Below, one piece after another: positions 1 to 64,000 of a stretch of 64,000 bases of DNA. The notes beneath the pieces were generated by a model. The model was not told the DNA's origin, ran no database searches, and was given only the letters and a program-made list of their open reading frames with translations. The DNA is from Candidatus Omnitrophota bacterium (GTDB lineage Bacteria > Acidobacteriota > Aminicenantia > UBA2199). Location of the stretch: NCBI GenBank assembly GCA_050258455.1, contig JBLMYT010000132.1, forward strand, positions 82,349 to 146,348, in the 5' to 3' direction. Every line of letters starts with the position of its first letter. The first letter of the stretch is position 1. A program made the position numbers and the translations under genes.

Positions 1-3000
1 TCTGAGTTGCTCGACAAGGACAGGATTACTTGTTATGATTTCTACAGCTTTAAGCCAGAGTTGCTCCAAGTCGCTTATCTCGTCAAGATAGCCCCGGTTT
101 CCGGTTGAGACAAAGAAATCATTTAGGAAATCTTTTTCGGTTTGAAGTGAAAATGGGGGATACATTTTACCTGATAAAAAATCGGGACCTAAACAATCAA
201 AAAACGCCAATAAAGCAATTTCTTCATTCATCCGCTCAAGTTGCAATGCCATTTCTAGTCCGATATGTCCGCCCCAGGACCAGGTGGCAATATAATAAGG
301 CCCATGAGCTTGAATTTCCTTTATTTGTGAAATATATTTGGCCGATATTTGTTCGATGGTTTCATTTCGGGGGGCATAATTGCGAAGTTTTTCAGCTTCA
401 ATACCCCAGCAATTAAAGCGTGTGCCCAATTGCTGGCTAAATTCCATATATGCCCCCACATCCCCCAGTACTTCATGCACTAAAAAGATGTTACCTTCAG
501 ACTCAAGGGAGCCATTTAGCATTACAAAATTTCCGGGTACCTGCTTGGATGAACCGGGTAATTGGTGGGCGGTTAGACAGAGTACCAACGAATGAATCGT
601 CGGATGGTTAAATAAGGTAGCCACAGGTATTTCTCGGTTGAGCTTTTCTCTTAATTTATTAGATACTTTAACAAGGTCCAGAGAGTTTCCGCCCAACTCA
701 AAAAAATTGTCCTGAATGCCGACTTTTTCACGATTCAGAACGTCTTTCCAGATTCCGGCAACGATTCGCTGCATCCTGGTTTTGGGGCCTTCATATACCC
801 CGTCGGAATGAAAATCGGATTCCAAGGGTTGAGGTAAGGCGCGCCGATCCATTTTTCCATTAGCATTCAAGGGAATCTTGTCTATTTGAATAAAGCAAGC
901 AGGAACCATATAAGTTGGAAGGGATTCTTCAAGATAGATCTTAAATTCTTGATATGAGGGGATTGGAACCCCTGATGATTGCTCGGCGACAATATAGGCG
1001 CAAAGGTATTTGCGCTCATTCTCCCCCCTATCGATGACAACAGCGTCTTTTATTCCGGAATGAGCGTTGAGCCGGCTTTCGATTTCACCTAACTCAATAC
1101 GGAATCCTCTGATTTTGACCTGATTATCGATTCGCCCCAGGAATTCAATCGTTCCATCGTCCAACCATCTCCCTAAGTCTCCTGTCATATATATCCGCCT
1201 CGATCTCCAGAATAGAAAACGCTCATCGGTCAATCCCGGCCGGTTTAAATACCCCCTGGCCATTCCTTCCCCGCCAATGCATATTTCTCCAACAACGCCT
1301 ATCGGTTGAAGTCTTCTCATTCGATCAATAATATATACCTGATTATTGGCAATGGGAGTTCCGATGGTAATCCGATCGGAGCAGGTCAAATTTTTTATTG
1401 TCGACCAAATTGTGGTTTCCGTTGGACCATACATATTGAATATTTGTCCATTTATAAAAGGCCTGATTTTCTCCAGCAACGATTCGGGAAATGCTTCGCC
1501 TCCTACCAATAAGAATTTCAATGATCTTAAAAAAGTCATTACTTCCGGAAATAAGACCATTGATTGCAGTCTCGATGGCGTAACCTGAAAAATTGAGATA
1601 TTTTCTCTCTCAAAAATAACCCCTGAAGTCTCGGTATTTAATTGATCCTCCCGGCTGCCTACGACCACAACGGAACCCTTGGTTAAGGGAACCAAGGTTT
1701 CAAGGCCAAATATATCGAAGGAAATTGTGGTTAAAGACAATATCCGATCATTCATCGTAAACGGTACAAATTCTGTAATTCCTGTTATAAAATTTACGAC
1801 ATTTCGATGGGCGATCATCACACCTTTCGGTTTCCCGGTCGATCCGGATGTGTAAATGACGTAAGCGAGAAAAGTGGCCGGTGAAGAGAAGAAGTGAAGC
1901 GGTTGAGAGGTTGAGTGGTTAAGAGGATCTAAGGAGAACACATTCTTAACATCTGAACTTCCTAACTTCTGAACTTCTTGATTGTTGGCGGTAACCAACA
2001 ATCGCGCCTGGCTATCTTTTAGTATATAATCAATGCGATCTTGCGGATATTCATAATCAATGGGTAAATAGGCACTGCCTGTTTTTAATATACCCAAAAT
2101 TCCCATTATCATTTCAACCGAACGTTGGATCTTTATCCCTACAATCATACTCGATTGAACACCCTTTTGCATAAGTTCATGCGCCAGTTGATCGGATCGC
2201 TCATTCAATTCCTGATAGGTGATTTGCAAAGGTTTTGCACCAAATGCCCTTACGGTTGAGCCGATGACAGCAATATGCCCCGGAGTTCTTCCGGCCTGTT
2301 CCTCAAATAATTGATGGATCGTCTTATCTTTCGAATAATCTCTGTTTGTATTGTTAAATTCATCCAGTATTCGAATTTTCTCTTCTTCGGATAAAAAAGT
2401 TAATTCGTCAATCCTTAATTCTTTATCCTCAATCACCTGATCAATTGCGACCCGGAAGTGGCAAGCAATCCGTTTGATATAATCCTGATCATACACATTC
2501 CCGTTATATTGAAATGTAACAGTTAATTTATCCGACCCTGCCAACAAAATGTTCAAATTATAAGTGGTTTGTTCAAATGACTCGACATTGGTAATCGCAA
2601 ATGCGATTTTATTTTTTTTTCCGTATCCTTCGATTTGTTCGGCGATGGGGTAATTTTCGAATATAAAGATGTGATCGATCAGGTTTTGCTTTAATGAACT
2701 TTTCGATTGGACCTCCGCTAATGGATGATAATGATACGCTTCACCGACGATTGCTTGTTCTTGTATGTGTTGAAGTAACGAATGAAATTTTGTTTTTCCT
2801 TCAAACCGGATCCGGACGGGAATCGTGTTGATAAATAACCCCACCATGGATTCGATCCCTTCAAACCCGGCCGGCCGCCCGGATACAACGGCACCAAATA
2901 CGACATCGTCTTTCCCATTGTATTTGCCCAGAAGCACTCCCCAGAGGACGCGCGTCACGATATTGACCGTTACATGATACCGGGCTGCCAATTTCGCTAA

Positions 3001-6000
3001 TTCGGCTGTTTTTTCCTTGTCCAACTCAAAAGAAAAACGGTCATTTCGATATTCCTGGCTATTATCCCTTACTATCTTTGATTGGGGAATCCCGGTTTGC
3101 TCTTCAAAACCATCCAGGACATGTTCCCAGTACGCGGCGGATTCTTTTTTATCTTGTTTTTCGAGCCATTGGATATAACTTCGATAGGGTTTGGTTATCG
3201 GTAATTGGTAAACCCTATGTTGAACATAAGCGTTATAGATTTCAAAAAATTCGCTATTTAAAATCCCAATGCACCATCCGTCCATTAATATGTGGTGAAA
3301 ACTCCAGATAAATTCGTAAGTCGAATGATCCAGCCGGAGAATGGATGCTCGTGCCAGGGGCTCCTTACCCAAATCAAAGGAACGTTTTTTATCGTTTGCC
3401 TTAAAATCTTTAATAAACTTTTCTTTTTGTTCCTCACTTCCGATATTTATTATATCTTCGAAATAAAAATCAATGGCTCTGTTTTTTAATACCACCTGAA
3501 TCGGGCGATCCATATCTTTATAAACAAATGTGGTGCGTAACACATCATGTCGCCTGGCCAATTCATTTAAACTATGTTTCACTTGCTCAATGTTTAATTC
3601 CCCTTTCAAACGGTAAGAGGTTTGTTCAAAGTAGGATGAAGATTCCTCGACCAACGCATGAAATAACATCCCTTCCTGCATGGGAGATAAGGTATAAATG
3701 TCTTCAATATCCCCGTATGATTTCATTAATTGCTCAACAGTATCTATGGATAATCCTTTGTAGGTAAAATCAGCGGGAGTGAATTCCGGATTTTCTTTTT
3801 CGCTGCAAAACAAAATAATACGTTTAAGTTGGGAACTGAAATTATCAATTAACGCTTCGATGGTTTCCTTTTTAAAATGCGTCTGATTATAAGATAATGT
3901 CATGTTCAAGCAATTATTCGTTATCATTCCATTAATTTCCAGGCCATATTCCCTTCGATTGGCGATACTTTGCGAATTCCCCGCAGATTCTTTGGCAATC
4001 TCAAACTGGGAAATTTGCTTGATATCGGCATCGAATTGCCCCAGATAATTAAAGATAAGTTGAGGTTTTAATTTAAATTCGATTTCTTTTTTATTCTCTT
4101 CATCGGTAAGATATTTCAATATTCCATACCCGATTCCCTTGTTGGGAATTTTCCGCAGGGTTTCTTTGACCTCTTTGATTTGGCGTCCGATATCATGTGC
4201 ATACGTCATATCGAACCATACAGGGTACTCGATGGTAAACCAGCCAAGGGTTCTGCTAATATCGATATCTTCCATTATCTCTTCCCTTCCATGGCCTTCC
4301 GACGCAATTAATAAATGGTCGATCATCACTTCGGATTCGGGGTTTTCGAACGTTTTCTTTATCCCCATTCCCAATGCCGTTAACAAGATATCATTGACTT
4401 CGGTGTTGTAAATCCGGTTGATTTCGCCAATGAGCAATCCCGTTTCCCGCTCATTCAGACCAAAGGATACATTTCGGATATCCGCCCCGTTATTTTCGTC
4501 TCCGTCGAAATCTGTGGGTATATGAATCCCGTTTGAATGCGATTCCAGGTTAGACCAATAGGGTATTTCTTTCAAGAAATTCTTGCTATTCGCATATTCC
4601 GATAGTTTTTCCGACCAGAACTTGAAAGAATCGGTTTTGAGCGTTAAAGTCGGTGTTTCACCTCGTTTGTATTGACTGTACAGGGTTTCGATATCTTCAA
4701 ATAGGATGCGCCATGAAATGCCGTCAATGACCAGGTGATGGATGACGATCAGTAATCGATCGCCATCCTCGAGATGAAACAAAGCCACTTTCATCAATGG
4801 GCCTCTTTCCAGATCGATGCCGGCCTGTATGCGATTGGCTTTAATCTGAATTTCATCTGCGTGTCTTAATTCATATTCTTCAAACGAGAGAGGATGATCC
4901 AAACCATGACTGATTTGAACGACTGTGTTGAGCTCCTTATTTATGCTATAGGTCATGCGCAAGGCATCATGGTGCGTTTGAATTTCTTTAAATACAAGTT
5001 TAAGAATTTCCTTATCGAATCGCTCTTGGGAATAAAACATGACGGCCTGGTTGTAATGATGAGGCTCTGTTGGAGACGAATTGAAAAACATTTTTTGAAT
5101 CGGTGTTAACGGCACAATACCGGTAATTGCCGATTGATCCGGGATGCGTTTTATTTTCTTGACATGGGAGGATAATTCCGATATAAGAGGATATTGAAAG
5201 AGATCTTTCATCTCTAATTTATACCCTGCATGATTCATTCGTGATATAATCTGGATGGATTTAATGGAATCTCCACCAATATAAAAGAAATTATCATTGA
5301 TTCCTATGTTTTTTTTGCCCAGGACGCCCTCCCAAATCCGAACCAGTTCTCTTTCGATTTCATTTCGGGGAGCTGCATATTGATTTTCAATTTCCATCCA
5401 GGGCTCCGGAAGAGCATTCATATCGATTTTACCATTTGGATTGATCGGTATTTTTTCCATTACGGTAAAATAAGAAGGAATCATATAATGGGGTAATAAT
5501 CCGGATAAATATTCTTTTAACCCTGCCGGATCAAAGGAATGATGCATGGGGGATGAAGGATGAGGGACAAGATAAGCACAGAGAACATTCGAACCGCTAT
5601 CATCATGTCTGATCTGAACCACGACTTCTTTAATATCCACATGCTTCATTAAGCAATTTTCGATTTCACCGATTTCAATACGCATGCCCCTGATTTTAAC
5701 CTGCGTGTCGACTCGCCCCAAAAATTCCAGGTTCCCATCGGCTAACCATCGCCCCATGTCCCCAGTCCTGTAAATGCGTTGCCTCCGGCGGCCCGCTTTT
5801 TGAAAAAAGCGGGGCAAAAACTTTTGGTTTGTTAATTCGGGATTATTGAGATACCCGACGGCTAAACTGGAACCGGCTAAACACATTTCGCCCATGACAC
5901 CGATTGGAACCGGATGAAGATATTTGTCCAGGATATAAACCCTGACATTACTGATGGGTTTTCCGATGAATGCTTTGGAACTTTCCGGCCTCAATTCATA

Positions 6001-9000
6001 AGCGGTGGTGTTGACACTGTTTTCCGTGGGACCGTACTCGTTAAAGATTCGGACTTGCGGTAATTTTTCAAAATGTTTCCGAATCAATTCATCCGGGAAA
6101 TTCTCGCCCGCGCAGGTAATCATTTTAATTCCTGTCAGACAATCCCCGATCTCTTCCAGCATGACATTATAAAAAACGGGAACCACGATAAAATGACTCA
6201 CGCGATGGTTGATGATGACGCGTTTGAGAACCTGAAGATCCGTGCGTTCATTATCTTTGATCAACACCAGACAGGCGCCACCCGATAATGGAGTAAAAAT
6301 ATCGGTAACCGAACTATCGAAAAAATACGGCGGCACTTGAAGCGACACGTGACCCGGTGCATATTGATAATTGTTTTTGCGCCATATTACCGTATTGACA
6401 ATAGTGCGGTGTTTGACCAAAACGCCTTTGGGTGTTCCGGAAGAACCGGAAGTGTACATCACATACGCGGCATCATTGACGGTACCCATTTGAGGTCTTG
6501 AGGAACGCTGAACATGGAGATTTAGCGCATCCGTATAGATAATTGTTGATATGTATTTACTTTTCTGTTGAACATGCGTAAGCTTTTCCCCATACCGTTG
6601 GTTTGATATCACCACGCTGACCGACGCATCATCCAGGACCACGCGCAACCGTTCACCCGGAAGCGATGCGTCGAGCGGAACATACGCGGCTCGCGCTTTC
6701 ATAATTCCCATTAGAGATATCATAAGACCGATGGAACGATCCATGATGACAGCAATTCGATCCCCGGATTGTACTCCGTTTTCGCGTTGTAAATCATGCG
6801 CCAGCCGGTTGGCTTCTTCATCGAAATGACGATAGGTGATCATTTCATTATTAAATACAATCGCCGCATGATCCGGAATTCTATCCACCCAATCCTCAAA
6901 TAAATGATAGAGAGTTTTATCTGTAGGATAGGATTCCGCAGTATCATTAAACAAAACGAGAAGTTTTTCTTTTTCCTCTTCGGATAAAATCTCTATATCC
7001 GAAAGTCGTTGATCTCGATTCTCGATAATCGAATCGACAATGGTTCTGAAATAATCTATAAACCGTAAAATGGTTTCTTCTCTAAATAAACTCGTGCTAT
7101 ATTCGACATTAATCCTTAATTTCTCTTTACTTTCAAATATAATAAAGGTTAGATCAAACTTGGATATAAAATTTTCGTATTCATAAGGTTTTAATATCAA
7201 TCCCGGGATTTGAATTTCAGATATCTCGATATTTTGAAATACAAACATCGTATCAAAAAGTGGGTTACGGGACATGTCCCTATTCTTAACCACCCGATCC
7301 ACAAGATCTTCAAACGGGTAGTCCTGGTTTTCAAACGCATTCAACGTCTTTTCTTTGACCTCTTGAAGAAACCCGTTAAATGTTTTCTCCCCCCGTGGAT
7401 AATGACGCATGGCCAGTGTATTGACAAACATGCCCAGAATTTTTTCCAGATCCGTATGACGTCGCCCGGCAACCGGAGAACCGACTACGATATCGTCCTG
7501 CTGGGATAATCCGGATAAAAAAATGTTGTATATGGTTAGAAATACCATATACATGGTGGCACCCGTTTCAAGACTTAACCGTTTCAAGTCTTCGGTCACC
7601 TCTTGGTCGATCTCAAACGAAATCGTCCGACCTTCAACACTCCGAACCGCTGGTCTTGTATAATCAATGGGAAGTTCAAGTACCGGAATGTCTTCTTCGA
7701 ATTCATGGGACCAGAAAACGCCTTGGCGTTTCAGAAACTCTTTCTGTTGGTCACTGCTTTGCCATTCTGAAAAATCTTTGTATTGAACCCGAAGTTTGGG
7801 CAAACCCTCTCCCGGGTATTCTCCTTGATGATACAATGTCATAAAATCCTTTATCATCACATTCATGGAGCTGCCGTCCGAAATGATGTGATGCATGTCT
7901 AGCATCAGGAGATGTTTATTCTCACTTATATTGAACAGTCCCACTCTCATCAGTGGGGCTTTTGTCAAATCAAAACTTCTGATAAATTCTTCTAACTCTC
8001 TTACCCCCTGACCTTCTTCGCTTCTGACCTTCTTCCTTCCCCCCTCCGTGTCCTCCGTGTGCTCCGTGAGAAAATTTATTTTAAATTCCACCTCATCGTG
8101 AATACGCTGAACCGGTTCATCATCGATCACATGAAACGATGTTCGCAAGCTTTCATGACGCTCGATTAGCCGGATGAACGTTTGTTCCAGCTTATTTTTA
8201 TCAACGTCTCCTTCCAATATAAAATAAGCCGGAATATTGTAATTGATGCCATGGTCATCCATCCGGTGTAACACATATAACCGCTTCTGTGCCGAGGATA
8301 ACTCATAAAACTCTTTCCTCTCGATCGGCTCTATCGAGAAATATTTATTTTTAACAGAGTCTTTGATATAATACGCTAATCCACGAATGGTCGAATTGTT
8401 GAATACCTCTCCCAATGGCATATTGACATGGAATTGTTTTTGAATTTTTGATATCAATACAACTGCCTTTAATGAATGTCCCCCTAACTCGAAAAAATTG
8501 TCTGCTGTTCCGATGACTTCTTTTTTTCTTCCCAATACCTCGGACCAAAGCTCCGTTAATTTCTCCTCGACCTCATTTTCCGGGGCGATATATCCCTGAT
8601 TTATTTTTATCTCAAAAGATGGTAAGGATCTACGATTTATTTTTCCTGTTACCGTAAGGGGTAACGCATCCAAACGCATAAAATAAGACGGTACCATATA
8701 ATCCGGCAATGTATGGGATAAATGGTTTCTCAATTCGGAAGTTGAGAGTGCGATATCCGAAACAACATAAGCACGAAGATATTTATCCCCCCTATCCTCT
8801 TTAATAACAACAACCGCTTCCTTTATTTTCTCATGTGATAGTAATCGATTTTCAATTTCTTCCAACTCAATTCGGAATCCCCGAATCTTCACCTGTTGAT
8901 CGAAGCGGCCCAAAAACTCAATATTCCCATCATCCGACCATCGACACAAATCTCCCGTCTTATAAAAGTTTTTGGAAAACTTCTCCAAGGTTAATTCGGG

Positions 9001-12000
9001 TCGATTCAAGTACCCGCGGGCCAATCCCTGACCTGAAATCCATAACTCACCCGCTATCCCTATACTTTGCAAATGACCGTATTTGTTTAAAATAGATAAC
9101 TTAATATTGGGTAACGGTTTTCCAATCGGAACAGTATTGCTTTTATTCTCGCGCGACAGCGAATACCAGGAGGCATATACGGTGCTTTCGGTCGGCCCAT
9201 AAATATTCTCCAATTTTACGGATGTATTCAAATCGTTGAATTTTTTGACCAGCTCAGGGAGTAACGCTTCTCCGGCTAAAAAGATATATTTTAGACTCGA
9301 TAACCGATACCTATTCCTCGTATTCAAATAACCGATAAACGCATTGAACATGGAAGGAACAAAATTAATATGAGTGACCAATCGCCTTTCAATCGTATTC
9401 AATATGACATCAGGATCTTTTTCAAACCCTTTTTCCAATACGGCTAACCGTCCCCCTCCCATAAACCATCCGAAGAGTTCGGTTACCGATACATCAAAAA
9501 CGTAAGATGTTTTTAAAAGATAAGTATCCGATTCATGAAAAGGATACTTGTCTTGCATCGCATATAATAAATTGACAACCGATGCATGATTCACCATTAC
9601 GCCTTTGGGATTCCCGGTGGAACCGGAGGTATAAATGATGTAAGCAAGGTTTGAATGTTTAGCCACAGAGGTCACAGAGGACACGGAGGGAGAGGAGAAG
9701 TTAAGAGGGTGAGAAGATGGGAGGTTAAGATGATCTAAAGCGATCACTCTCTTATCTTCTGAACTTCTTAACTTCTCAACTTCTGCATTATTGCTGGTAA
9801 GCAATAATGCCGCCCCACTGTCTTTGAGCATATAATTAATACGCTCTTGCGGTAATCCGGGATCAATGGGTAAATAAGCGCCACCGGCTTTCAAAATACC
9901 CAGGACACCAATCATTAGTTCAAGCGAACGATCAATCTTAACACCCACAATCACATCGGGGCCAACCCCTTTTTTTATTAATTCGAGCGCCAATTGATCG
10001 GATCGCTCATTCAAGTCATTGTAAGATAATTGAGGGCAGACACGCGGGTCTGCTCCTACCAAAGATGGACCTATAAGAGCGACATGACCCGGCGTTCTTG
10101 CGGCTTGTTCCTCAAATAACTGATGAATGGTTTTATCGTTTGGATATTCGATTTCCGTATCATTAAAACCAAATAATAATTTTTCCTTTTCTTCATCAGT
10201 AAGAATTTCAAAATCCGAAATCTTTCGGTCTTTATTTTCAACATTTTCAACATTTTCAACAACACCATTGAGGATATTTTTTAAATAAACAATCAATCGC
10301 TCGATCGTCTCTTTTTTAAATAACCTTGTACTGTATTCAAATGCAAATACCAGTTTTTCATCGACTTCCATCCCAGACAATGTTAAATCGAATTTGGATA
10401 TTTTAGTCTCATACGCATAAGAAGATAATTTCAATCCGGGAAGCTCCATTTCTTGCAGTTGGAAATTTTGCAACACAAACATGACATCAAACAACGGGTT
10501 GCGAGCGGTATCTCGATGGATAACGACATGTTCAACCAATTCCTCATATTGGTATTCCTGGTTCTCAAACGCACGCAATGCGTTCTCTTTGACTTCAGTA
10601 ATGAATTCGGTAAATGATTTCTCCCCTTCCGGGTAATTTCGTAATGCCAGGGTATTGATAAACATACCGACAATTTGTTCCAGGTCCGAATGGTTCCGAC
10701 CGGCAATGGGTGAACCCACAATGATATCTTCCTGATTGGTTACTTTTGATAAAAATACGGTGTATGCCGCCAGGAGTACCATATACAATGTGGCCCCGGT
10801 TTCTATCGCCAATTGATTCAAATGTCCGGTTAGCTCTTGATCGATCTCAAAATTAATGCTGCTTCCTTCAAAGCTCTGAACCACGGGCCTTGCAAAATCT
10901 AGCGGAAGTTCCAATACGGGGATCTCCCCACTAAACTCATTTAACCAAAAATCCTTTTTCTGATTTAGCGATTCTTTTTCGAATTCCCTCTTTTGCCATT
11001 CCGAAAAATCTTTGTACTGCACCCGAAGAGATGGTAAATCCTCATTGTTATATAAAGCCATGAAGTCCTGAACCATCAAATTCATGGAAGTTCCATCCGA
11101 AATGATGTGATCCATGTCGATCAACAGAAGATGTTTATTCTCCCCTATTTTTAACACTCCCACTCGTATGAGTGGGGCTGTTGTCAAATCAAAACTTCTG
11201 ATAAATTTTTCTATCTCTCTTACCCTCTGACCTTCTTCACTTCTTATCTTCTTCCTTCCCCCCGCCGTGTCCTCCGTGTGCTCCGTGAGAAAATTTATTT
11301 TAAATTCCACCTCATCGTGAATACGCTGAACCGGTTCATCATCGATCACATGAAACGATGTTCTGAAACTCTCATGTCTACGGATTAATGCCCAAAAAAT
11401 TTCTTCAAACTTTTCCTTTTGAACTTCTCCTTCCAGTAAGAAAATATACGGTACATTATAGCCTTCACTCTGCTCGTCCATTTGGTGCAGCAAATATAAG
11501 CGCTTTTGAGCGGAAGATACCGGGTAATATTCCTTCTCTTCTACCGGGAGAATCGAGTCGTGCCCCACCTGGGTCTGTTCCTTGATATATTCGGCTAATC
11601 TCCGAATGGTCGGCGTTTTGAACAACTCAGCCAATGGTATTTTTACATGCAATTCTTTATGTATCCTGGCTGCAAGGATGGTGGCTTTAAGTGAATGACC
11701 GCCAAGATCAAAAAAATCCGAATCGATCCCGATGAGGTTGGATTCAAGATTCAATACCTCGGACCACAATGAAACCAATGTCATTTCAATTTTAGTACGA
11801 GGACCGCTATAGGTTTTATCCGTCCGGGCTTGCGGCTTTGGCAAGGCACTGCGGTCGATTTTTCCATTGGACGTGAGCGGTATCCGATCGATTCTGACAA
11901 CAAAACTCGGAATCATATAATCCGGCAGCACTCCGGTCAGCAACCGCTTGATTTCAGTTGGATCGATGTCTTTATCACTCACGATATAAGCGCATAAATA

Positions 12001-15000
12001 AATATCGTCCGATTCATCGGTTCGATCTACCACCACCACTTCCTTGATCCCCCTATACTTCAATATCTGGTTTTCAATTTCGCCTAACTCGATGCGGAAT
12101 CCCCGAAGCTGAACTTGATGATCGATTCGTCCCAAATAAACCAGCTCGCCTTTTTCCAGAAACCGGGCCAAATCGCCCGACCGGTACAGCCGCTCCTCTT
12201 TTTTATAGGGATTTTCAACAAACTTCTCAACGGTTAATTCCGGCCGATTCAGGTACCCTCGGGTGACGCCAGCCCCTCCCACCATCAATTCTCCACCAAT
12301 GCCTATCGGTTGCAATTGCAGGTTTCGGTCCATGATATAAGTGGTTAAGGTAGGAATGGGCTGACCGATATTGCTCACATTCTGTTCGATTTCGCCACGA
12401 CCGATCTCTTTATAGGTCACATGAACCGTGGTTTCCGTAATACCAAACATGTTGATTAAACGGGTACTGGGATATTGCTCATGCCATTGTTTCAATTTCC
12501 CGGGATGGAGGGCTTCGCCCCCAAATATGACGGTGCGTATTGCCAAACCGTGTCTTTCCTGTTGTAAATCAACTTCAATGAACCGATAAAATGCAGATGG
12601 GGTTTGGTTCAGGATGGTTACGCCATACTGTCTCACAAGGGAAAGAAAATGCGCCGTATCTCGGGCAACCATCTTGGGAACAACGACGACTCTGCCGCCA
12701 TTTAACAGGGAGCCGAACAGTTCCCATACGGAAAAATCAAAACAATGGGAATGAAACATGGTCCATATGTCCGAGCCATTAAAGTCAAATTGAAATTTTT
12801 CGTTAAACAGCAGGCTCACGACATTGCGATGCTCCACCATCACGCCTTTGGGTCTTCCGGTGGTACCGGAGGTGTAAATGATATAAGCGAGAGAGGTGGC
12901 CGGTGGCCGGTGGCCGGCACTTGGGCAGACACGCGGGTCTGCCCCTACGCGGATTTCCCCTTGTAGGGGCGCACCCATGTGTGCGCCCGCCTTGCAGAAA
13001 CTCGGATCTGCCCCTACGGAATAATTAACCAATAAACACGCTCGACTATCCATTAACATGTAATCGATCCGGTCCCGGGGATAATCCGGATCGATCGGTA
13101 AATACGCACCGCCGGATTTTAAAATCCCTAAAATTCCGATGATCATCTCAACGGAACGTTCGGCTTTTATTGCAACGAGGGTGTCCGGCCCAACCCCCTT
13201 CTCGATTAATAATGCGGCCAATCGATCGGATTCTTCGTTCAATTCGTGGTAGGTGATTTGATGGGTGAATACGCTTGAAGTCTCAACTCGAGACGGACCG
13301 ATGACGGCAATCCGATCGGGAGTCTGAGCCGCATTTTTCTCAAAAAAATTATGAATCGTTTGATCCTTAGGGAAACCGGCCCGTTCCCCATTCCATTCCC
13401 ACAACAATTGCTCTTTTTCCACTTCGGATAGCAGGTCGATCCGGGAAATGGGAAGATGGGGGTTCACGATCACGCGTTCCAATATCTGTTGATAATGAGT
13501 CAATAATCGCGAAATCCTGCTTTGATCGTAATAGTCGCGATTGTACACCAATTGACCGCAAAAAATCTCGACGCCATGATGGATTCGCTTCTGAATCAAG
13601 AAATTCAGATCGTATTTCCCCCACCCCAGATTGGTTTCTTCGACTTCGAGAACCGCTTCTCCCAGTGTGGATTTCCAAAAGGGGGCTTCTTCATATTGAA
13701 ACAACACATCAAATAAGGCGGTCCGACTCATATCATTTTCCGGGTTTAGTTCCAGCACCAATCGGTCAAACGGCATTCCCCCGTAAATCAATGCTTCGGA
13801 CACGGTTTCGTTTAATTTCTCAAACACGTCGCTAAACGTGTGACTGCCCTCGATAACACTTCGCAAGACCAATAAATTGGCGGCGGGTCCAATCATGGGT
13901 TCCATGTCGGGACTCGGACGGTTTCCCGTACTGGTCCCCACAATAATTTCCGACTGATCACAGTATCGATGCAATAAAATTTTAAAGGCAGACAATAACA
14001 ATAATAGAACAAAATCCCCCCCCTTTTCTTTATTAAAACTAAGGATTTTATTGGTCAATGATTGGGGAAATACAACCGGGTGATGCGCTTCATGATAAAT
14101 ATGAATTAATGCCCGGGGTCTATCCGTCGGTAATTCAAATGGCTGGAGTTTACCATTTAGCTTCCGTTTCCAATAAAATAAGAGCCGATCCAGAAGTTCT
14201 TCCGAAAATGACTGCTGCCAACTGCAAAACGCAGGAAACTGGATCGCAAGTTCCGGTAATTGCGGGGATTGGCTTTCCTCAAACGCGTCATAGGATAATA
14301 CCAATTCGTTTAAAAAGAGCTCCAATGACTGTTTATCCGCCACAATATGATGAAAGGTTATTACCAATAGGAATTTTTGAGTTTCCCACCGGATTAATTT
14401 TCCCCTGATCGGAAGGTCATGGGACAGCCGGAAAGGTTTTTGGGATTCAGCGATAGCCAGGGAAAGGGCATCTGTATCGCTGAGATGACAAACGGTATCT
14501 GTGAAAAGCTTAAATTGTAACGCATTATCCTCGACCAGGATCGGTTTATTCTCTCTTGTTTCGATCCGGGTATGCAAAATCGTGTGACGTTTGATAATAT
14601 GGCAAATACTTTTTTCCAGCAATGGTTCATCGACAGAACCATTAATCGATACGATCAACGGAATATTATGATAAACCGGAGAAGATTCATAGAGATACCC
14701 GGTTTCAAATTCATTGATAAACCACAACCGTTCCTGGTGATACGACGCCTTACCTTCGGAGGTTTTCGCCGGAGGAAGAATCCGGGGAGGATACCAATGG
14801 CAGATATCGTCGTCTAACAGTAACCGGGATATGGATGTTGAGGAATGCGTGATCACTCGGTTCAGTAATTCAAGAAAACGATTCAGCATTCGCCGGATGG
14901 TTTTATTCTCAAAGAGATCAAGGTTATATTCAACGGAAACCGTTAATGTGGTTTCTCTCTCATAAATATAGATCACCAAATCAAATTTTGCATGACGATA

Positions 15001-17205
15001 ACCGGTCTCAAAAGGTTTGAGTTTCAAGGCGTTTCCCAAAACATTCGGTTGAGGCGATGTATAATTAATCATGTTTAACATCACATCAAACAACGGATGC
15101 CGGGAGGGATCTCGTGATATTTTCAAGGCTTCCAAAAGGACATCAAACGGATACGACTGATGCGCATAAGCTTCCAGGGCGATTTTTCGGACTTTCTCCA
15201 ATAATTCGGCAAACGTATTCATGCTCGTGAACCGCGTTCGTAATGCCAGGGTATTCAGATAAAATCCAATCTGGTTTTCCAGGTCCATATGTTCTCTTCC
15301 GGCGATGGGAGTGCCAACGATCATATCCGTTTGGCCACTGTAACCGTAAAACAACACATTGATCAAACCGAGAAATACCATAAACAGCGTGACATCATTT
15401 TCTTTACCCAGATTTCGCAATTTCTCGGTTAAATCTTCATCCAGATCGACCGAAACGGTATTCCCCCGATAACTTTTTATGGCCGGGCGCACAAAATCTG
15501 CCGGTAACTCCAAAACCGGTAATTCCCCTCGGAATTGTTCCAACCAGTAACGTTCATCTTCGTGCGCCTTTCCTTGCAAAAATTGCCGATTTTGCCATGC
15601 GGCAAAATCTTTATATTGAATCCGCAACCGTGCCAACGGATTTTGTTTGCCCTGTCGGTATGCATCATAGAGTGCCCTCACCTCGGAGATGAAAATATCC
15701 ATAGATACCGCATCACTGATAATGTGGTGCATATTGAATAGGCACACATATTTTTCCATATCCAATCGGATGAGTCTGACTCTTAATAATGGCCCCCGGG
15801 CCAGGTCGAATAGAAATTCCGATTCTTTACAAGCCTCTTCTTTGATTCTACCTTCCTTGTCATTCAGTTGCCGAAAATCCGATTCCTCGACATTAAAGTC
15901 GCTTTGTCCGGGAAGTTTGACACGTTGTTTCGGTTCTCCATCGATTGGAATAAATACGGTACGTAAACTTTCATGCCGGTTTACCAGGGTATAAAAGGTT
16001 TGTATCAATGCGTTGGTATCCAATGCCCCATCGATTATCGACGCACTGGGCATATTAAACGCGATACAACTGTCTTCAATCTGGCTCCCTGTCCAAACGC
16101 GCGTTTGCGAATGCGTGAGATCGTAATATTCTTTTTCCTCCACGGGCTGAATCCGTTCATATACCGCGTCGTCCGATTCCCTGATTTTTTTTACCCGGCC
16201 AGGGGACGCGTTGGCGCCTGATGAGTGGCCTCTCAATTGGAAATTACCGGAGTACTCGACTTTAGCTGGGTCCTTTAAAATATCCATCCATGTTTTGACC
16301 AACTTTTCCCGGATATCATTTGGGGAGTTGCAATTATCGATTTCTCTTTTTATTGGCTCATGGATGGCTTTATTAAATAACTGCTTCTTTTCTTCTTCGG
16401 GGATAACTTCAATTTCCGATACCTTTATTTCTAAATTCGATAACACCATTTCCGAAAGATGATGAAAATGATCCCCAATTCGTTTGATCGCTTCACGGTT
16501 ATAAAAACGCGCATCATAGTGGATTTTACCATTAATTAATCCGTTAACGCGTGAAAACAAAAACACCACTTTCGGACTGACACGTGAAATATCCCCTCTA
16601 TTCTGGATATTTTCCAGGATAATCGCCACATCGAAGAGCGGGCACTCTTTTTCAGAAAACCTCGCCCCCAACTGCCGAACCAATACCTCAAACGGATAAT
16701 TGCGATTTTCCTCGGAATCAATGACGGTCTGCCTGACCTGAAGCAGTAATTCTTTAAAGGTCATATGATCCGTCAACCGGTTCCGCAATGCCAATATCGT
16801 ATTGATAAACTCACCCCGATTGCCTTCATTATTCTTAACCTTTCCCCCGTTATTCTTTTCTCCGTGTCCCCCGTGTGCTCCGTGAGAAACCCCCGTTCCA
16901 ATGATGATATCCTCATGATCCGTGTATTTTGAAAGTAAAAGAGTCAGTATGGCACTCAAGACAATATGAAGACGGATATCCGAATCCGCACTCAGTTTCA
17001 TTAAACGCGACGAAAGTTCTTCATCAAAAAAAATATCGATCGAATTTCCCCCCAAAACCTCGACGTTTTCCTGTATGGGCGTATAAGGAAAATGACTTTT
17101 TATCAAATCGCCGGATAATTTTTCAAGCCAATATTCCTTTTCTCTCACCTTCTTTCCCGCTGCCATCCATAATCTGTCAAAACCGGATAAATCTCTGACA
17201 CTCAT
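1..17205 (-). CDS. Multimodular non-ribosomal peptide synthetase; four A domains, an epimerization domain and a terminal thioesterase are visible; the 3' end is partial and continues past the window start
   Basis: The minus-strand frame (codon first positions divisible by 3) is open from the ATG at 17205 (MSVRDLSGFD..., GGAG 7 nt upstream) to position 1. The ORF track shows no competing long ORF here because the stop lies outside the window. Reverse-complement translation gives the A3 motif LAYIIYTSGTTGRPKG at about 12850 and similar YTSGSTG motifs near 9640, 6470 and 1860. Carrier-protein motifs DLGGHSL (about 11700) and ELGGNSLDL (about 660) are present. A condensation motif MHHIISDG lies at about 7900. 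The epimerization motifs IHHLVIDGISW (about 4760) and EGHGRE (about 4290) are followed by a DCL-type condensation start YPLSPMQEGMLFH. A thioesterase serine motif TWSWGGHIG lies at about 260-290. Confidence 0.92.
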   Translation of the reverse strand, partial: MSVRDLSGFDRLWMAAGKKVREKEYWLEKLSGDLIKSHFPYTPIQENVEVLGGNSIDIFFDEELSSRLMKLSADSDIRLHIVLSAILTLLLSKYTDHEDIIIGTGVSHGAHGGHGEKNNGGKVKNNEGNRGEFINTILALRNRLTDHMTFKELLLQVRQTVIDSEENRNYPFEVLVRQLGARFSEKECPLFDVAIILENIQNRGDISRVSPKVVFLFSRVNGLINGKIHYDARFYNREAIKRIGDHFHHLSEMVLSNLEIKVSEIEVIPEEEKKQLFNKAIHEPIKREIDNCNSPNDIREKLVKTWMDILKDPAKVEYSGNFQLRGHSSGANASPGRVKKIRESDDAVYERIQPVEEKEYYDLTHSQTRVWTGSQIEDSCIAFNMPSASIIDGALDTNALIQTFYTLVNRHESLRTVFIPIDGEPKQRVKLPGQSDFNVEESDFRQLNDKEGRIKEEACKESEFLFDLARGPLLRVRLIRLDMEKYVCLFNMHHIISDAVSMDIFISEVRALYDAYRQGKQNPLARLRIQYKDFAAWQNRQFLQGKAHEDERYWLEQFRGELPVLELPADFVRPAIKSYRGNTVSVDLDEDLTEKLRNLGKENDVTLFMVFLGLINVLFYGYSGQTDMIVGTPIAGREHMDLENQIGFYLNTLALRTRFTSMNTFAELLEKVRKIALEAYAHQSYPFDVLLEALKISRDPSRHPLFDVMLNMINYTSPQPNVLGNALKLKPFETGYRHAKFDLVIYIYERETTLTVSVEYNLDLFENKTIRRMLNRFLELLNRVITHSSTSISRLLLDDDICHWYPPRILPPAKTSEGKASYHQERLWFINEFETGYLYESSPVYHNIPLIVSINGSVDEPLLEKSICHIIKRHTILHTRIETRENKPILVEDNALQFKLFTDTVCHLSDTDALSLAIAESQKPFRLSHDLPIRGKLIRWETQKFLLVITFHHIVADKQSLELFLNELVLSYDAFEESQSPQLPELAIQFPAFCSWQQSFSEELLDRLLFYWKRKLNGKLQPFELPTDRPRALIHIYHEAHHPVVFPQSLTNKILSFNKEKGGDFVLLLLLSAFKILLHRYCDQSEIIVGTSTGNRPSPDMEPMIGPAANLLVLRSVIEGSHTFSDVFEKLNETVSEALIYGGMPFDRLVLELNPENDMSRTALFDVLFQYEEAPFWKSTLGEAVLEVEETNLGWGKYDLNFLIQKRIHHGVEIFCGQLVYNRDYYDQSRISRLLTHYQQILERVIVNPHLPISRIDLLSEVEKEQLLWEWNGERAGFPKDQTIHNFFEKNAAQTPDRIAVIGPSRVETSSVFTHQITYHELNEESDRLAALLIEKGVGPDTLVAIKAERSVEMIIGILGILKSGGAYLPIDPDYPRDRIDYMLMDSRACLLVNYSVGADPSFCKAGAHMGAPLQGEIRVGADPRVCPSAGHRPPATSLAYIIYTSGTTGRPKGVMVEHRNVVSLLFNEKFQFDFNGSDIWTMFHSHCFDFSVWELFGSLLNGGRVVVVPKMVARDTAHFLSLVRQYGVTILNQTPSAFYRFIEVDLQQERHGLAIRTVIFGGEALHPGKLKQWHEQYPSTRLINMFGITETTVHVTYKEIGRGEIEQNVSNIGQPIPTLTTYIMDRNLQLQPIGIGGELMVGGAGVTRGYLNRPELTVEKFVENPYKKEERLYRSGDLARFLEKGELVYLGRIDHQVQLRGFRIELGEIENQILKYRGIKEVVVVDRTDESDDIYLCAYIVSDKDIDPTEIKRLLTGVLPDYMIPSFVVRIDRIPLTSNGKIDRSALPKPQARTDKTYSGPRTKIEMTLVSLWSEVLNLESNLIGIDSDFFDLGGHSLKATILAARIHKELHVKIPLAELFKTPTIRRLAEYIKEQTQVGHDSILPVEEKEYYPVSSAQKRLYLLHQMDEQSEGYNVPYIFLLEGEVQKEKFEEIFWALIRRHESFRTSFHVIDDEPVQRIHDEVEFKINFLTEHTEDTAGGRKKIRSEEGQRVREIEKFIRSFDLTTAPLIRVGVLKIGENKHLLLIDMDHIISDGTSMNLMVQDFMALYNNEDLPSLRVQYKDFSEWQKREFEKESLNQKKDFWLNEFSGEIPVLELPLDFARPVVQSFEGSSINFEIDQELTGHLNQLAIETGATLYMVLLAAYTVFLSKVTNQEDIIVGSPIAGRNHSDLEQIVGMFINTLALRNYPEGEKSFTEFITEVKENALRAFENQEYQYEELVEHVVIHRDTARNPLFDVMFVLQNFQLQEMELPGLKLSSYAYETKISKFDLTLSGMEVDEKLVFAFEYSTRLFKKETIERLIVYLKNILNGVVENVENVENKDRKISDFEILTDEEKEKLLFGFNDTEIEYPNDKTIHQLFEEQAARTPGHVALIGPSLVGADPRVCPQLSYNDLNERSDQLALELIKKGVGPDVIVGVKIDRSLELMIGVLGILKAGGAYLPIDPGLPQERINYMLKDSGAALLLTSNNAEVEKLRSSEDKRVIALDHLNLPSSHPLNFSSPSVSSVTSVAKHSNLAYIIYTSGSTGNPKGVMVNHASVVNLLYAMQDKYPFHESDTYLLKTSYVFDVSVTELFGWFMGGGRLAVLEKGFEKDPDVILNTIERRLVTHINFVPSMFNAFIGYLNTRNRYRLSSLKYIFLAGEALLPELVKKFNDLNTSVKLENIYGPTESTVYASWYSLSRENKSNTVPIGKPLPNIKLSILNKYGHLQSIGIAGELWISGQGLARGYLNRPELTLEKFSKNFYKTGDLCRWSDDGNIEFLGRFDQQVKIRGFRIELEEIENRLLSHEKIKEAVVVIKEDRGDKYLRAYVVSDIALSTSELRNHLSHTLPDYMVPSYFMRLDALPLTVTGKINRRSLPSFEIKINQGYIAPENEVEEKLTELWSEVLGRKKEVIGTADNFFELGGHSLKAVVLISKIQKQFHVNMPLGEVFNNSTIRGLAYYIKDSVKNKYFSIEPIERKEFYELSSAQKRLYVLHRMDDHGINYNIPAYFILEGDVDKNKLEQTFIRLIERHESLRTSFHVIDDEPVQRIHDEVEFKINFLTEHTEDTEGGRKKVRSEEGQGVRELEEFIRSFDLTKAPLMRVGLFNISENKHLLMLDMHHIISDGSSMNVMIKDFMTLYHQGEYPGEGLPKLRVQYKDFSEWQSSDQQKEFLKRQGVFWSHEFEEDIPVLELPIDYTRPAVRSVEGRTISFEIDQEVTEDLKRLSLETGATMYMVFLTIYNIFLSGLSQQDDIVVGSPVAGRRHTDLEKILGMFVNTLAMRHYPRGEKTFNGFLQEVKEKTLNAFENQDYPFEDLVDRVVKNRDMSRNPLFDTMFVFQNIEISEIQIPGLILKPYEYENFISKFDLTFIIFESKEKLRINVEYSTSLFREETILRFIDYFRTIVDSIIENRDQRLSDIEILSEEEKEKLLVLFNDTAESYPTDKTLYHLFEDWVDRIPDHAAIVFNNEMITYRHFDEEANRLAHDLQRENGVQSGDRIAVIMDRSIGLMISLMGIMKARAAYVPLDASLPGERLRVVLDDASVSVVISNQRYGEKLTHVQQKSKYISTIIYTDALNLHVQRSSRPQMGTVNDAAYVMYTSGSSGTPKGVLVKHRTIVNTVIWRKNNYQYAPGHVSLQVPPYFFDSSVTDIFTPLSGGACLVLIKDNERTDLQVLKRVIINHRVSHFIVVPVFYNVMLEEIGDCLTGIKMITCAGENFPDELIRKHFEKLPQVRIFNEYGPTENSVNTTAYELRPESSKAFIGKPISNVRVYILDKYLHPVPIGVMGEMCLAGSSLAVGYLNNPELTNQKFLPRFFQKAGRRRQRIYRTGDMGRWLADGNLEFLGRVDTQVKIRGMRIEIGEIENCLMKHVDIKEVVVQIRHDDSGSNVLCAYLVPHPSSPMHHSFDPAGLKEYLSGLLPHYMIPSYFTVMEKIPINPNGKIDMNALPEPWMEIENQYAAPRNEIERELVRIWEGVLGKKNIGINDNFFYIGGDSIKSIQIISRMNHAGYKLEMKDLFQYPLISELSSHVKKIKRIPDQSAITGIVPLTPIQKMFFNSSPTEPHHYNQAVMFYSQERFDKEILKLVFKEIQTHHDALRMTYSINKELNTVVQISHGLDHPLSFEEYELRHADEIQIKANRIQAGIDLERGPLMKVALFHLEDGDRLLIVIHHLVIDGISWRILFEDIETLYSQYKRGETPTLTLKTDSFKFWSEKLSEYANSKNFLKEIPYWSNLESHSNGIHIPTDFDGDENNGADIRNVSFGLNERETGLLIGEINRIYNTEVNDILLTALGMGIKKTFENPESEVMIDHLLIASEGHGREEIMEDIDISRTLGWFTIEYPVWFDMTYAHDIGRQIKEVKETLRKIPNKGIGYGILKYLTDEENKKEIEFKLKPQLIFNYLGQFDADIKQISQFEIAKESAGNSQSIANRREYGLEINGMITNNCLNMTLSYNQTHFKKETIEALIDNFSSQLKRIILFCSEKENPEFTPADFTYKGLSIDTVEQLMKSYGDIEDIYTLSPMQEGMLFHALVEESSSYFEQTSYRLKGELNIEQVKHSLNELARRHDVLRTTFVYKDMDRPIQVVLKNRAIDFYFEDIINIGSEEQKEKFIKDFKANDKKRSFDLGKEPLARASILRLDHSTYEFIWSFHHILMDGWCIGILNSEFFEIYNAYVQHRVYQLPITKPYRSYIQWLEKQDKKESAAYWEHVLDGFEEQTGIPQSKIVRDNSQEYRNDRFSFELDKEKTAELAKLAARYHVTVNIVTRVLWGVLLGKYNGKDDVVFGAVVSGRPAGFEGIESMVGLFINTIPVRIRFEGKTKFHSLLQHIQEQAIVGEAYHYHPLAEVQSKSSLKQNLIDHIFIFENYPIAEQIEGYGKKNKIAFAITNVESFEQTTYNLNILLAGSDKLTVTFQYNGNVYDQDYIKRIACHFRVAIDQVIEDKELRIDELTFLSEEEKIRILDEFNNTNRDYSKDKTIHQLFEEQAGRTPGHIAVIGSTVRAFGAKPLQITYQELNERSDQLAHELMQKGVQSSMIVGIKIQRSVEMIMGILGILKTGSAYLPIDYEYPQDRIDYILKDSQARLLVTANNQEVQKLGSSDVKNVFSLDPLNHSTSQPLHFFSSPATFLAYVIYTSGSTGKPKGVMIAHRNVVNFITGITEFVPFTMNDRILSLTTISFDIFGLETLVPLTKGSVVVVGSREDQLNTETSGVIFERENISIFQVTPSRLQSMVLFPEVMTFLRSLKFLLVGGEAFPESLLEKIRPFINGQIFNMYGPTETTIWSTIKNLTCSDRITIGTPIANNQVYIIDRMRRLQPIGVVGEICIGGEGMARGYLNRPGLTDERFLFWRSRRIYMTGDLGRWLDDGTIEFLGRIDNQVKIRGFRIELGEIESRLNAHSGIKDAVVIDRGENERKYLCAYIVAEQSSGVPIPSYQEFKIYLEESLPTYMVPACFIQIDKIPLNANGKMDRRALPQPLESDFHSDGVYEGPKTRMQRIVAGIWKDVLNREKVGIQDNFFELGGNSLDLVKVSNKLREKLNREIPVATLFNHPTIHSLVLCLTAHQLPGSSKQVPGNFVMLNGSLESEGNIFLVHEVLGDVGAYMEFSQQLGTRFNCWGIEAEKLRNYAPRNETIEQISAKYISQIKEIQAHGPYYIATWSWGGHIGLEMALQLERMNEEIALLAFFDCLGPDFLSGKMYPPFSLQTEKDFLNDFFVSTGNRGYLDEISDLEQLWLKAVEIITSNPVLVEQLR

Positions 17206-17389
17206 TTTAAAAAAATCTCCTTATTGCTTATGAGCCCTTACAAATGATCGTTGGATTTTTACAAAATTCTGACTTTTTAAGGTAGCATAATAACATATTT
17301 AAATTATTTGTTCAATGACAACGATAACCAATCATCGGAATTTAAAAAATTATATTCCTTTACGTGATTTTTTTTAATAATCCCGGAAA

Positions 17390-17800
17390 CTTTTCATTCA
17401 TTTCCCAAAAATTATCTAACATTTCCGAAAACTTATCACATGTTTCGACAAACTGCTAATAAATCGCAGAAATTTTTCATCCATTTCCGAAATCTTACAA
17501 TTAACTTCTGCAAATTTTTAACACGTTTCGACAAACTAATAACGTTTTGCGGAAATTTTCAATGCATTACCGTAAATTTTTAACGCACTACCGCAAACGT
17601 TTAATGCATCTCCGCAAAATTTCAATCAAATCCCGAAAATTTTCAATGTTTTTCAAAATCCAGTAACGCATTTCGACAATTTTTTAACCTTTTCCGAAAA
17701 ACCTGCAACGCCATCCGGCAAACGGTTAACAGCTACCGAAATTTTTTAATCCCGTTCCACGAACTTTCTGTCACTTCCTGAAAATAATCCAAAAAGGCTT
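17390..17800. promoter_or_regulatory. AT-rich divergent promoter region carrying about 19 degenerate repeats of the form CCG-N-AAA-W-TTTT-YAAYGC with a roughly 21 bp period
   Basis: Direct reading of the sequence, e.g. ttccgaaaacttatcacatg / tttcgacaaactgctaataaa / ttccgaaatcttacaattaac / ccgcaaaatttcaatcaaatc. The array lies between the NRPS start (17205, minus) and the phosphoesterase start (17852, plus). Confidence 0.6.
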
Positions 17801-17851
17801 GAATATTTTCTCAAAAGACTTTATACTTATCGGTTAATGAATAGGATTTGA

Positions 17852-18595
17852 ATGAAATATTTGATTTTTAGCGACATTCACAGCAATATGGAAGCCTTTG
17901 AAGAGATGCTCCATTCTCCGCTCTTCAAAGAAGCAGATAAATATTTGTTCCTGGGGGACCTTGTCGGATACGGCGCCAGTCCCGATGAAACCATTACCCG
18001 ATTCAGAGAACTGAAAAATACCTCCTGCATTCGCGGAAACCACGACAAAGTGATTGCCAACCTGGAATCGTCTTCCCTCTTTAACCCGGTAGCCGCTTTC
18101 TCCGCGGAATGGAGCAAACTCCAAATCTCTCCGGATAATCTCCGCTTTCTCCGAGAACTCAAAACCGGACCGGATACGGTCGACCATTTCATCACCATTT
18201 GCCACGGGTCGAACTTCGACGAAGATTATTACGTATTCTCCATGTTTGAAGCTGTCGAATCCTTCAAATTTATGAATTCATCGATATCCATCGGATTTTT
18301 CGGCCACACCCATTTCCCCGTGATCTATCTCATGCGAAACGAAAAAATCGATATCGTTCAACTGACTACCGAAACCCGTATCAAACTCGACCCCAATACC
18401 CGTTACCTGATTAACCCGGGCTCCATCGGCCAACCCCGGGACAAAAACCCCAACCCCAGTTTCATTCTATTCGATTCGATCAAAAAAGAAATCCACTTTA
18501 CCCGCTTTTCATATAATATTAGTGAAACCCAACGAAAAATAAGAGCTGCCGGACTCCCGGAAATTCTTGCCACTCGGCTGGAGTCAGGTATATGA
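17852..18595 (+). CDS. Metallophosphoesterase (calcineurin-like phosphoesterase, YfcE-like)
   Basis: MKYLIFSDIHSN ... LFLGDLVGYG ... IRGNHD ... GHTH motifs. Confidence 0.85.
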   Translation: MKYLIFSDIHSNMEAFEEMLHSPLFKEADKYLFLGDLVGYGASPDETITRFRELKNTSCIRGNHDKVIANLESSSLFNPVAAFSAEWSKLQISPDNLRFLRELKTGPDTVDHFITICHGSNFDEDYYVFSMFEAVESFKFMNSSISIGFFGHTHFPVIYLMRNEKIDIVQLTTETRIKLDPNTRYLINPGSIGQPRDKNPNPSFILFDSIKKEIHFTRFSYNISETQRKIRAAGLPEILATRLESGI

Positions 18596-18627
18596 TAATT
18601 AATAATTAATAATCAAGGAGGCTGATT

Positions 18628-19662
18628 ATGGGATTTGAGAAACTTCAAAAATTAATAGACGAGATTCTCGATGAACGCAGAGACCGAGTTTATGAGAAAA
18701 TCGACCGCATTACCAATAATATTATTCTTCAACTCGAAGAATTAAAAGCCCTGGATGATTTTCATGAGTATACGATACCGGAAAATTTCCGGATGGAGGA
18801 CAAACCGAAAACCGAACCCTCTGTCGATATATTACATCCATATATTAAACAAATATCATCATCCGCCAACCAACTGGATTTAATCAACAACTTTCTGGAA
18901 GGAATCAACCGCTTTTGCACCCGGGCGGCGTTGTTTCTCCTCCGCGACGATAAACTGGTCGGTTGGAAAGGTTCGGGATTTTCAGCCCGCGAGGGAAACA
19001 TCGGCGACGACGAGATCAAAAAACTCTTCTTTTCCCTATCCGCAAACACGATCTTTCGGTATGTACTGGATAAACGCATCCCCTATTCGGGAGCCCCTCT
19101 TTCCCAACCGGATGACCACATTCTTTACAGTCGATTCGGTGGCGAAGAACCCGAAAAAATATTTGCGCTTCCTTTCTTTGTCAAGGGAAAGCCCCAGGCC
19201 GTCGTGTATACCGACACCTTCGATGAAAAACCGATCGGCGAAAAGGAAATCGAAATCCTTGCGACTGTCGCGGAAATGAGCCTTGATCTCCTCCCGCTCC
19301 GTCAAAAAATCCTTGCCAAAATAAAGACTCAGGAATACCCCGAAGAATCGGATTCGGCCCAATTTCACGCCTACAGTCCCGAACCCGAAGAACGCACCCC
19401 CGCTCCTGTTAAGGAAAACGATCCCGAACGCCTGGCGCGAGTCATCATTAACGATATTTACCTTTATAATAAAGCCAAAATCGATGATATTGTCAGAACA
19501 GGCCAAAACCTGTTCCAATTTCTTCAAACTACGATTCTTCAATCGCGCGAGCTCTACCTCAACAAATACCGGGATATTGCTCCCTTCGAACGCCAATTGA
19601 TTGAGACCCTGGCCCGCGGAAAAAAAGAATTACTCAAAGGTTACGCGTTTGAAACTCAATAA
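18628..19662 (+). CDS. Hypothetical protein with a GAF-like central domain and helical N- and C-terminal regions
   Basis: A 344-aa ORF with a GGAGG ribosome-binding site. The fold assignment is tentative, based on a pattern resembling GAF domains. Confidence 0.5.
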   Translation: MGFEKLQKLIDEILDERRDRVYEKIDRITNNIILQLEELKALDDFHEYTIPENFRMEDKPKTEPSVDILHPYIKQISSSANQLDLINNFLEGINRFCTRAALFLLRDDKLVGWKGSGFSAREGNIGDDEIKKLFFSLSANTIFRYVLDKRIPYSGAPLSQPDDHILYSRFGGEEPEKIFALPFFVKGKPQAVVYTDTFDEKPIGEKEIEILATVAEMSLDLLPLRQKILAKIKTQEYPEESDSAQFHAYSPEPEERTPAPVKENDPERLARVIINDIYLYNKAKIDDIVRTGQNLFQFLQTTILQSRELYLNKYRDIAPFERQLIETLARGKKELLKGYAFETQ

Positions 19663-19691
19663 CTACATGAACGAAAAATAATCGAATCAAC

Positions 19692-20777
19692 ATGGAACCT
19701 AACAAAATCACAGTCGGAATTATCTTTGGCGGTCAATCGGCGGAACACGACGTCTCCTTAAAGTCCGCTCATGCGTTATACACCCACCTCGATAAGGATC
19801 AATACACCCCCTTGTTTATCTATATATCCCGCGACACCGGGCGATGGCAGATTATCGACGAGCAGACCTTTATTTCTCGCGACATGCACGCCTTACCCTC
19901 TTCCGGTTACTCGTTCCTCCCCTGGGGCGATTCGGTGGGGGAACACATGAACGCGGATATTTATTTTCCAATGCTCCACGGCCCCAACGGGGAAGATGGA
20001 AAAATCCAATCTCTCCTGGAACTGGCCGGCAAACCGTACGTTGGCGCCAACAGTCTGGCTTCGGCGCTGGCCATGGATAAAGCGGTAGCCAAAATGTTGT
20101 TTCAACGCGCCGGGCTTCAGGTGACCGACTATGTACTGGCCCAAAGGTACGATTATGACGAAATTAAAAAAAGGATTGACGCTCGATCGCTGACTTATCC
20201 CCTATTTATCAAACCCAATGCCATGGGATCCTCAGTGGGTATCTCCAAAGTGACCGAAGAAAGCCAATTAAAGGAAGCGCTTGAACTGGCCTTTCAATAC
20301 GACCGGAAAGTACTGATCGAACAGGGACTGGATATTCGGGAAATCGAAGTATCGGTCATGGGAAACGACGCACTCATGGTGTCTCGCCCCGGAGAATTGA
20401 TCCCGCACAACGACTTTTATGATTACAACGATAAATACATCGATGGTAAAACCGCGTTTTATATGCCCGCCCACCTCGAACCGGAGTTCGAACAACAGAT
20501 TCGAATCACCGCCGAAGACGCATACCGGGCTCTCTTTCTCAACGGAATGTCCCGGGTCGATCTGTTCATCGAAAAACAAACACGGACCATATACGTGAAC
20601 GAAATCAACACGATTCCCGGTTTTACCGAAATCAGTATGTTTCCCAAGCTGTGGACACTGCAAGATATTTCATTTACCGAACTCATCACCCGATTGATCG
20701 GATACGGGTTTGAATACTGGAATCAACAGCCGATTTCCACGGCCCTGCATGACGGAATAACCCTTCCCTCCCAATGA
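19692..20777 (+). CDS. ddl: D-alanine--D-alanine ligase
   Basis: HGPNGEDGKIQSLLELAGKPYVGANSLASALAMDKAVAKML and a C-terminal ATP-grasp domain. Confidence 0.9.
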   Translation: MEPNKITVGIIFGGQSAEHDVSLKSAHALYTHLDKDQYTPLFIYISRDTGRWQIIDEQTFISRDMHALPSSGYSFLPWGDSVGEHMNADIYFPMLHGPNGEDGKIQSLLELAGKPYVGANSLASALAMDKAVAKMLFQRAGLQVTDYVLAQRYDYDEIKKRIDARSLTYPLFIKPNAMGSSVGISKVTEESQLKEALELAFQYDRKVLIEQGLDIREIEVSVMGNDALMVSRPGELIPHNDFYDYNDKYIDGKTAFYMPAHLEPEFEQQIRITAEDAYRALFLNGMSRVDLFIEKQTRTIYVNEINTIPGFTEISMFPKLWTLQDISFTELITRLIGYGFEYWNQQPISTALHDGITLPSQ

Positions 20778-21196
20778 AAATACTTGCCGTCGATTTCGGA
20801 ATGAGACGCATCGGGTTTGCCATCGGCAATCCCTTGATTCACACCATTACCCCGATCGACCCCCTTATCCGAAAAAATTCCAAACAAGCGGTCGACCACA
20901 TTCGACAACTGGTGGATACATATGAAATTACGCATGTCATTGTCGGGTACCCGTTGAATATGGATGGAACCCGAAGTTCATTTACCGAACAGGTAGAACA
21001 TTTTACCCAACGGTTAAAAAAAAGATTGGGACCGGATATCCCCATTGATTTTATCGATGAACGGCTCAGCAGCTTTGAAGCCGAAGAAGAGTTAAAAACG
21101 CACCCGATGGGTAATATCGATCATCGAAAGAAAAAGAAAATGCTCGATTCGATGTCCGCCCAGGTATTATTAAAACGCTTTATGGAGATAACATGA
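20774..21196 (+). CDS. ruvX: Putative pre-16S rRNA nuclease / Holliday-junction resolvase-like YqgF
   Basis: ILAVDFGMRRIGFAIGNP start; 140 aa; the start overlaps the ddl stop. Confidence 0.85.
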   Translation: MKILAVDFGMRRIGFAIGNPLIHTITPIDPLIRKNSKQAVDHIRQLVDTYEITHVIVGYPLNMDGTRSSFTEQVEHFTQRLKKRLGPDIPIDFIDERLSSFEAEEELKTHPMGNIDHRKKKKMLDSMSAQVLLKRFMEIT

Positions 21197-22248
21197 CGAA
21201 GAATTCATCATTCAAAAATAAAAAAATAATGATTTCGGTTTTGCTGATTGTTCTTCTGGTTGGAATTGCGATAGGGATTGATTTTTATAAAAACGTATTC
21301 ACGCCTTATGCGGGTTATGGCAATCCCATCTATGTCGAGATACCCAAAGGCGCTTCCGCGGCTTCGATTGCCCGCATTCTCCATAAGAATAAAGTCATTA
21401 GCGGTTATTACCATTTCCGGATCTATTACCGGTTGTTTTTTGGAAATCTCACGTTCAAATCCGGTGAGTATCTGTTCGACCGTCCGATGACCATGCACGA
21501 CGTGATTGAAAAACTCCACGAAGGCAAAGTCGCCCTATTTAAACTCACGGTCCAGGAAGGATTATCCATCCCGGAGATTGCCGAACTGGCCGCGAGCCAC
21601 CCGTCGCTGCACATCTCATCCGACGCATTTATCCGGGAAGCGCGTTCGGGAGATTTGATCCGGGAACTCGATCCCACAGCTCCGGACCTGGAAGGCTACC
21701 TGTTTCCCGACACCTACATGCTGCGGCGCAATGTGACGGCGCAAGAACTGGTGGGCATGATGGTGGATCGATTCAAAGAAAACTTCACCAAACCTATGGA
21801 GCAGAGAAGCCATGAGATGGATTTTTCGATCCGAAAGGCCGTTACCATGGCGTCGCTCATTGAAAAAGAAACCGCTTCCTCGGAAGAGCGGTATTTAATT
21901 TCTTCGGTCTTTCACAACCGATTAAAAATTCAGATGGCGCTGGCCTGTGATCCCACGGTAATTTACGCACTGAAACGGGACAACGCCTATAAGGGGAAAT
22001 TGGGATGGGCCGCGCTTCGGTACGATTCCCCGTACAATACCCGGATATACAGAGGTCTCCCTCCCGGTCCCATTTGCAGTCCGGGCGTCGCCTCCATCAA
22101 AGCGGCACTCTATCCTCCCCAAACCAATTACCTTTACTTTGTGGCGGAGAATCCGCAAAAGCATTACTTTTCCGAAAGTCTGGACGAACATAACCGGGCT
22201 GTTCGAAAATTCATCATCAATCGTGGTAAAGAAGAGAAAAAGAAATAA
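21193..22248 (+). CDS. mltG: Endolytic murein transglycosylase MltG (YceG family)
   Basis: An N-terminal transmembrane helix and the YNTRIYRGLPPGPICSPG motif typical of YceG/MltG. Confidence 0.85.
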   Translation: MTKNSSFKNKKIMISVLLIVLLVGIAIGIDFYKNVFTPYAGYGNPIYVEIPKGASAASIARILHKNKVISGYYHFRIYYRLFFGNLTFKSGEYLFDRPMTMHDVIEKLHEGKVALFKLTVQEGLSIPEIAELAASHPSLHISSDAFIREARSGDLIRELDPTAPDLEGYLFPDTYMLRRNVTAQELVGMMVDRFKENFTKPMEQRSHEMDFSIRKAVTMASLIEKETASSEERYLISSVFHNRLKIQMALACDPTVIYALKRDNAYKGKLGWAALRYDSPYNTRIYRGLPPGPICSPGVASIKAALYPPQTNYLYFVAENPQKHYFSESLDEHNRAVRKFIINRGKEEKKK

Positions 22249-22252
22249 AATC

Positions 22253-23146
22253 ATGGATAAAATCATTCATCCGGATTCATTTTGGGAAAAAGTCAAAGCC
22301 TCCTGGCGCGGGTTCAAACAGATTCGCCGCATTGCCGAATTGGATCAACTGGATGAATTGAAATCCCAAAACCGCGCGCTTTCTGAAGAAATCAAACGAA
22401 TGGATGAGTTACGCCGCCGGGCCGAGCAGGAATGGGGCCCGCTCGATGGGTCGTGTTCTGCCCCATCCGATGATTTTTATTATGCCTTTGAAGAAACATT
22501 TCGCGGCAGCCGCGACATGATCAAATCCCGCTTGGCCGTTTACCTTCCTTATGTGGAACGCATTCGAAACGTATCGGCTCCCGGCGGTTTTCTGGATATT
22601 GGGTGCGGACGGGGCGAGTGGTTGGAGATATTAAACGAGAATCATATTCCGGCCCGGGGCATCGATCTCAATGTCCACATGATTCATGAGGCGCGTTCCC
22701 GAGGGCTTGAGGTCGAGCACGCCGATATTCTCGATTACCTTCGCCGGCTTCCCGAGACTTCGCTTTCCGGTATCAGCGGATTTCATGTAGTCGAACACCT
22801 GCCGCTTGCGGTTCTCATTGCCATGCTGGCAGAAATCCGGCGAACCCTGGCGCCCGGCGGGATTCTGATTCTCGAAACCCCCAATCCCGAAAATCTCCTG
22901 GTCGGTTCCTGCAACTTCTACGTGGACCCCACCCATCGGCGTCCGGTTCCGCCGCCGATCCTGGCCTTTATCATCTATCAGGCCGGTTTTCACGAATACG
23001 AGTGTGTGAGACTCGCCCCCCCCGATCTGCCGCTACCCAATATTGAAAATATAGCGGAAAACGCCCTCCAAACCCTTGCCCATCACATGACCGTCGGTCA
23101 GGATTATGCCCTCATTTCATTTAAGCCGCATTCGTTTGAATCATAA
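22253..23146 (+). CDS. Class I SAM-dependent methyltransferase with an N-terminal coiled-coil
   Basis: LDIGCGRGEWLEIL (SAM-binding motif I) ... ILILETPN. The start is moved to the ATG at 22253 (MDKIIHP), just after the mltG stop. Confidence 0.75.
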   Translation: MDKIIHPDSFWEKVKASWRGFKQIRRIAELDQLDELKSQNRALSEEIKRMDELRRRAEQEWGPLDGSCSAPSDDFYYAFEETFRGSRDMIKSRLAVYLPYVERIRNVSAPGGFLDIGCGRGEWLEILNENHIPARGIDLNVHMIHEARSRGLEVEHADILDYLRRLPETSLSGISGFHVVEHLPLAVLIAMLAEIRRTLAPGGILILETPNPENLLVGSCNFYVDPTHRRPVPPPILAFIIYQAGFHEYECVRLAPPDLPLPNIENIAENALQTLAHHMTVGQDYALISFKPHSFES

Positions 23147-23225
23147 TCATAACTATAATTATAGACTTTATAGACTTTATCCAGGAAATTGACAATTCGA
23201 TCGTCAATCGTTATAATCATTTCAT

Positions 23226-24476
23226 ATGAGCGGAAAAAAAGAAAAAAAAGATATGCCCTGGCTTCAAAAAATTAGCCTGTTAATTACAGCGGGTATTTTT
23301 ATTAATTTTCTATATGAAGTTTGGCTTGCCCTGATGACTCGGAACTGGGGAGCCCTGGCAACCCAATCCCTGGCCCTTCTCATTCTGGGTTTCATCACCT
23401 GGCTCTTTTGGAATGACATGCAGGAGATATTCAGAGATATCCAAAAATACAGGGAAAATGCCAGGGAACGGATCGAAAAAAACAAGGGAAAAATCAATAT
23501 CAAAGACGCCTTTTTATTTTCACTTCTTTGGAGTAACCAGATCTACAAGGATATCCCGGATGACCGCAAAGACTTTGTAAAAACATCATTCATTCTGATC
23601 GGGTTGGCCCTTTTTGTTTTTTACAAGAATTGGGACGGCCACTTGGTGTTGTTCTTCATCCTTGCCGCCCTGATTTTGGCAGGGGCCAACTTATTGATCT
23701 GGGTGGTCGGGAGCGAACGTCAGGAAAAAAACCGGATGGCCATCGAATTGGAAGCCGCCCGCAAGATGCAATTGAGCCTGATGCCGTCCAAGCCGCCGCA
23801 AATCAAGGGCTTTGATATTGCCGGATGCTGTATTCCGGCCAGCGATGTCGGGGGAGACCTCTTCGATTTTGTATGGATCGGTAAAAAATCGGACAAGTTG
23901 TGTATCCCGGTCGTGGACGTTTCCGGTAAAGGCATGGATGCGGCCCTGACTGCGGTGTACACCAGCGGCGCCCTGGTTTCCGAAACCCAGCACGAGGACG
24001 ATGTGGCCAAAGTGGCCCATAATTTAAATTCCGCCATTCTGTCGCGCAACAATCGCTCCCGTTTTGTCTCCCTATTAATGATTGCGCTGGATGTGTCTTC
24101 CCAAAAAATCGAATACGTCAATGCGGGGCAGACCAAACCCATTTTGCTTCGAAACGAGCAATTCGTAACGCTAAAAGGAACGGGGGCGCGTTTCCCGCTG
24201 GGGGTCATGAAAACCCCCCACTATCAAAGCGAAGGCCTTCAGCTCATGGCCGGGGATATCCTTCTCCTCTATACCGATGGCGTCACCGAAGCCATGAATG
24301 CCGAACTGGAAATGTTTGGCGAAAACCGGTTGCAAATGCTATTCCTCGATCTGGCCCGACAGAGGATACCGGCATCGGATATGGCCCTTCATATCAAAAA
24401 TGAAGTGATCCATTTCTCGGGACTGGATGAACAACAGGACGATTTAACCATTGTCGTCTTAAAGGTGTTATCATGA
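23226..24476 (+). CDS. Membrane-anchored PP2C-family serine phosphatase (SpoIIE/RsbU-like)
   Basis: N-terminal transmembrane helices; GGDLFDF, VDVSGKGMDAAL and LYTDGVTEA motifs. Confidence 0.85.
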   Translation: MSGKKEKKDMPWLQKISLLITAGIFINFLYEVWLALMTRNWGALATQSLALLILGFITWLFWNDMQEIFRDIQKYRENARERIEKNKGKINIKDAFLFSLLWSNQIYKDIPDDRKDFVKTSFILIGLALFVFYKNWDGHLVLFFILAALILAGANLLIWVVGSERQEKNRMAIELEAARKMQLSLMPSKPPQIKGFDIAGCCIPASDVGGDLFDFVWIGKKSDKLCIPVVDVSGKGMDAALTAVYTSGALVSETQHEDDVAKVAHNLNSAILSRNNRSRFVSLLMIALDVSSQKIEYVNAGQTKPILLRNEQFVTLKGTGARFPLGVMKTPHYQSEGLQLMAGDILLLYTDGVTEAMNAELEMFGENRLQMLFLDLARQRIPASDMALHIKNEVIHFSGLDEQQDDLTIVVLKVLS

Positions 24477-25114
24477 AAATTATTGACCTTACGCATACGT
24501 TGTGCAGCGGGATGCCTGTTTTTCCCGGCGATGAACCGCCGGTGATTTCGCGGGTGTCCACGATTGAACAAAACGGATATACCTCCCATCGCTTAACGCT
24601 TTCTACCCATACCGGGACTCATCTGGATGCGCCGGCGCACATGTTACCCCATGGCGCAGTATTGAATCGGCTTCCCATCGATTATTTTATCGGTAAGGGT
24701 GCGGTGATCGATTTAACCGGGTTAAACGCCTCGGAAATCCGCCTCTCCGACCTCAAACCCCATGAAGACCTTTTTAAACGTAGCGACTATATTCTGTTTC
24801 GAACCGGTTGGGATCGCTTTTGGGGAATTGATCGGTATTTCCGTGATTTTCCCGTTTTATCCCTGGAAGCAGCCATATGGATTCACAGCTTCCAATTGAA
24901 AGGCATTGGGCTGGATACCATTTCGGCCGATGAGGCGACATCGACCACGGTTCCGATTCACAAAACGCTTCTGGAACGCAGTGTGATCATTGAAAATTTA
25001 ACCAACCTGGGCGAACTGCCCTCAACCGGTTTTCTCTTTTCCTGCTTCCCGCTGAAACTGGAAAATGGCGAGGCGTCCCCCATCCGCGCAACAGCCCTGA
25101 TATTGGACGCGTGA
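24473..25114 (+). CDS. Cyclase family protein (kynurenine formamidase-like)
   Basis: HTGTHLDAPAHM (an HxGTHxDxPxH motif). Confidence 0.8.
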   Translation: MKIIDLTHTLCSGMPVFPGDEPPVISRVSTIEQNGYTSHRLTLSTHTGTHLDAPAHMLPHGAVLNRLPIDYFIGKGAVIDLTGLNASEIRLSDLKPHEDLFKRSDYILFRTGWDRFWGIDRYFRDFPVLSLEAAIWIHSFQLKGIGLDTISADEATSTTVPIHKTLLERSVIIENLTNLGELPSTGFLFSCFPLKLENGEASPIRATALILDA

Positions 25115-25163
25115 TGCCGCTGTAAGCTGGAAATGGTATTCGTTACTTTTTCTTGTTCCGATC

Positions 25164-26129
25164 ATGGAAAAATCGACATTCAAACTCGGCAATCTTAAGA
25201 TCCATTATCGCGCGATCCCCGCACCCATGGCCTCGATTACCGATATTGTGTTCCGTAAACTATTGGATGAAATCGGGTGCGTCGATTATATGATCACGGA
25301 GATGATTTCAGCCGAAGGTCTGCGCCGTCAGCAGACCAAAACCCTGGAGATTATGCGTTCCGATGGGTTTAAAACCCCGCAATTGATTCAATTGTTCGGA
25401 TGGGAGCCGTCCCAATTTGCCGATGCGGTGTCGTTTATTGAAAACGAAACCCCTTTTTCCGGGGTGGATCTCAACATGGGATGTCCGGCCGGAAAAGTGG
25501 TGCGAAAGGGAGGAGGAGCCGCCTTATTAAAAGATCCGCTAAAAGCAGCGTCCATTATTCGGGAAATCAAAACCCATACCCGGCTCCCCATCACGGTCAA
25601 GCTCCGATTGGGCTTTAATACCGTCAACATCCTGGACATGCTCCAGGCGATCGACGGCGAAGGCGCCGATGCGGTTACCGTGCACTTTCGGCTGCGTTCC
25701 GAAGGCTATTCGGGAAACGCCAATTGGGAGTATGCGCCCATCATCCGGGAACAGTTAAAAGAGAAAGCCTTATTTATCGGAAATGGCGACATCAAAACCG
25801 CCGCAGAAGCCAAAGAAAAATTAAACCGGGTCGACTGCGTCATGATCGGGCGCGGTGCGGTCATCAACCCGTTTATCTTTGCCGAAATGGCCGGAATCGA
25901 CCCCGCGGGTTTCGATACCAGGCGCATGGTGTTTCATGTCCTGGAGTTGATCGAGACCTATTACCATCCCATGTTTCATTTGTCCCGCTTTAAGGCTTAT
26001 GCCCGCTTTCTGTTCAGCAATCGCCAAAATTCAAAAAAAATCCGTCAGCATATTTATAGTTGCCATACGTTTGACGAAGTCAAACGCGTGTTACATACCT
26101 ATTTCGAGGTGAATCATGAGTCACTTTAA
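25164..26129 (+). CDS. dus: tRNA-dihydrouridine synthase
   Basis: PMASITD ... NMGCPAGKVVRKGGGAALL ... a TIM-barrel FMN enzyme pattern. Confidence 0.85.
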   Translation: MEKSTFKLGNLKIHYRAIPAPMASITDIVFRKLLDEIGCVDYMITEMISAEGLRRQQTKTLEIMRSDGFKTPQLIQLFGWEPSQFADAVSFIENETPFSGVDLNMGCPAGKVVRKGGGAALLKDPLKAASIIREIKTHTRLPITVKLRLGFNTVNILDMLQAIDGEGADAVTVHFRLRSEGYSGNANWEYAPIIREQLKEKALFIGNGDIKTAAEAKEKLNRVDCVMIGRGAVINPFIFAEMAGIDPAGFDTRRMVFHVLELIETYYHPMFHLSRFKAYARFLFSNRQNSKKIRQHIYSCHTFDEVKRVLHTYFEVNHESL

Positions 26130-26523
26130 AACCATCAGTGTCAAGTCATCCAGGGGGATTCAATTGATCGATATCACCCGGGATGTCACCGATTACATTG
26201 CCGAGCAAAAGGTTTCAAACGGTATCATCCTGGTTTATACTCCCCACACCACCGCCGCCGTAACGATCAATGAGAATGCCGATCCGGCAGTCACGGCAGA
26301 TATCGAGGCCTTCCTTCACCGTCATATCCCGCATGAACCGTACTTTAAACATGCGGAAGGCAATTCGCCGTCCCATATCATGTCCGGTTACTTTTCCGCT
26401 TCCGAAACCCTCATCATCGATAGCGGGAATCTGGTATTGGGGACCTGGCAGGGAATCTATTTCTGTGAATTCGACGGCCCAAGAAACCGAAAAGTCCATT
26501 TAAAAATCATGGAGGACAAATGA
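26116..26523 (+). CDS. yjbQ: YjbQ/UPF0047 family protein (secondary thiamine-phosphate synthase-like)
   Basis: A 135-aa protein; the central TPHTTAAVTINENADP motif and length match the family. Confidence 0.8.
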   Translation: MSHFKTISVKSSRGIQLIDITRDVTDYIAEQKVSNGIILVYTPHTTAAVTINENADPAVTADIEAFLHRHIPHEPYFKHAEGNSPSHIMSGYFSASETLIIDSGNLVLGTWQGIYFCEFDGPRNRKVHLKIMEDK

Positions 26524-29156
26524 AGAACCGAATCCTTACCCTGTTATTGGGGTTAAGCCTCTTATCCATGGCGGCACTTGCCTCCCCCAACGCGAACGAT
26601 CCCACCGCTTCCGCACCGGAAGCCCGCCTGCGTTCCTATCAAAAACACCTGCAAATGAAAGCGGATTCCCCGTTTAAGATCCTGAAGTGGAAAGAGTTGG
26701 GGCCTTATTACCTGGGAGGACGCATCACGGATATCGAAGGGTATGTCAATGACCCTCATAAATATTATATTGCTTCGGCTTCCGGCGGATTGTGGTTCAC
26801 GGAAAACAACGGAACCTCCTGGACGCCCTTATTTGATAACGAGTCGTCGATTACCATCGGCGATATTGCCGTATCGCAGAGCGATGAGAACTTGCTTTGG
26901 GTGGGAACCGGTGAGCCGAACGCGTCCCGCAGTTCATACGCCGGAACAGGGGTCTTTAAAAGCATCGATGGCGGTAAAACCTGGAAGAACATGGGACTGA
27001 CCGATACCCACCATATTGCCCGGATCCTCATTGACCCGGTAGACAACCATACGGTGTATGTGGCAGCCATCGGTCATCTGTATACCGACAACGACCAAAG
27101 AGGGCTCTTCAAAACCACGGATGGGGGGCTGACGTGGAAGAAAATATTGTCCATCAGTCCCAAAACCGGAATCATCGATGTGGTCATGCATCCCGAAAAC
27201 CCTCGGATTCTCTATGCCGCGTCCTGGCAAAAGGATCGAAAAGCGTGGAATTTTGAAGAAAGCGGCGAAGAAAGCGCAGTATTTAAATCCGTGGATGCGG
27301 GTCAAACCTGGACGAAGATCATGAATGGACTGCCGCAGGGAAAATACGTGGGGCGAATCGGATTGGCGATTGCGCCGTCCAAACCCAATGTGGTTTACGC
27401 CTATATCGACAACCAGGAACCCAAACCCGGAATTAAGGACGATAAGAGCAGCGACGCGAATAAGAATCTGTTTAATACGACCATTAAAGGCGGCGAAGTC
27501 TATCGCAGCGACAATGGCGGCGACACCTGGACCCGAACCCACACCCAATACCTGGACGGATTGGTTTATACGTACGGGTACTATTTCGGTCAGATCCGGG
27601 TGGCACCCGATAACGAAAACATTATTTACCTCCTCGGCGTCCCGCTCATGGTGTCGACCGACGGAGGCAAGACGGTTCGCGATATTTTCAGCGATGAAAC
27701 CCAGTATGATTATTACTGGCTTCATGCCGACCTGCATGCCTTGTGGATCCATCCGAAAAATCCCAAACAGATGTTGCTGGGAACCGACGGCGGCCTGAAT
27801 GTCTCGTATGATCGGGGAACCTCCTGGCAGCGGTTCGATAACCTTCCCCTGTCCCAGTGTTACACCATCCAGTTTGATAACCGCGAGCCCTACAATATCT
27901 ATTCGGGGTTACAGGATAATGGCGTCAACATGGGGCCTTCGGATTACGCCTTGCGAAAAATCAACTGCGATTGGAAACTCATCTTAGGGGGAGACGGCGC
28001 GTTTGTTCAGCCGCAACCCGATAACCCGGATACGGTTTATGCGGCCATTCAGTTCGGCAGTATATTCCGCCTCGAGATGAATACCAAAAAGCGAACGTAT
28101 ATCAAACCCCAATCCCCGGATAAGAATGTGCCCTATCGCTTCAACTGGCTTTCCCCCTTTTTGGTTTCCTCCCACAATCCCCTGACGCTGTACATGGGGG
28201 CCAATAAGGTCCTCAAGTCCGTGAATCGTGGGGAGAACTGGTGTGAGATTTCCCCGGATTTAACCAATGAAAAAAATACCGGCGGCGATGTCCCCTATGC
28301 CACGATTACGGCCCTGGACGAATCACCGCTTTCACCCGATTTACTGGTTGCGGGAACCGACGACGGTCATGTATGGGTTAAAAAAGACGCCCATTCGTTG
28401 TGGGAAAAGGTCACCAATGGGCTTCCCGCCAAATGGGTGTCCCGGGTCACGGCATCCCAATATAAAAAAGAGCGGATTTACCTCTCGTTAACCGGGTATC
28501 GGGAGGATGATTTCAGAACCTACGTGTATGTGTCCGAAAATTATGGGAAGACCTGGCGGGCTATTCAGGGAAACCTACCCGAAGAAGAACCGGTCAATGT
28601 GATTCGCGAAGACCCGGTCAATGAAAACGTGCTGTACCTGGGAACGGATCTGGGAATTTATGTGTCGCTGGACCGGGGAACCACCTGGCACGCACTCAAA
28701 AACAATCTTCCCACCAATGCGGTGTACGACCTGAGGGTTCACCCGACCAAAAAGGAATTGATCATCGGAACGCACGGTCGGGGGGTGTTTCTCCTTCCGA
28801 TCGACCACATCGAGCGATTAACTCCGGATGTGTTGAAAAAAAAGATGCATGTGTTTCCCATTACCGATGCGTGGCCATCCGCCGGTCCCTATTCACCCGG
28901 TCAGCCTCTGACGGTTTATTTTTATCGTTCCGAATCCACCCGATTAACGATTGAAATCACAGACAAATCCGGGAAAAAAATTCAAACCGCTCAAACCCTG
29001 GAAATAAACGCCGCCAATGGTTTGAACCGATGGGATTGGGATCTGATGCTGGATAAAGAAAAGAAAACGACACTTCAAAAAGGAGAATACACGATTACGC
29101 TCATTAACAATAACGACAAAATCGAAGGATCCTTTAAGGTTATCGATCCCCGGTAA
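26520..29156 (+). CDS. Secreted BNR/Asp-box repeat protein (sortilin/VPS10-like beta-propeller; often annotated as a BNR-repeat glycosyl hydrolase)
   Basis: A signal peptide followed by at least nine S-x-D-x-G-x-T-W boxes (SIDGGKTW, TTDGGLTW, SVDAGQTW, SDNGGDTW, STDGGKTV, SYDRGTSW, SVNRGENW, SENYGKTW, SLDRGTTW). Confidence 0.8.
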   Translation: MKNRILTLLLGLSLLSMAALASPNANDPTASAPEARLRSYQKHLQMKADSPFKILKWKELGPYYLGGRITDIEGYVNDPHKYYIASASGGLWFTENNGTSWTPLFDNESSITIGDIAVSQSDENLLWVGTGEPNASRSSYAGTGVFKSIDGGKTWKNMGLTDTHHIARILIDPVDNHTVYVAAIGHLYTDNDQRGLFKTTDGGLTWKKILSISPKTGIIDVVMHPENPRILYAASWQKDRKAWNFEESGEESAVFKSVDAGQTWTKIMNGLPQGKYVGRIGLAIAPSKPNVVYAYIDNQEPKPGIKDDKSSDANKNLFNTTIKGGEVYRSDNGGDTWTRTHTQYLDGLVYTYGYYFGQIRVAPDNENIIYLLGVPLMVSTDGGKTVRDIFSDETQYDYYWLHADLHALWIHPKNPKQMLLGTDGGLNVSYDRGTSWQRFDNLPLSQCYTIQFDNREPYNIYSGLQDNGVNMGPSDYALRKINCDWKLILGGDGAFVQPQPDNPDTVYAAIQFGSIFRLEMNTKKRTYIKPQSPDKNVPYRFNWLSPFLVSSHNPLTLYMGANKVLKSVNRGENWCEISPDLTNEKNTGGDVPYATITALDESPLSPDLLVAGTDDGHVWVKKDAHSLWEKVTNGLPAKWVSRVTASQYKKERIYLSLTGYREDDFRTYVYVSENYGKTWRAIQGNLPEEEPVNVIREDPVNENVLYLGTDLGIYVSLDRGTTWHALKNNLPTNAVYDLRVHPTKKELIIGTHGRGVFLLPIDHIERLTPDVLKKKMHVFPITDAWPSAGPYSPGQPLTVYFYRSESTRLTIEITDKSGKKIQTAQTLEINAANGLNRWDWDLMLDKEKKTTLQKGEYTITLINNNDKIEGSFKVIDPR

Positions 29157-29276
29157 CCTCGATATCCGATCCAATCGATCCAATCGATCGAATTGACTTT
29201 GTCGGTAAATCATATTATGATTATTATGATTATTATGATTATCTACTAATACATGAAACTACCATTTGGAGGCAAA

Positions 29277-30356
29277 ATGAAACGAATCAAGATTATCGGT
29301 TTATTGTTCACGTTATGCAGTCTGTCGATCGCGATGATTCTGACCGGCGCTCCTGAAAAAAAAGAAGGATCCGTATTCACCGAGGATTATACGATTGACC
29401 TGAAAAAAGTTTCTCCGTCGCTCGGCAATGTCATCGATATGGATGTCGACTCCGCCGGCAATCTTTATTTGCTGGACACCAAATCCTGTAAAGTGGTCAT
29501 GCTGACCAACAAGGGGGAGATAAAGGGAGAGTTTGGGAAAAAGGGTGCCAAACCGGGAGAAATTGACAACCCGTCCAACATTCGCCTCACCGCTTCCGGT
29601 CAAGTGGTGCTTGCCGATATCATCATCAGTCGGTTTTCCTTCTTTAATAAAGACGGAAAATTTGTCAAAGAGATGCGATTTGAGCCCGGAGCAGCCGAAG
29701 GCTTCATGCTGGACAACGGAAATTTCATATTAAAAAAATTTGTCTATCCCACATACAGAGGCGGAAACATGACCTATTCGTCGGTTTTGTACAATTCCGC
29801 TTCCATTGAAATCAAACCCCTGGATACCATGGAGCGCCCCACCCCTCAGGCCCCCAAAGAATTGGGGATTTTTTATCATATGGGGGTTGGAATTTCAAAG
29901 GATAAAATCATCACCGGCAATCAGGTCAGAGGCTATGATTTTTGGGTTTCCGATTTCTCCGGTAAATTGATTCGCCATATTCAACGGAAATCCACCCCGG
30001 TTCAACCCTGGGAAGATTATAAAAAAGCCTTCATCCGAAATTTTGGCGAGAGTTACGACTTGATCAAGAATAAATTGGAATTTCCCAAAGTTCTTCCGGC
30101 GTTTCATTACTTTGCAACGGATGAAGACGGCCGCTTATTTGTCATGACTTACGAAAAAGATAAGGTTTCCGGCGGCTACATGGTGGATATCTTCGGCCCT
30201 GACGGGGGCTTTGTTACCCGAGCCGCGCTTCGGTTTCCGATGCTGGACAAAGGAACCCTTCGAATCAAAAACAATCGGTTGTATTACCTTCATAAGAACG
30301 AAACCGGTTTCCAACAGATTTCCGTATATAAAATTGATCTGAAGAAATCGAAATGA
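29277..30356 (+). CDS. Secreted hypothetical protein, probably a beta-propeller (NHL/TolB-like repeats)
   Basis: A signal peptide (MKRIKIIGLLFTLCSLSIA); the start is moved to the second ATG, which has a GGAGG ribosome-binding site. Confidence 0.55.
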   Translation: MKRIKIIGLLFTLCSLSIAMILTGAPEKKEGSVFTEDYTIDLKKVSPSLGNVIDMDVDSAGNLYLLDTKSCKVVMLTNKGEIKGEFGKKGAKPGEIDNPSNIRLTASGQVVLADIIISRFSFFNKDGKFVKEMRFEPGAAEGFMLDNGNFILKKFVYPTYRGGNMTYSSVLYNSASIEIKPLDTMERPTPQAPKELGIFYHMGVGISKDKIITGNQVRGYDFWVSDFSGKLIRHIQRKSTPVQPWEDYKKAFIRNFGESYDLIKNKLEFPKVLPAFHYFATDEDGRLFVMTYEKDKVSGGYMVDIFGPDGGFVTRAALRFPMLDKGTLRIKNNRLYYLHKNETGFQQISVYKIDLKKSK

Positions 30357-30378
30357 TCAGCGGGCAATTGGGGGAAAC

Positions 30379-32055
30379 ATGAAATTGAATAAAAAAGAGT
30401 TATTTAAATTCTTCTTTTCATTTCAGAAAAAATATCTCCCGATTGCGATCGTTACCGCGGTGCTTCTGCTTGTGAACGTTCTCTTGCAATTGCCGATGCC
30501 GCTGGTGACCAAATACCTGATCGATAAAATCGTCCCTGCCCGAGATTTTCATGCGCTCAACGTGTTGTGCCTGATTCTCCTGGGCATTATCCTCTTTCGA
30601 CAGGCCAGTGCTTATTTAATGCAGTATACGATATCCAAATATAAGGCGAATGTTCGTTTTGACCTTGAGCAGGCGCTTTACCTTCATATCCAGGATCTGC
30701 CTGTGTCTTATTTTACCCAAAAGGACACAGGCTACATCCTGTCTCGAATTTCAGAAATCTCCTCCATTGAATCCATCCTTGCCGATACGTTCCTCTACAT
30801 TCTCCGCGATACCATTACCATCATTGTCGGCGTGATACTGATTTTGGGGCTTCACTTTAAACTCGGCATGATCTCGATTGCGTTATTGCCCTTTTTTATC
30901 TTCACCTTAAAGAGTTTTCATCAAAAAATAAAAGTCATCAATCGGGAATTACGGGAAGAAAGCGCTCAGTATTACGGGAAGCTTGAAAAAAACCTCAATG
31001 CCATGGAGAAAATCAAGTCATGGGTCAAGGAAGAGATCGAGGGAAAACGCATCGCCCAACGGCTCTCGCGGGTCATCGGATTGGGCATGCGAGCGGAGTT
31101 AACCGGCGCCATGGCTGGGATCGCGTCTTCATTTGTCGGTATGATTGCCCCGTTTATTATTCTTTGGTACGGGATGTCGGAAATTATCAACGGAACGCTA
31201 ACCTTGGGTTCTTTTTTTGCCATCAATGCATTTACCGGGTATTTATACAATCCGGCCCGGCAATTAACCGAAACCGGCTTTTCGATTTCCCGGGCGCTGG
31301 CAGGGCTCGAACGCATCCATGAAATCTTCAATGAGAAAAAAGAAATGGAAGGCATCGAACCCATCGAGGGCATCGATTCCATCGAGTTTCAGAATGTGAC
31401 GTTCGGATATGAGGGCAATGATCCCGTATTGGAGAATTTAAACCTGACGATTAAACGGGGCGACAAAATTGCCCTGGTCGGGCAAAGCGGCGAAGGAAAA
31501 AGCACGGTCGTTAAGATGATTTTAAAATTCTATCTTCCGGCAGAGGGGAAAATTTTAATTTCCGGAAAAGATTCAAAAGATATCCAAATCAAAAGTTTGC
31601 GCCGACGCATTGCGTATATTCCTCAAAACCCCTTTATCCTCGAAGATGACGTGGAAGACATGTTCAAACAGCAGCACGCCCGAGAATTGCTTCAAAAATT
31701 TAGGTTAGAGAAATCCTCGATCGAAGCGTTGCACCATATCCATCAAAAGCAGTTTTCCGGAGGAGAAATCCAGAAGGTCGAATTACTCGAAGCGTTGCTC
31801 AAGGAAGCGGATGTACTCATCATCGACGAAGGAACCTCCAACATCGATTTTAATGCCGAGAAAATCGTCTTAAATGATTTGTTCGATAAATATAAAGAAA
31901 AAATTATCATATTTATCGCACACCGCTTAACATCCGTGGTGGATTTTAAACGGATTGTCGTGATCGAGAAGGGTAAAATAACCGAAGACGGGCCCCATGA
32001 TCGATTGATGAGCAATAAAGGCCGGTACTATTCCTTCTGGGGAGAAAAGGGATAA
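30379..32055 (+). CDS. ABC exporter with fused transmembrane and ATP-binding domains
   Basis: Six predicted transmembrane helices at the N-terminus, a Walker A motif GQSGEGKST, an ABC signature FSGGEIQKV and a Walker B motif LIIDE. Confidence 0.85.
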   Translation: MKLNKKELFKFFFSFQKKYLPIAIVTAVLLLVNVLLQLPMPLVTKYLIDKIVPARDFHALNVLCLILLGIILFRQASAYLMQYTISKYKANVRFDLEQALYLHIQDLPVSYFTQKDTGYILSRISEISSIESILADTFLYILRDTITIIVGVILILGLHFKLGMISIALLPFFIFTLKSFHQKIKVINRELREESAQYYGKLEKNLNAMEKIKSWVKEEIEGKRIAQRLSRVIGLGMRAELTGAMAGIASSFVGMIAPFIILWYGMSEIINGTLTLGSFFAINAFTGYLYNPARQLTETGFSISRALAGLERIHEIFNEKKEMEGIEPIEGIDSIEFQNVTFGYEGNDPVLENLNLTIKRGDKIALVGQSGEGKSTVVKMILKFYLPAEGKILISGKDSKDIQIKSLRRRIAYIPQNPFILEDDVEDMFKQQHARELLQKFRLEKSSIEALHHIHQKQFSGGEIQKVELLEALLKEADVLIIDEGTSNIDFNAEKIVLNDLFDKYKEKIIIFIAHRLTSVVDFKRIVVIEKGKITEDGPHDRLMSNKGRYYSFWGEKG

Positions 32056-32131
32056 TCTTCCACCACTCGTTGAGAGTACAACACGTATAACTCACCCCAA
32101 AAAATTGAACATTAAGAGTAAACAGCTCCCA

Positions 32132-32150
32132 TTCAAAAGTTACTTTTGAA
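32132..32150. terminator. Perfect 9-bp inverted repeat (ttcaaaagt-t-acttttgaa) between convergent genes, overlapping the stop codon of the XRE gene
   Basis: Seen directly in the sequence. It has no strong T-tract, so it is a weak candidate. Confidence 0.3.
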
Positions 32151-32619
32151 CTTTTGCCCTTTCGGCCCTTTTCTTTTTCTCGCGATTTTCCCTTTCCTGC
32201 TGGTTTAAAAAATCCTTTACTTCGTCTTTAAAAAGCGTTTTGCATTCCATTAGCTTTGCAAGGACAACCTGTTCGACTACGGGAATCTGCATCAGGTTCA
32301 TTAATTCATTGTATTGCTCAAATTTAGGATCCCCATATTGAACGTTGGGATAACTAATGGTAGAGGCACCCACGGCTGAAGGATGGGTCCGCATATACAT
32401 TTCGCCTTCCCCGGTGACCAGCCAATTAATATTTAGCCCATACTTTTCATAAAAGTATTGTAAATAATTAATCTTGGGAAAGGTCGTCCCATGTTCAATA
32501 TTCGTAATCGTTGATTGATGAACTTTAAGCTCAGCAGCAAGAAGATGCTGCGCCTTTTTCCTGTCAATGCGGAACGTTTTGAACCGCTGACCGACGTCTT
32601 GTTTCAGTTGTTTCAGCAT
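32140..32619 (-). CDS. XRE-family helix-turn-helix transcriptional regulator
   Basis: An HTH motif QHLLAAELKVHQSTITNIEHG, plus a YGLNINWLVTGEGEM motif shared with the neighbouring paralog. Confidence 0.8.
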   Translation of the reverse strand: MLKQLKQDVGQRFKTFRIDRKKAQHLLAAELKVHQSTITNIEHGTTFPKINYLQYFYEKYGLNINWLVTGEGEMYMRTHPSAVGASTISYPNVQYGDPKFEQYNELMNLMQIPVVEQVVLAKLMECKTLFKDEVKDFLNQQERENREKKKRAERAKVQK

Positions 32620-33023
32620 ATTTTTTCCTTTAATATTATTTATTTTGTTTTTTATTACTTTTAAATTGCGAAAAACGTTGGTACATCAACGCAATAAACA
32701 GGTTCAAATGGATCAAGGTTCCGCAAGTACTTCGGCTAAGCAATAGACTTTTCAGGCAATGACTCATGTGCAGCGTAAAAAAGGAAATATGTTTTGTTTT
32801 CATAGATGAATAATATAACTCAAATCGAATTCAATTTCAAGATGAAAAAAAATTAAATTCAAAAAATAAGAAATTATTCCGCATTTTCTTTTGGCCGTTT
32901 ACATTGATCTTTGAGATTTTTAATGAAAAAAAGAATGTCTAAAATTATTTTTTACTCTTAAAAAAAATTTTATTTTTAACCTTAATTTCTTACCAGAGGA
33001 GGCGATGGAATTCAATTCCGAGA

Positions 33024-33470
33024 TTATTTTTTTTTTAAAGCTTTTCGAATATTCTCATCAACGATATCTTTATTCTTGTGAATATATTCCTGAAAAAAAC
33101 CTAAAACTGCATATTTGGCCACCGGCGCGTTTTCCAAGTACCATAAAAGTTGATTGTAGTCGTCTTCGTACGTATCGGTGGAGATTTCTTCGTCGCCTTT
33201 GGGATAATCGGCATCCCATTTTTCAATCATCTTTCCCTTACCCGAGAGCCACCAGTTGATATTCAGTCCATACAATTTAAAGAGGGCTAGCATTAAAATA
33301 GCGGACGGCTTGGTTTTGCCTGCCTCTACCTCGGTAAGCGTATCCCGCGAAAGAGATGTTTGATCTGCAATCTCCGGGATTGTTAAATTATGAGATTTTC
33401 GAAATAATTTAAATCGCTTACCGATATCTTCGATATTAAAATCAAACTTTACCAGGCACTTTGTTTCCAT
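33024..33470 (-). CDS. XRE-family helix-turn-helix transcriptional regulator (paralog of 32140-32619)
   Basis: An HTH motif and the shared YGLNINWWLSGKGKM motif. Confidence 0.75.
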   Translation of the reverse strand: METKCLVKFDFNIEDIGKRFKLFRKSHNLTIPEIADQTSLSRDTLTEVEAGKTKPSAILMLALFKLYGLNINWWLSGKGKMIEKWDADYPKGDEEISTDTYEDDYNQLLWYLENAPVAKYAVLGFFQEYIHKNKDIVDENIRKALKKK

Positions 33471-33643
33471 TTTTATCGCTTCGACTAGTAAAATAAATTT
33501 TTAAAAATAAAGGATACTATAACGCAGAATGGAATAATTTGCAACCCATTCCGTATGAATCGAAAAAAATTTTTTTATTGAAATTTTTATGAAATAGTTT
33601 TAAAATATTAGAAAAATAAACAAACCTACAAAGGAGAATGAAA

Positions 33644-33862
33644 ATGGAATATAATCAAAATTCAATGTTAAAAAATGTCGGCTTCTTCTTGGCAGGGGGG
33701 TTAATCGGAGCAGGCTTAGCCCTTCTTTTTGCACCCGTTTCAGGAAAAGAAGCCAGGGAAGTCATTGGCAACAAATACGATGATTTGAAAGATGATGTGA
33801 AAGATGCATTCAAAAAGATGGAAAAGAAGGTCACCAAACTCGGTTCCAAAGTGAAAATGTAA
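33644..33862 (+). CDS. YtxH/DUF948-like small membrane-associated protein
   Basis: GFFLAGGLIGAGLALLFAP followed by a charged helical tail. The start is chosen at the ATG 7 nt after the GGAG. Confidence 0.6.
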   Translation: MEYNQNSMLKNVGFFLAGGLIGAGLALLFAPVSGKEAREVIGNKYDDLKDDVKDAFKKMEKKVTKLGSKVKM

Positions 33863-34015
33863 ACGTTAAAATAACATCAAAATGCTAAAGTGGCAGAGAC
33901 CCATTGAAAAACCGATTAAATGTCTCCCCCCGATCGGGTGAGATTAAATAAAGCACGTCAAGAGGGAGAGCATGACATGCTCTCCCTCTTATTACTTTAT
34001 TGTTTTAATGTGATT

Positions 34016-34984
34016 TTATTCCAATCGTTGCCCGATCCCTTTTTCACTGGCCCTGGCCAGGTAATAGGCGCCCAATGCCATATCAAAAACCGCCATGCCC
34101 ATCGGATTAAACATAATGGGGGCATCCGGTAAAATATTCTCCAACCATTTTCCCGATACCACATCGATGATGGATTTAACATGCGCTTCTTGTAATCCCT
34201 TGTGAAGATGCAGCATTTCGATATCCGTCTTTTCCCGGCAAATTTCTTCCCAATTATCGACGATGATGCTGTCTTTGACGTAATCAAACACATCGGTCTT
34301 AAAATCGCGAAGAGAGATATTTAATTGAAGCGAACCCTTCTTGGGGGCTTTATCGATATAGGGGGCACTGGAAACCGTTGCCGTGATAAACACATCCGCA
34401 TCCGTATAAGCCTCTTCCCAATTTTTGGCGATAACGATTTTTTCGTTTGGGGCAAAGGCATACGAGCCGGGATCGATCGGTCGCAAGTCATATAAATAGA
34501 TCGTCTCGATTTGTGGCCCCAATAGGTCGAGACACATCCGTAAATGATATTGTCCAATCGGTCCCCAACCGATAATGGCCAATTTGATGTTTCGAAGGGG
34601 GCGAACGTTGTCAAAATACCGGATCATTAAACCGGTGACGGCGGCTGTACGCAAAATGCTTAAAAGCGCGGTATTGATAATGGCCACAGGTTTACCCGTA
34701 TCTGCCTCATTCAGAACCACGACGCTGTGGGCCCGCGGAATACGCCGCTCAATATTATCGGGGAAACTGGCAATCCACTTGATGCCGGCAACATTGAAAT
34801 GGCCACCGATAAACGCAGGCATCGCAATGATCCGATTCTTTAAATTCCGATACCGTAAGTACGGTTTTATGGGTTGGGCAAAATCGTCTCGGTCCAAACA
34901 TAACACCGCTGATTCGATCACATCAATCAATTTTTCCCATTCGATTCCGACTTGGTGAATACTCGTTTCATTTAAATAAAGCAT
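34016..34984 (-). CDS. sbnB: Ornithine cyclodeaminase/mu-crystallin family NAD-dependent enzyme, SbnB-like (2,3-diaminopropionate biosynthesis)
   Basis: A Rossmann motif AIIGWGPIGQYH; its length and family match, and it lies directly downstream of an SbnA-like gene. Confidence 0.75.
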   Translation of the reverse strand: MLYLNETSIHQVGIEWEKLIDVIESAVLCLDRDDFAQPIKPYLRYRNLKNRIIAMPAFIGGHFNVAGIKWIASFPDNIERRIPRAHSVVVLNEADTGKPVAIINTALLSILRTAAVTGLMIRYFDNVRPLRNIKLAIIGWGPIGQYHLRMCLDLLGPQIETIYLYDLRPIDPGSYAFAPNEKIVIAKNWEEAYTDADVFITATVSSAPYIDKAPKKGSLQLNISLRDFKTDVFDYVKDSIIVDNWEEICREKTDIEMLHLHKGLQEAHVKSIIDVVSGKWLENILPDAPIMFNPMGMAVFDMALGAYYLARASEKGIGQRLE

Positions 34985-35002
34985 CCCTGATTCTCCTTCA
35001 TT

Positions 35003-35974
35003 TCATTTGGATTCATTTTTGGTTTTTCTGGTTTTGAAATCCTGATACCAGGCTTCATCGTAAACCGTATTTCCATACCGTTCACCCCTATCGGGGAATA
35101 TCGTCACCACCCGGGCTTGTGTGGATACCGGGTGGGTTTCAAAATACCGCTTAATTCCCCCGTACACCGATCCGGATGATCCGCCCGCAAAGATATTGTG
35201 ACGTTTCAACAATTCATGACACATATCGATGGTGGAAATCTCATCCATCATGACGACATCGTCGATTTTTGCTATTTTTAAAATTTCCGGGACCATGCTG
35301 GAACCAATTCCGGGAATAAACCTCTTTTGGGGCGGATACCCGAAGATGACCGAGCCGATAATATCCACGGCAATGACTTTGCTCTCCGGAAACGCCTCCT
35401 TGACCCGCCGAGATACGCCGGTAATCGTCCCCCCGGAACTGATCCCCAGGAACAGGTAATCCAGTCGGTCGCAGGTCTCCAAAATTTCAGATCCTAGGGT
35501 TTGATAGTAAGCCTCGGCATTATAAGGGTTGCCGTATTGATTGACCCAATACGAATTTTTGATTTCGCTGACCAATTCCTTGACTTTCTTGATTCGGTTG
35601 AGGAGATATCCCCCATTCTCATCGGGAACCTCGACTTTAATGATGGTTGCCCCGAAGGACCGGATGAGCATCTCATTCATCGGGGAAATATGAGGGTCCA
35701 CCACGCAAATGAATTTCAATCCCTTGTACCGGCAATACGCAGATAGAGCGATTCCGAAATTCCCCGAGGAGGATTCGATGATTGTCGTATCGTGATTGAT
35801 TTCTCCCCTGGAAAGGATTTTATCGAGTAAATAAGCGGCCGCTCGATCCTTGACACTTCCCGTCGGGTTAAGAAATTCGAGTTTGGCGTACACATCGATA
35901 TGTGCTAACTCATTGAGAGGGATATAAACCATCGGTGTATGTCCGACTGTTTGTAAAATATGATGATGTACCAT
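35003..35974 (-). CDS. sbnA: PLP-dependent cysteine synthase-family enzyme, SbnA-like (N-(2-amino-2-carboxyethyl)-L-glutamate synthase)
   Basis: A PLP-lysine motif LNPTGSVKDRAAAYLL, a glycine-rich loop GISSGGTITG, and pairing with sbnB. Confidence 0.75.
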   Translation of the reverse strand: MVHHHILQTVGHTPMVYIPLNELAHIDVYAKLEFLNPTGSVKDRAAAYLLDKILSRGEINHDTTIIESSSGNFGIALSAYCRYKGLKFICVVDPHISPMNEMLIRSFGATIIKVEVPDENGGYLLNRIKKVKELVSEIKNSYWVNQYGNPYNAEAYYQTLGSEILETCDRLDYLFLGISSGGTITGVSRRVKEAFPESKVIAVDIIGSVIFGYPPQKRFIPGIGSSMVPEILKIAKIDDVVMMDEISTIDMCHELLKRHNIFAGGSSGSVYGGIKRYFETHPVSTQARVVTIFPDRGERYGNTVYDEAWYQDFKTRKTKNESK

Positions 35975-36168
35975 GAGTCATCTCACAAAAAAAATTTAGT
36001 TTTTAAAATAGATAATAATGAATAATAATAAATAAAAGCTTTTTCCATCTTTACTATAACATAGAATTGTGTTTTTTTCAATGCAATCCCCATTCAATTT
36101 TCAATTCCCCTTTTCTTTCTCGAATTTCCGGATTTCTCTTTTGACTTTCCATAAACGTTATGAGATAA

Positions 36169-37386
36169 TTGCGTCTTATGAAAAAAATAATAGCACTTAT
36201 TGATATAATTTATTCAGAGATTCCAAAGATGATTAAAAAACATTACCCATTGAGCGCTTGTCTATTGGTATTTTTGTTTTTCTTACCCCAAATGATGGTG
36301 GGTGAGGAAATATTTGATGTTCCTGAAATTTTGAAGGACAATGTGATGTTTTGGAAGAAAATTTATACGGAAGTATCGTTGACCGAAGGGGTCATCCACG
36401 ATAATGAATACCCGATGATCATTTACCGATTGATCAGTCTGGCGAATAGAACGGGAAAAACGCGTAAAGGTTATCTGCAAGAAAACATGGCGGCAGTCGA
36501 AAGGATATTGGAGACCATGAATAACAAAAGCCCGGACCAATGGACCGGCATCGAATGCCAAATTCGAGACTTATTTAAACAGTACGCGAATCTGGACGCC
36601 TTAAAAGATGCCGCGTCTCGGCTTCGGTTTCAATTGGGACAAAAGGAACGATTCAAGGAAGGATTGGAGCGGGCGGCCGCTTACATGCCCTTCATCATGG
36701 CAACCTTCGAGAAAATGAATATCCCCAAACGCGTGGCTTACCTCCCCCATGTGGAATCCTCGTTTAATATCGAGGCGCGTTCGCGGGTGGGGGCGGCCGG
36801 GATGTGGCAGTTTATGCGGGGAACCGGGAAACTGTTCCATCTTAAAATGGATTCGAAAATCGATGAACGCCATGACCCCATTCGATCGACCCTTGCCGCG
36901 GCTCAATTGTTAATCAAAAATTACGAAAATCTAAAATCCTGGCCATTGGCGATTACCGCTTACAATCACGGCCCCGCAAGTATTAAACGCGCGGTACTGG
37001 AAACCGGATCCCGGAACCTCGGCGTGATTATCGAGAAATACAAAAACCGCCGCTTCAAATTTGCGTCGAAAAATTTTTACGGGTGTTTCATCGCTGCCAG
37101 CGAAATTGCCTCCCAACCGGAAAAATATTTTTCCAACCTTAACCTTCATCCCCAATTGAAATTCAATGAAATCCAAATCAGAAATTCCCTGGCTCCTCAA
37201 AAACTCGCGAAGCAATTGGGGGTTTCTCAAGATAACCTCAAAAAACTCAATCCCGCCCTTCGTCCCGTTCTTTTTAAACGTCAGCTTCCGATTCCAACAC
37301 CCTATGTCTTGCGAATCCCCACGTCAAGGGCAACCGAAAAAGCTGCATTTTCCGCCGCAGACAGCGGGGCGGATAAAGATAACTAA
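36169..37386 (+). CDS. Membrane-bound lytic murein transglycosylase (MltD-like, SLT domain)
   Basis: VESSFNIEARSRVGAAGMWQFM ... AYNHGP. Confidence 0.8.
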   Translation: MRLMKKIIALIDIIYSEIPKMIKKHYPLSACLLVFLFFLPQMMVGEEIFDVPEILKDNVMFWKKIYTEVSLTEGVIHDNEYPMIIYRLISLANRTGKTRKGYLQENMAAVERILETMNNKSPDQWTGIECQIRDLFKQYANLDALKDAASRLRFQLGQKERFKEGLERAAAYMPFIMATFEKMNIPKRVAYLPHVESSFNIEARSRVGAAGMWQFMRGTGKLFHLKMDSKIDERHDPIRSTLAAAQLLIKNYENLKSWPLAITAYNHGPASIKRAVLETGSRNLGVIIEKYKNRRFKFASKNFYGCFIAASEIASQPEKYFSNLNLHPQLKFNEIQIRNSLAPQKLAKQLGVSQDNLKKLNPALRPVLFKRQLPIPTPYVLRIPTSRATEKAAFSAADSGADKDN

Positions 37387-37452
37387 CAAAACGGATATCG
37401 ATATAGATAATCGGGGATAATAATTTGAGGAGACTATCGGAAGGAATTAAAA

Positions 37453-37528
37453 TGGCGCGCCTGGCAAGGATCGAACCTGCGACCTTTGGTTCCGGAGACC
37501 AACGCTCTATCCTCTGAGCTACAGGCGC
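37453..37528 (-). tRNA. tRNA-Arg (anticodon CCG)
   Basis: The reverse complement GCGCCTGTAGCTCAGAGGATAGAGCGTTGGTCTCCGGAACCAAAGGTCGCAGGTTCGATCCTTGCCAGGCGCGCCA folds into a cloverleaf. It has a 7-bp acceptor stem, GCTC/GAGC D-stem, TTGGT/ACCAA anticodon stem around the loop CTCCGGA, a TTCGATC T-loop and an encoded CCA. Confidence 0.9.
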
Positions 37529-37573
37529 ACCCAACTAAAATCATATTATACCAGAAATACGATTAAATCTCAA

Positions 37574-38500
37574 GTGTTTTTGGAGGAGGGCTCCGAATTG
37601 AATTCAAAAAAATTTGCCGTATATGCCGGTATCCTATTGTCCATGATGTTTTGGGGGTTATCTTATCCCTGGATCATGATCGTGTATCGATGTTACCATC
37701 CGATTACCACCGTGTTTCTCCGATTATTGGTTGCGTCCGTCCTGATGACCGTTTTTTCCCGGTTATCCAAAAAAATACAGCGAATCGAACGCGGAGACCT
37801 CCGCTATTTCATTCTGTTGGCCATCGTTCAGCCTTTCCTTTATTTTTTGTGTGAAAGTTATGGGCTTAAATCGGTGTCTCCAACGCCTGCGGCCGTGATT
37901 ATTTCAACCATTCCTCTGTTTACGCCGATTGCGGCTTTTTATTTTTTCAAGGAAAAATTAATGGCGGTGAATATCGTCGGTATGGCCGTTGCCTTTGGGG
38001 GTGTCCTCCTGGTGGTCATTAAAGAGGACTTCACCCTTTCGGCTTCTCCTGTGGGCTTCATCCTTCTGTCGATCGCCGTGGCGATGGGGGTGACGTACAC
38101 GACGCTTTTGAAAAAAATATCCTTCAAATACAATGCGATTACGATTGTGACCTATCAAAATACGTTTGGTATCGTGGGCTTTCTTCCCCTTTTCTTCTGG
38201 GTCGACTGGAATCATTTTTTAAATGCGGTTCCGACCCGAAGCGTCCTCATCTCTCTCGGGCTATTGGCGGTTCTATCGTCATCCCTGGCTTACGTTCTTT
38301 ACGCTTACTCGGTTAAGCAACTGGGGGTTTCTCGCGCCAGCATGTTTTCCAATGTGATGCCCGTGTTTACCGCCGTGTTTGCCTGGATGATCCTGGATGA
38401 AAAAATCACCCTGCGAATGGGTCTGGGAATTCTGGCCGTCGTTGGCGGATTATTCATCTCTCAAACGAAAACCCCTTTACAGAAAAATAAGACCAAATAA
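37574..38500 (+). CDS. DMT-superfamily (EamA-like) permease
   Basis: Ten predicted transmembrane helices in two EamA-like halves. Confidence 0.75.
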   Translation: MFLEEGSELNSKKFAVYAGILLSMMFWGLSYPWIMIVYRCYHPITTVFLRLLVASVLMTVFSRLSKKIQRIERGDLRYFILLAIVQPFLYFLCESYGLKSVSPTPAAVIISTIPLFTPIAAFYFFKEKLMAVNIVGMAVAFGGVLLVVIKEDFTLSASPVGFILLSIAVAMGVTYTTLLKKISFKYNAITIVTYQNTFGIVGFLPLFFWVDWNHFLNAVPTRSVLISLGLLAVLSSSLAYVLYAYSVKQLGVSRASMFSNVMPVFTAVFAWMILDEKITLRMGLGILAVVGGLFISQTKTPLQKNKTK

Positions 38501-38575
38501 AAAAGGCGCCGCAACGCAATTTCGAAATTTCGAAATTTTACGTTGGGACGCCTTTGTATTTCTTGTCTTTAAATC

Positions 38576-39601
38576 TTACTTTTTGGTTTCATCCTTTTTG
38601 GCAGCGCTCTCGATGAGTTCTTCAGGCTTCTTTAGGATCTGTTCCGAGTTCCATTGAGCGATACAAAACACAAAAGGACTTTCCGATGAAATGGCCGGAT
38701 AGATATATTCTTCCATTCCTTGTTCGGAAGCTTTTCGATCCGTTTCCAAAATTTTGGGGTAGAGATAAGCATGATATTCTTTGCTTTTACTTTTCAATTT
38801 CGCAGAAAAAATGGGAGCTTGAGATTTACCGAATTCTTCCTTGGTTTTATCGTCGATGTACTTCCGACAAATGATGAAACTCAACTGGCTGAGAATGGAA
38901 TCGATATTGGCTTTAACTGCTTTTTTACCATCGGGAGTTACCCATTCGACATCCGAGCCCGGAAGATTTTGCGTCGGATCATTCTTTTTCTCCGGCGACT
39001 TGGGAAGGATCTTCTTGATAAAATGGAGTTTGGCCCCACCGGTTTCGATCTCAATATCATCGATGTTTTCGATGGTAAACTTCATGACCAGTTTATCGCG
39101 AAGTTCATCTTTCCTCAGATCCACGTCATCCCGAAACGCGTCCAGGGCATAGTACACCTTGTCATCGTTCTCAAGTTTGACAAACGTGTGATGGTCGGTG
39201 GGGGCGACCCGCCCGACGTCGAACCTCCGAATGACCTGACCGTTGTGATAGGCGATGACCCGGATCACGTTGGTCGGGTCCAGATCATATAAAGCGAAAT
39301 TTTTGGCTTTAGAGGCCAGATCGGTCAGGGTCAGTTTGCTAATGATTTCATTTATTCGCTTGATCTTGTCTTCATCCGGTGCATACCCTTTGGGAGGAAT
39401 GGTCCAGTTGGAATTGTTTTTAACGGCGAGGTAGGTTTTTCCCTTTTTGATGATCTCAATTTTATCGATATCTTCGACTTTAATCGGTTTCATCTGGGGA
39501 AGCCGATAATTGAGTTTATCACTTTTTCGTAAAATTAAATACCCACCCAGGATCAGGATGATCCCGACGATTATAATCAGTTCTTTTCTCATCGATTTCA
39601 T
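38576..39601 (-). CDS. DUF4340-like protein, the last gene of a GldG-type ABC operon
   Basis: An N-terminal transmembrane anchor, then a charged extracytoplasmic domain; it sits directly after a GldG-like gene, as is typical. Confidence 0.6.
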   Translation of the reverse strand: MKSMRKELIIIVGIILILGGYLILRKSDKLNYRLPQMKPIKVEDIDKIEIIKKGKTYLAVKNNSNWTIPPKGYAPDEDKIKRINEIISKLTLTDLASKAKNFALYDLDPTNVIRVIAYHNGQVIRRFDVGRVAPTDHHTFVKLENDDKVYYALDAFRDDVDLRKDELRDKLVMKFTIENIDDIEIETGGAKLHFIKKILPKSPEKKNDPTQNLPGSDVEWVTPDGKKAVKANIDSILSQLSFIICRKYIDDKTKEEFGKSQAPIFSAKLKSKSKEYHAYLYPKILETDRKASEQGMEEYIYPAISSESPFVFCIAQWNSEQILKKPEELIESAAKKDETKK

Positions 39602-39619
39602 GATCGCCTCCGGTATTGT

Positions 39620-41845
39620 TTATTTTTGCTGAGAAAACATCAGTTGAATTTTGCGTTTCCGACGAACACGTCGAATCCAAAGGACAATTCCCAGAGCGAT
39701 AAACAGCGCCGGCAACCCACCGATGTTAAATATTTTAATGGCCATTTTGGTAAACGGTTTGGTATCTTCAATGGGGTTAAATTTCTGATTTTTACTTCGC
39801 ATCACGGCGATATCTTCGCGGTTATTGAGGTAATCAAAGGCATTTAAAACAAAGAGGGCATTGGGCGAATTGGCTTCTTCATCGATCACATTGTTCTTGA
39901 GAATCTCGGTTGTTCCGATCAGAAAGATTTTTCCGGGTTTGACTGCCCGGGTAAGGATCTCTTTTTTACCCTTGATGACGGATCCCTTTTGTGCGGATTC
40001 GGCCGTGGCCTTGGTGTCTTCTTTGGTCACACCGGTGGATTCTTCTGTGGTCACCGCGGGTTTATCGGGAACCGGTTTCCCTGCAAAATAACTGGAGAAA
40101 TGACCTTCCAGGAGGTAAGCCAGGGGCTGGGCAAATTTTTCTTTGGGGTTGGTCGGCGGTTTGAGCATATAGGGCATCAAGCTAATGCGGCCCTTCATCT
40201 CCCATGACTTGTCCGAAGACGTGAACAATGGATTCAGGGTTAAGTTATTCCGTTTGATCTTTTCCTGAAGCGCTTCCACCGGAGAGGCCTTGATCATCAC
40301 GAGCTGCTTGATGTTTTCAATGAATGGCAATTTATGATTGATGTTTTCATTCTTGATCATGGGAACGTAATAGATGGAGGTTTGCTCGCCGGTTTGTTCT
40401 TTGTTGACGTAACAGTTTTCATCCATGACGTATGATTTTTTTACTTTCAAACCGTAAAATTCAAGGAGTTTTTCCAGGCCGGTATTGATGGGAATATAAT
40501 AGGTTTCCGGAACGCCCTGTTCCTTGACCGTGATTTCATTGAGACTGTCCAGAAAAATAGCCAGCGATTTTCCCTTCATCAGGAATTGATCGATCTGGAG
40601 GAGCTGGTAATCGGAAAATTTTTCCCTGGGACCGGATATCACTAATGTATCGATATTATCCGGGATGCCATCCAGCAGGTTGACGTCTTTGACGCTGTAT
40701 ATTTTGGTTAACACCATGTTTAAGTTATCGAGGGTTTCCTTTTTGGGAGGACGGGCCATGCCGGGTTCGAATTTTTTCGGCAATATGGGGTTCAGGAGCC
40801 GGCATTCATTGGTATTGAGGTACCCGATGCTGTCATTGAGTTCGATCAAATTATCGACGTTGTCGCTGATGAAGTTTTCCATTTCATTCGAGTCGATGAT
40901 CGAAAATTGTTCCGCAATCCCCTGAGGGGTATAAGCCATTTTTCGATCGAGTAAATTCCGCTGAGTGGTTTTATCGCCGAATTGCATCACCAGGGCAGCC
41001 ACGCCATTACCGGCAGGGATCACGGCGCCGTTGGGCGCTTTGATTTCCGGCCATTGCAAACCGAATTGTTCCAGGAGCCCCTGTTGCCCCGGTGTGCCGG
41101 GGGCATAAGCGGGATCATCGAACGCGCATTCCAATTTCCCATAGGTTTTGGGATTCAATCGCTCGACCGCGCCCTGAACCGAGGAGCGCACGGTATCGAG
41201 ACCGCGCAGATTGACCAGCGGCGCAATCATGGCAAGAGACGGACTCACGACCGCTGTAATCTTGATCTTCCGGGGTAATTTCAACAGTGCGGAAACCTTG
41301 GCGGTCATGTTCTTGATGCCGGTGGTAATTTTGTATTCGAGCCCATCGGTTGAGGTCACGGATGGAATTCGGGAAACGAGGTCGCCATGGAGTAAGGCGA
41401 TTCCCATGTAGGCCCGCTGCATTTTGGCTTCATCCTGCTCGATCTTCTGGACATTGACCGGGGTAATCCCAAAACTCTCGGCCAGTTTGCGGTTGACCTG
41501 TTCGGTTTCGCTCAGGTCGCCCTCTTTGGCCGTGACGTCGTAAAACCGGTAACTTAAGTTGTGATTGGAGTAAATTTCGAATTCGTTGAGCAGGTCATGG
41601 AGGTAGAGCTCCACGTTGCTGTAGGGGGCCGGGAGGTTCTTGGAGAAAAAGACATCGATGGTCAGGGGTTCCTTGAGGGACGAGACCACCTCTTTACTGG
41701 CTTTGGATAAGGAATAGAGATGGTTGGATGTTAAATCCGCCCGAAAAAAGAGGGTAATACCCACGAGGTTAATCAAGACGATAATCACCAGGTAGAGAAC
41801 GAATTTGTAATATTTTTGAGAGGGTTTATAATCTTTCGCAGCCAT
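39620..41845 (-). CDS. gldG: GldG-like ABC transporter auxiliary component
   Basis: 741 aa, with N- and C-terminal transmembrane helices flanking a large periplasmic domain; it follows an ABC-2 permease gene. Confidence 0.7.
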   Translation of the reverse strand: MAAKDYKPSQKYYKFVLYLVIIVLINLVGITLFFRADLTSNHLYSLSKASKEVVSSLKEPLTIDVFFSKNLPAPYSNVELYLHDLLNEFEIYSNHNLSYRFYDVTAKEGDLSETEQVNRKLAESFGITPVNVQKIEQDEAKMQRAYMGIALLHGDLVSRIPSVTSTDGLEYKITTGIKNMTAKVSALLKLPRKIKITAVVSPSLAMIAPLVNLRGLDTVRSSVQGAVERLNPKTYGKLECAFDDPAYAPGTPGQQGLLEQFGLQWPEIKAPNGAVIPAGNGVAALVMQFGDKTTQRNLLDRKMAYTPQGIAEQFSIIDSNEMENFISDNVDNLIELNDSIGYLNTNECRLLNPILPKKFEPGMARPPKKETLDNLNMVLTKIYSVKDVNLLDGIPDNIDTLVISGPREKFSDYQLLQIDQFLMKGKSLAIFLDSLNEITVKEQGVPETYYIPINTGLEKLLEFYGLKVKKSYVMDENCYVNKEQTGEQTSIYYVPMIKNENINHKLPFIENIKQLVMIKASPVEALQEKIKRNNLTLNPLFTSSDKSWEMKGRISLMPYMLKPPTNPKEKFAQPLAYLLEGHFSSYFAGKPVPDKPAVTTEESTGVTKEDTKATAESAQKGSVIKGKKEILTRAVKPGKIFLIGTTEILKNNVIDEEANSPNALFVLNAFDYLNNREDIAVMRSKNQKFNPIEDTKPFTKMAIKIFNIGGLPALFIALGIVLWIRRVRRKRKIQLMFSQQK

Positions 41846-41855
41846 TTTAATCTCC

Positions 41856-42635
41856 TTATTTTTTTTCTTCCATAATCAGGTGTGCCCCGTACAAGGCAAT
41901 AAACATGACCGATAGGAAGTATATGATATCGCGGCTGTCCACCATCCCCTTGGCGACATTATAGAAATGGTAATTGCTGCTGAAATATTGGAACGTTTTT
42001 ACGAGTTTATCGGGCAGGAAGTACAGGAGGAAATCGGTAAACAGGGTTAGCGAAAAGCAGATGGCCACGCCGATAATAAACGAAACGACCTGGTTACGGT
42101 TGAGGGAGGACGCCAGGAGTCCGACGGCGCAGTAGGTGGCTCCCAACAGCATGGCGCCGAGGTAACCGCCAATGACCGGGCCCCAGTCCAGTTTCCCGAC
42201 GATGGTTACCGATATGGCATAAGACAGGGTCGGTAAAAGCATGACGCCGACAAACGCCACCGCTGCAAGGAATTTCCCCACAATGATGTCTCGGAACGTC
42301 ACGGGAAGGGTCAACAGCAATTCGTAGGTTCCGACGTTGATTTCTTCCGAAAAGAGGCGCATGGTCAGGGCCGGGAGGATAAACGAAAACGTTACCGGCA
42401 GGATGGAGAAAAACCGGGTCAGGGTGGCCTGGCCATTGAGGAAGAAGGTGGAAAAGAACATCCAACCGATGATCAACAGGAAAAGTGAGATAACGATGTA
42501 AGCGATGGGAGAAATGAAATAGGCCATAAATTCCCGTTTAAAGATGTGTTTGATATTCTGGGTATATTGAATTTTGATTTTGGTTTTAGTTTCCATTAGT
42601 GACTCCCTTTGTAATTCGTCTGAATATATCTTCAA
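41856..42635 (-). CDS. gldF: ABC-2 family permease (GldF-like)
   Basis: Six transmembrane helices; an alternative start at the METKTKI codon (about 42596) is possible. Confidence 0.75.
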   Translation of the reverse strand: MKIYSDELQRESLMETKTKIKIQYTQNIKHIFKREFMAYFISPIAYIVISLFLLIIGWMFFSTFFLNGQATLTRFFSILPVTFSFILPALTMRLFSEEINVGTYELLLTLPVTFRDIIVGKFLAAVAFVGVMLLPTLSYAISVTIVGKLDWGPVIGGYLGAMLLGATYCAVGLLASSLNRNQVVSFIIGVAICFSLTLFTDFLLYFLPDKLVKTFQYFSSNYHFYNVAKGMVDSRDIIYFLSVMFIALYGAHLIMEEKK

Positions 42636-43314
42636 AGGATTCGTTCCGGGTTAACTCGTGGAGTTGCTCGATGGTGTAATCGGCCGCGAGCTTGCCGCGG
42701 TTAATGATCAAGACACGGTCGCAGGTGAGTTCGGCTTCGCTCAGGATATGGGTCGAGAAGATAATGGTTTTTTCTTTGCCGATCCGTTTGATGATGTCAC
42801 GGGTTTCGGCAATCTGGTTCGGATCGAGGCCGGACGTCGGTTCATCCAAAACCAGGATTTCGGGGTTCCCCATTAAGGCATGAGCGATACCGACCCGTTG
42901 ACGGTATCCCTTGGAGAGCTGGTTAATGTTTTTATGCATTACCTCGGTGAGACTGCAAAGTTCTGCCAGGTCTCTGATGTGGGAAAGCTTTTGTTTTTTC
43001 GGAACGCCCCGGATATCCGCCACATAATTGAGATAATCGTATACCATCATTTCATGATAGAGGGGTGCGGATTCCGGAAGATAGCCGATAAGTTTTTTAA
43101 TTTCCAACTGGTGATCATGGATGTTGTAGTCTTTGACCCGAATATTCCCGGAGGTAGCCTGGAGATATCCGGTCAGAATTCGGTAAGTAGTGGATTTGCC
43201 TGCGCCATTGGGGCCGAGAAATCCGAGGATTTCCCCTTTCTTGACTTCAAAGCTGATCTTGTCCACTGCGCAGAAGTTCCCGTAGAATTTGGTCAGGTTC
43301 TCAAACGTTATCAT
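42586..43314 (-). CDS. gldA: ABC transporter ATP-binding protein (GldA-like)
   Basis: GPNGAGKST, LSKGYRQRV and LVLDEPTSGLD motifs. The start is chosen at MITFENL, which has a GGAG ribosome-binding site. Confidence 0.85.
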   Translation of the reverse strand: MITFENLTKFYGNFCAVDKISFEVKKGEILGFLGPNGAGKSTTYRILTGYLQATSGNIRVKDYNIHDHQLEIKKLIGYLPESAPLYHEMMVYDYLNYVADIRGVPKKQKLSHIRDLAELCSLTEVMHKNINQLSKGYRQRVGIAHALMGNPEILVLDEPTSGLDPNQIAETRDIIKRIGKEKTIIFSTHILSEAELTCDRVLIINRGKLAADYTIEQLHELTRNESFEDIFRRITKGVTNGN

Positions 43315-43493
43315 GCGCTTCTCCTTTTTCTTCCCGCGAGGCAACGTCTGGTTGAGGCAGTTACGTGTAAACCCGCGGCTTTTTTATTTATGTTCATTTG
43401 TCAATGTACATACTGAATTTATGTGCGTGAATTTTTACTCTCAAAATAAGATTTTACCAGAATTACGGGTTTTGTCAAGGGCGTTAAATGGAC

Positions 43494-44843
43494 TCACTCG
43501 TTTGATGTTTTTTGTCGAAGAAATCCGATAAATGGACGCCCCGAGCGCCACTCCCGGACGATGAATAAAATCAGAAGCGGCAGGTATTCAATCGCCATCC
43601 AGAGAACCGAATCGCTCCATCTCCCCGTTGTTTTGTAGCGGTAAACCACGGCGTAACTGGCAGCCATCGTCCCGGACCACAGGGCAATGGCCGGATGGGC
43701 CGAGAGGCAGAGCAAACCGGTAAGAATTGTTAAATACCAGGGATGAATGGTCGGATTCAGCACCACAAACGCCAGAACGGCGACCATTATTTTTTTATTT
43801 AATGGGAAAGGGCGAAGTAACATCCGGAGGTAAACCGCGGCAAATAAGACAAAAGCGGCCATGTGCGCGGCGGCATTGGTTTTAAAAATGAAAAGGAGAG
43901 CAAAAAACAGCGGGTTATTAAAATACCACCTGGTAGAATAGTTCAACACCACGTTTAATAAATTCGTCGCCGATGAAAAATACAAGGCATAAAAACCCAG
44001 TCCGGTGAGAAGCAGCGGGATAACGAAGCGGTATAGCGGATGAGTGATTCGAGTGATCCGGTCCCTGGGTCCGTAGCCGGGGTTCTTGATCAAATAGAAG
44101 AAAAGAATCGGAAGCAGAATCACGGGGATTAACTTGGTCATCACGGCACACGCGGCAGCCATTCCGGAAAGAACAAAGCGACGGTCATCAAACAGCCAGA
44201 GGCTCAACAGAACGAAGAAAACCATGAGAATATCGAGGTGACCGTTGATGGCAGTTTCCATGATTACCAGTGGGTTCCAGGCAAAGAACAGAAACCACCG
44301 GGGAGAACCGGAGAATCGTTGGAGCAGGAGATAAAAAATAGTCATACTGCCGCAAGCCGTTAAGAGAAAGAGGAATTTCATCCCCGTGAGGCTCTCGCCG
44401 AAGAGCGTGTAGGACAGCAAGAAGAAGACCTGAGCCATGGGCGGATAAATGGTTTTGAGCGTCGGGAAATTGACCCGCTCGGGTAAGACTTCGGAATGAT
44501 ACGGCGCTAAGACCGGATCATTGGGGGCGTAGGTGTACGGGTTGATATGGTTGGCTTGAATCTTTCCGTCCCAGATATAGCGGTAAATGTCGTCGGATTG
44601 ATCGGGCGGCGTGGTCATGAGGGTCAAACCGAAAAGCAAGGAAAAGAGAATGACGGTGAGCGCGAAGGAACGCGAAAAGGGTTGTTTTTTGGATAAACCA
44701 AAGGCGATGGCAGTCAGGATAAACACCGCTGCCCATACAATCGTGTAGAGGATCACGGCTTGCGCGGGGGTTTTGGGGTAAAATTTATAGAATAAAAAGA
44801 GGGTTTCGATCAGTAAACCGAAAATAAGGTACAAGGGATGCAT
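43494..44843 (-). CDS. Polytopic membrane glycosyltransferase-like protein (DUF2029/GT87-like)
   Basis: About 12 transmembrane helices and a conserved DxD-like region (DDIYRYIWDG) in the first periplasmic loop. Confidence 0.5.
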   Translation of the reverse strand: MHPLYLIFGLLIETLFLFYKFYPKTPAQAVILYTIVWAAVFILTAIAFGLSKKQPFSRSFALTVILFSLLFGLTLMTTPPDQSDDIYRYIWDGKIQANHINPYTYAPNDPVLAPYHSEVLPERVNFPTLKTIYPPMAQVFFLLSYTLFGESLTGMKFLFLLTACGSMTIFYLLLQRFSGSPRWFLFFAWNPLVIMETAINGHLDILMVFFVLLSLWLFDDRRFVLSGMAAACAVMTKLIPVILLPILFFYLIKNPGYGPRDRITRITHPLYRFVIPLLLTGLGFYALYFSSATNLLNVVLNYSTRWYFNNPLFFALLFIFKTNAAAHMAAFVLFAAVYLRMLLRPFPLNKKIMVAVLAFVVLNPTIHPWYLTILTGLLCLSAHPAIALWSGTMAASYAVVYRYKTTGRWSDSVLWMAIEYLPLLILFIVREWRSGRPFIGFLRQKTSNE

Positions 44844-44858
44844 CGGGATGCGCCCGGG

Positions 44859-45920
44859 TTAGGAAACGGGACGAGTGAAGCGGCATTCGGGGTAATTGGC
44901 ACACCCCAGAAACGACCCGAACTTTCCCTTGTGCGGCTTGAGGAGCCCCCCGCATTCGGGACACACCTGGGTCCCGTCGATATTGGGATCTGCGGCGGCA
45001 TTACGCTCATTAACGCCGAGGTTTTGGGTAAATTTACATCGGGGGTAATTTCGGCACCCCAAAAACGCTCCGAATTTCCCCTTTCTTTCCTGCAACTGGC
45101 CGCCGCACAGCGGGCAGGCTTCCAGATACGCATCGGGGCTGGCGGCTTTTCCGGTGGCCGACTCGCGGGACGCGTCACACATGGCGTTGTACCCACACCA
45201 CAGGCACAGCATGGAGGGTTTGGCCACAAAGGCGTCGGGTGACGTATTTAATATGGTATCGATTTCGCGGAGTAAATCCTCTCGGACCTTTTGGGCCTCC
45301 TCACGGGAAAACCGAACAACAATCGCGCGGTTTTCCTTTAAATGTTCGTAACACAATTCGATCTCCGCTTCCGACCGGTTTAAGAACAGGTACAGGGCAT
45401 AAGACGGGAGTTGAAGGGTACTCAACGGATGGTCCACTTTCCCGGTTTTATAATCGGTGATGCGAAGGGTCCCGTCCGAATGAAGCGCGATCCGGTCGAT
45501 GACACCGCGGAAAACAATGTCATCCCTTAAGGGAAATTCGAACTCATGTTCCAGGTGAAGGGTGAAGCTGCGATCCTCGAAAAATACCCGGTGAAAATAC
45601 GCGGAAACAAAGGCACGGCCCTGATGGTAATAATCGTCCCGTGTGGTGGTGTCTTTGACAATTTTAATGGTTTCAAAATCTCCCTGATGCCAAAACCGTT
45701 CGTATTGCTCCAGGGTCAGCGGAAGGGACGGCTCGGTTCCCTGGCGCCGCTGGTCATAAGCCCATTCCAGGGCCTGATGAACCGTACTTCCCATATAGGC
45801 TTCAATCGACGAGAACGCCTCGGGTAATTGCCGAATGTATTTAAACTCAAACGACCGGGGACAGGTTTTAAAACTGGAAATCCCGGAAAAACTAAAATGC
45901 GTTAACGCTGGTGCTGTCAT
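44859..45920 (-). CDS. PD-(D/E)XK nuclease-family protein (Cas4/RecB-like) fused to two C-terminal topoisomerase-type C4 zinc ribbons
   Basis: A nuclease core motif ITDYKTGK, then CPLCGGQLQERKGKFGAFLGCRNYPRCKFT and CPECGGLLKPHKGKFGSFLGCANYPECRFT. Confidence 0.7.
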   Translation of the reverse strand: MTAPALTHFSFSGISSFKTCPRSFEFKYIRQLPEAFSSIEAYMGSTVHQALEWAYDQRRQGTEPSLPLTLEQYERFWHQGDFETIKIVKDTTTRDDYYHQGRAFVSAYFHRVFFEDRSFTLHLEHEFEFPLRDDIVFRGVIDRIALHSDGTLRITDYKTGKVDHPLSTLQLPSYALYLFLNRSEAEIELCYEHLKENRAIVVRFSREEAQKVREDLLREIDTILNTSPDAFVAKPSMLCLWCGYNAMCDASRESATGKAASPDAYLEACPLCGGQLQERKGKFGAFLGCRNYPRCKFTQNLGVNERNAAADPNIDGTQVCPECGGLLKPHKGKFGSFLGCANYPECRFTRPVS

Positions 45921-45987
45921 TACACTCCAAACTCCTCATTGTTGATAATGTTGATAATGCTGATGATGTTGATGACGTTGATGATGT

Positions 45988-47877
45988 TCATGCGACAAAA
46001 TCGCCGATTCCAAATTGATCCAGAAAGATACCGAAGGTAATGACCGTGATGAGTAAATCGCTGTCAAACGGTAAATTGAGGCGGAATCCTTCCTGGCTGT
46101 ACTGTTTTTTTAACCGTTCCACGCTGTCGGGGTTAAAATAACCCTGCTTTTTAATGCGTTCATAGGAAAGCAGGTCATTGATGTATTCAATATTGCGATT
46201 CAATAAGTAAGGACTTCCCGGCGCCACAAACCCGAATTTCTCCCGCTTGATGATTTCCGGGGGAACGAGGCCGGAAGCCATGCGCTTGACGATGTACTTT
46301 TCATCGAAGTCCTTTAACTTCAAATCCGGGGGAACGGTGGCTGCAAATTCCACGAGGTTTTTATCGAGAAACGGATAGCGGGCTTCGACCGAATTGGCCA
46401 TGGCCTGCCGGTCCCCGTGATCGGAGATCAAATGATCGGCCAACCGAAGTTTATAATCCAGGTAAGACCGCTTATGGATGTTGTCCCTGTTTTTTAGCCG
46501 TTCGTTGTTCACGACGAAATGGTTGATGCAGTGAATGGCATCAAAGTCTGCGTTCACCTGTTCGGAGTACAAATCCCGTTTGACTGCGGAAAAGGCGTAT
46601 TTGAATTTCTCATAGAAGAAGTTTTCATCGCCCCATAACCGCCGACGGATGGCGTCTTCAAACGGGGTTTCGGGCGTGACGGTTTTCTTTTGCATCTGCC
46701 GCATTTTATCGAATCGGTATCCGACATAACCGGCAAAAAATTCGTCCGACCCTTCACCAGTGAGAACCACCTTGATGTTGTGGCTTCGAACCGATTCGGA
46801 TAACGCAAAAGACGCGGTATTGTAGGTTTCTTTGATGGCGCATTCGCAGTGCCGGATGGCCTGGGGTAAGCGGGAACTGATATCCCCGAACCGAAACAGG
46901 ATTTCATGATGATCGGAATTCACGGATTTTGCCATGAGCCGCTGAAATTTGGATTCGGATATCTCTTTTTCCAAAAAATCGATCGCAAAGGAATGCCGTC
47001 GATTCTCGGGGGTGAGTCGATGCGTCAAGGCAGTGATGACCGACGAATCCAATCCCCCACTGATATAAATGCCCACCGGAACATCGGACCGAAGCCGTAA
47101 CCGCACGGATTCGGTAATCAATTCCTCGAGCCGTTTGACGTAATACGCGTCATCGTGTCGGTAATCGGCGGCATGAATTTCCGGATAAATGACGTCCCAG
47201 TATTCGACATCCCGAATCTCGTCGCGATCGCCGTCCGGTTTCACGAGTAAATAATGACCGTTTTCCAGACTCTTAATGTGTTTAAACATGGTTCGGGGGC
47301 TGACCAGTCCGGGAAAGGTAAACACCTGGTCCAGGCCCACGAGGTCGGCTTCGCGCTTAACGCCCGGATATTCCAGAATGGCTTTGATTTCCGAACCGAA
47401 GATAAACAGTCCGTCGACCAGGGTATAGAAAAAGGGAAGCACGCCGAAATGGTCTCGGGCGCAGAATAACTGCTGTTTTTTAAAATCGAAAATGGCAAAG
47501 GAAAATTGGGCGTTGAGTTGATTTAAAAACTCCGGGCCCGATTCTTCGTAAAGGTGAACCAGAACTTCGACGTCAGTCCGGGTTTTAAAGGTGTGCCCGC
47601 GCTGAATCAGATCTTCTCGGAGCTCGATGTAATTGAATATTTCACCGTTGCAGATGAGCATGATGGAGCCATCTTCGTTAAACAGGGGTTGCATGCCCCC
47701 TTCCAGGTCGATGATGCTGAGCCTGGAAAAACCGAACCCCAGGTTTCCGTGGTTGGCGATAACCACATTTTCGCCGTCGGGTCCACGGTGATAGAGTTGG
47801 GCGGTCATGCGTCGGATCACGGCCTCATCGACCCGGCCCCGCTGTCTTAAATCAAACATTCCGCAAATTCCACACAT
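45988..47877 (-). CDS. asnB: Asparagine synthetase B-family glutamine amidotransferase
   Basis: The start is set at MCGICGM, since an Ntn amidotransferase requires Cys at position 2. The PP-loop motif SGGLDSS is present. Confidence 0.85.
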   Translation of the reverse strand: MCGICGMFDLRQRGRVDEAVIRRMTAQLYHRGPDGENVVIANHGNLGFGFSRLSIIDLEGGMQPLFNEDGSIMLICNGEIFNYIELREDLIQRGHTFKTRTDVEVLVHLYEESGPEFLNQLNAQFSFAIFDFKKQQLFCARDHFGVLPFFYTLVDGLFIFGSEIKAILEYPGVKREADLVGLDQVFTFPGLVSPRTMFKHIKSLENGHYLLVKPDGDRDEIRDVEYWDVIYPEIHAADYRHDDAYYVKRLEELITESVRLRLRSDVPVGIYISGGLDSSVITALTHRLTPENRRHSFAIDFLEKEISESKFQRLMAKSVNSDHHEILFRFGDISSRLPQAIRHCECAIKETYNTASFALSESVRSHNIKVVLTGEGSDEFFAGYVGYRFDKMRQMQKKTVTPETPFEDAIRRRLWGDENFFYEKFKYAFSAVKRDLYSEQVNADFDAIHCINHFVVNNERLKNRDNIHKRSYLDYKLRLADHLISDHGDRQAMANSVEARYPFLDKNLVEFAATVPPDLKLKDFDEKYIVKRMASGLVPPEIIKREKFGFVAPGSPYLLNRNIEYINDLLSYERIKKQGYFNPDSVERLKKQYSQEGFRLNLPFDSDLLITVITFGIFLDQFGIGDFVA

Positions 47878-47973
47878 GGTTGATCCCTCGATGTTGAATT
47901 TAATATAATAGCGTATCACACATTTCGGAATTTTCAATACCCAAAATAAAAAAGTTTTTGGCCCCACCTTTTT

Positions 47974-50900
47974 TCAAAAAGGTGGGCGGCAAACGTTGAT
48001 AAAGGAACGGATCACACCGATCAGAATCACGGAAAGGGTAAACACGGTAATAAGCATCGGGTCTCCGGTTAGCGTCATCATGCTGACAATCAGGGCAATG
48101 AGGGTCAAGGCAATGGCGAAAAGAAGAATCCGACACTTGAGGTATGGCTTTTGGCGCCATTCATCCGACGGAGACGGGATCGCTCGTTTCGAGTTTCCCC
48201 CCAAGGCATCGACGCGGTCTGCGACTTGCTTCACGTATCGCGTAAACACGGAAAACCAACGGTTGTGTTCGGGAATTTCCCGTTCGATCCACCGTAAATT
48301 GGCCAACAGGCGTTCTTCGCGGGCAACGATTTCCTCTTTTTCCCGCACCGGAATCGTGATCTGAAACGACCCCAGGACCCGCCGCTGATTTCGCGGACGA
48401 GAGGCCGCTGCCAACCGCACCTCTTCCCTGGGGATAAACGCCCGCGTCAATGTCGTGACCTGCCGCACAATGATCGTAAACGCCTGCCCTTTTCGGATGG
48501 TTTCCGGAAGGTCGATCGTGATCATCCCGACCTCATTGCCGCCTTCCCCTTTGGGGATCGGAATATAATCGATACCGCCCGTCTCACATTGCAGCGTATG
48601 GGAATCGATTCGCACAACGTGATGGGACCGGTACAGTTTCATGGCTAGTTCGAGAACTTCGTTGGTATCCACACCCGGAAGGTAAATCGTGGCCAGACTC
48701 CCGGCCGGCGTATTGCCCCAATCGATCATCAGTTCGTCCGGAACCTCATCGGGCGTTAATTCCGATCCGGTCGGTCGGAATTCAAAGGTATGAGGAATGC
48801 GACGCGAGGCAATAGTTCCCGGATTGGCGGATTCTACAATCGCCAGGTTGCGTTGGGCGAGTTTATCCGAAAGCGATGGCGACGCACCGGTGAGAATAGG
48901 TGCCGGATCAAAGGCAATTTCCGCCACCAAACACTGGTGCTGGTTTCGGATGAGTTCCTGAATCGTCTTTCGGTTCACGGCCGCGTAAGGCCCATCGGGC
49001 GGCGTCGGGTAAATCGGAAACTGAGGTTGCGTTTGGTTAATATCCAACCAACACCCGAAATACCTCACGACCTCGTTGCCGTTTAAATCCGCCGGAATCT
49101 CCCGAACGTTGACCGGATCGGTTTGCTGACTCATGGATACGGCCGAGGAGTCGATCCGCGGGGCAGCGAAAAACGGAATCGTCATGAGTTCGCCCCCACT
49201 CAGACCGAGGAGCGCGTTGACCTCCGTGCCCTGGGTCGAACGGCGATAATTGGTGGCCGGATCGTACGCCAGAGAGGTTGATGACGCCGGGAAAGATCGA
49301 AAAAAAACGCGCACGTTGTGCGCCGCTTGAACTTTGGCCCGATAACGGACTTTGGCAATGGCATAATTGTAAACCGGGATACCGTCGACGGTCTGAGAAA
49401 GCTCCAATCGGGAGAGTTGAGGATCCGCGGATATGCCCTCGAACCCCTCCCCGCCTGTGGCGCCACTGTTCAGGTTGTGAAGCACACCGGCGATGAAATC
49501 ATTGGGATCACCGCTCATCGTCTGATTAAACCGCATGTCACCGGTCTTGATCTGAAACACGCGCAAATCCGTGCTGAGCCAGGTGATTTCCCCATCGATT
49601 TCATAGGGATTGGGTTGCGTGGTCAGGTATATACTCGCATTCGCCGATACGGTGGACAGGGAGGCGGTCAAATTCACGATCTGAAAATCGCTTGCCGCAA
49701 AAGCGTTATTACCGGTAAAACGAATCCGGTATTTCCAGGTGATGCGCTGTCGGCGCAGGAGATGATCCGGGTCTTCCAGGCCGATGGTGGCCATGACTTC
49801 AACGGCCATTTGCGGCACATCCGGGGAGAGTGTCAGCGTGGGGTGAATATTGGGAACGCCCACGAGGGTAATGTCGGTGATACCGAGTTCCGAAGGCGTA
49901 AAGCCGTCAACGATGACAAAGAATGCACTGTTGATATTGGCCGGATTGACGATAGTCAATAACGCGTCGACTTCGTCTTTTGAAATATTGCTTCGGTCAA
50001 CGATGAACGCACATTTTTTCTCCAGGGGACAGACATACGGAGGCGGACCATACGCACTGCATTCTTCATTGAGCCGGAGTCGATACAACTCCATGTCATT
50101 ATCGGCTTGCACCTGGGTCGCTGTTCCGCCGCCATAGTTGTACCGATCCCAGGCCGAAGACGTCAGGTCCGCACCCGGGTCTCCCTGAACGGTTTTCCAT
50201 TCCTCGAGCGTCACCGGCCGGTTAAAGAGGGAGGGATCGATCACCATTTTGACCGCCGGCCCATCGTTTGGTTTGACCAGTAAGGTCGGGGCCACGTGCC
50301 ACCCCCAGTACACTTCACACTCGGGAACGTTGGCGGTCAGCACATGTAAATTCCCGGATATCCAGATTTTTTCCGGCGTTTCCCCCTGAGCTTGCATCAG
50401 GTAACACATCATGTGGGCTCGGATCCAGCATCCGTCGTACGGGTACTTGAAGGGGATGCAGGACGCTTCCATTGCACAGGGGATACAGGACTGTGTTTTC
50501 ATCTGATTAAAGAGTTCGACGGCCCGGTTCCAGGTTACCGGCGGATCCGGAGGGTTCGAGGCCGGGGACTCCGGCGATTCGTTTTCTCCAAATGAGGGCG
50601 GAAGGGGCCGAACATCGATGATTTCAAAATCATTGGCCGCGGTCACCTGGACGGTTGTCTGCGTATTCAGGGCGTTTTGCAGCGCGTCGCGAATATCTTG
50701 AAAATCGGGATTATTGCGTCGGATATAATAGCGGGCTTCGGAGGTAGAGAAAAAAACATAAACGACGTCTCCCCCCTGATCCGCGATTCTTAACACGTTG
50801 GCTGCCTGGGGCACATACAAGGCCGTGATGATCCGGGTATCCGGATCGATTTCCACATACACCGGCCGATTGTTCTTTCGGAGGTACTCGATTATTTTTA

Positions 50901-51066
50901 CCCAAACCGATGCACGCGGATAACTCAAATCCAAAAGACCTTTTCGGTCTCCTTCCAGGATCACTGTCTTCAGTTGCGGCGTTCCCGGAAATGGCCGGAT
51001 GCCTCGCATCTCCGAGGACGGGGAAATACTCGTGATTTTACCGATAAGGGCATTTTGTTTGGACAT
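47974..51066 (-). CDS. Large hypothetical protein (1030 aa) with an internal papain-fold protein-glutaminase-like domain and two C-terminal transmembrane helices
   Basis: Residues about 185-310 (LFNQMKTQSC..SCIPFKYPYDGCWIRAHMM..YGNLH..WGWHVA..IDPSLF) resemble the protein-glutaminase family (recalled from memory, no search run). There is no signal peptide; the C-terminus is hydrophobic. Confidence 0.55.
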   Translation of the reverse strand: MSKQNALIGKITSISPSSEMRGIRPFPGTPQLKTVILEGDRKGLLDLSYPRASVWVKIIEYLRKNNRPVYVEIDPDTRIITALYVPQAANVLRIADQGGDVVYVFFSTSEARYYIRRNNPDFQDIRDALQNALNTQTTVQVTAANDFEIIDVRPLPPSFGENESPESPASNPPDPPVTWNRAVELFNQMKTQSCIPCAMEASCIPFKYPYDGCWIRAHMMCYLMQAQGETPEKIWISGNLHVLTANVPECEVYWGWHVAPTLLVKPNDGPAVKMVIDPSLFNRPVTLEEWKTVQGDPGADLTSSAWDRYNYGGGTATQVQADNDMELYRLRLNEECSAYGPPPYVCPLEKKCAFIVDRSNISKDEVDALLTIVNPANINSAFFVIVDGFTPSELGITDITLVGVPNIHPTLTLSPDVPQMAVEVMATIGLEDPDHLLRRQRITWKYRIRFTGNNAFAASDFQIVNLTASLSTVSANASIYLTTQPNPYEIDGEITWLSTDLRVFQIKTGDMRFNQTMSGDPNDFIAGVLHNLNSGATGGEGFEGISADPQLSRLELSQTVDGIPVYNYAIAKVRYRAKVQAAHNVRVFFRSFPASSTSLAYDPATNYRRSTQGTEVNALLGLSGGELMTIPFFAAPRIDSSAVSMSQQTDPVNVREIPADLNGNEVVRYFGCWLDINQTQPQFPIYPTPPDGPYAAVNRKTIQELIRNQHQCLVAEIAFDPAPILTGASPSLSDKLAQRNLAIVESANPGTIASRRIPHTFEFRPTGSELTPDEVPDELMIDWGNTPAGSLATIYLPGVDTNEVLELAMKLYRSHHVVRIDSHTLQCETGGIDYIPIPKGEGGNEVGMITIDLPETIRKGQAFTIIVRQVTTLTRAFIPREEVRLAAASRPRNQRRVLGSFQITIPVREKEEIVAREERLLANLRWIEREIPEHNRWFSVFTRYVKQVADRVDALGGNSKRAIPSPSDEWRQKPYLKCRILLFAIALTLIALIVSMMTLTGDPMLITVFTLSVILIGVIRSFINVCRPPF

Positions 51067-51159
51067 GGTTGAATCCCTCCTAAAGATTTTATTTTCGTTT
51101 TCGATTTACCGTTGCGCACGTTCCGACCCATTGGAGATTCAAGCCGTCAATCTCGGGTA

Positions 51160-51199
51160 AATAAAGCCCCCAGGGTGGTGAAGGTCACCCTGGGGGCTT
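51160..51199. terminator. Bidirectional rho-independent terminator hairpin
   Basis: aaagcccccagggtg-gtgaagg-tcaccctgggggcttttt. Confidence 0.7.
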
Positions 51200-51248
51200 T
51201 TTATTTAAACTGGGTGCATCGGCGATAATAAAGGAACCACTTAACTGC

Positions 51249-51761
51249 TTAAAACTTCCACCTCAGACCGACCTGAAGGGTGGAGAACTCGACGCCTCGT
51301 TTGGCAGGGTACGCGTCGTGGTAATTGTAGGCGAATTCCAACGCCACCGAAGGCTTGATTTGATAATCAAGACCTGCCCCGAGGTTAAAACCGATCTGGT
51401 CGTGCCCGGACCAATTCGATGGCTTTTGCAAATAGAGCCCAAATCCACCGTTAACGTAAGGCTTAAGCGAGCCACCCGTGATAAAATAAATCCGGCCGTT
51501 GAGCGACATCTGCCAGACATGAAGATTAGCGGCAGCCTTGCCCATGAGCCGATGATAACCCAACACCCCTTCGAGCGTGATCCAGGGATTCAGGTAATAT
51601 TCGAGTCCCACATTGGCGCTGATTCCCGGGTCGTAGGTCCGATGCGGAATGGCCATCCCCAACCGGGCGCTCATGGCGATATCGGCCGAAACCATGTCCC
51701 CCACCAGGAATAAAATAACCACGGCGAATAAGCCGAGTTTCATCAATTTTTTTATACTCAT
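51249..51761 (-). CDS. Small outer-membrane beta-barrel protein (OmpW/OmpA-like 8-strand barrel), paralog 1
   Basis: A signal peptide, alternating hydrophobic strands and a C-terminal aromatic residue (GLRWKF). Confidence 0.7.
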   Translation of the reverse strand: MSIKKLMKLGLFAVVILFLVGDMVSADIAMSARLGMAIPHRTYDPGISANVGLEYYLNPWITLEGVLGYHRLMGKAAANLHVWQMSLNGRIYFITGGSLKPYVNGGFGLYLQKPSNWSGHDQIGFNLGAGLDYQIKPSVALEFAYNYHDAYPAKRGVEFSTLQVGLRWKF

Positions 51762-52041
51762 ATTTCCTCCTTAATAAATTTATGACTCAATCACTTTCTC
51801 TCTCTTCATTCCCCAAAAAATATCTTTAAAAAATTCGATCCATGTTTCATCGATCCGGGATAAGAATAATACAATTACCAAAATTTTTGTTCTATTTTTA
51901 TAGAAATGGAAACCTTTTTTTTTGAGGTTCGACAGGAAAGAATTTTTGGATATCAATTTTTATAAAATGATATTTTGGGGTTAAAATGTCTGGGGCAAAT
52001 TCATGGGAATCTTCAATTCAAAATAAGTGGATTTTAATCCA

Positions 52042-52085
52042 CCGCGGAACAGATAAACCCCCGGGGTCATGCTCACCCCGGGAGC
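52042..52085. terminator. Rho-independent terminator hairpin
   Basis: cccggggt-catgctc-accccggg, then a T/A-rich run. Confidence 0.55.
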
Positions 52086-52134
52086 TTTATTATTAAAATT
52101 TGTGTGCCTCGGCAAGGATGAAATCAAGGCACCA

Positions 52135-52677
52135 TTAAAAATGGAATCGAAGTCCGGCTTGAAGGGCTGAAAACTTGAGGCTCCAGTCTCCGGGTTGGAT
52201 ACAATGAAAGTTATACGCCAATTCCAAGGCCAGGGAGGGATTTAGGTAATAATCCAGCCCTGCACCGACGTTAAAGCCAAAGTGACTGGTCGCCGACTGG
52301 ATCCTTTCCTTTTGGAAATAAAGCCCAAACCCACCATTGACATAAGGTTTTAATGGACCAGCAGTGAAGAAATAAACGCGACCGTTTAGGGATAGCTGCC
52401 ATACATCAAGATTCGGAATGCCAAAACTTTTGCCCACGAGCATATGGTACCCCAAAACGCCTTCGAGCGTAATCGAAGGCGTCACGTAATAGTTAATACC
52501 AATATTTGCACTCATTCCAGGATCATAGAGACTCGAATGCGGGAAGGTCACTCCTACCCGGGCGCTTGCTGCCATTTGCATCGGATACGCCTCCCCCACC
52601 ATGAATAAAATCACTATTATGGCTAAACCGAATTTCATAACCTGGGGAATTTTTCCCCATAATGATTTGTTAGTCAT
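52135..52677 (-). CDS. Small outer-membrane beta-barrel protein, paralog 2
   Basis: The start is chosen at MTNKSLW, with an AAGGAGG ribosome-binding site 6 nt upstream; the C-terminus is GLRFHF. Confidence 0.7.
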   Translation of the reverse strand: MTNKSLWGKIPQVMKFGLAIIVILFMVGEAYPMQMAASARVGVTFPHSSLYDPGMSANIGINYYVTPSITLEGVLGYHMLVGKSFGIPNLDVWQLSLNGRVYFFTAGPLKPYVNGGFGLYFQKERIQSATSHFGFNVGAGLDYYLNPSLALELAYNFHCIQPGDWSLKFSALQAGLRFHF

Positions 52678-52688
52678 TTTTAACCTCC

Positions 52689-53219
52689 TTAAAATTTCCA
52701 TTTAAGCCCGGCTTGAAGGGACGAAAGCTCAATGCGCCAATATCCGGGTTTGATGTAATGAAAGTTATACGCCAATTCCAAAGCCCAAGAGGGATTTAAG
52801 TAATAATCCAGCCCTGCCCCAAGGTTAAAGCCGAAATCTTCGCTTCCGGGTCGTTGAATCGGTAATTGAACCGGTCTTTGAAAATAAATCCCGATCCCCC
52901 CATTGACATAGGGTTTTAATGGACCAATCACGGAGAAATAAATTCGACTGTTCAGGGACAGTTGCCAAATATTTATCGTGGCAGCGCCAAGCAGCTTCCC
53001 CCCAATCCGGTGATACCCCAAAACGCCTTCGAGCGTGATCGAAGGCGTCACGTAACATTCAAAGCCCCCATTCGAACCGATTCCCGGATAAGCCTCCATA
53101 TGCGGGAAGCTTACCCCTATCCGGGCATTTGCGGCCATTTGGGATGGATACATGTGTCCCATCATGACAAACATGACCGCGACGAAAAAACCGAGTTTCA
53201 TCAATTTTTGTATTCTCAT
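52689..53219 (-). CDS. Small outer-membrane beta-barrel protein, paralog 3
   Basis: A GGAGG ribosome-binding site; the C-terminus is GLKWKF. Confidence 0.7.
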   Translation of the reverse strand: MRIQKLMKLGFFVAVMFVMMGHMYPSQMAANARIGVSFPHMEAYPGIGSNGGFECYVTPSITLEGVLGYHRIGGKLLGAATINIWQLSLNSRIYFSVIGPLKPYVNGGIGIYFQRPVQLPIQRPGSEDFGFNLGAGLDYYLNPSWALELAYNFHYIKPGYWRIELSSLQAGLKWKF

Positions 53220-53235
53220 ATTACCTCCTTAAAAT

Positions 53236-54543
53236 TTATGGTTTAATCAAATCTCCAGGCCAATCCAGCCCCAAGGCCAGACGGAAGCCAGGTGTAAATG
53301 ACGAATTTTTTTCCGAAACGACATTAACGGTCACCTCTTGAGCAATCGAATGAACCCCGTTTTGGATACCGAAAACCGTGTACGTGTAACTACCACCCGC
53401 CTTCTTTTGTTCCAATAGATCAAGGGGGGACGACTTGAAATCATCCGTAAACGCATTGGTTTTACCGGAATAGTAATCGGAGATCCGGTTTCCATTCCGC
53501 CAGATGACGACCATGTCATACTTCGTTCCGGGCGCCCACGTCAAATGAACCCGGCCGCTGTGAGGATCGCAGGTCGCTTGAAGATGGGTGACCGGCGGTA
53601 AAAATTCCAGACTCTGATCCGCTTCCATGATGGCAATCTCCTGAGGATCGATACATTGGATGCGAATCGTTGGCTGCCCGTTTGGCAGCAATTGCGGGAT
53701 GAGGTGAAGGTTTTTCCCCAGGTTCCGGTTCACTTTGAATTGCCGGTAAAGACGCTCCAAAAATTCGCTTAAATCCATTTGCTCTCCCGCTCGAACAACG
53801 ATCTCCTCATGGGCCATTCTCAGTGTAAAATTGCCCCTGACCACGGCATGGTCCGGAAACGCCAGGAGCGTGGAGTCCATGATCGAGTCCCCATCGTCTT
53901 CCGGGGGATTGGGTTGCAGGTCGGTAACCTCGAAACAATCCTCCTTCGGCTTTTTGGTCTCCGATTTGGTCTGTAAACAGGAATCGGAATAATAACTGTC
54001 GCAATCCAACCGGTCCTGCTTCACCTTGTCGGCCAGGGCACTATAAATATACATCCACCGGTCAAATTTCCCATCGTCATCATCATCGTTATAACCCTCC
54101 CAGGGCGATGGCCCATCCCTCGAAATCCAAACCGTGCCCAGAATCCGGTCGATTTTGCCGTTACAGTTTTGATCCGGTATCACGTAGAGACTGACGGTAT
54201 TGCGGCCGCCGAAGTAGGGACAAAGCCCCACAAAACGTTGTTTTCCTCCTTGAGGGATATAGAGACAGGCATAAAACGCCTTATCGATGCAGGCCACTTT
54301 CACTTCATTGCCCAAATCGTCGGCAATACTCGTACACTCAAAATCGGTGATACTGGAACAATTGATATCGCGAGTGCCCCTGGGCGTGTGGGGACCGCAA
54401 GGAACGCAGATCAGGGACGGGGCGGGAACCAATTGACGTTCCGATTCCACCTGCTGACCCTGAAACGAAACGGAAGATACAACCAAAATTAATACGAAGA
54501 TTTCGAGCTTAAAAAAACGGGTTTTCGGACTTAATACCTTCAT
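53236..54543 (-). CDS. Secreted hypothetical protein (Cys-rich N-terminal half, acidic DDDDD stretch)
   Basis: A signal peptide; no recognisable catalytic motif. Confidence 0.5.
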   Translation of the reverse strand: MKVLSPKTRFFKLEIFVLILVVSSVSFQGQQVESERQLVPAPSLICVPCGPHTPRGTRDINCSSITDFECTSIADDLGNEVKVACIDKAFYACLYIPQGGKQRFVGLCPYFGGRNTVSLYVIPDQNCNGKIDRILGTVWISRDGPSPWEGYNDDDDDGKFDRWMYIYSALADKVKQDRLDCDSYYSDSCLQTKSETKKPKEDCFEVTDLQPNPPEDDGDSIMDSTLLAFPDHAVVRGNFTLRMAHEEIVVRAGEQMDLSEFLERLYRQFKVNRNLGKNLHLIPQLLPNGQPTIRIQCIDPQEIAIMEADQSLEFLPPVTHLQATCDPHSGRVHLTWAPGTKYDMVVIWRNGNRISDYYSGKTNAFTDDFKSSPLDLLEQKKAGGSYTYTVFGIQNGVHSIAQEVTVNVVSEKNSSFTPGFRLALGLDWPGDLIKP

Positions 54544-54781
54544 TGCTTACCTCCTCTTCTGACTCTATATAGATAATATGAATTACCAAATTTTTGCTCT
54601 CCTTTTATAAAAATGCGCAGTTTCTTTTTTGATGTTTATGATGTTTTAGGATGTTTGATATAGGAAAGAATTTTGAGTCTTCACCGTCAAGAGGGATGGG
54701 GATTAAAATTTTCTCTTTACGCCCCGAGGTTTATGGTATATAATGGATCAATGAGTAAATACATAATAGGGAGATTCATTT

Positions 54782-55675
54782 ATGGATGAACAAAAAGCAA
54801 ATGAAACAAGACACTCCGGATATGTTGCCCTGATCGGTCGAACAAACGTCGGTAAATCAACATTCCTCAATGCCGTCATGGAAGCGAAAATCTCCATTGT
54901 TTCAAATAAACCTCAAACCACCCGAAAACAAATCCTCGGGATCAAAACCACGGACCGGGGACAAATCGTTTTCTTCGATTCGCCGGGCGTCCACGTCCCC
55001 CATTTCCGGCTGAACGAACAAATGATGAAAGGCGTTCATGCCTCGTTAATGGACGCCGATGTGATCCTTTACTTTATCGACATCAGCGATGCGAAAAAAG
55101 ACGATTTCATCCTTTCCATGTTCAACGAACTTGAAAAACCGACGTTTCTGGTCATCAATAAAATCGATAAATTCGCCAAAAGCAAAATTCTCGATGTCAT
55201 CAATTCCTATAAAGATGTGTTCCCCTGGACTGAAATCGTTCCCATTTCGGCCTTGAAAGAAATAAACATCGATCTGATGGAAGATCTGATTTACAAATAC
55301 CTCCCGGAAAATGACAATTTCTATCCCGCTGAAGAAACGACCCTGCAAACCCAAAAATTTTATGTTTCCGAACTCATCCGGGAGAAACTCCTGCAACTGG
55401 TCGAACAGGAGCTTCCGTTTACAACCACTGTTAAAACAGAAGAAATCACGGACAGGGGAAATGTCGTGTATATCCGCGCCGAGATTTACGTGGAAAGCCG
55501 CTCCCAGAAAAAGATCGTGGTCGGCAAACACGGGGAACTGGTGAAAGAAATCGGACAACTCGCCCGCGTGGAACTGGAAGATCACTTTGACAAAAAGGTC
55601 TATCTGGATCTGTTTATCAAAATCGTTCCCGATTGGCGAAACTCCCCTACCGTTTTAACCGATTTGGAGATATAG
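54782..55675 (+). CDS. era: GTPase Era
   Basis: A G1 motif GRTNVGKSTFLN, a DSPG motif and a C-terminal KH domain. Confidence 0.9.
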   Translation: MDEQKANETRHSGYVALIGRTNVGKSTFLNAVMEAKISIVSNKPQTTRKQILGIKTTDRGQIVFFDSPGVHVPHFRLNEQMMKGVHASLMDADVILYFIDISDAKKDDFILSMFNELEKPTFLVINKIDKFAKSKILDVINSYKDVFPWTEIVPISALKEINIDLMEDLIYKYLPENDNFYPAEETTLQTQKFYVSELIREKLLQLVEQELPFTTTVKTEEITDRGNVVYIRAEIYVESRSQKKIVVGKHGELVKEIGQLARVELEDHFDKKVYLDLFIKIVPDWRNSPTVLTDLEI

Positions 55676-55692
55676 AAAAAGAGGTTAACACA

Positions 55693-56565
55693 ATGGACAT
55701 AAAGAAACCCAAAATCGCGTTCTTTGGAACGGGCCTCATGGGAACACCCATGGCCGCTCGGTTACTGGACGCCGGCTATGAACTGGCCGCTTATAACCGC
55801 ACCGCGTCAAAGACCGAGCCCCTGAAAGAAAAAGGGGCAACTGTGGCCCAAAAACCGGAAGACGCCGCCCGGTCAGCGGATGTTCTCATCACCATGCTCG
55901 CCGATTTTCACGCGACCGCCGATGTCCTCTCCGATATTCCGCCTGAAGTGTTGAAGGATAAAACTCTGATTCAAATGGGAACGATTTCCTCAGATCAGAG
56001 CCTTCAGATCAAGAAACAAATGGATGCTGCCGGATGCGATTACCTTGAAGCTCCGGTTCTGGGAAGTATACCGGCAGCCACCGATGGAACGCTCTTTGTT
56101 CTGGTGGGCGGCACCCAACATCAGTTTGACACCTGGGATAAACTGTTATCCCATATCGGCGATAAACGCTACTTCATGGGAGAAGTCGGAAAGGCAGCCG
56201 CCGTCAAATTGGCGTTTAACCATTTAACGGTTGCGATCATGGCTGGATTTTCCATGAGCCTGGGTTTGGTCCGCGAAAAAGGCGTGGATGTCGATCTGTT
56301 TATGACGATTCTGCGACAAACCGCCATGTATACCCAAAATTACGACAAAAAGCTGGACTTCATGCTACAGCGGGATTTTTCCGATACCAATTTCCCGGTC
56401 CGGCTCCTCTTAAAAGATACGAATTTAATGTTGGAGGAATTCCGTAAAGCCGGGATCAACACGCTTCCCCTCGAAGGCACGCGGGACGTCATTCACCAAA
56501 CCGTTGAACACGGCGAAGGGGATCTGGATTACTCGGCGATTTACGATACCATTCATCCGAAATAA
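55693..56565 (+). CDS. NAD(P)-dependent oxidoreductase, 3-hydroxyisobutyrate dehydrogenase family
   Basis: IAFFGTGLMGTPMAARL (GxGxxG). The start is chosen at MDIKKP. Confidence 0.8.
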   Translation: MDIKKPKIAFFGTGLMGTPMAARLLDAGYELAAYNRTASKTEPLKEKGATVAQKPEDAARSADVLITMLADFHATADVLSDIPPEVLKDKTLIQMGTISSDQSLQIKKQMDAAGCDYLEAPVLGSIPAATDGTLFVLVGGTQHQFDTWDKLLSHIGDKRYFMGEVGKAAAVKLAFNHLTVAIMAGFSMSLGLVREKGVDVDLFMTILRQTAMYTQNYDKKLDFMLQRDFSDTNFPVRLLLKDTNLMLEEFRKAGINTLPLEGTRDVIHQTVEHGEGDLDYSAIYDTIHPK

Positions 56566-56639
56566 TAAATTGGACTCTTTTTTTGTGTTTTCATCGTAAT
56601 AATAAAGAAAGAGACTCCTTTGAAAAAGCGGTTAGCAGA

Positions 56640-57275
56640 AAAGATTTGAGCCGCCCTGCCAAAAGTTGAGCCCTCCCTCGCGTCAGTCGGTGATTCCCTG
56701 CAAAAAGTTGGAGCTGCCATATATCTGGTCGGTGATGCCATCCCAAAAATTGGAGCCGCCATGTGTCTGGTCGGTACTGCCACCTCAAAAGTTGGTGCTG
56801 CCATGTGACTGGTCGGTACTGCCACATCAAAAGTTGGAGCCGCCATGTATCTGGTTGGTCCTGCCACCTCAAAAGTTCGTGCTGCCACGTGACATGATTG
56901 GTCCTGCCACCTCAAAAGTTCGTGCTGTCATGTGACCTGATCCGTACTGCCACCTCAAAAGTTCGTGCTGCCACCTGACCTGATCGGTATTGCCACCTCA
57001 AAAGTTGGAGCCGCCACCTGACCTGATTGGTACTGCCACCTCAAAAGTTGGAGCTGCCACCTGACCTGATCGGTATTGCCACCTCAAAGTTCGTGCTGCC
57101 ACCTGACCTGATCGGTACTGCCATGTGAAAAGTTTGAGCTGCCCGGCGTCTGGTTGGTGATGCCATCCCAAAAATTGGAGCCGCCATGTGTCTGGTTGGT
57201 GATGCCATCCCAAAAATTGGAGCCGCCATGTGTCTGGTTGGTGATGCCATGCCAAAAGTTTGTGTTTCCCGGGGA
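56640..57275. repeat. Tandem direct-repeat array of about 14-15 units of 42-45 bp
   Basis: Seen directly, e.g. ctggtcggtactgccacctcaaaagttggagccgccatgtgt repeated with point variation. All six frames are open over short stretches, but no long ORF exists. Confidence 0.85.
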
Positions 57276-57307
57276 AGTTAAGAGAGTGTTAAACTTTTTT
57301 TTCTTCT

Positions 57308-57333
57308 GTAGGGGCAGACCCGCGTGTCTGCCC
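57308..57333. repeat. GC-rich hairpin repeat element (gtaggggcagacccgcgtgtctgccc), the same family as the copies embedded in the NRPS at 10034-10056, 12923-12944 and 12965-12990
   Basis: Seen directly; an 8-bp stem GGGCAGAC/GTCTGCCC. Confidence 0.8.
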
Positions 57334-57441
57334 GCTCCCCGCCGCGTCATTTCAATGCGTGTTAATTAATTCTTTTTAATTGAAAAAGAACCCGTTTTAT
57401 ACTATATTATATGGCGTTAGAAGAAAGACTGGAGGGAGAGC

Positions 57442-58560
57442 ATGACGAATAATATTATCACTAACTATAAAAAACTATCGTGTTTTATTTTGATATTCAT
57501 CTTTTCCGTTTGGGGATTCTGCCACCAACGCGTCCAAAAGGAACCGAAAGCTTATGAAGAATTAAGCAGCATTGGATTTTACCCGGAAAGTCCGGATCAA
57601 GGCCCCCTTACCGCAATCATAAACATCAAAAAGAGTACCGGTTATTCCGGCACTCTCTGTCAAGCCGGTTCCACCGAATACATCCGCTTCTTTGTGGATT
57701 GGAACAGCGACGGCGATTTTAACGATCCGGGCGAAAGCGTTGGCCTCGCCACCGTAAATGTTCACGATATTCCCCGAAACTCCGATCGCGTGAGAGAAAA
57801 CAGAGAAAACAAACCGCTGTCTTATGCGGTTTCCATTCTACTCAAACCGAAAAACAAAACCTTCTGCCAACAACCGTTCCTGGTCAAGGCTCGGGCCATT
57901 CTCTCCTGGAATCAAGCTCCCCTACCCAACGATCCGGATTATACGCCGGTTTATGGACATGTCATCGATCAATGGATCCAAATCAAACCCAGATGGAAAT
58001 GGTGGTCATTCACCGAACCCTTAATCAATATACCACTAAAACCCACGGACTTTCTTTCCGAATCCGAATTCATGAAACTATTTAAATCGAATGGAGAGCA
58101 ATCGCGTGATGAGTCGCTTCCGGTGAACCAATCCAATACCGCTTATGAACAACTGAACGGCGTGGGTTGGGATGACCATCAGGAAACGTTGACGGCCACA
58201 ATCACGATTAAAAAACCTTACGGTTTTTCCGGGGACCTGTGTCAACCGGGAAGTAACGAAAACGTGGCATTTTGGGTTCAAACCAAAGGATCAAACGGTG
58301 CCCAGTGGAAATACCTGGGAACGGCTTCCGTGAATATTCATGATATTCCGGGACTTCCGGCGAGCGGGCTGCACTACTCGGTTCATTTACCCGTGGATTT
58401 ATCTGCTTACCGGTCGTCGTGCGTAAAACCCGGACTGTTGAACATTCGCGCCATTCTGTCCTGGATTCGAACGCCGACTCCCAATGTCCCGAATTTCGCG
58501 CCCGTGTGGGGAAATGCCTTTGATGCGGTCATTCAATTGAAACCAAAGAAACATCAATGA
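57442..58560 (+). CDS. Secreted hypothetical protein made of two homologous tandem domains of about 170 aa
   Basis: Internal repeat: ..IKKSTGYSGTLCQAGS..VNVHDIP..ILSWNQAP..PVYGHVIDQWIQIKP vs ..IKKPYGFSGDLCQPGS..VNIHDIP..ILSWIRTP..PVWGNAFDAVIQLKP. Confidence 0.6.
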   Translation: MTNNIITNYKKLSCFILIFIFSVWGFCHQRVQKEPKAYEELSSIGFYPESPDQGPLTAIINIKKSTGYSGTLCQAGSTEYIRFFVDWNSDGDFNDPGESVGLATVNVHDIPRNSDRVRENRENKPLSYAVSILLKPKNKTFCQQPFLVKARAILSWNQAPLPNDPDYTPVYGHVIDQWIQIKPRWKWWSFTEPLINIPLKPTDFLSESEFMKLFKSNGEQSRDESLPVNQSNTAYEQLNGVGWDDHQETLTATITIKKPYGFSGDLCQPGSNENVAFWVQTKGSNGAQWKYLGTASVNIHDIPGLPASGLHYSVHLPVDLSAYRSSCVKPGLLNIRAILSWIRTPTPNVPNFAPVWGNAFDAVIQLKPKKHQ

Positions 58561-58669
58561 GGAGCGCATGCACGGATGCGCTTTTCCAGAAACAACCGGT
58601 CTTTAAAATTCCTCAAAATTGTTACTTTTACGCAATACTATTGACATTCAGAGACTTTTTCTTTAACAT

Positions 58670-59989
58670 ATGGTCATGAATACAGAGAAAGGTTTAAAAC
58701 AAATCCCTTATGGGGTATCCGATTTTCGGGAGATTCGAAAGAATAATTACTACTATGTGGACAAAACCCGGTTCATCCGGGATATTGAACGAAGTGGGGT
58801 TTATTTGACGTTCCATCGTCCCCCTCTTTTTGGAAAATCCCTTCTCCTTTCCACCATGGAAGCCTACTACGACATTCGCGCAGAGGATGAATTCGATTTT
58901 CTATTCGAAGGTACGGATATTCATGAGAATCCCACCAAAGAAAAAAACAGTTACCTGGTTTTTAAACTGGATTTTTCAAAGGTCGATACGGACCTGGAAA
59001 AAGTCGAAGCGTCGTTCCTCGCCTACATGAAGGAAGCCGCCTCCGATTTTGTGATCAAATATGAGAAATATCTGCATATCGATCTCGAAGAAGCGAAAGA
59101 AAGGTTTAATGAAGGAAAAAGTGCTACCGACATCCTGGGAACCTTAATCCATTTCTGTGATGGGTGGAGAAGAGACCAGCCCAAAGTCTATGTCATGATC
59201 GATGAGTATGACAGTTTGGCCCTTAATCTTTTTGTTGCCGGCGGCGAATTTCCTTCCCGTGAAAGTTTGCGGAAAGAAATGTTTATGGGATCTTTTTTTA
59301 CGGTACTCAAAGCCGGAACCACCGGGTCGGGTGCCCCGTTTTCGCGGATATTTCTATCCGGTACCTTTCCCATTTCGCTCGATAATATTACCTCCGGGTT
59401 TAATATTGCCTGGGATATTTCCGATAGTCGGGATATCAATCAAGTCGCAGGGTTTAATCCGATCGAAATCCAGACCATGATCGATTATTACAAGCGTTTG
59501 GGATGGATTTCTCAGCCTACCGAGGAACTCCTGGCAATGCTGCATCAATGGTATGGCGGATATCGTTTTGCCGAAAGGGCGCGCCAGGATGTTTTTAATT
59601 CCACGATGGTTTTATACTTTGTGAAAGAGTTGATCAAAAATTCAGTGCTGCCGCAAGAGATGATCGATCAATGGATTTGGGATGCTTACCGAAAGTTTCG
59701 GCATCTGATTGAATCTTATGGAAAGATATCTCCGGAGAATGGGGATCGATTCTCCGTGCTTAAGGAGGTTTTCACCAATGGGTCGGTGGAGTTGATGTCC
59801 GGCATTTGGTTTTCGTTAAGAAGGTTGAATCGATCGGAGAACTTTATTTATTTCCTTTTTTATGTGGGGTTATTAACCATTGGAGGGTCTGCGTTGGGTG
59901 GATTGGTTTATAACATTCCCAATGAAGCCGTCCGGCGTATTTATGCCGAATACATCGATGAGGCTGGAAGCGAAAGCCCGGTTGAATAA
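58670..59989 (+). CDS. Predicted AAA-ATPase-like protein with a C-terminal PD-(D/E)XK nuclease-like domain
   Basis: An N-terminal YYYVDKTRFI..FHRPPLFGKS motif (P-loop-like), the characteristic length, and a C-terminal region resembling the PDDEXK_9 pattern. Confidence 0.6.
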   Translation: MVMNTEKGLKQIPYGVSDFREIRKNNYYYVDKTRFIRDIERSGVYLTFHRPPLFGKSLLLSTMEAYYDIRAEDEFDFLFEGTDIHENPTKEKNSYLVFKLDFSKVDTDLEKVEASFLAYMKEAASDFVIKYEKYLHIDLEEAKERFNEGKSATDILGTLIHFCDGWRRDQPKVYVMIDEYDSLALNLFVAGGEFPSRESLRKEMFMGSFFTVLKAGTTGSGAPFSRIFLSGTFPISLDNITSGFNIAWDISDSRDINQVAGFNPIEIQTMIDYYKRLGWISQPTEELLAMLHQWYGGYRFAERARQDVFNSTMVLYFVKELIKNSVLPQEMIDQWIWDAYRKFRHLIESYGKISPENGDRFSVLKEVFTNGSVELMSGIWFSLRRLNRSENFIYFLFYVGLLTIGGSALGGLVYNIPNEAVRRIYAEYIDEAGSESPVE

Positions 59990-59993
59990 TTGA

Positions 59994-60245
59994 ATGATAA
60001 CAAGAGAACGATTAAAAAGAGAAATCGATAATGTGCGGGATGAATATATAATACCATTATATAAGATTATTAAGGCTTTTGAAGAACCCGAAGATTCGAT
60101 CGAAGATGAAATGTCTTCTGGTAAAGAAGAACAAAAAAAAGAAGAGTGGAAAAATTTTATCGATAAGTTTGCCGGATCGTTGGCAGATACCCCTATTGAA
60201 AGGGGGGACCAGGGAAAGTATGAAGTAAGGGAACCCATTTTATAA
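59994..60245 (+). CDS. Small acidic hypothetical protein (83 aa), starting 5 nt after the preceding stop
   Basis: ORF only; charged and helical. Confidence 0.35.
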   Translation: MITRERLKREIDNVRDEYIIPLYKIIKAFEEPEDSIEDEMSSGKEEQKKEEWKNFIDKFAGSLADTPIERGDQGKYEVREPIL

Positions 60246-60402
60246 AGATATTTAAGCGGATCATCTCCCCGGACTCCCGCCGAAAACATTTTTCTTCCAT
60301 AACTTCGCCCAAGCTGTATTCATGCAACCAATTCAGCCAAAAACTCCCTTATTAATTCTTTTTTCTCTTGATTATTGTTTTTATTCGTGATATAAGCATT
60401 AT

Positions 60403-63400
60403 ATGAAAAAAAAGATTTTTATCAGTTACAGTCATGAAGATAAAGCCTTTAAGGATATGCTGGTTAAACAACTGAAGGTTCTGGAACTGGAAGGTAATTT
60501 AGATCTCTGGGAAGATAGCCGTATCGAAACCGGTATAGATTGGTTTCCCGAAATCGAGAAAGCAATCAACAACGCGCACATTGCCGTGTTGATGATCAGT
60601 GCGGGGTTTCTCACATCCAATTTTATCAAGGGTAAAGAAGTTCCCACGATCATAAGACGACGGAAAAAGGAAGGTTTAATCGTTTTACCTTTATTTGTGA
60701 AACCCTGTCCATGGAAATCGGTTCCCTGGTTAAGTCCTATTCAGGGGTTTCCTTCTGATAATAAAACATTAATAAATATGATTAAAGGGGAACAATTAAA
60801 ATGTCTGGCAGAGTTTGCCGAAAAGATAAATAAAATTATTCCATGTGAATTATTCACGCCTTTACCGTCCAGAAAGGTTCATCTCATTGGTCGCGAGAAG
60901 GACTTGATCTCATTGGAAAATTCCTTGAATAAGTCCGATCGTGTAGTATTGGTCAATGGTTTGGGGGGTATCGGTAAAACCGAAGTATGCAAAGCATTTT
61001 TTCTGAAAAATTATAAAATATACTGGTATGCCGCATGGGTGGATTGGATCTCCTCAGTCAGGGAATCCATGGTGAATGCGTTGGGCAAGGATAATTCCAC
61101 CTTTATTTCGGTTGATGAAACCGATACGCCTGATGATCGGTTTGAAAAAATAAAGCAAAAACTGGGTCAGATCCGGGAACCGTTCTTATTGGTGTTGGAT
61201 AATATCCAAAACCCGAATGATCCTGATCTTGATCTGTTTAACTTACTTCCTGCATCAATTAAAGTATTGGCCAACTCGCGTTCCAAAATTGACGGGTATG
61301 AATTGCGGGGTTTGGATTTTTTAAGCCCGGCGGATTGTAAAACCTTGTTTTATGAGTTTTACAAGTGGAAGCGGGATGATGAACGGGTGGAGAAAGTATT
61401 GACGTTATGCGGATATCATACCTTGACCGTGGAATTATTGGCCAAAACCGCATATCATGCGGCCATGACGATCGGGGATTTGTATCAGACATTGAATTCA
61501 AGGGGATTTAATTTAAACCGCAGCGAAACGGTTTCCACCTTTTGGCACGATGAAAAAGAGAAGAAGACGTTTTTCGATCACCTCCTAAAGGTATTCGATA
61601 TATCCGGTGTAACCGAGAAGGAATTATCAATATTGATCAATATGTCGGTATTGCCGTCTATTTATATCCCGATTGTCTGGATTGCAGAATGGCTGAAATT
61701 AAAGGATAATACGGAGATTGCTTCGCTGATCGAAAAGGGGTGGCTAAAAAGGGATGAAGAATTACGCATTTATATGCACCCGGCCATTCAGGAGGTAGTC
61801 AAATATAAAACCAAACCCGATACCAAAAAATGCGAGGTTTTAATAGATTCGATTGGAAAAAAATTATATTTAAAACCTGGCGATAACCCGATTCACAAAA
61901 AAGAGTATGTGATATATGGAGAATCGGTGGTGCGCGGGATGGGGGAAGAAAAGGACAAAGGCCTATCTGCCCTGGCGAATAATTTATCGATTATCTACAG
62001 CTCAATGGGCCAATTGAACAGAGCATTGGAATTTCAATTGAAAGCCTTAAAAATCCGGGAAGCGGTATTGGATTCCCAGCATCCGGATTTAGCCGCATCG
62101 TACAATAATACATCGATGATATGCAGGACGATGGGTCAATTGGACCGGGCATTGGAATTTCAATTGAAAGCCTTGGATATCCGGGAAGCGGTATTGGATT
62201 CCCAGCATCCGGATTTAGCCACGTCGTACAGTAATGTATCGATAATTTACCTGACTATGGGCCAATTGGACCGGGCATTGGAATTTCAATTGAAAGCGAT
62301 TGAAATCTATGAAGCAGTATTGGACCCACAGCATCCTTACTTAGCAACATCATATGATAATATATCGAAGATTTACCTGACTATGGGCCAATTGGATCGG
62401 GCATTGGAATTTCAATTGAAAGCGATTGAAATAGCCGAAGCGGTATTGGACTCTCGGCATCCCGATTTAGCCGACTCGTATAATAATATATCCTTGATTT
62501 ACCAGACGATGGGCCAATTGGATCGGGCATTGGAATTTCAACTGAAAGCGATTGAAATAGCCGAAGCGGTATTGGACCCCCGGCATCCCTCTTTAGCCAT
62601 TTTGTACAATAATATATCGATGATTTATAAAAATATGGGCCAATCGGACCGGGCATTGGAATTTCAATTAAAAGCGATTGAAATAGCCGAAGCGGTATTT
62701 GCCCCTCAGCATCCCGATTTAGCAACATCATACAATAATATATCGTTGATTTACCAGGTTATGGGCCAATTGGATCGGGCATTGGAATTTCAATTAAAAG
62801 CGATTGAAATCCGGGAAGGGGTATTGGACCCTCGGCATCCCTCTTTAGCCACGTCTTACAATAATGTATCGATGATTTACAAAGATATGAGCCGATTGGA
62901 CAGGGCTTTGGAATTTCAATTGAAAGCATTGAAAATCCGGGAAGTGGTATTGGACCCTCAGCATCCCGATTTAGCCGCGTCGTATAATAATATATCGATG
63001 ATATACCAGAATAGGGGCCAACTGGACCGGGCATTGGAATTCCAATTAAAATCGATTAAATTCCGGGAAGCAGTATTGGGCCCCCAGCATCCCGACTTAG
63101 CCGTTTCATATGATAATTTAGCGTTGATTTGCAAAGATATGGGCCAATTTGGCAGCGCGTTGGAATCTCAACTAAAAGCGATTGAAATCCGGGAAGCGGT
63201 GTTGCCGCCCCAGCATCCCGATTTAGCCACGTCGTATGATAATATATCGATGATTTACAGAGGTATGAACCAATTGGACCGGGCATTGGAATTTCAACAG
63301 AAAGCAGTGGAAATTCGTAAAGCGGTAGAAGAATTGCGTAAAAAAGCAGAGAAAAAACGAGATCAAAAATTATTGAAAGAAGAAGATATCCCGATGATGG

Positions 63401-63657
63401 CTTACCATCTTGTCCTATCCCGATATGCTTCCCCTGAATTACTTTTGGATTTACACCCCGATTCAATAGACAAAGCAATACGGAAAATATTTACTCCCGG
63501 AGAAGAAACCGAATCCGTATATTTGCATTTGCAAAAACTCATACGCCGAAATAAGGAAAAACCCAATCCGCTTTGGAATTCATGGATCAAAACCACTCAA
63601 TCAAAACGTATAAAGGAGATCAAAGCGTTGCTTTGGGAAATGGGTACCAATGAGTGA
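60403..63657 (+). CDS. TIR domain - P-loop NTPase (NB-ARC/STAND-like) - TPR repeat protein
   Basis: N-terminal KIFISYSHEDKAF (TIR_2-type), a Walker A motif LVNGLGGIGKTEVC, a Walker B-like region LLVLDN, then about 12 TPR units of 42 aa (e.g. LATSYNNISLIYQTMGQLDRALEFQLKAIEIAEAVLDPRHPD). Confidence 0.85.
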   Translation: MKKKIFISYSHEDKAFKDMLVKQLKVLELEGNLDLWEDSRIETGIDWFPEIEKAINNAHIAVLMISAGFLTSNFIKGKEVPTIIRRRKKEGLIVLPLFVKPCPWKSVPWLSPIQGFPSDNKTLINMIKGEQLKCLAEFAEKINKIIPCELFTPLPSRKVHLIGREKDLISLENSLNKSDRVVLVNGLGGIGKTEVCKAFFLKNYKIYWYAAWVDWISSVRESMVNALGKDNSTFISVDETDTPDDRFEKIKQKLGQIREPFLLVLDNIQNPNDPDLDLFNLLPASIKVLANSRSKIDGYELRGLDFLSPADCKTLFYEFYKWKRDDERVEKVLTLCGYHTLTVELLAKTAYHAAMTIGDLYQTLNSRGFNLNRSETVSTFWHDEKEKKTFFDHLLKVFDISGVTEKELSILINMSVLPSIYIPIVWIAEWLKLKDNTEIASLIEKGWLKRDEELRIYMHPAIQEVVKYKTKPDTKKCEVLIDSIGKKLYLKPGDNPIHKKEYVIYGESVVRGMGEEKDKGLSALANNLSIIYSSMGQLNRALEFQLKALKIREAVLDSQHPDLAASYNNTSMICRTMGQLDRALEFQLKALDIREAVLDSQHPDLATSYSNVSIIYLTMGQLDRALEFQLKAIEIYEAVLDPQHPYLATSYDNISKIYLTMGQLDRALEFQLKAIEIAEAVLDSRHPDLADSYNNISLIYQTMGQLDRALEFQLKAIEIAEAVLDPRHPSLAILYNNISMIYKNMGQSDRALEFQLKAIEIAEAVFAPQHPDLATSYNNISLIYQVMGQLDRALEFQLKAIEIREGVLDPRHPSLATSYNNVSMIYKDMSRLDRALEFQLKALKIREVVLDPQHPDLAASYNNISMIYQNRGQLDRALEFQLKSIKFREAVLGPQHPDLAVSYDNLALICKDMGQFGSALESQLKAIEIREAVLPPQHPDLATSYDNISMIYRGMNQLDRALEFQQKAVEIRKAVEELRKKAEKKRDQKLLKEEDIPMMAYHLVLSRYASPELLLDLHPDSIDKAIRKIFTPGEETESVYLHLQKLIRRNKEKPNPLWNSWIKTTQSKRIKEIKALLWEMGTNE

Positions 63658-64000
63658 AAATCTTTTCACAAAACTGGAAGGACTATCCGAAAGGATACTG
63701 AGCGGAGAAGTTGTCTTTTTTATAGGGGCAGGCTTTTCCATTGAAAGTGAGGACAATTCCAGTAAACGATTAATAAGGCGATTACTTATACGCTTTTTAG
63801 CAATAACTGACGTCTTATGCGAAATGAATTCCATCGAAAAAAACACAAAAGAGACTTCAGAAAAATTAAAAAAAATTTTACTGAACAGGTATGAGTTGAA
63901 GGAGTTGAGTGACTTGAAGGAGTTAACAAGTAATGATATCATTAAAAATAATGCTATCATTGAAAAATTGGCCCGTGATTACTACCAAATTAACGATTGG
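63650..64000 (+). CDS. SIR2-like (SIR2_2/DHS-like NAD-binding) domain protein, partial (runs off window end)
   Basis: The ATG overlaps the upstream stop (ATGAGTGA). The N-terminal motif GEVVFFIGAGFSIES is typical of SIR2-like defense proteins. Confidence 0.6.
   Translation, partial: MSENLFTKLEGLSERILSGEVVFFIGAGFSIESEDNSSKRLIRRLLIRFLAITDVLCEMNSIEKNTKETSEKLKKILLNRYELKELSDLKELTSNDIIKNNAIIEKLARDYYQINDW

Follow-up and report, generated by a model that had tools for sequence, protein, structure and literature searches.

The question raised by this locus is whether a large membrane-anchored protein with a protein-glutaminase-like head and the AsnB-type amidotransferase encoded next to it form one amide-editing system, as the first-pass annotation had suggested, or whether the large gene acts by itself. 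To our knowledge, every protein-glutaminase (PG) described so far is a small enzyme secreted by Bacteroidota; these enzymes are used in food processing. The window, that is, the whole 64,000-nucleotide stretch of Candidatus Omnitrophota DNA that was analyzed, offers a different setting (Table 1). We favor, with a probability of roughly 0.6, the reading that the large gene encodes a stand-alone, membrane-tethered, latent protein-Gln deamidase built on an uncharacterized platform, and that the AsnB gene is unrelated to it.

Table 1. Coordinates of the large gene, its parts, and flanking features within the window
Feature	Residues	Positions	Strand	Basis
Large gene, 1030-aa protein: pro-protein-glutaminase head, conserved core, two transmembrane (TM) helices		47974..51066	-	ORF, translation
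N-terminal beta1-beta2-beta3-helix-beta4-beta5 domain, probably OB-like fold	1-95	50782..51066	-	
Homologue of the pro-protein-glutaminase pro-region	96-155	50602..50781	-	
Pro-rich low-confidence linker, candidate proteolytic activation site	156-178	50533..50601	-	pLDDT, homologue consensus
Predicted protein-glutaminase catalytic domain, papain/transglutaminase-like	179-340	50047..50532	-	
Catalytic triad	Cys213; His257; Asp277	50428-50430; 50296-50298; 50236-50238	-	translation
Conserved beta-sandwich-rich core, ending in a helical hairpin	345-965	48172..50034	-	
Helical hairpin closing the core	910-954	48205-48339	-	
TM helix 1	974-998	48073..48147	-	hydropathy, AF2 model helix
TM helix 2	1002-1026	47989..48063	-	hydropathy, AF2 model helix
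Neighboring AsnB-type glutamine-hydrolyzing amidotransferase, 629 aa from ATG 47877; incidental neighbor		45988..47877	-	Pfam, TIGR01536
Terminator hairpin of the upstream OMP gene, 17-bp, G+C-rich, T-runs on both sides		51163..51200	.	

The positions first assigned to both open reading frames proved correct. An AGGAGG stands upstream of the start of the large gene, and position 51066 is the most upstream start possible for this frame, which excludes a hidden signal peptide. Because the preceding OMP gene ends in a terminator, a new transcription unit begins with the large gene. The product of the large gene is 100% identical to a protein of a Candidatus Omnitrophota metagenome-assembled genome (MAG) that NCBI lists as "protein-glutamine glutaminase family protein." The AF2 model has a pLDDT of 91.5 and a pTM of 0.90, and such a pTM over 1030 residues indicates that the modeled protein is a confidently packed compact particle and not a beads-on-a-string arrangement. 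Recent horizontal transfer of the gene was also considered and rejected: its overall GC content is high (0.544), but its GC3 of 0.628 equals that of the neighboring genes.

The resemblance of the head to protein-glutaminase, pointed out in the first-pass annotation, holds at the levels of sequence, profile, and fold. Residues 183 to 292 match Pfam PF18626 (Gln_deamidase_2) with an E value of 4.5e-33 and 114.1 bits against a cutoff of 25, over profile positions 2 to 104 of 106. A phmmer search against PDB sequences recovered the protein-glutaminase entries 8z3i, 2ksv, 3a54, and 2zk9 (E values of 4e-21 to 3e-19), with which the motifs ydgC, WxxHVA, and IDPSLF of the head are aligned. In these alignments, Cys213 falls on the cysteine of "vdgCyaRAH," His257 on "wsyHVA," and Asp277 on "iIDPSLF." The triad whose presence had been in question is thus in place, and it is invariant across 24 aligned homologues. 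We take the reference triad of the mature Chryseobacterium enzyme to be Cys42/His83/Asp103. Together, the Pfam, PDB-sequence, and fold matches identify the head as a predicted protein-glutaminase with its pro-region.

The possible pro-region suspected in the N-terminal extension could be narrowed down to residues 96 to 155, whose homology to the pro-region of pro-protein-glutaminase is seen in NCBIfam, fold, and PDB profile comparisons. The protein therefore combines the papain/transglutaminase-like PG fold with an N-terminal pro-region, both of which are marks of family membership, and lacks another, a signal peptide for secretion as a pro-enzyme. Against the NCBIfam PG equivalog model (NF040782), the head scores 90.9 bits where the cutoff is 250. 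The large protein is consequently a member of the PG family and not an equivalog of the secreted enzyme. Between the pro-region and the catalytic domain lies a linker, PPSFGENESPESPASNPPDPPVT, with a mean pLDDT of 57 over the block; among homologues it is variable in length and has the consensus PPPPPPPDPPV. By analogy with pro-protein-glutaminase, whose activity before propeptide cleavage is absent or about 17-fold lower (PMC13139226), this linker would be the cleavage site for activation.

The second element of the proposed system, a glutamine-hydrolyzing asparagine-synthetase homolog downstream in the same orientation, was itself confirmed by Pfam (Asn_synthase, E value of 3e-80; GATase_7, 9e-40). 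Its true start is almost certainly the ATG at 47877 (MCGICG, preceded by GAGGGA) and not the GTG at 47967, which leaves a gap of 97 nt between the two genes. The idea that deamidase and AsnB jointly edit side-chain amides, or form a RiPP-like (lasso-type) system, draws on the fact that the genes are codirectional across this short gap, which lacks any canonical terminator. For the 10-bp hairpin that overlaps the large gene's stop codon, the U-run starts 9 nt past the stem, and the fold z-score is -1.5; the two genes may thus be cotranscribed. Lasso-peptide systems also bring together an AsnB-like cyclase and a cysteine protease of the transglutaminase-like type, and RiPP-type enzymes occur near a few relatives (YcaO/ThiF/nitroreductase at locus L087; radical SAM at L086 and L083). 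However, these RiPP-type neighbors vary from locus to locus, at a frequency not above chance. The AsnB protein, moreover, passes the asparagine-synthase equivalog TIGR01536 (466.9 bits; cutoff, 267.1) and fails both the lasso cyclase model NF033535 (235 bits; cutoff, 525) and the macrolactam cyclase model (40 bits; cutoff, 300). Its equivalog assignment, its retained catalytic N-terminal Cys, and its GATase and synthetase domains make it a class II (Ntn) amidotransferase, with 7ylz and 1ct9 as best PDB matches.

The pairing was not found elsewhere. In tblastn searches of 82 and then 88 related loci, each encoding a homologue of the large protein and taken with up to 10 kb of flanking DNA per side, the AsnB had no match at any of the 88; the window was the positive control. 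Within this set, the three closest relatives (62 to 66% identity) have no Asn_synthase neighbor. The small precursor-peptide gene that a RiPP pathway would call for was not found either, as neither the 97-nt nor the 182-nt intergenic gap contains a credible small ORF. The locus thus shows none of the features of a lasso-peptide or RiPP system, namely a cyclase-type AsnB, a precursor gene, and conserved co-occurrence. Lack of conservation, along with an AsnB of the housekeeping kind, had been named by the first-pass annotation itself as grounds for giving up the pairing, and the amide-editing proposal did not survive; the other suggestion of that annotation, a toxin-like deamidase of unusual topology, is not affected by this outcome. 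We reject the partnership between deamidase and amidotransferase and regard the joint system as very improbable; the AsnB gene is an unrelated chance neighbor and not part of the feature.

No other partner gene took its place. All-against-all clustering of crude gene calls at 82 loci found no recurring neighbor, and the 77 immediate neighbors at 21 PG-type loci contain no recurrent Pfam family. Microcystis and Nitricoxidivorans are the only cases with a Peptidase_C1 gene downstream, and the closest relatives have neighbors other than those in the window. The large gene, with no conserved partner gene at these loci, is probably a self-contained single-gene unit.

The topology first described, with no signal peptide and two C-terminal TM helices, agrees with the hydropathy profile. 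Only two segments are strongly hydrophobic, at about residues 974 to 998 and 1002 to 1026, and none is N-terminal; the Kyte-Doolittle means in a 19-residue window reach 2.68 in the first. Most homologues have two more helices after the second, usually giving four hydrophobic segments. In these four-helix homologues, the mean number of K+R is 2.15 before helix 1, 0.05 in the loop between helices 1 and 2, 3.05 between helices 2 and 3, 0.20 between helices 3 and 4, and 1.95 at the C terminus. Under the positive-inside rule, this distribution predicts an N-in/C-in orientation with the bulk of the protein facing the cytoplasm.

Nearly all heads found in this family (pro-sedolisin, thermolysin with its FTP propeptide, aspzincin, LodA, tyrosinase, galactose-oxidase-like, and PG) are classically extracellular, which makes a cytoplasmic location odd and may point to an unrecognized route of export or release. 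An alternative explanation builds on this, holding that the head and the core are exported or released by a signal-peptide-independent route, that the core is a stalk or adhesin, and that surface anchoring is provided by the C-terminal helices or, in other subfamilies, by a small soluble tail domain. The head types are indeed all typical secreted enzymes that keep secretion-era propeptides. In addition to the nucleophile, the PG head has seven invariant cysteines; these may form disulfides, in which case the compartment would be an oxidizing one. The only structural neighbors of the core are Ig-like arrays of surface proteins (cadherins, MSCRAMM adhesins, integrins, and PrgB), and a conserved W/Y/D/N/Q/H/R face on its beta strands would resemble carbohydrate-binding sites. 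Against this reading, 215 of the 218 family members, all but 3, have no N-terminal hydrophobic segment, and the positive-inside pattern places the N-terminal bulk in the cytoplasm. The family is furthermore carried by diderm bacteria, monoderm bacteria, and archaea with no conserved secretion gene nearby. An extracytoplasmic enzyme is therefore quite unlikely.

The core matches no described family in the libraries that we searched. The long beta-rich stretch without a known family reported in the first-pass annotation corresponds to residues 345 to 965, which are beta-rich by DSSP on the AF2 model. Six cores had no relative in Pfam even at an E value of ≤10; NCBIfam, PADLOC, and PHROG searches gave no family match for the core, and a PDB sequence profile search gave no relative. 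The literature search on the PG-core fusion, or on the core itself, returned nothing relevant. One paper on an eCIS toxin mentions protein-glutaminase for its triad only.

Among proteins, this core is nevertheless common, as it is present in at least 1,451 clusters at 50% identity, fused to S53, LodA, M14, galactose-oxidase-like (GO-like), BNR, tyrosinase, M4, M35, and PG heads. Headless proteins consisting of the core and TM helices occur in Chlorobiaceae, set among housekeeping genes. These combinations show that the core is an autonomous module of a modular family. At the level of genomes, the distribution is rare and patchy (about 369 hits in 185,579 species genomes) and extends, at about 50% identity, over many phyla of bacteria and into the archaea; the PG-headed version alone is about 50% identical across Omnitrophota, cyanobacteria, and Asgard archaea. 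The core also has invariant polar residues (R590, D650/N653, D675/N677, H710/C712, and D734/Q738/R739/N740). Because of these residues, the headless forms, and the many unrelated heads, the core is probably more than a passive spacer and would most likely serve the head as a platform that regulates it or binds a ligand or target, which is the weakest step of our argument.

A module of this kind invites comparison with conflict systems, in which the core would be the platform for interchangeable toxic or degradative heads. In one version, abortive-infection defense, the core would sense an invader and unleash the cytoplasmic zymogen, while the TM tail would damage the membrane or tether the effector; in the other, antagonism between microbes, the protein would be released by lysis. 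With nine or more types of head, the core shows the arrangement expected of polymorphic toxins, a variable enzymatic domain on a conserved, here sensor-sized, module. The single-gene units, the patchy distribution described above, and the adjacent core-bearing paralogues in some genomes fit the same idea, and LodA-type enzymes are antimicrobial generators of H2O2. Several relatives lie among toxin-antitoxin, transposase, caspase-like, or HEPN genes, and the window has a TIR-STAND-TPR gene and a Cas4-like nuclease near the large gene.

Other observations weigh against a role in conflict. The large protein has no match in PHROGs or in PADLOC-DB 2.0, a collection that does not cover new defense systems, and defense models match only about 1 to 2 of the 77 immediate neighbors at the 21 PG-type loci. 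No conserved immunity gene or secretion/trafficking apparatus was found nearby, nor a known trafficking domain in the protein. The headless members are surrounded by housekeeping genes, the GC3 equal to that of the neighbors gives no sign of recent transfer, and sedolisin or tyrosinase heads would be unusual as cytoplasmic killers. We consequently rate a conflict system as unlikely. A defense-island setting, as a separate proposal, received no support from PADLOC on either the protein or its neighbors. A phage origin was likewise rejected, with PHROGs and Foldseek against BFVD giving only generic Ig-like hits.

Returning to the latent, membrane-tethered deamidase that we favor, its operation can be outlined as follows. 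The enzyme and the core would lie at the membrane on its cytoplasmic side, held by the C-terminal tail, since there is no signal peptide and the positive charges lie at the cytoplasmic ends of the helices. The protein would be made as a latent zymogen, in analogy with the secreted pro-protein-glutaminase, and its thiol active site would be freed when the pro-region is removed or displaced at the exposed linker. The freed enzyme would convert protein-bound Gln to Glu, and the core, again at the weakest step, would decide where or when the head acts. A broader proposal, which we advance only tentatively, is that the core is an undescribed, widespread platform for interchangeable secreted-type zymogens without signal peptides, among them protein-glutaminase, sedolisin, aspzincin, thermolysin, carboxypeptidase, lysine oxidase, tyrosinase, and galactose-oxidase-like enzymes. 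In it, the core would act as the sensor or ligand-binding engine of a new mode of storage, activation, or deployment. Such a platform could be a new conflict or abortive-infection effector, or a Sec-independent device for release or anchoring.

These results allow the deamidase-amidotransferase idea to be dropped and direct attention to the large protein itself. What is new here is a PG unit that, together with its pro-region, heads a large tail-anchored protein of apparently cytoplasmic orientation, and a 620-residue core that is absent from Pfam, NCBIfam, and PDB, yet common to more than 1,000 clusters with other protein-modifying heads. Explaining this core would give a sizeable "dark" family its annotation, could bring to light a new logic of zymogen control or deployment, and could yield deamidases, proteases, and oxidases of practical interest.

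Comparison with known systems places each part of the locus. Like E. coli AsnB (1CT9), the neighboring protein passes TIGR01536 and has the N-terminal Cys and the GATase and Asn_synthase domains; it is about 75 aa longer, its best solved relative is the hydroxyamidotransferase 7YLZ, and outside this genome nothing connects it with the large protein. Animal transglutaminases (factor XIII) and peptidyl-arginine deiminases also join a side-chain-modifying domain to Ig-like beta-sandwich or barrel domains, and appeared as weak Foldseek hits. However, with TM-scores of about 0.1, no sequence similarity, and another domain order, they are architectural analogies and not homologues. The 130-kDa Cry protoxins, with their conserved C-terminal half, and the large clostridial toxins, with their N-terminal effector, carry a variable active N-terminal part on a conserved C-terminal module. 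No sequence or fold relationship to the large protein was detected for either, and the likeness, again by analogy, would lie in a shared logic of proteolytic activation without a signal peptide.

True relatives are found among the core-family proteins, which NCBI names from their heads only, such as the "M35 family metallo-endopeptidase" of Streptomyces jumonjinensis and the "S53 family peptidase" of Trinickia acidisoli. Their core of about 620 aa is 35 to 50% identical, with the same invariant residues and helical hairpin, and they likewise lack a signal peptide. They differ in their heads (aspzincin M35, sedolisin S53, M14, M4, LodA, tyrosinase, GO-like, and BNR) and in having a soluble tail domain of about 70 aa (motif F.DF.GF) in place of the TM helices. 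The head, in turn, shares its catalytic fold, its Cys-His-Asp triad, and the order of pro-region and mature domain with the pro-protein-glutaminases of Chryseobacterium proteolyticum (3A54/3A56; mature enzyme, 2ZK9/2KSV) and Flavobacterium (FBPG, 8Z3I). Whereas the known enzymes are about 320 aa long, carry a signal peptide, and are secreted and activated by extracellular proteases (PMC13139226), the large protein has no signal peptide and is extended by a further domain at its N terminus, by a C-terminal core of 620 aa, and by a membrane anchor.

The most unexpected part of the large protein is its core (aa 345-965). Many relatives in the genome scan match solely query residues ~350-970, and the N-terminal 300-780 residues of these core-only relatives are other enzymes. 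The exchanged heads comprise peptidases (aspzincin M35, M14 carboxypeptidase, pro-kumamolisin/S53 and thermolysin M4 with FTP propeptide), LodA lysine oxidase, tyrosinase, galactose/glyoxal-oxidase-like enzymes, Kelch and BNR propellers, and unknown heads. Using the core alone, phmmer returned 1,451 matches at E<=1e-3, of which 555 reached E<=1e-30, from 1.84 billion sequences (one per 50%-identity cluster), with the core C-terminal of the head in every case. TM tails accompany protein-glutaminase (PG) heads, and most other heads are followed by a soluble tail of ~70 residues with the motif F.DF.GF. Headless members, consisting of the core and four TM helices, were also seen in three Chlorobiaceae MAGs, where the surrounding genes are housekeeping ones, recO and one for a peptide-chain release factor among them.

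Searches of Pfam, NCBIfam, PADLOC and PHROG with the core matched nothing, even with permissive thresholds. Among 98 diverse members, Q440, D500, F588-F589-R590, P631, F633, H710, C712, D734, Q738 and R739 are invariant, and many more polar residues, including D650, N653, D675, N677, E716 and N740, are >90% conserved. This residue pattern suggests a functional site in the core and not a mere spacer. The final beta-sandwich of the core contains a basic loop modelled with low confidence (pLDDT 56-69). This loop is hypervariable across the family in both length and sequence and could serve as a second site of protease sensitivity or regulation.

The PG resemblance proposed in the first-pass annotation was confirmed by Pfam Gln_deamidase_2 (PF18626; residues 183-292, E 4.5e-33) and by phmmer against PDB sequences, where Flavobacterium FBPG (8z3i) matched at E 4e-21 and Chryseobacterium PG (2ksv, 3a54, 2zk9) at E about 1e-19. 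In these alignments, the nucleophile Cys, the WxxHVA His and the IDPSLF Asp all line up, giving a triad (Cys213, His257, Asp277) that is invariant across 24 homologues. The possible pro-region noted earlier was likewise recovered at residues ~96-155, because family profile positions 97-340 align with pro-enzyme residues 34-276 and the NCBIfam PG alignment begins at residue 95. The Pro-rich segment 156-178 (pLDDT about 57) matches the position of the pro/mature junction. The AlphaFold2 model, which rests on a 98-sequence alignment, reached a mean pLDDT of 91.5 and a pTM of 0.90. The large protein is a confidently packed whole, with an intact PG catalytic unit, its pro-region and a hydrophobic C-terminal hairpin.

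Hydropathy gave no N-terminal hydrophobic segment, and strong hydrophobicity is confined to aa 974-998 and 1002-1026. Homologues mostly reach about 1085 aa and carry four hydrophobic helices, with two in this protein and in a small number of others. Over the homologues with four clear hydrophobic segments, mean K+R was 2.15 ahead of TM1 and 1.95 beyond TM4, with loops 1-2, 2-3 and 3-4 at 0.05, 3.05 and 0.20. The positive-inside rule then predicts a cytoplasmic location for the N-terminal ~970 residues. A hydrophobic N-terminus occurs in only 3 of 218 family members, probably as mis-called starts, and signal peptides are essentially absent from the core family. The large protein would be a tail-anchored latent deamidase facing the cytoplasm.

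The main tension with this reading comes from the heads: nearly all the types found in the family are classic extracellular enzymes. Two alternatives are therefore kept alive. One is an unrecognised export or surface-display route carrying the head and core. The other is a conflict or abortive-infection type platform, supported by the exchange of heads, by a distribution that is patchy over phyla and archaea, and by mobile or toxin-antitoxin-rich surroundings at some loci; neither the large protein nor its neighbours gave PADLOC support.

The first-pass annotation had also suggested that the deamidase and the neighbouring AsnB might form an amide-editing system. Both ORFs are co-directional. 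The large ORF has a strong Shine-Dalgarno (AGGAGG) and begins its own transcription unit, since a G+C-rich terminator hairpin ends the outer-membrane-protein gene upstream. AsnB was initially listed from GTG 47967; in class II amidotransferases the nucleophile is the Cys right after the initiator Met, and MCGICGM, with GAGGGA ahead of its ATG, therefore sets the start and leaves a 97-nt gap. A 10-bp hairpin overlaps the large-gene stop codon but is not a canonical terminator, as its U-run is set apart from the stem, and co-transcription is possible.

AsnB passed the NCBI asparagine-synthase equivalog TIGR01536 (467 bits, cutoff 267) and failed the lasso-cyclase (235 bits, cutoff 525) and PEP-CTERM amidotransferase (408 bits, cutoff 817) models; its nearest solved relatives are the hydroxyamidotransferase 7ylz and E. 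coli AsnB. We compared 88 loci carrying homologues of the large protein, with up to 10 kb per side. Of these, 78 came from scanning 185,579 species genomes and ten from exact look-up; tblastn with AsnB matched none of the 88, finding only itself in the window. All-against-all neighbour clustering and Pfam searches of 77 immediate neighbours revealed no recurrent partner of any kind, nor did the intergenic gaps contain a credible precursor-peptide ORF. Thus, the PG head and pro-region of the earlier proposal stand, the two-gene system was rejected on the grounds that the first-pass annotation had itself specified, and AsnB is regarded as an incidental neighbour of a single-gene unit within a modular family. 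Beyond asnB, the window continues as a heterogeneous co-directional string with a Cas4-like nuclease (weak PADLOC Cas4 matches), a GT87-like glycosyltransferase and a set of ABC transporter genes of GldG type, which resembles a cluster for envelope or gliding-type export.

Next to the large-gene homologue, the three closest relatives (62-66% identity) have radical SAM genes, a ThiF/YcaO/nitroreductase set of azoline RiPP type, or unrelated genes. Radical SAM genes stand a short way upstream in L086 and also in L083. As these neighbours vary from locus to locus, they were judged coincidental. Papain-like Peptidase_C1 genes just downstream in Microcystis, there followed by a chagasin-type Inhibitor_I42, and in Nitricoxidivorans are 28% identical and absent from the other homologue loci; they could encode activating proteases. 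In Azotobacter chroococcum, a Peptidase_S8 + VWA_2 protein ending 13 nt before the PG-core gene, an arrangement seen only there, may be a partner protease.

Coordinates of features in the window and in loci around homologues (L handles)
Locus	Position	Strand	Length (aa)	Feature
Window	32001-34000			G+C 0.357, window minimum (mean 0.453)
Window	38576-43344	-		ABC ATPase, ABC-2 permease, ABC_transp_aux (GldG-like, with DUF7088), DUF4340
Window	43494-44843	-		GT87/PMT_2-like membrane glycosyltransferase, just upstream of the 38576-43344 set
Window	44859-45920	-	353	PD-(D/E)XK Cas4-like nuclease fused with two C4 zinc ribbons of topoisomerase-I type, immediately downstream of asnB
Window	45988-47877	-		asnB, start ATG 47877 (MCGICGM)
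Window	47974-51066	-	1030	Large ORF
Window	about 48385-48450			Hypervariable loop, aa 873-894
Window	51163-51200			Terminator hairpin, 17 bp
Window	51249-53219; 53236-54543	-	170-188; 435	Three tandem OMP_b-brl paralogues; ahead of them, a 435-aa protein unmatched in Pfam, NCBIfam, PADLOC and PHROG
Window	58670-59989; 57442-58560	+		Predicted AAA-ATPase_like (PF09820) protein adjoining a 372-aa protein without family match
Window	60403-63657	+	1084	N-terminal TIR, AAA_16 (STAND-type) NTPase, about 11 TPR repeats; typical of NLR/Avs-like defence proteins
L001 (A. chroococcum)	244-4056		1270	Peptidase_S8 + VWA_2
L003/L004 (Microcystis)	11510-12927			Peptidase_C1
L020 (Chlorobiaceae)	8086-10317		743	Headless core
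L021 and L023 (Chlorobiaceae)	9998-12229		743	Headless core
L083 (Nitricoxidivorans)	12254-14242			Peptidase_C1
L087 (64%-identical relative)	4291-8571			PG-core gene, unknown 296-aa gene, ThiF-like, YcaO, nitroreductase

The head is already known, as an NCBI Omnitrophota MAG lists the large-gene product as 'protein-glutamine glutaminase family protein'. The libraries and literature searched gave no description of the architecture, the predicted location or, above all, the core family. The interest lies in the core family and not in the proposed operon, and this uncharacterised module merits study of its own. In the latent deamidase, the core would bind a ligand or target, or gate activation. 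The propeptide would hold activity down until cleaved, as in secreted pro-PG, where it suppresses activity before its cleavage (PMC13139226). The large protein and the secreted enzyme belong to the same family, but with 90.9 bits against the NCBI PG equivalog cutoff of 250, the former is a family member and not an orthologue of the latter.
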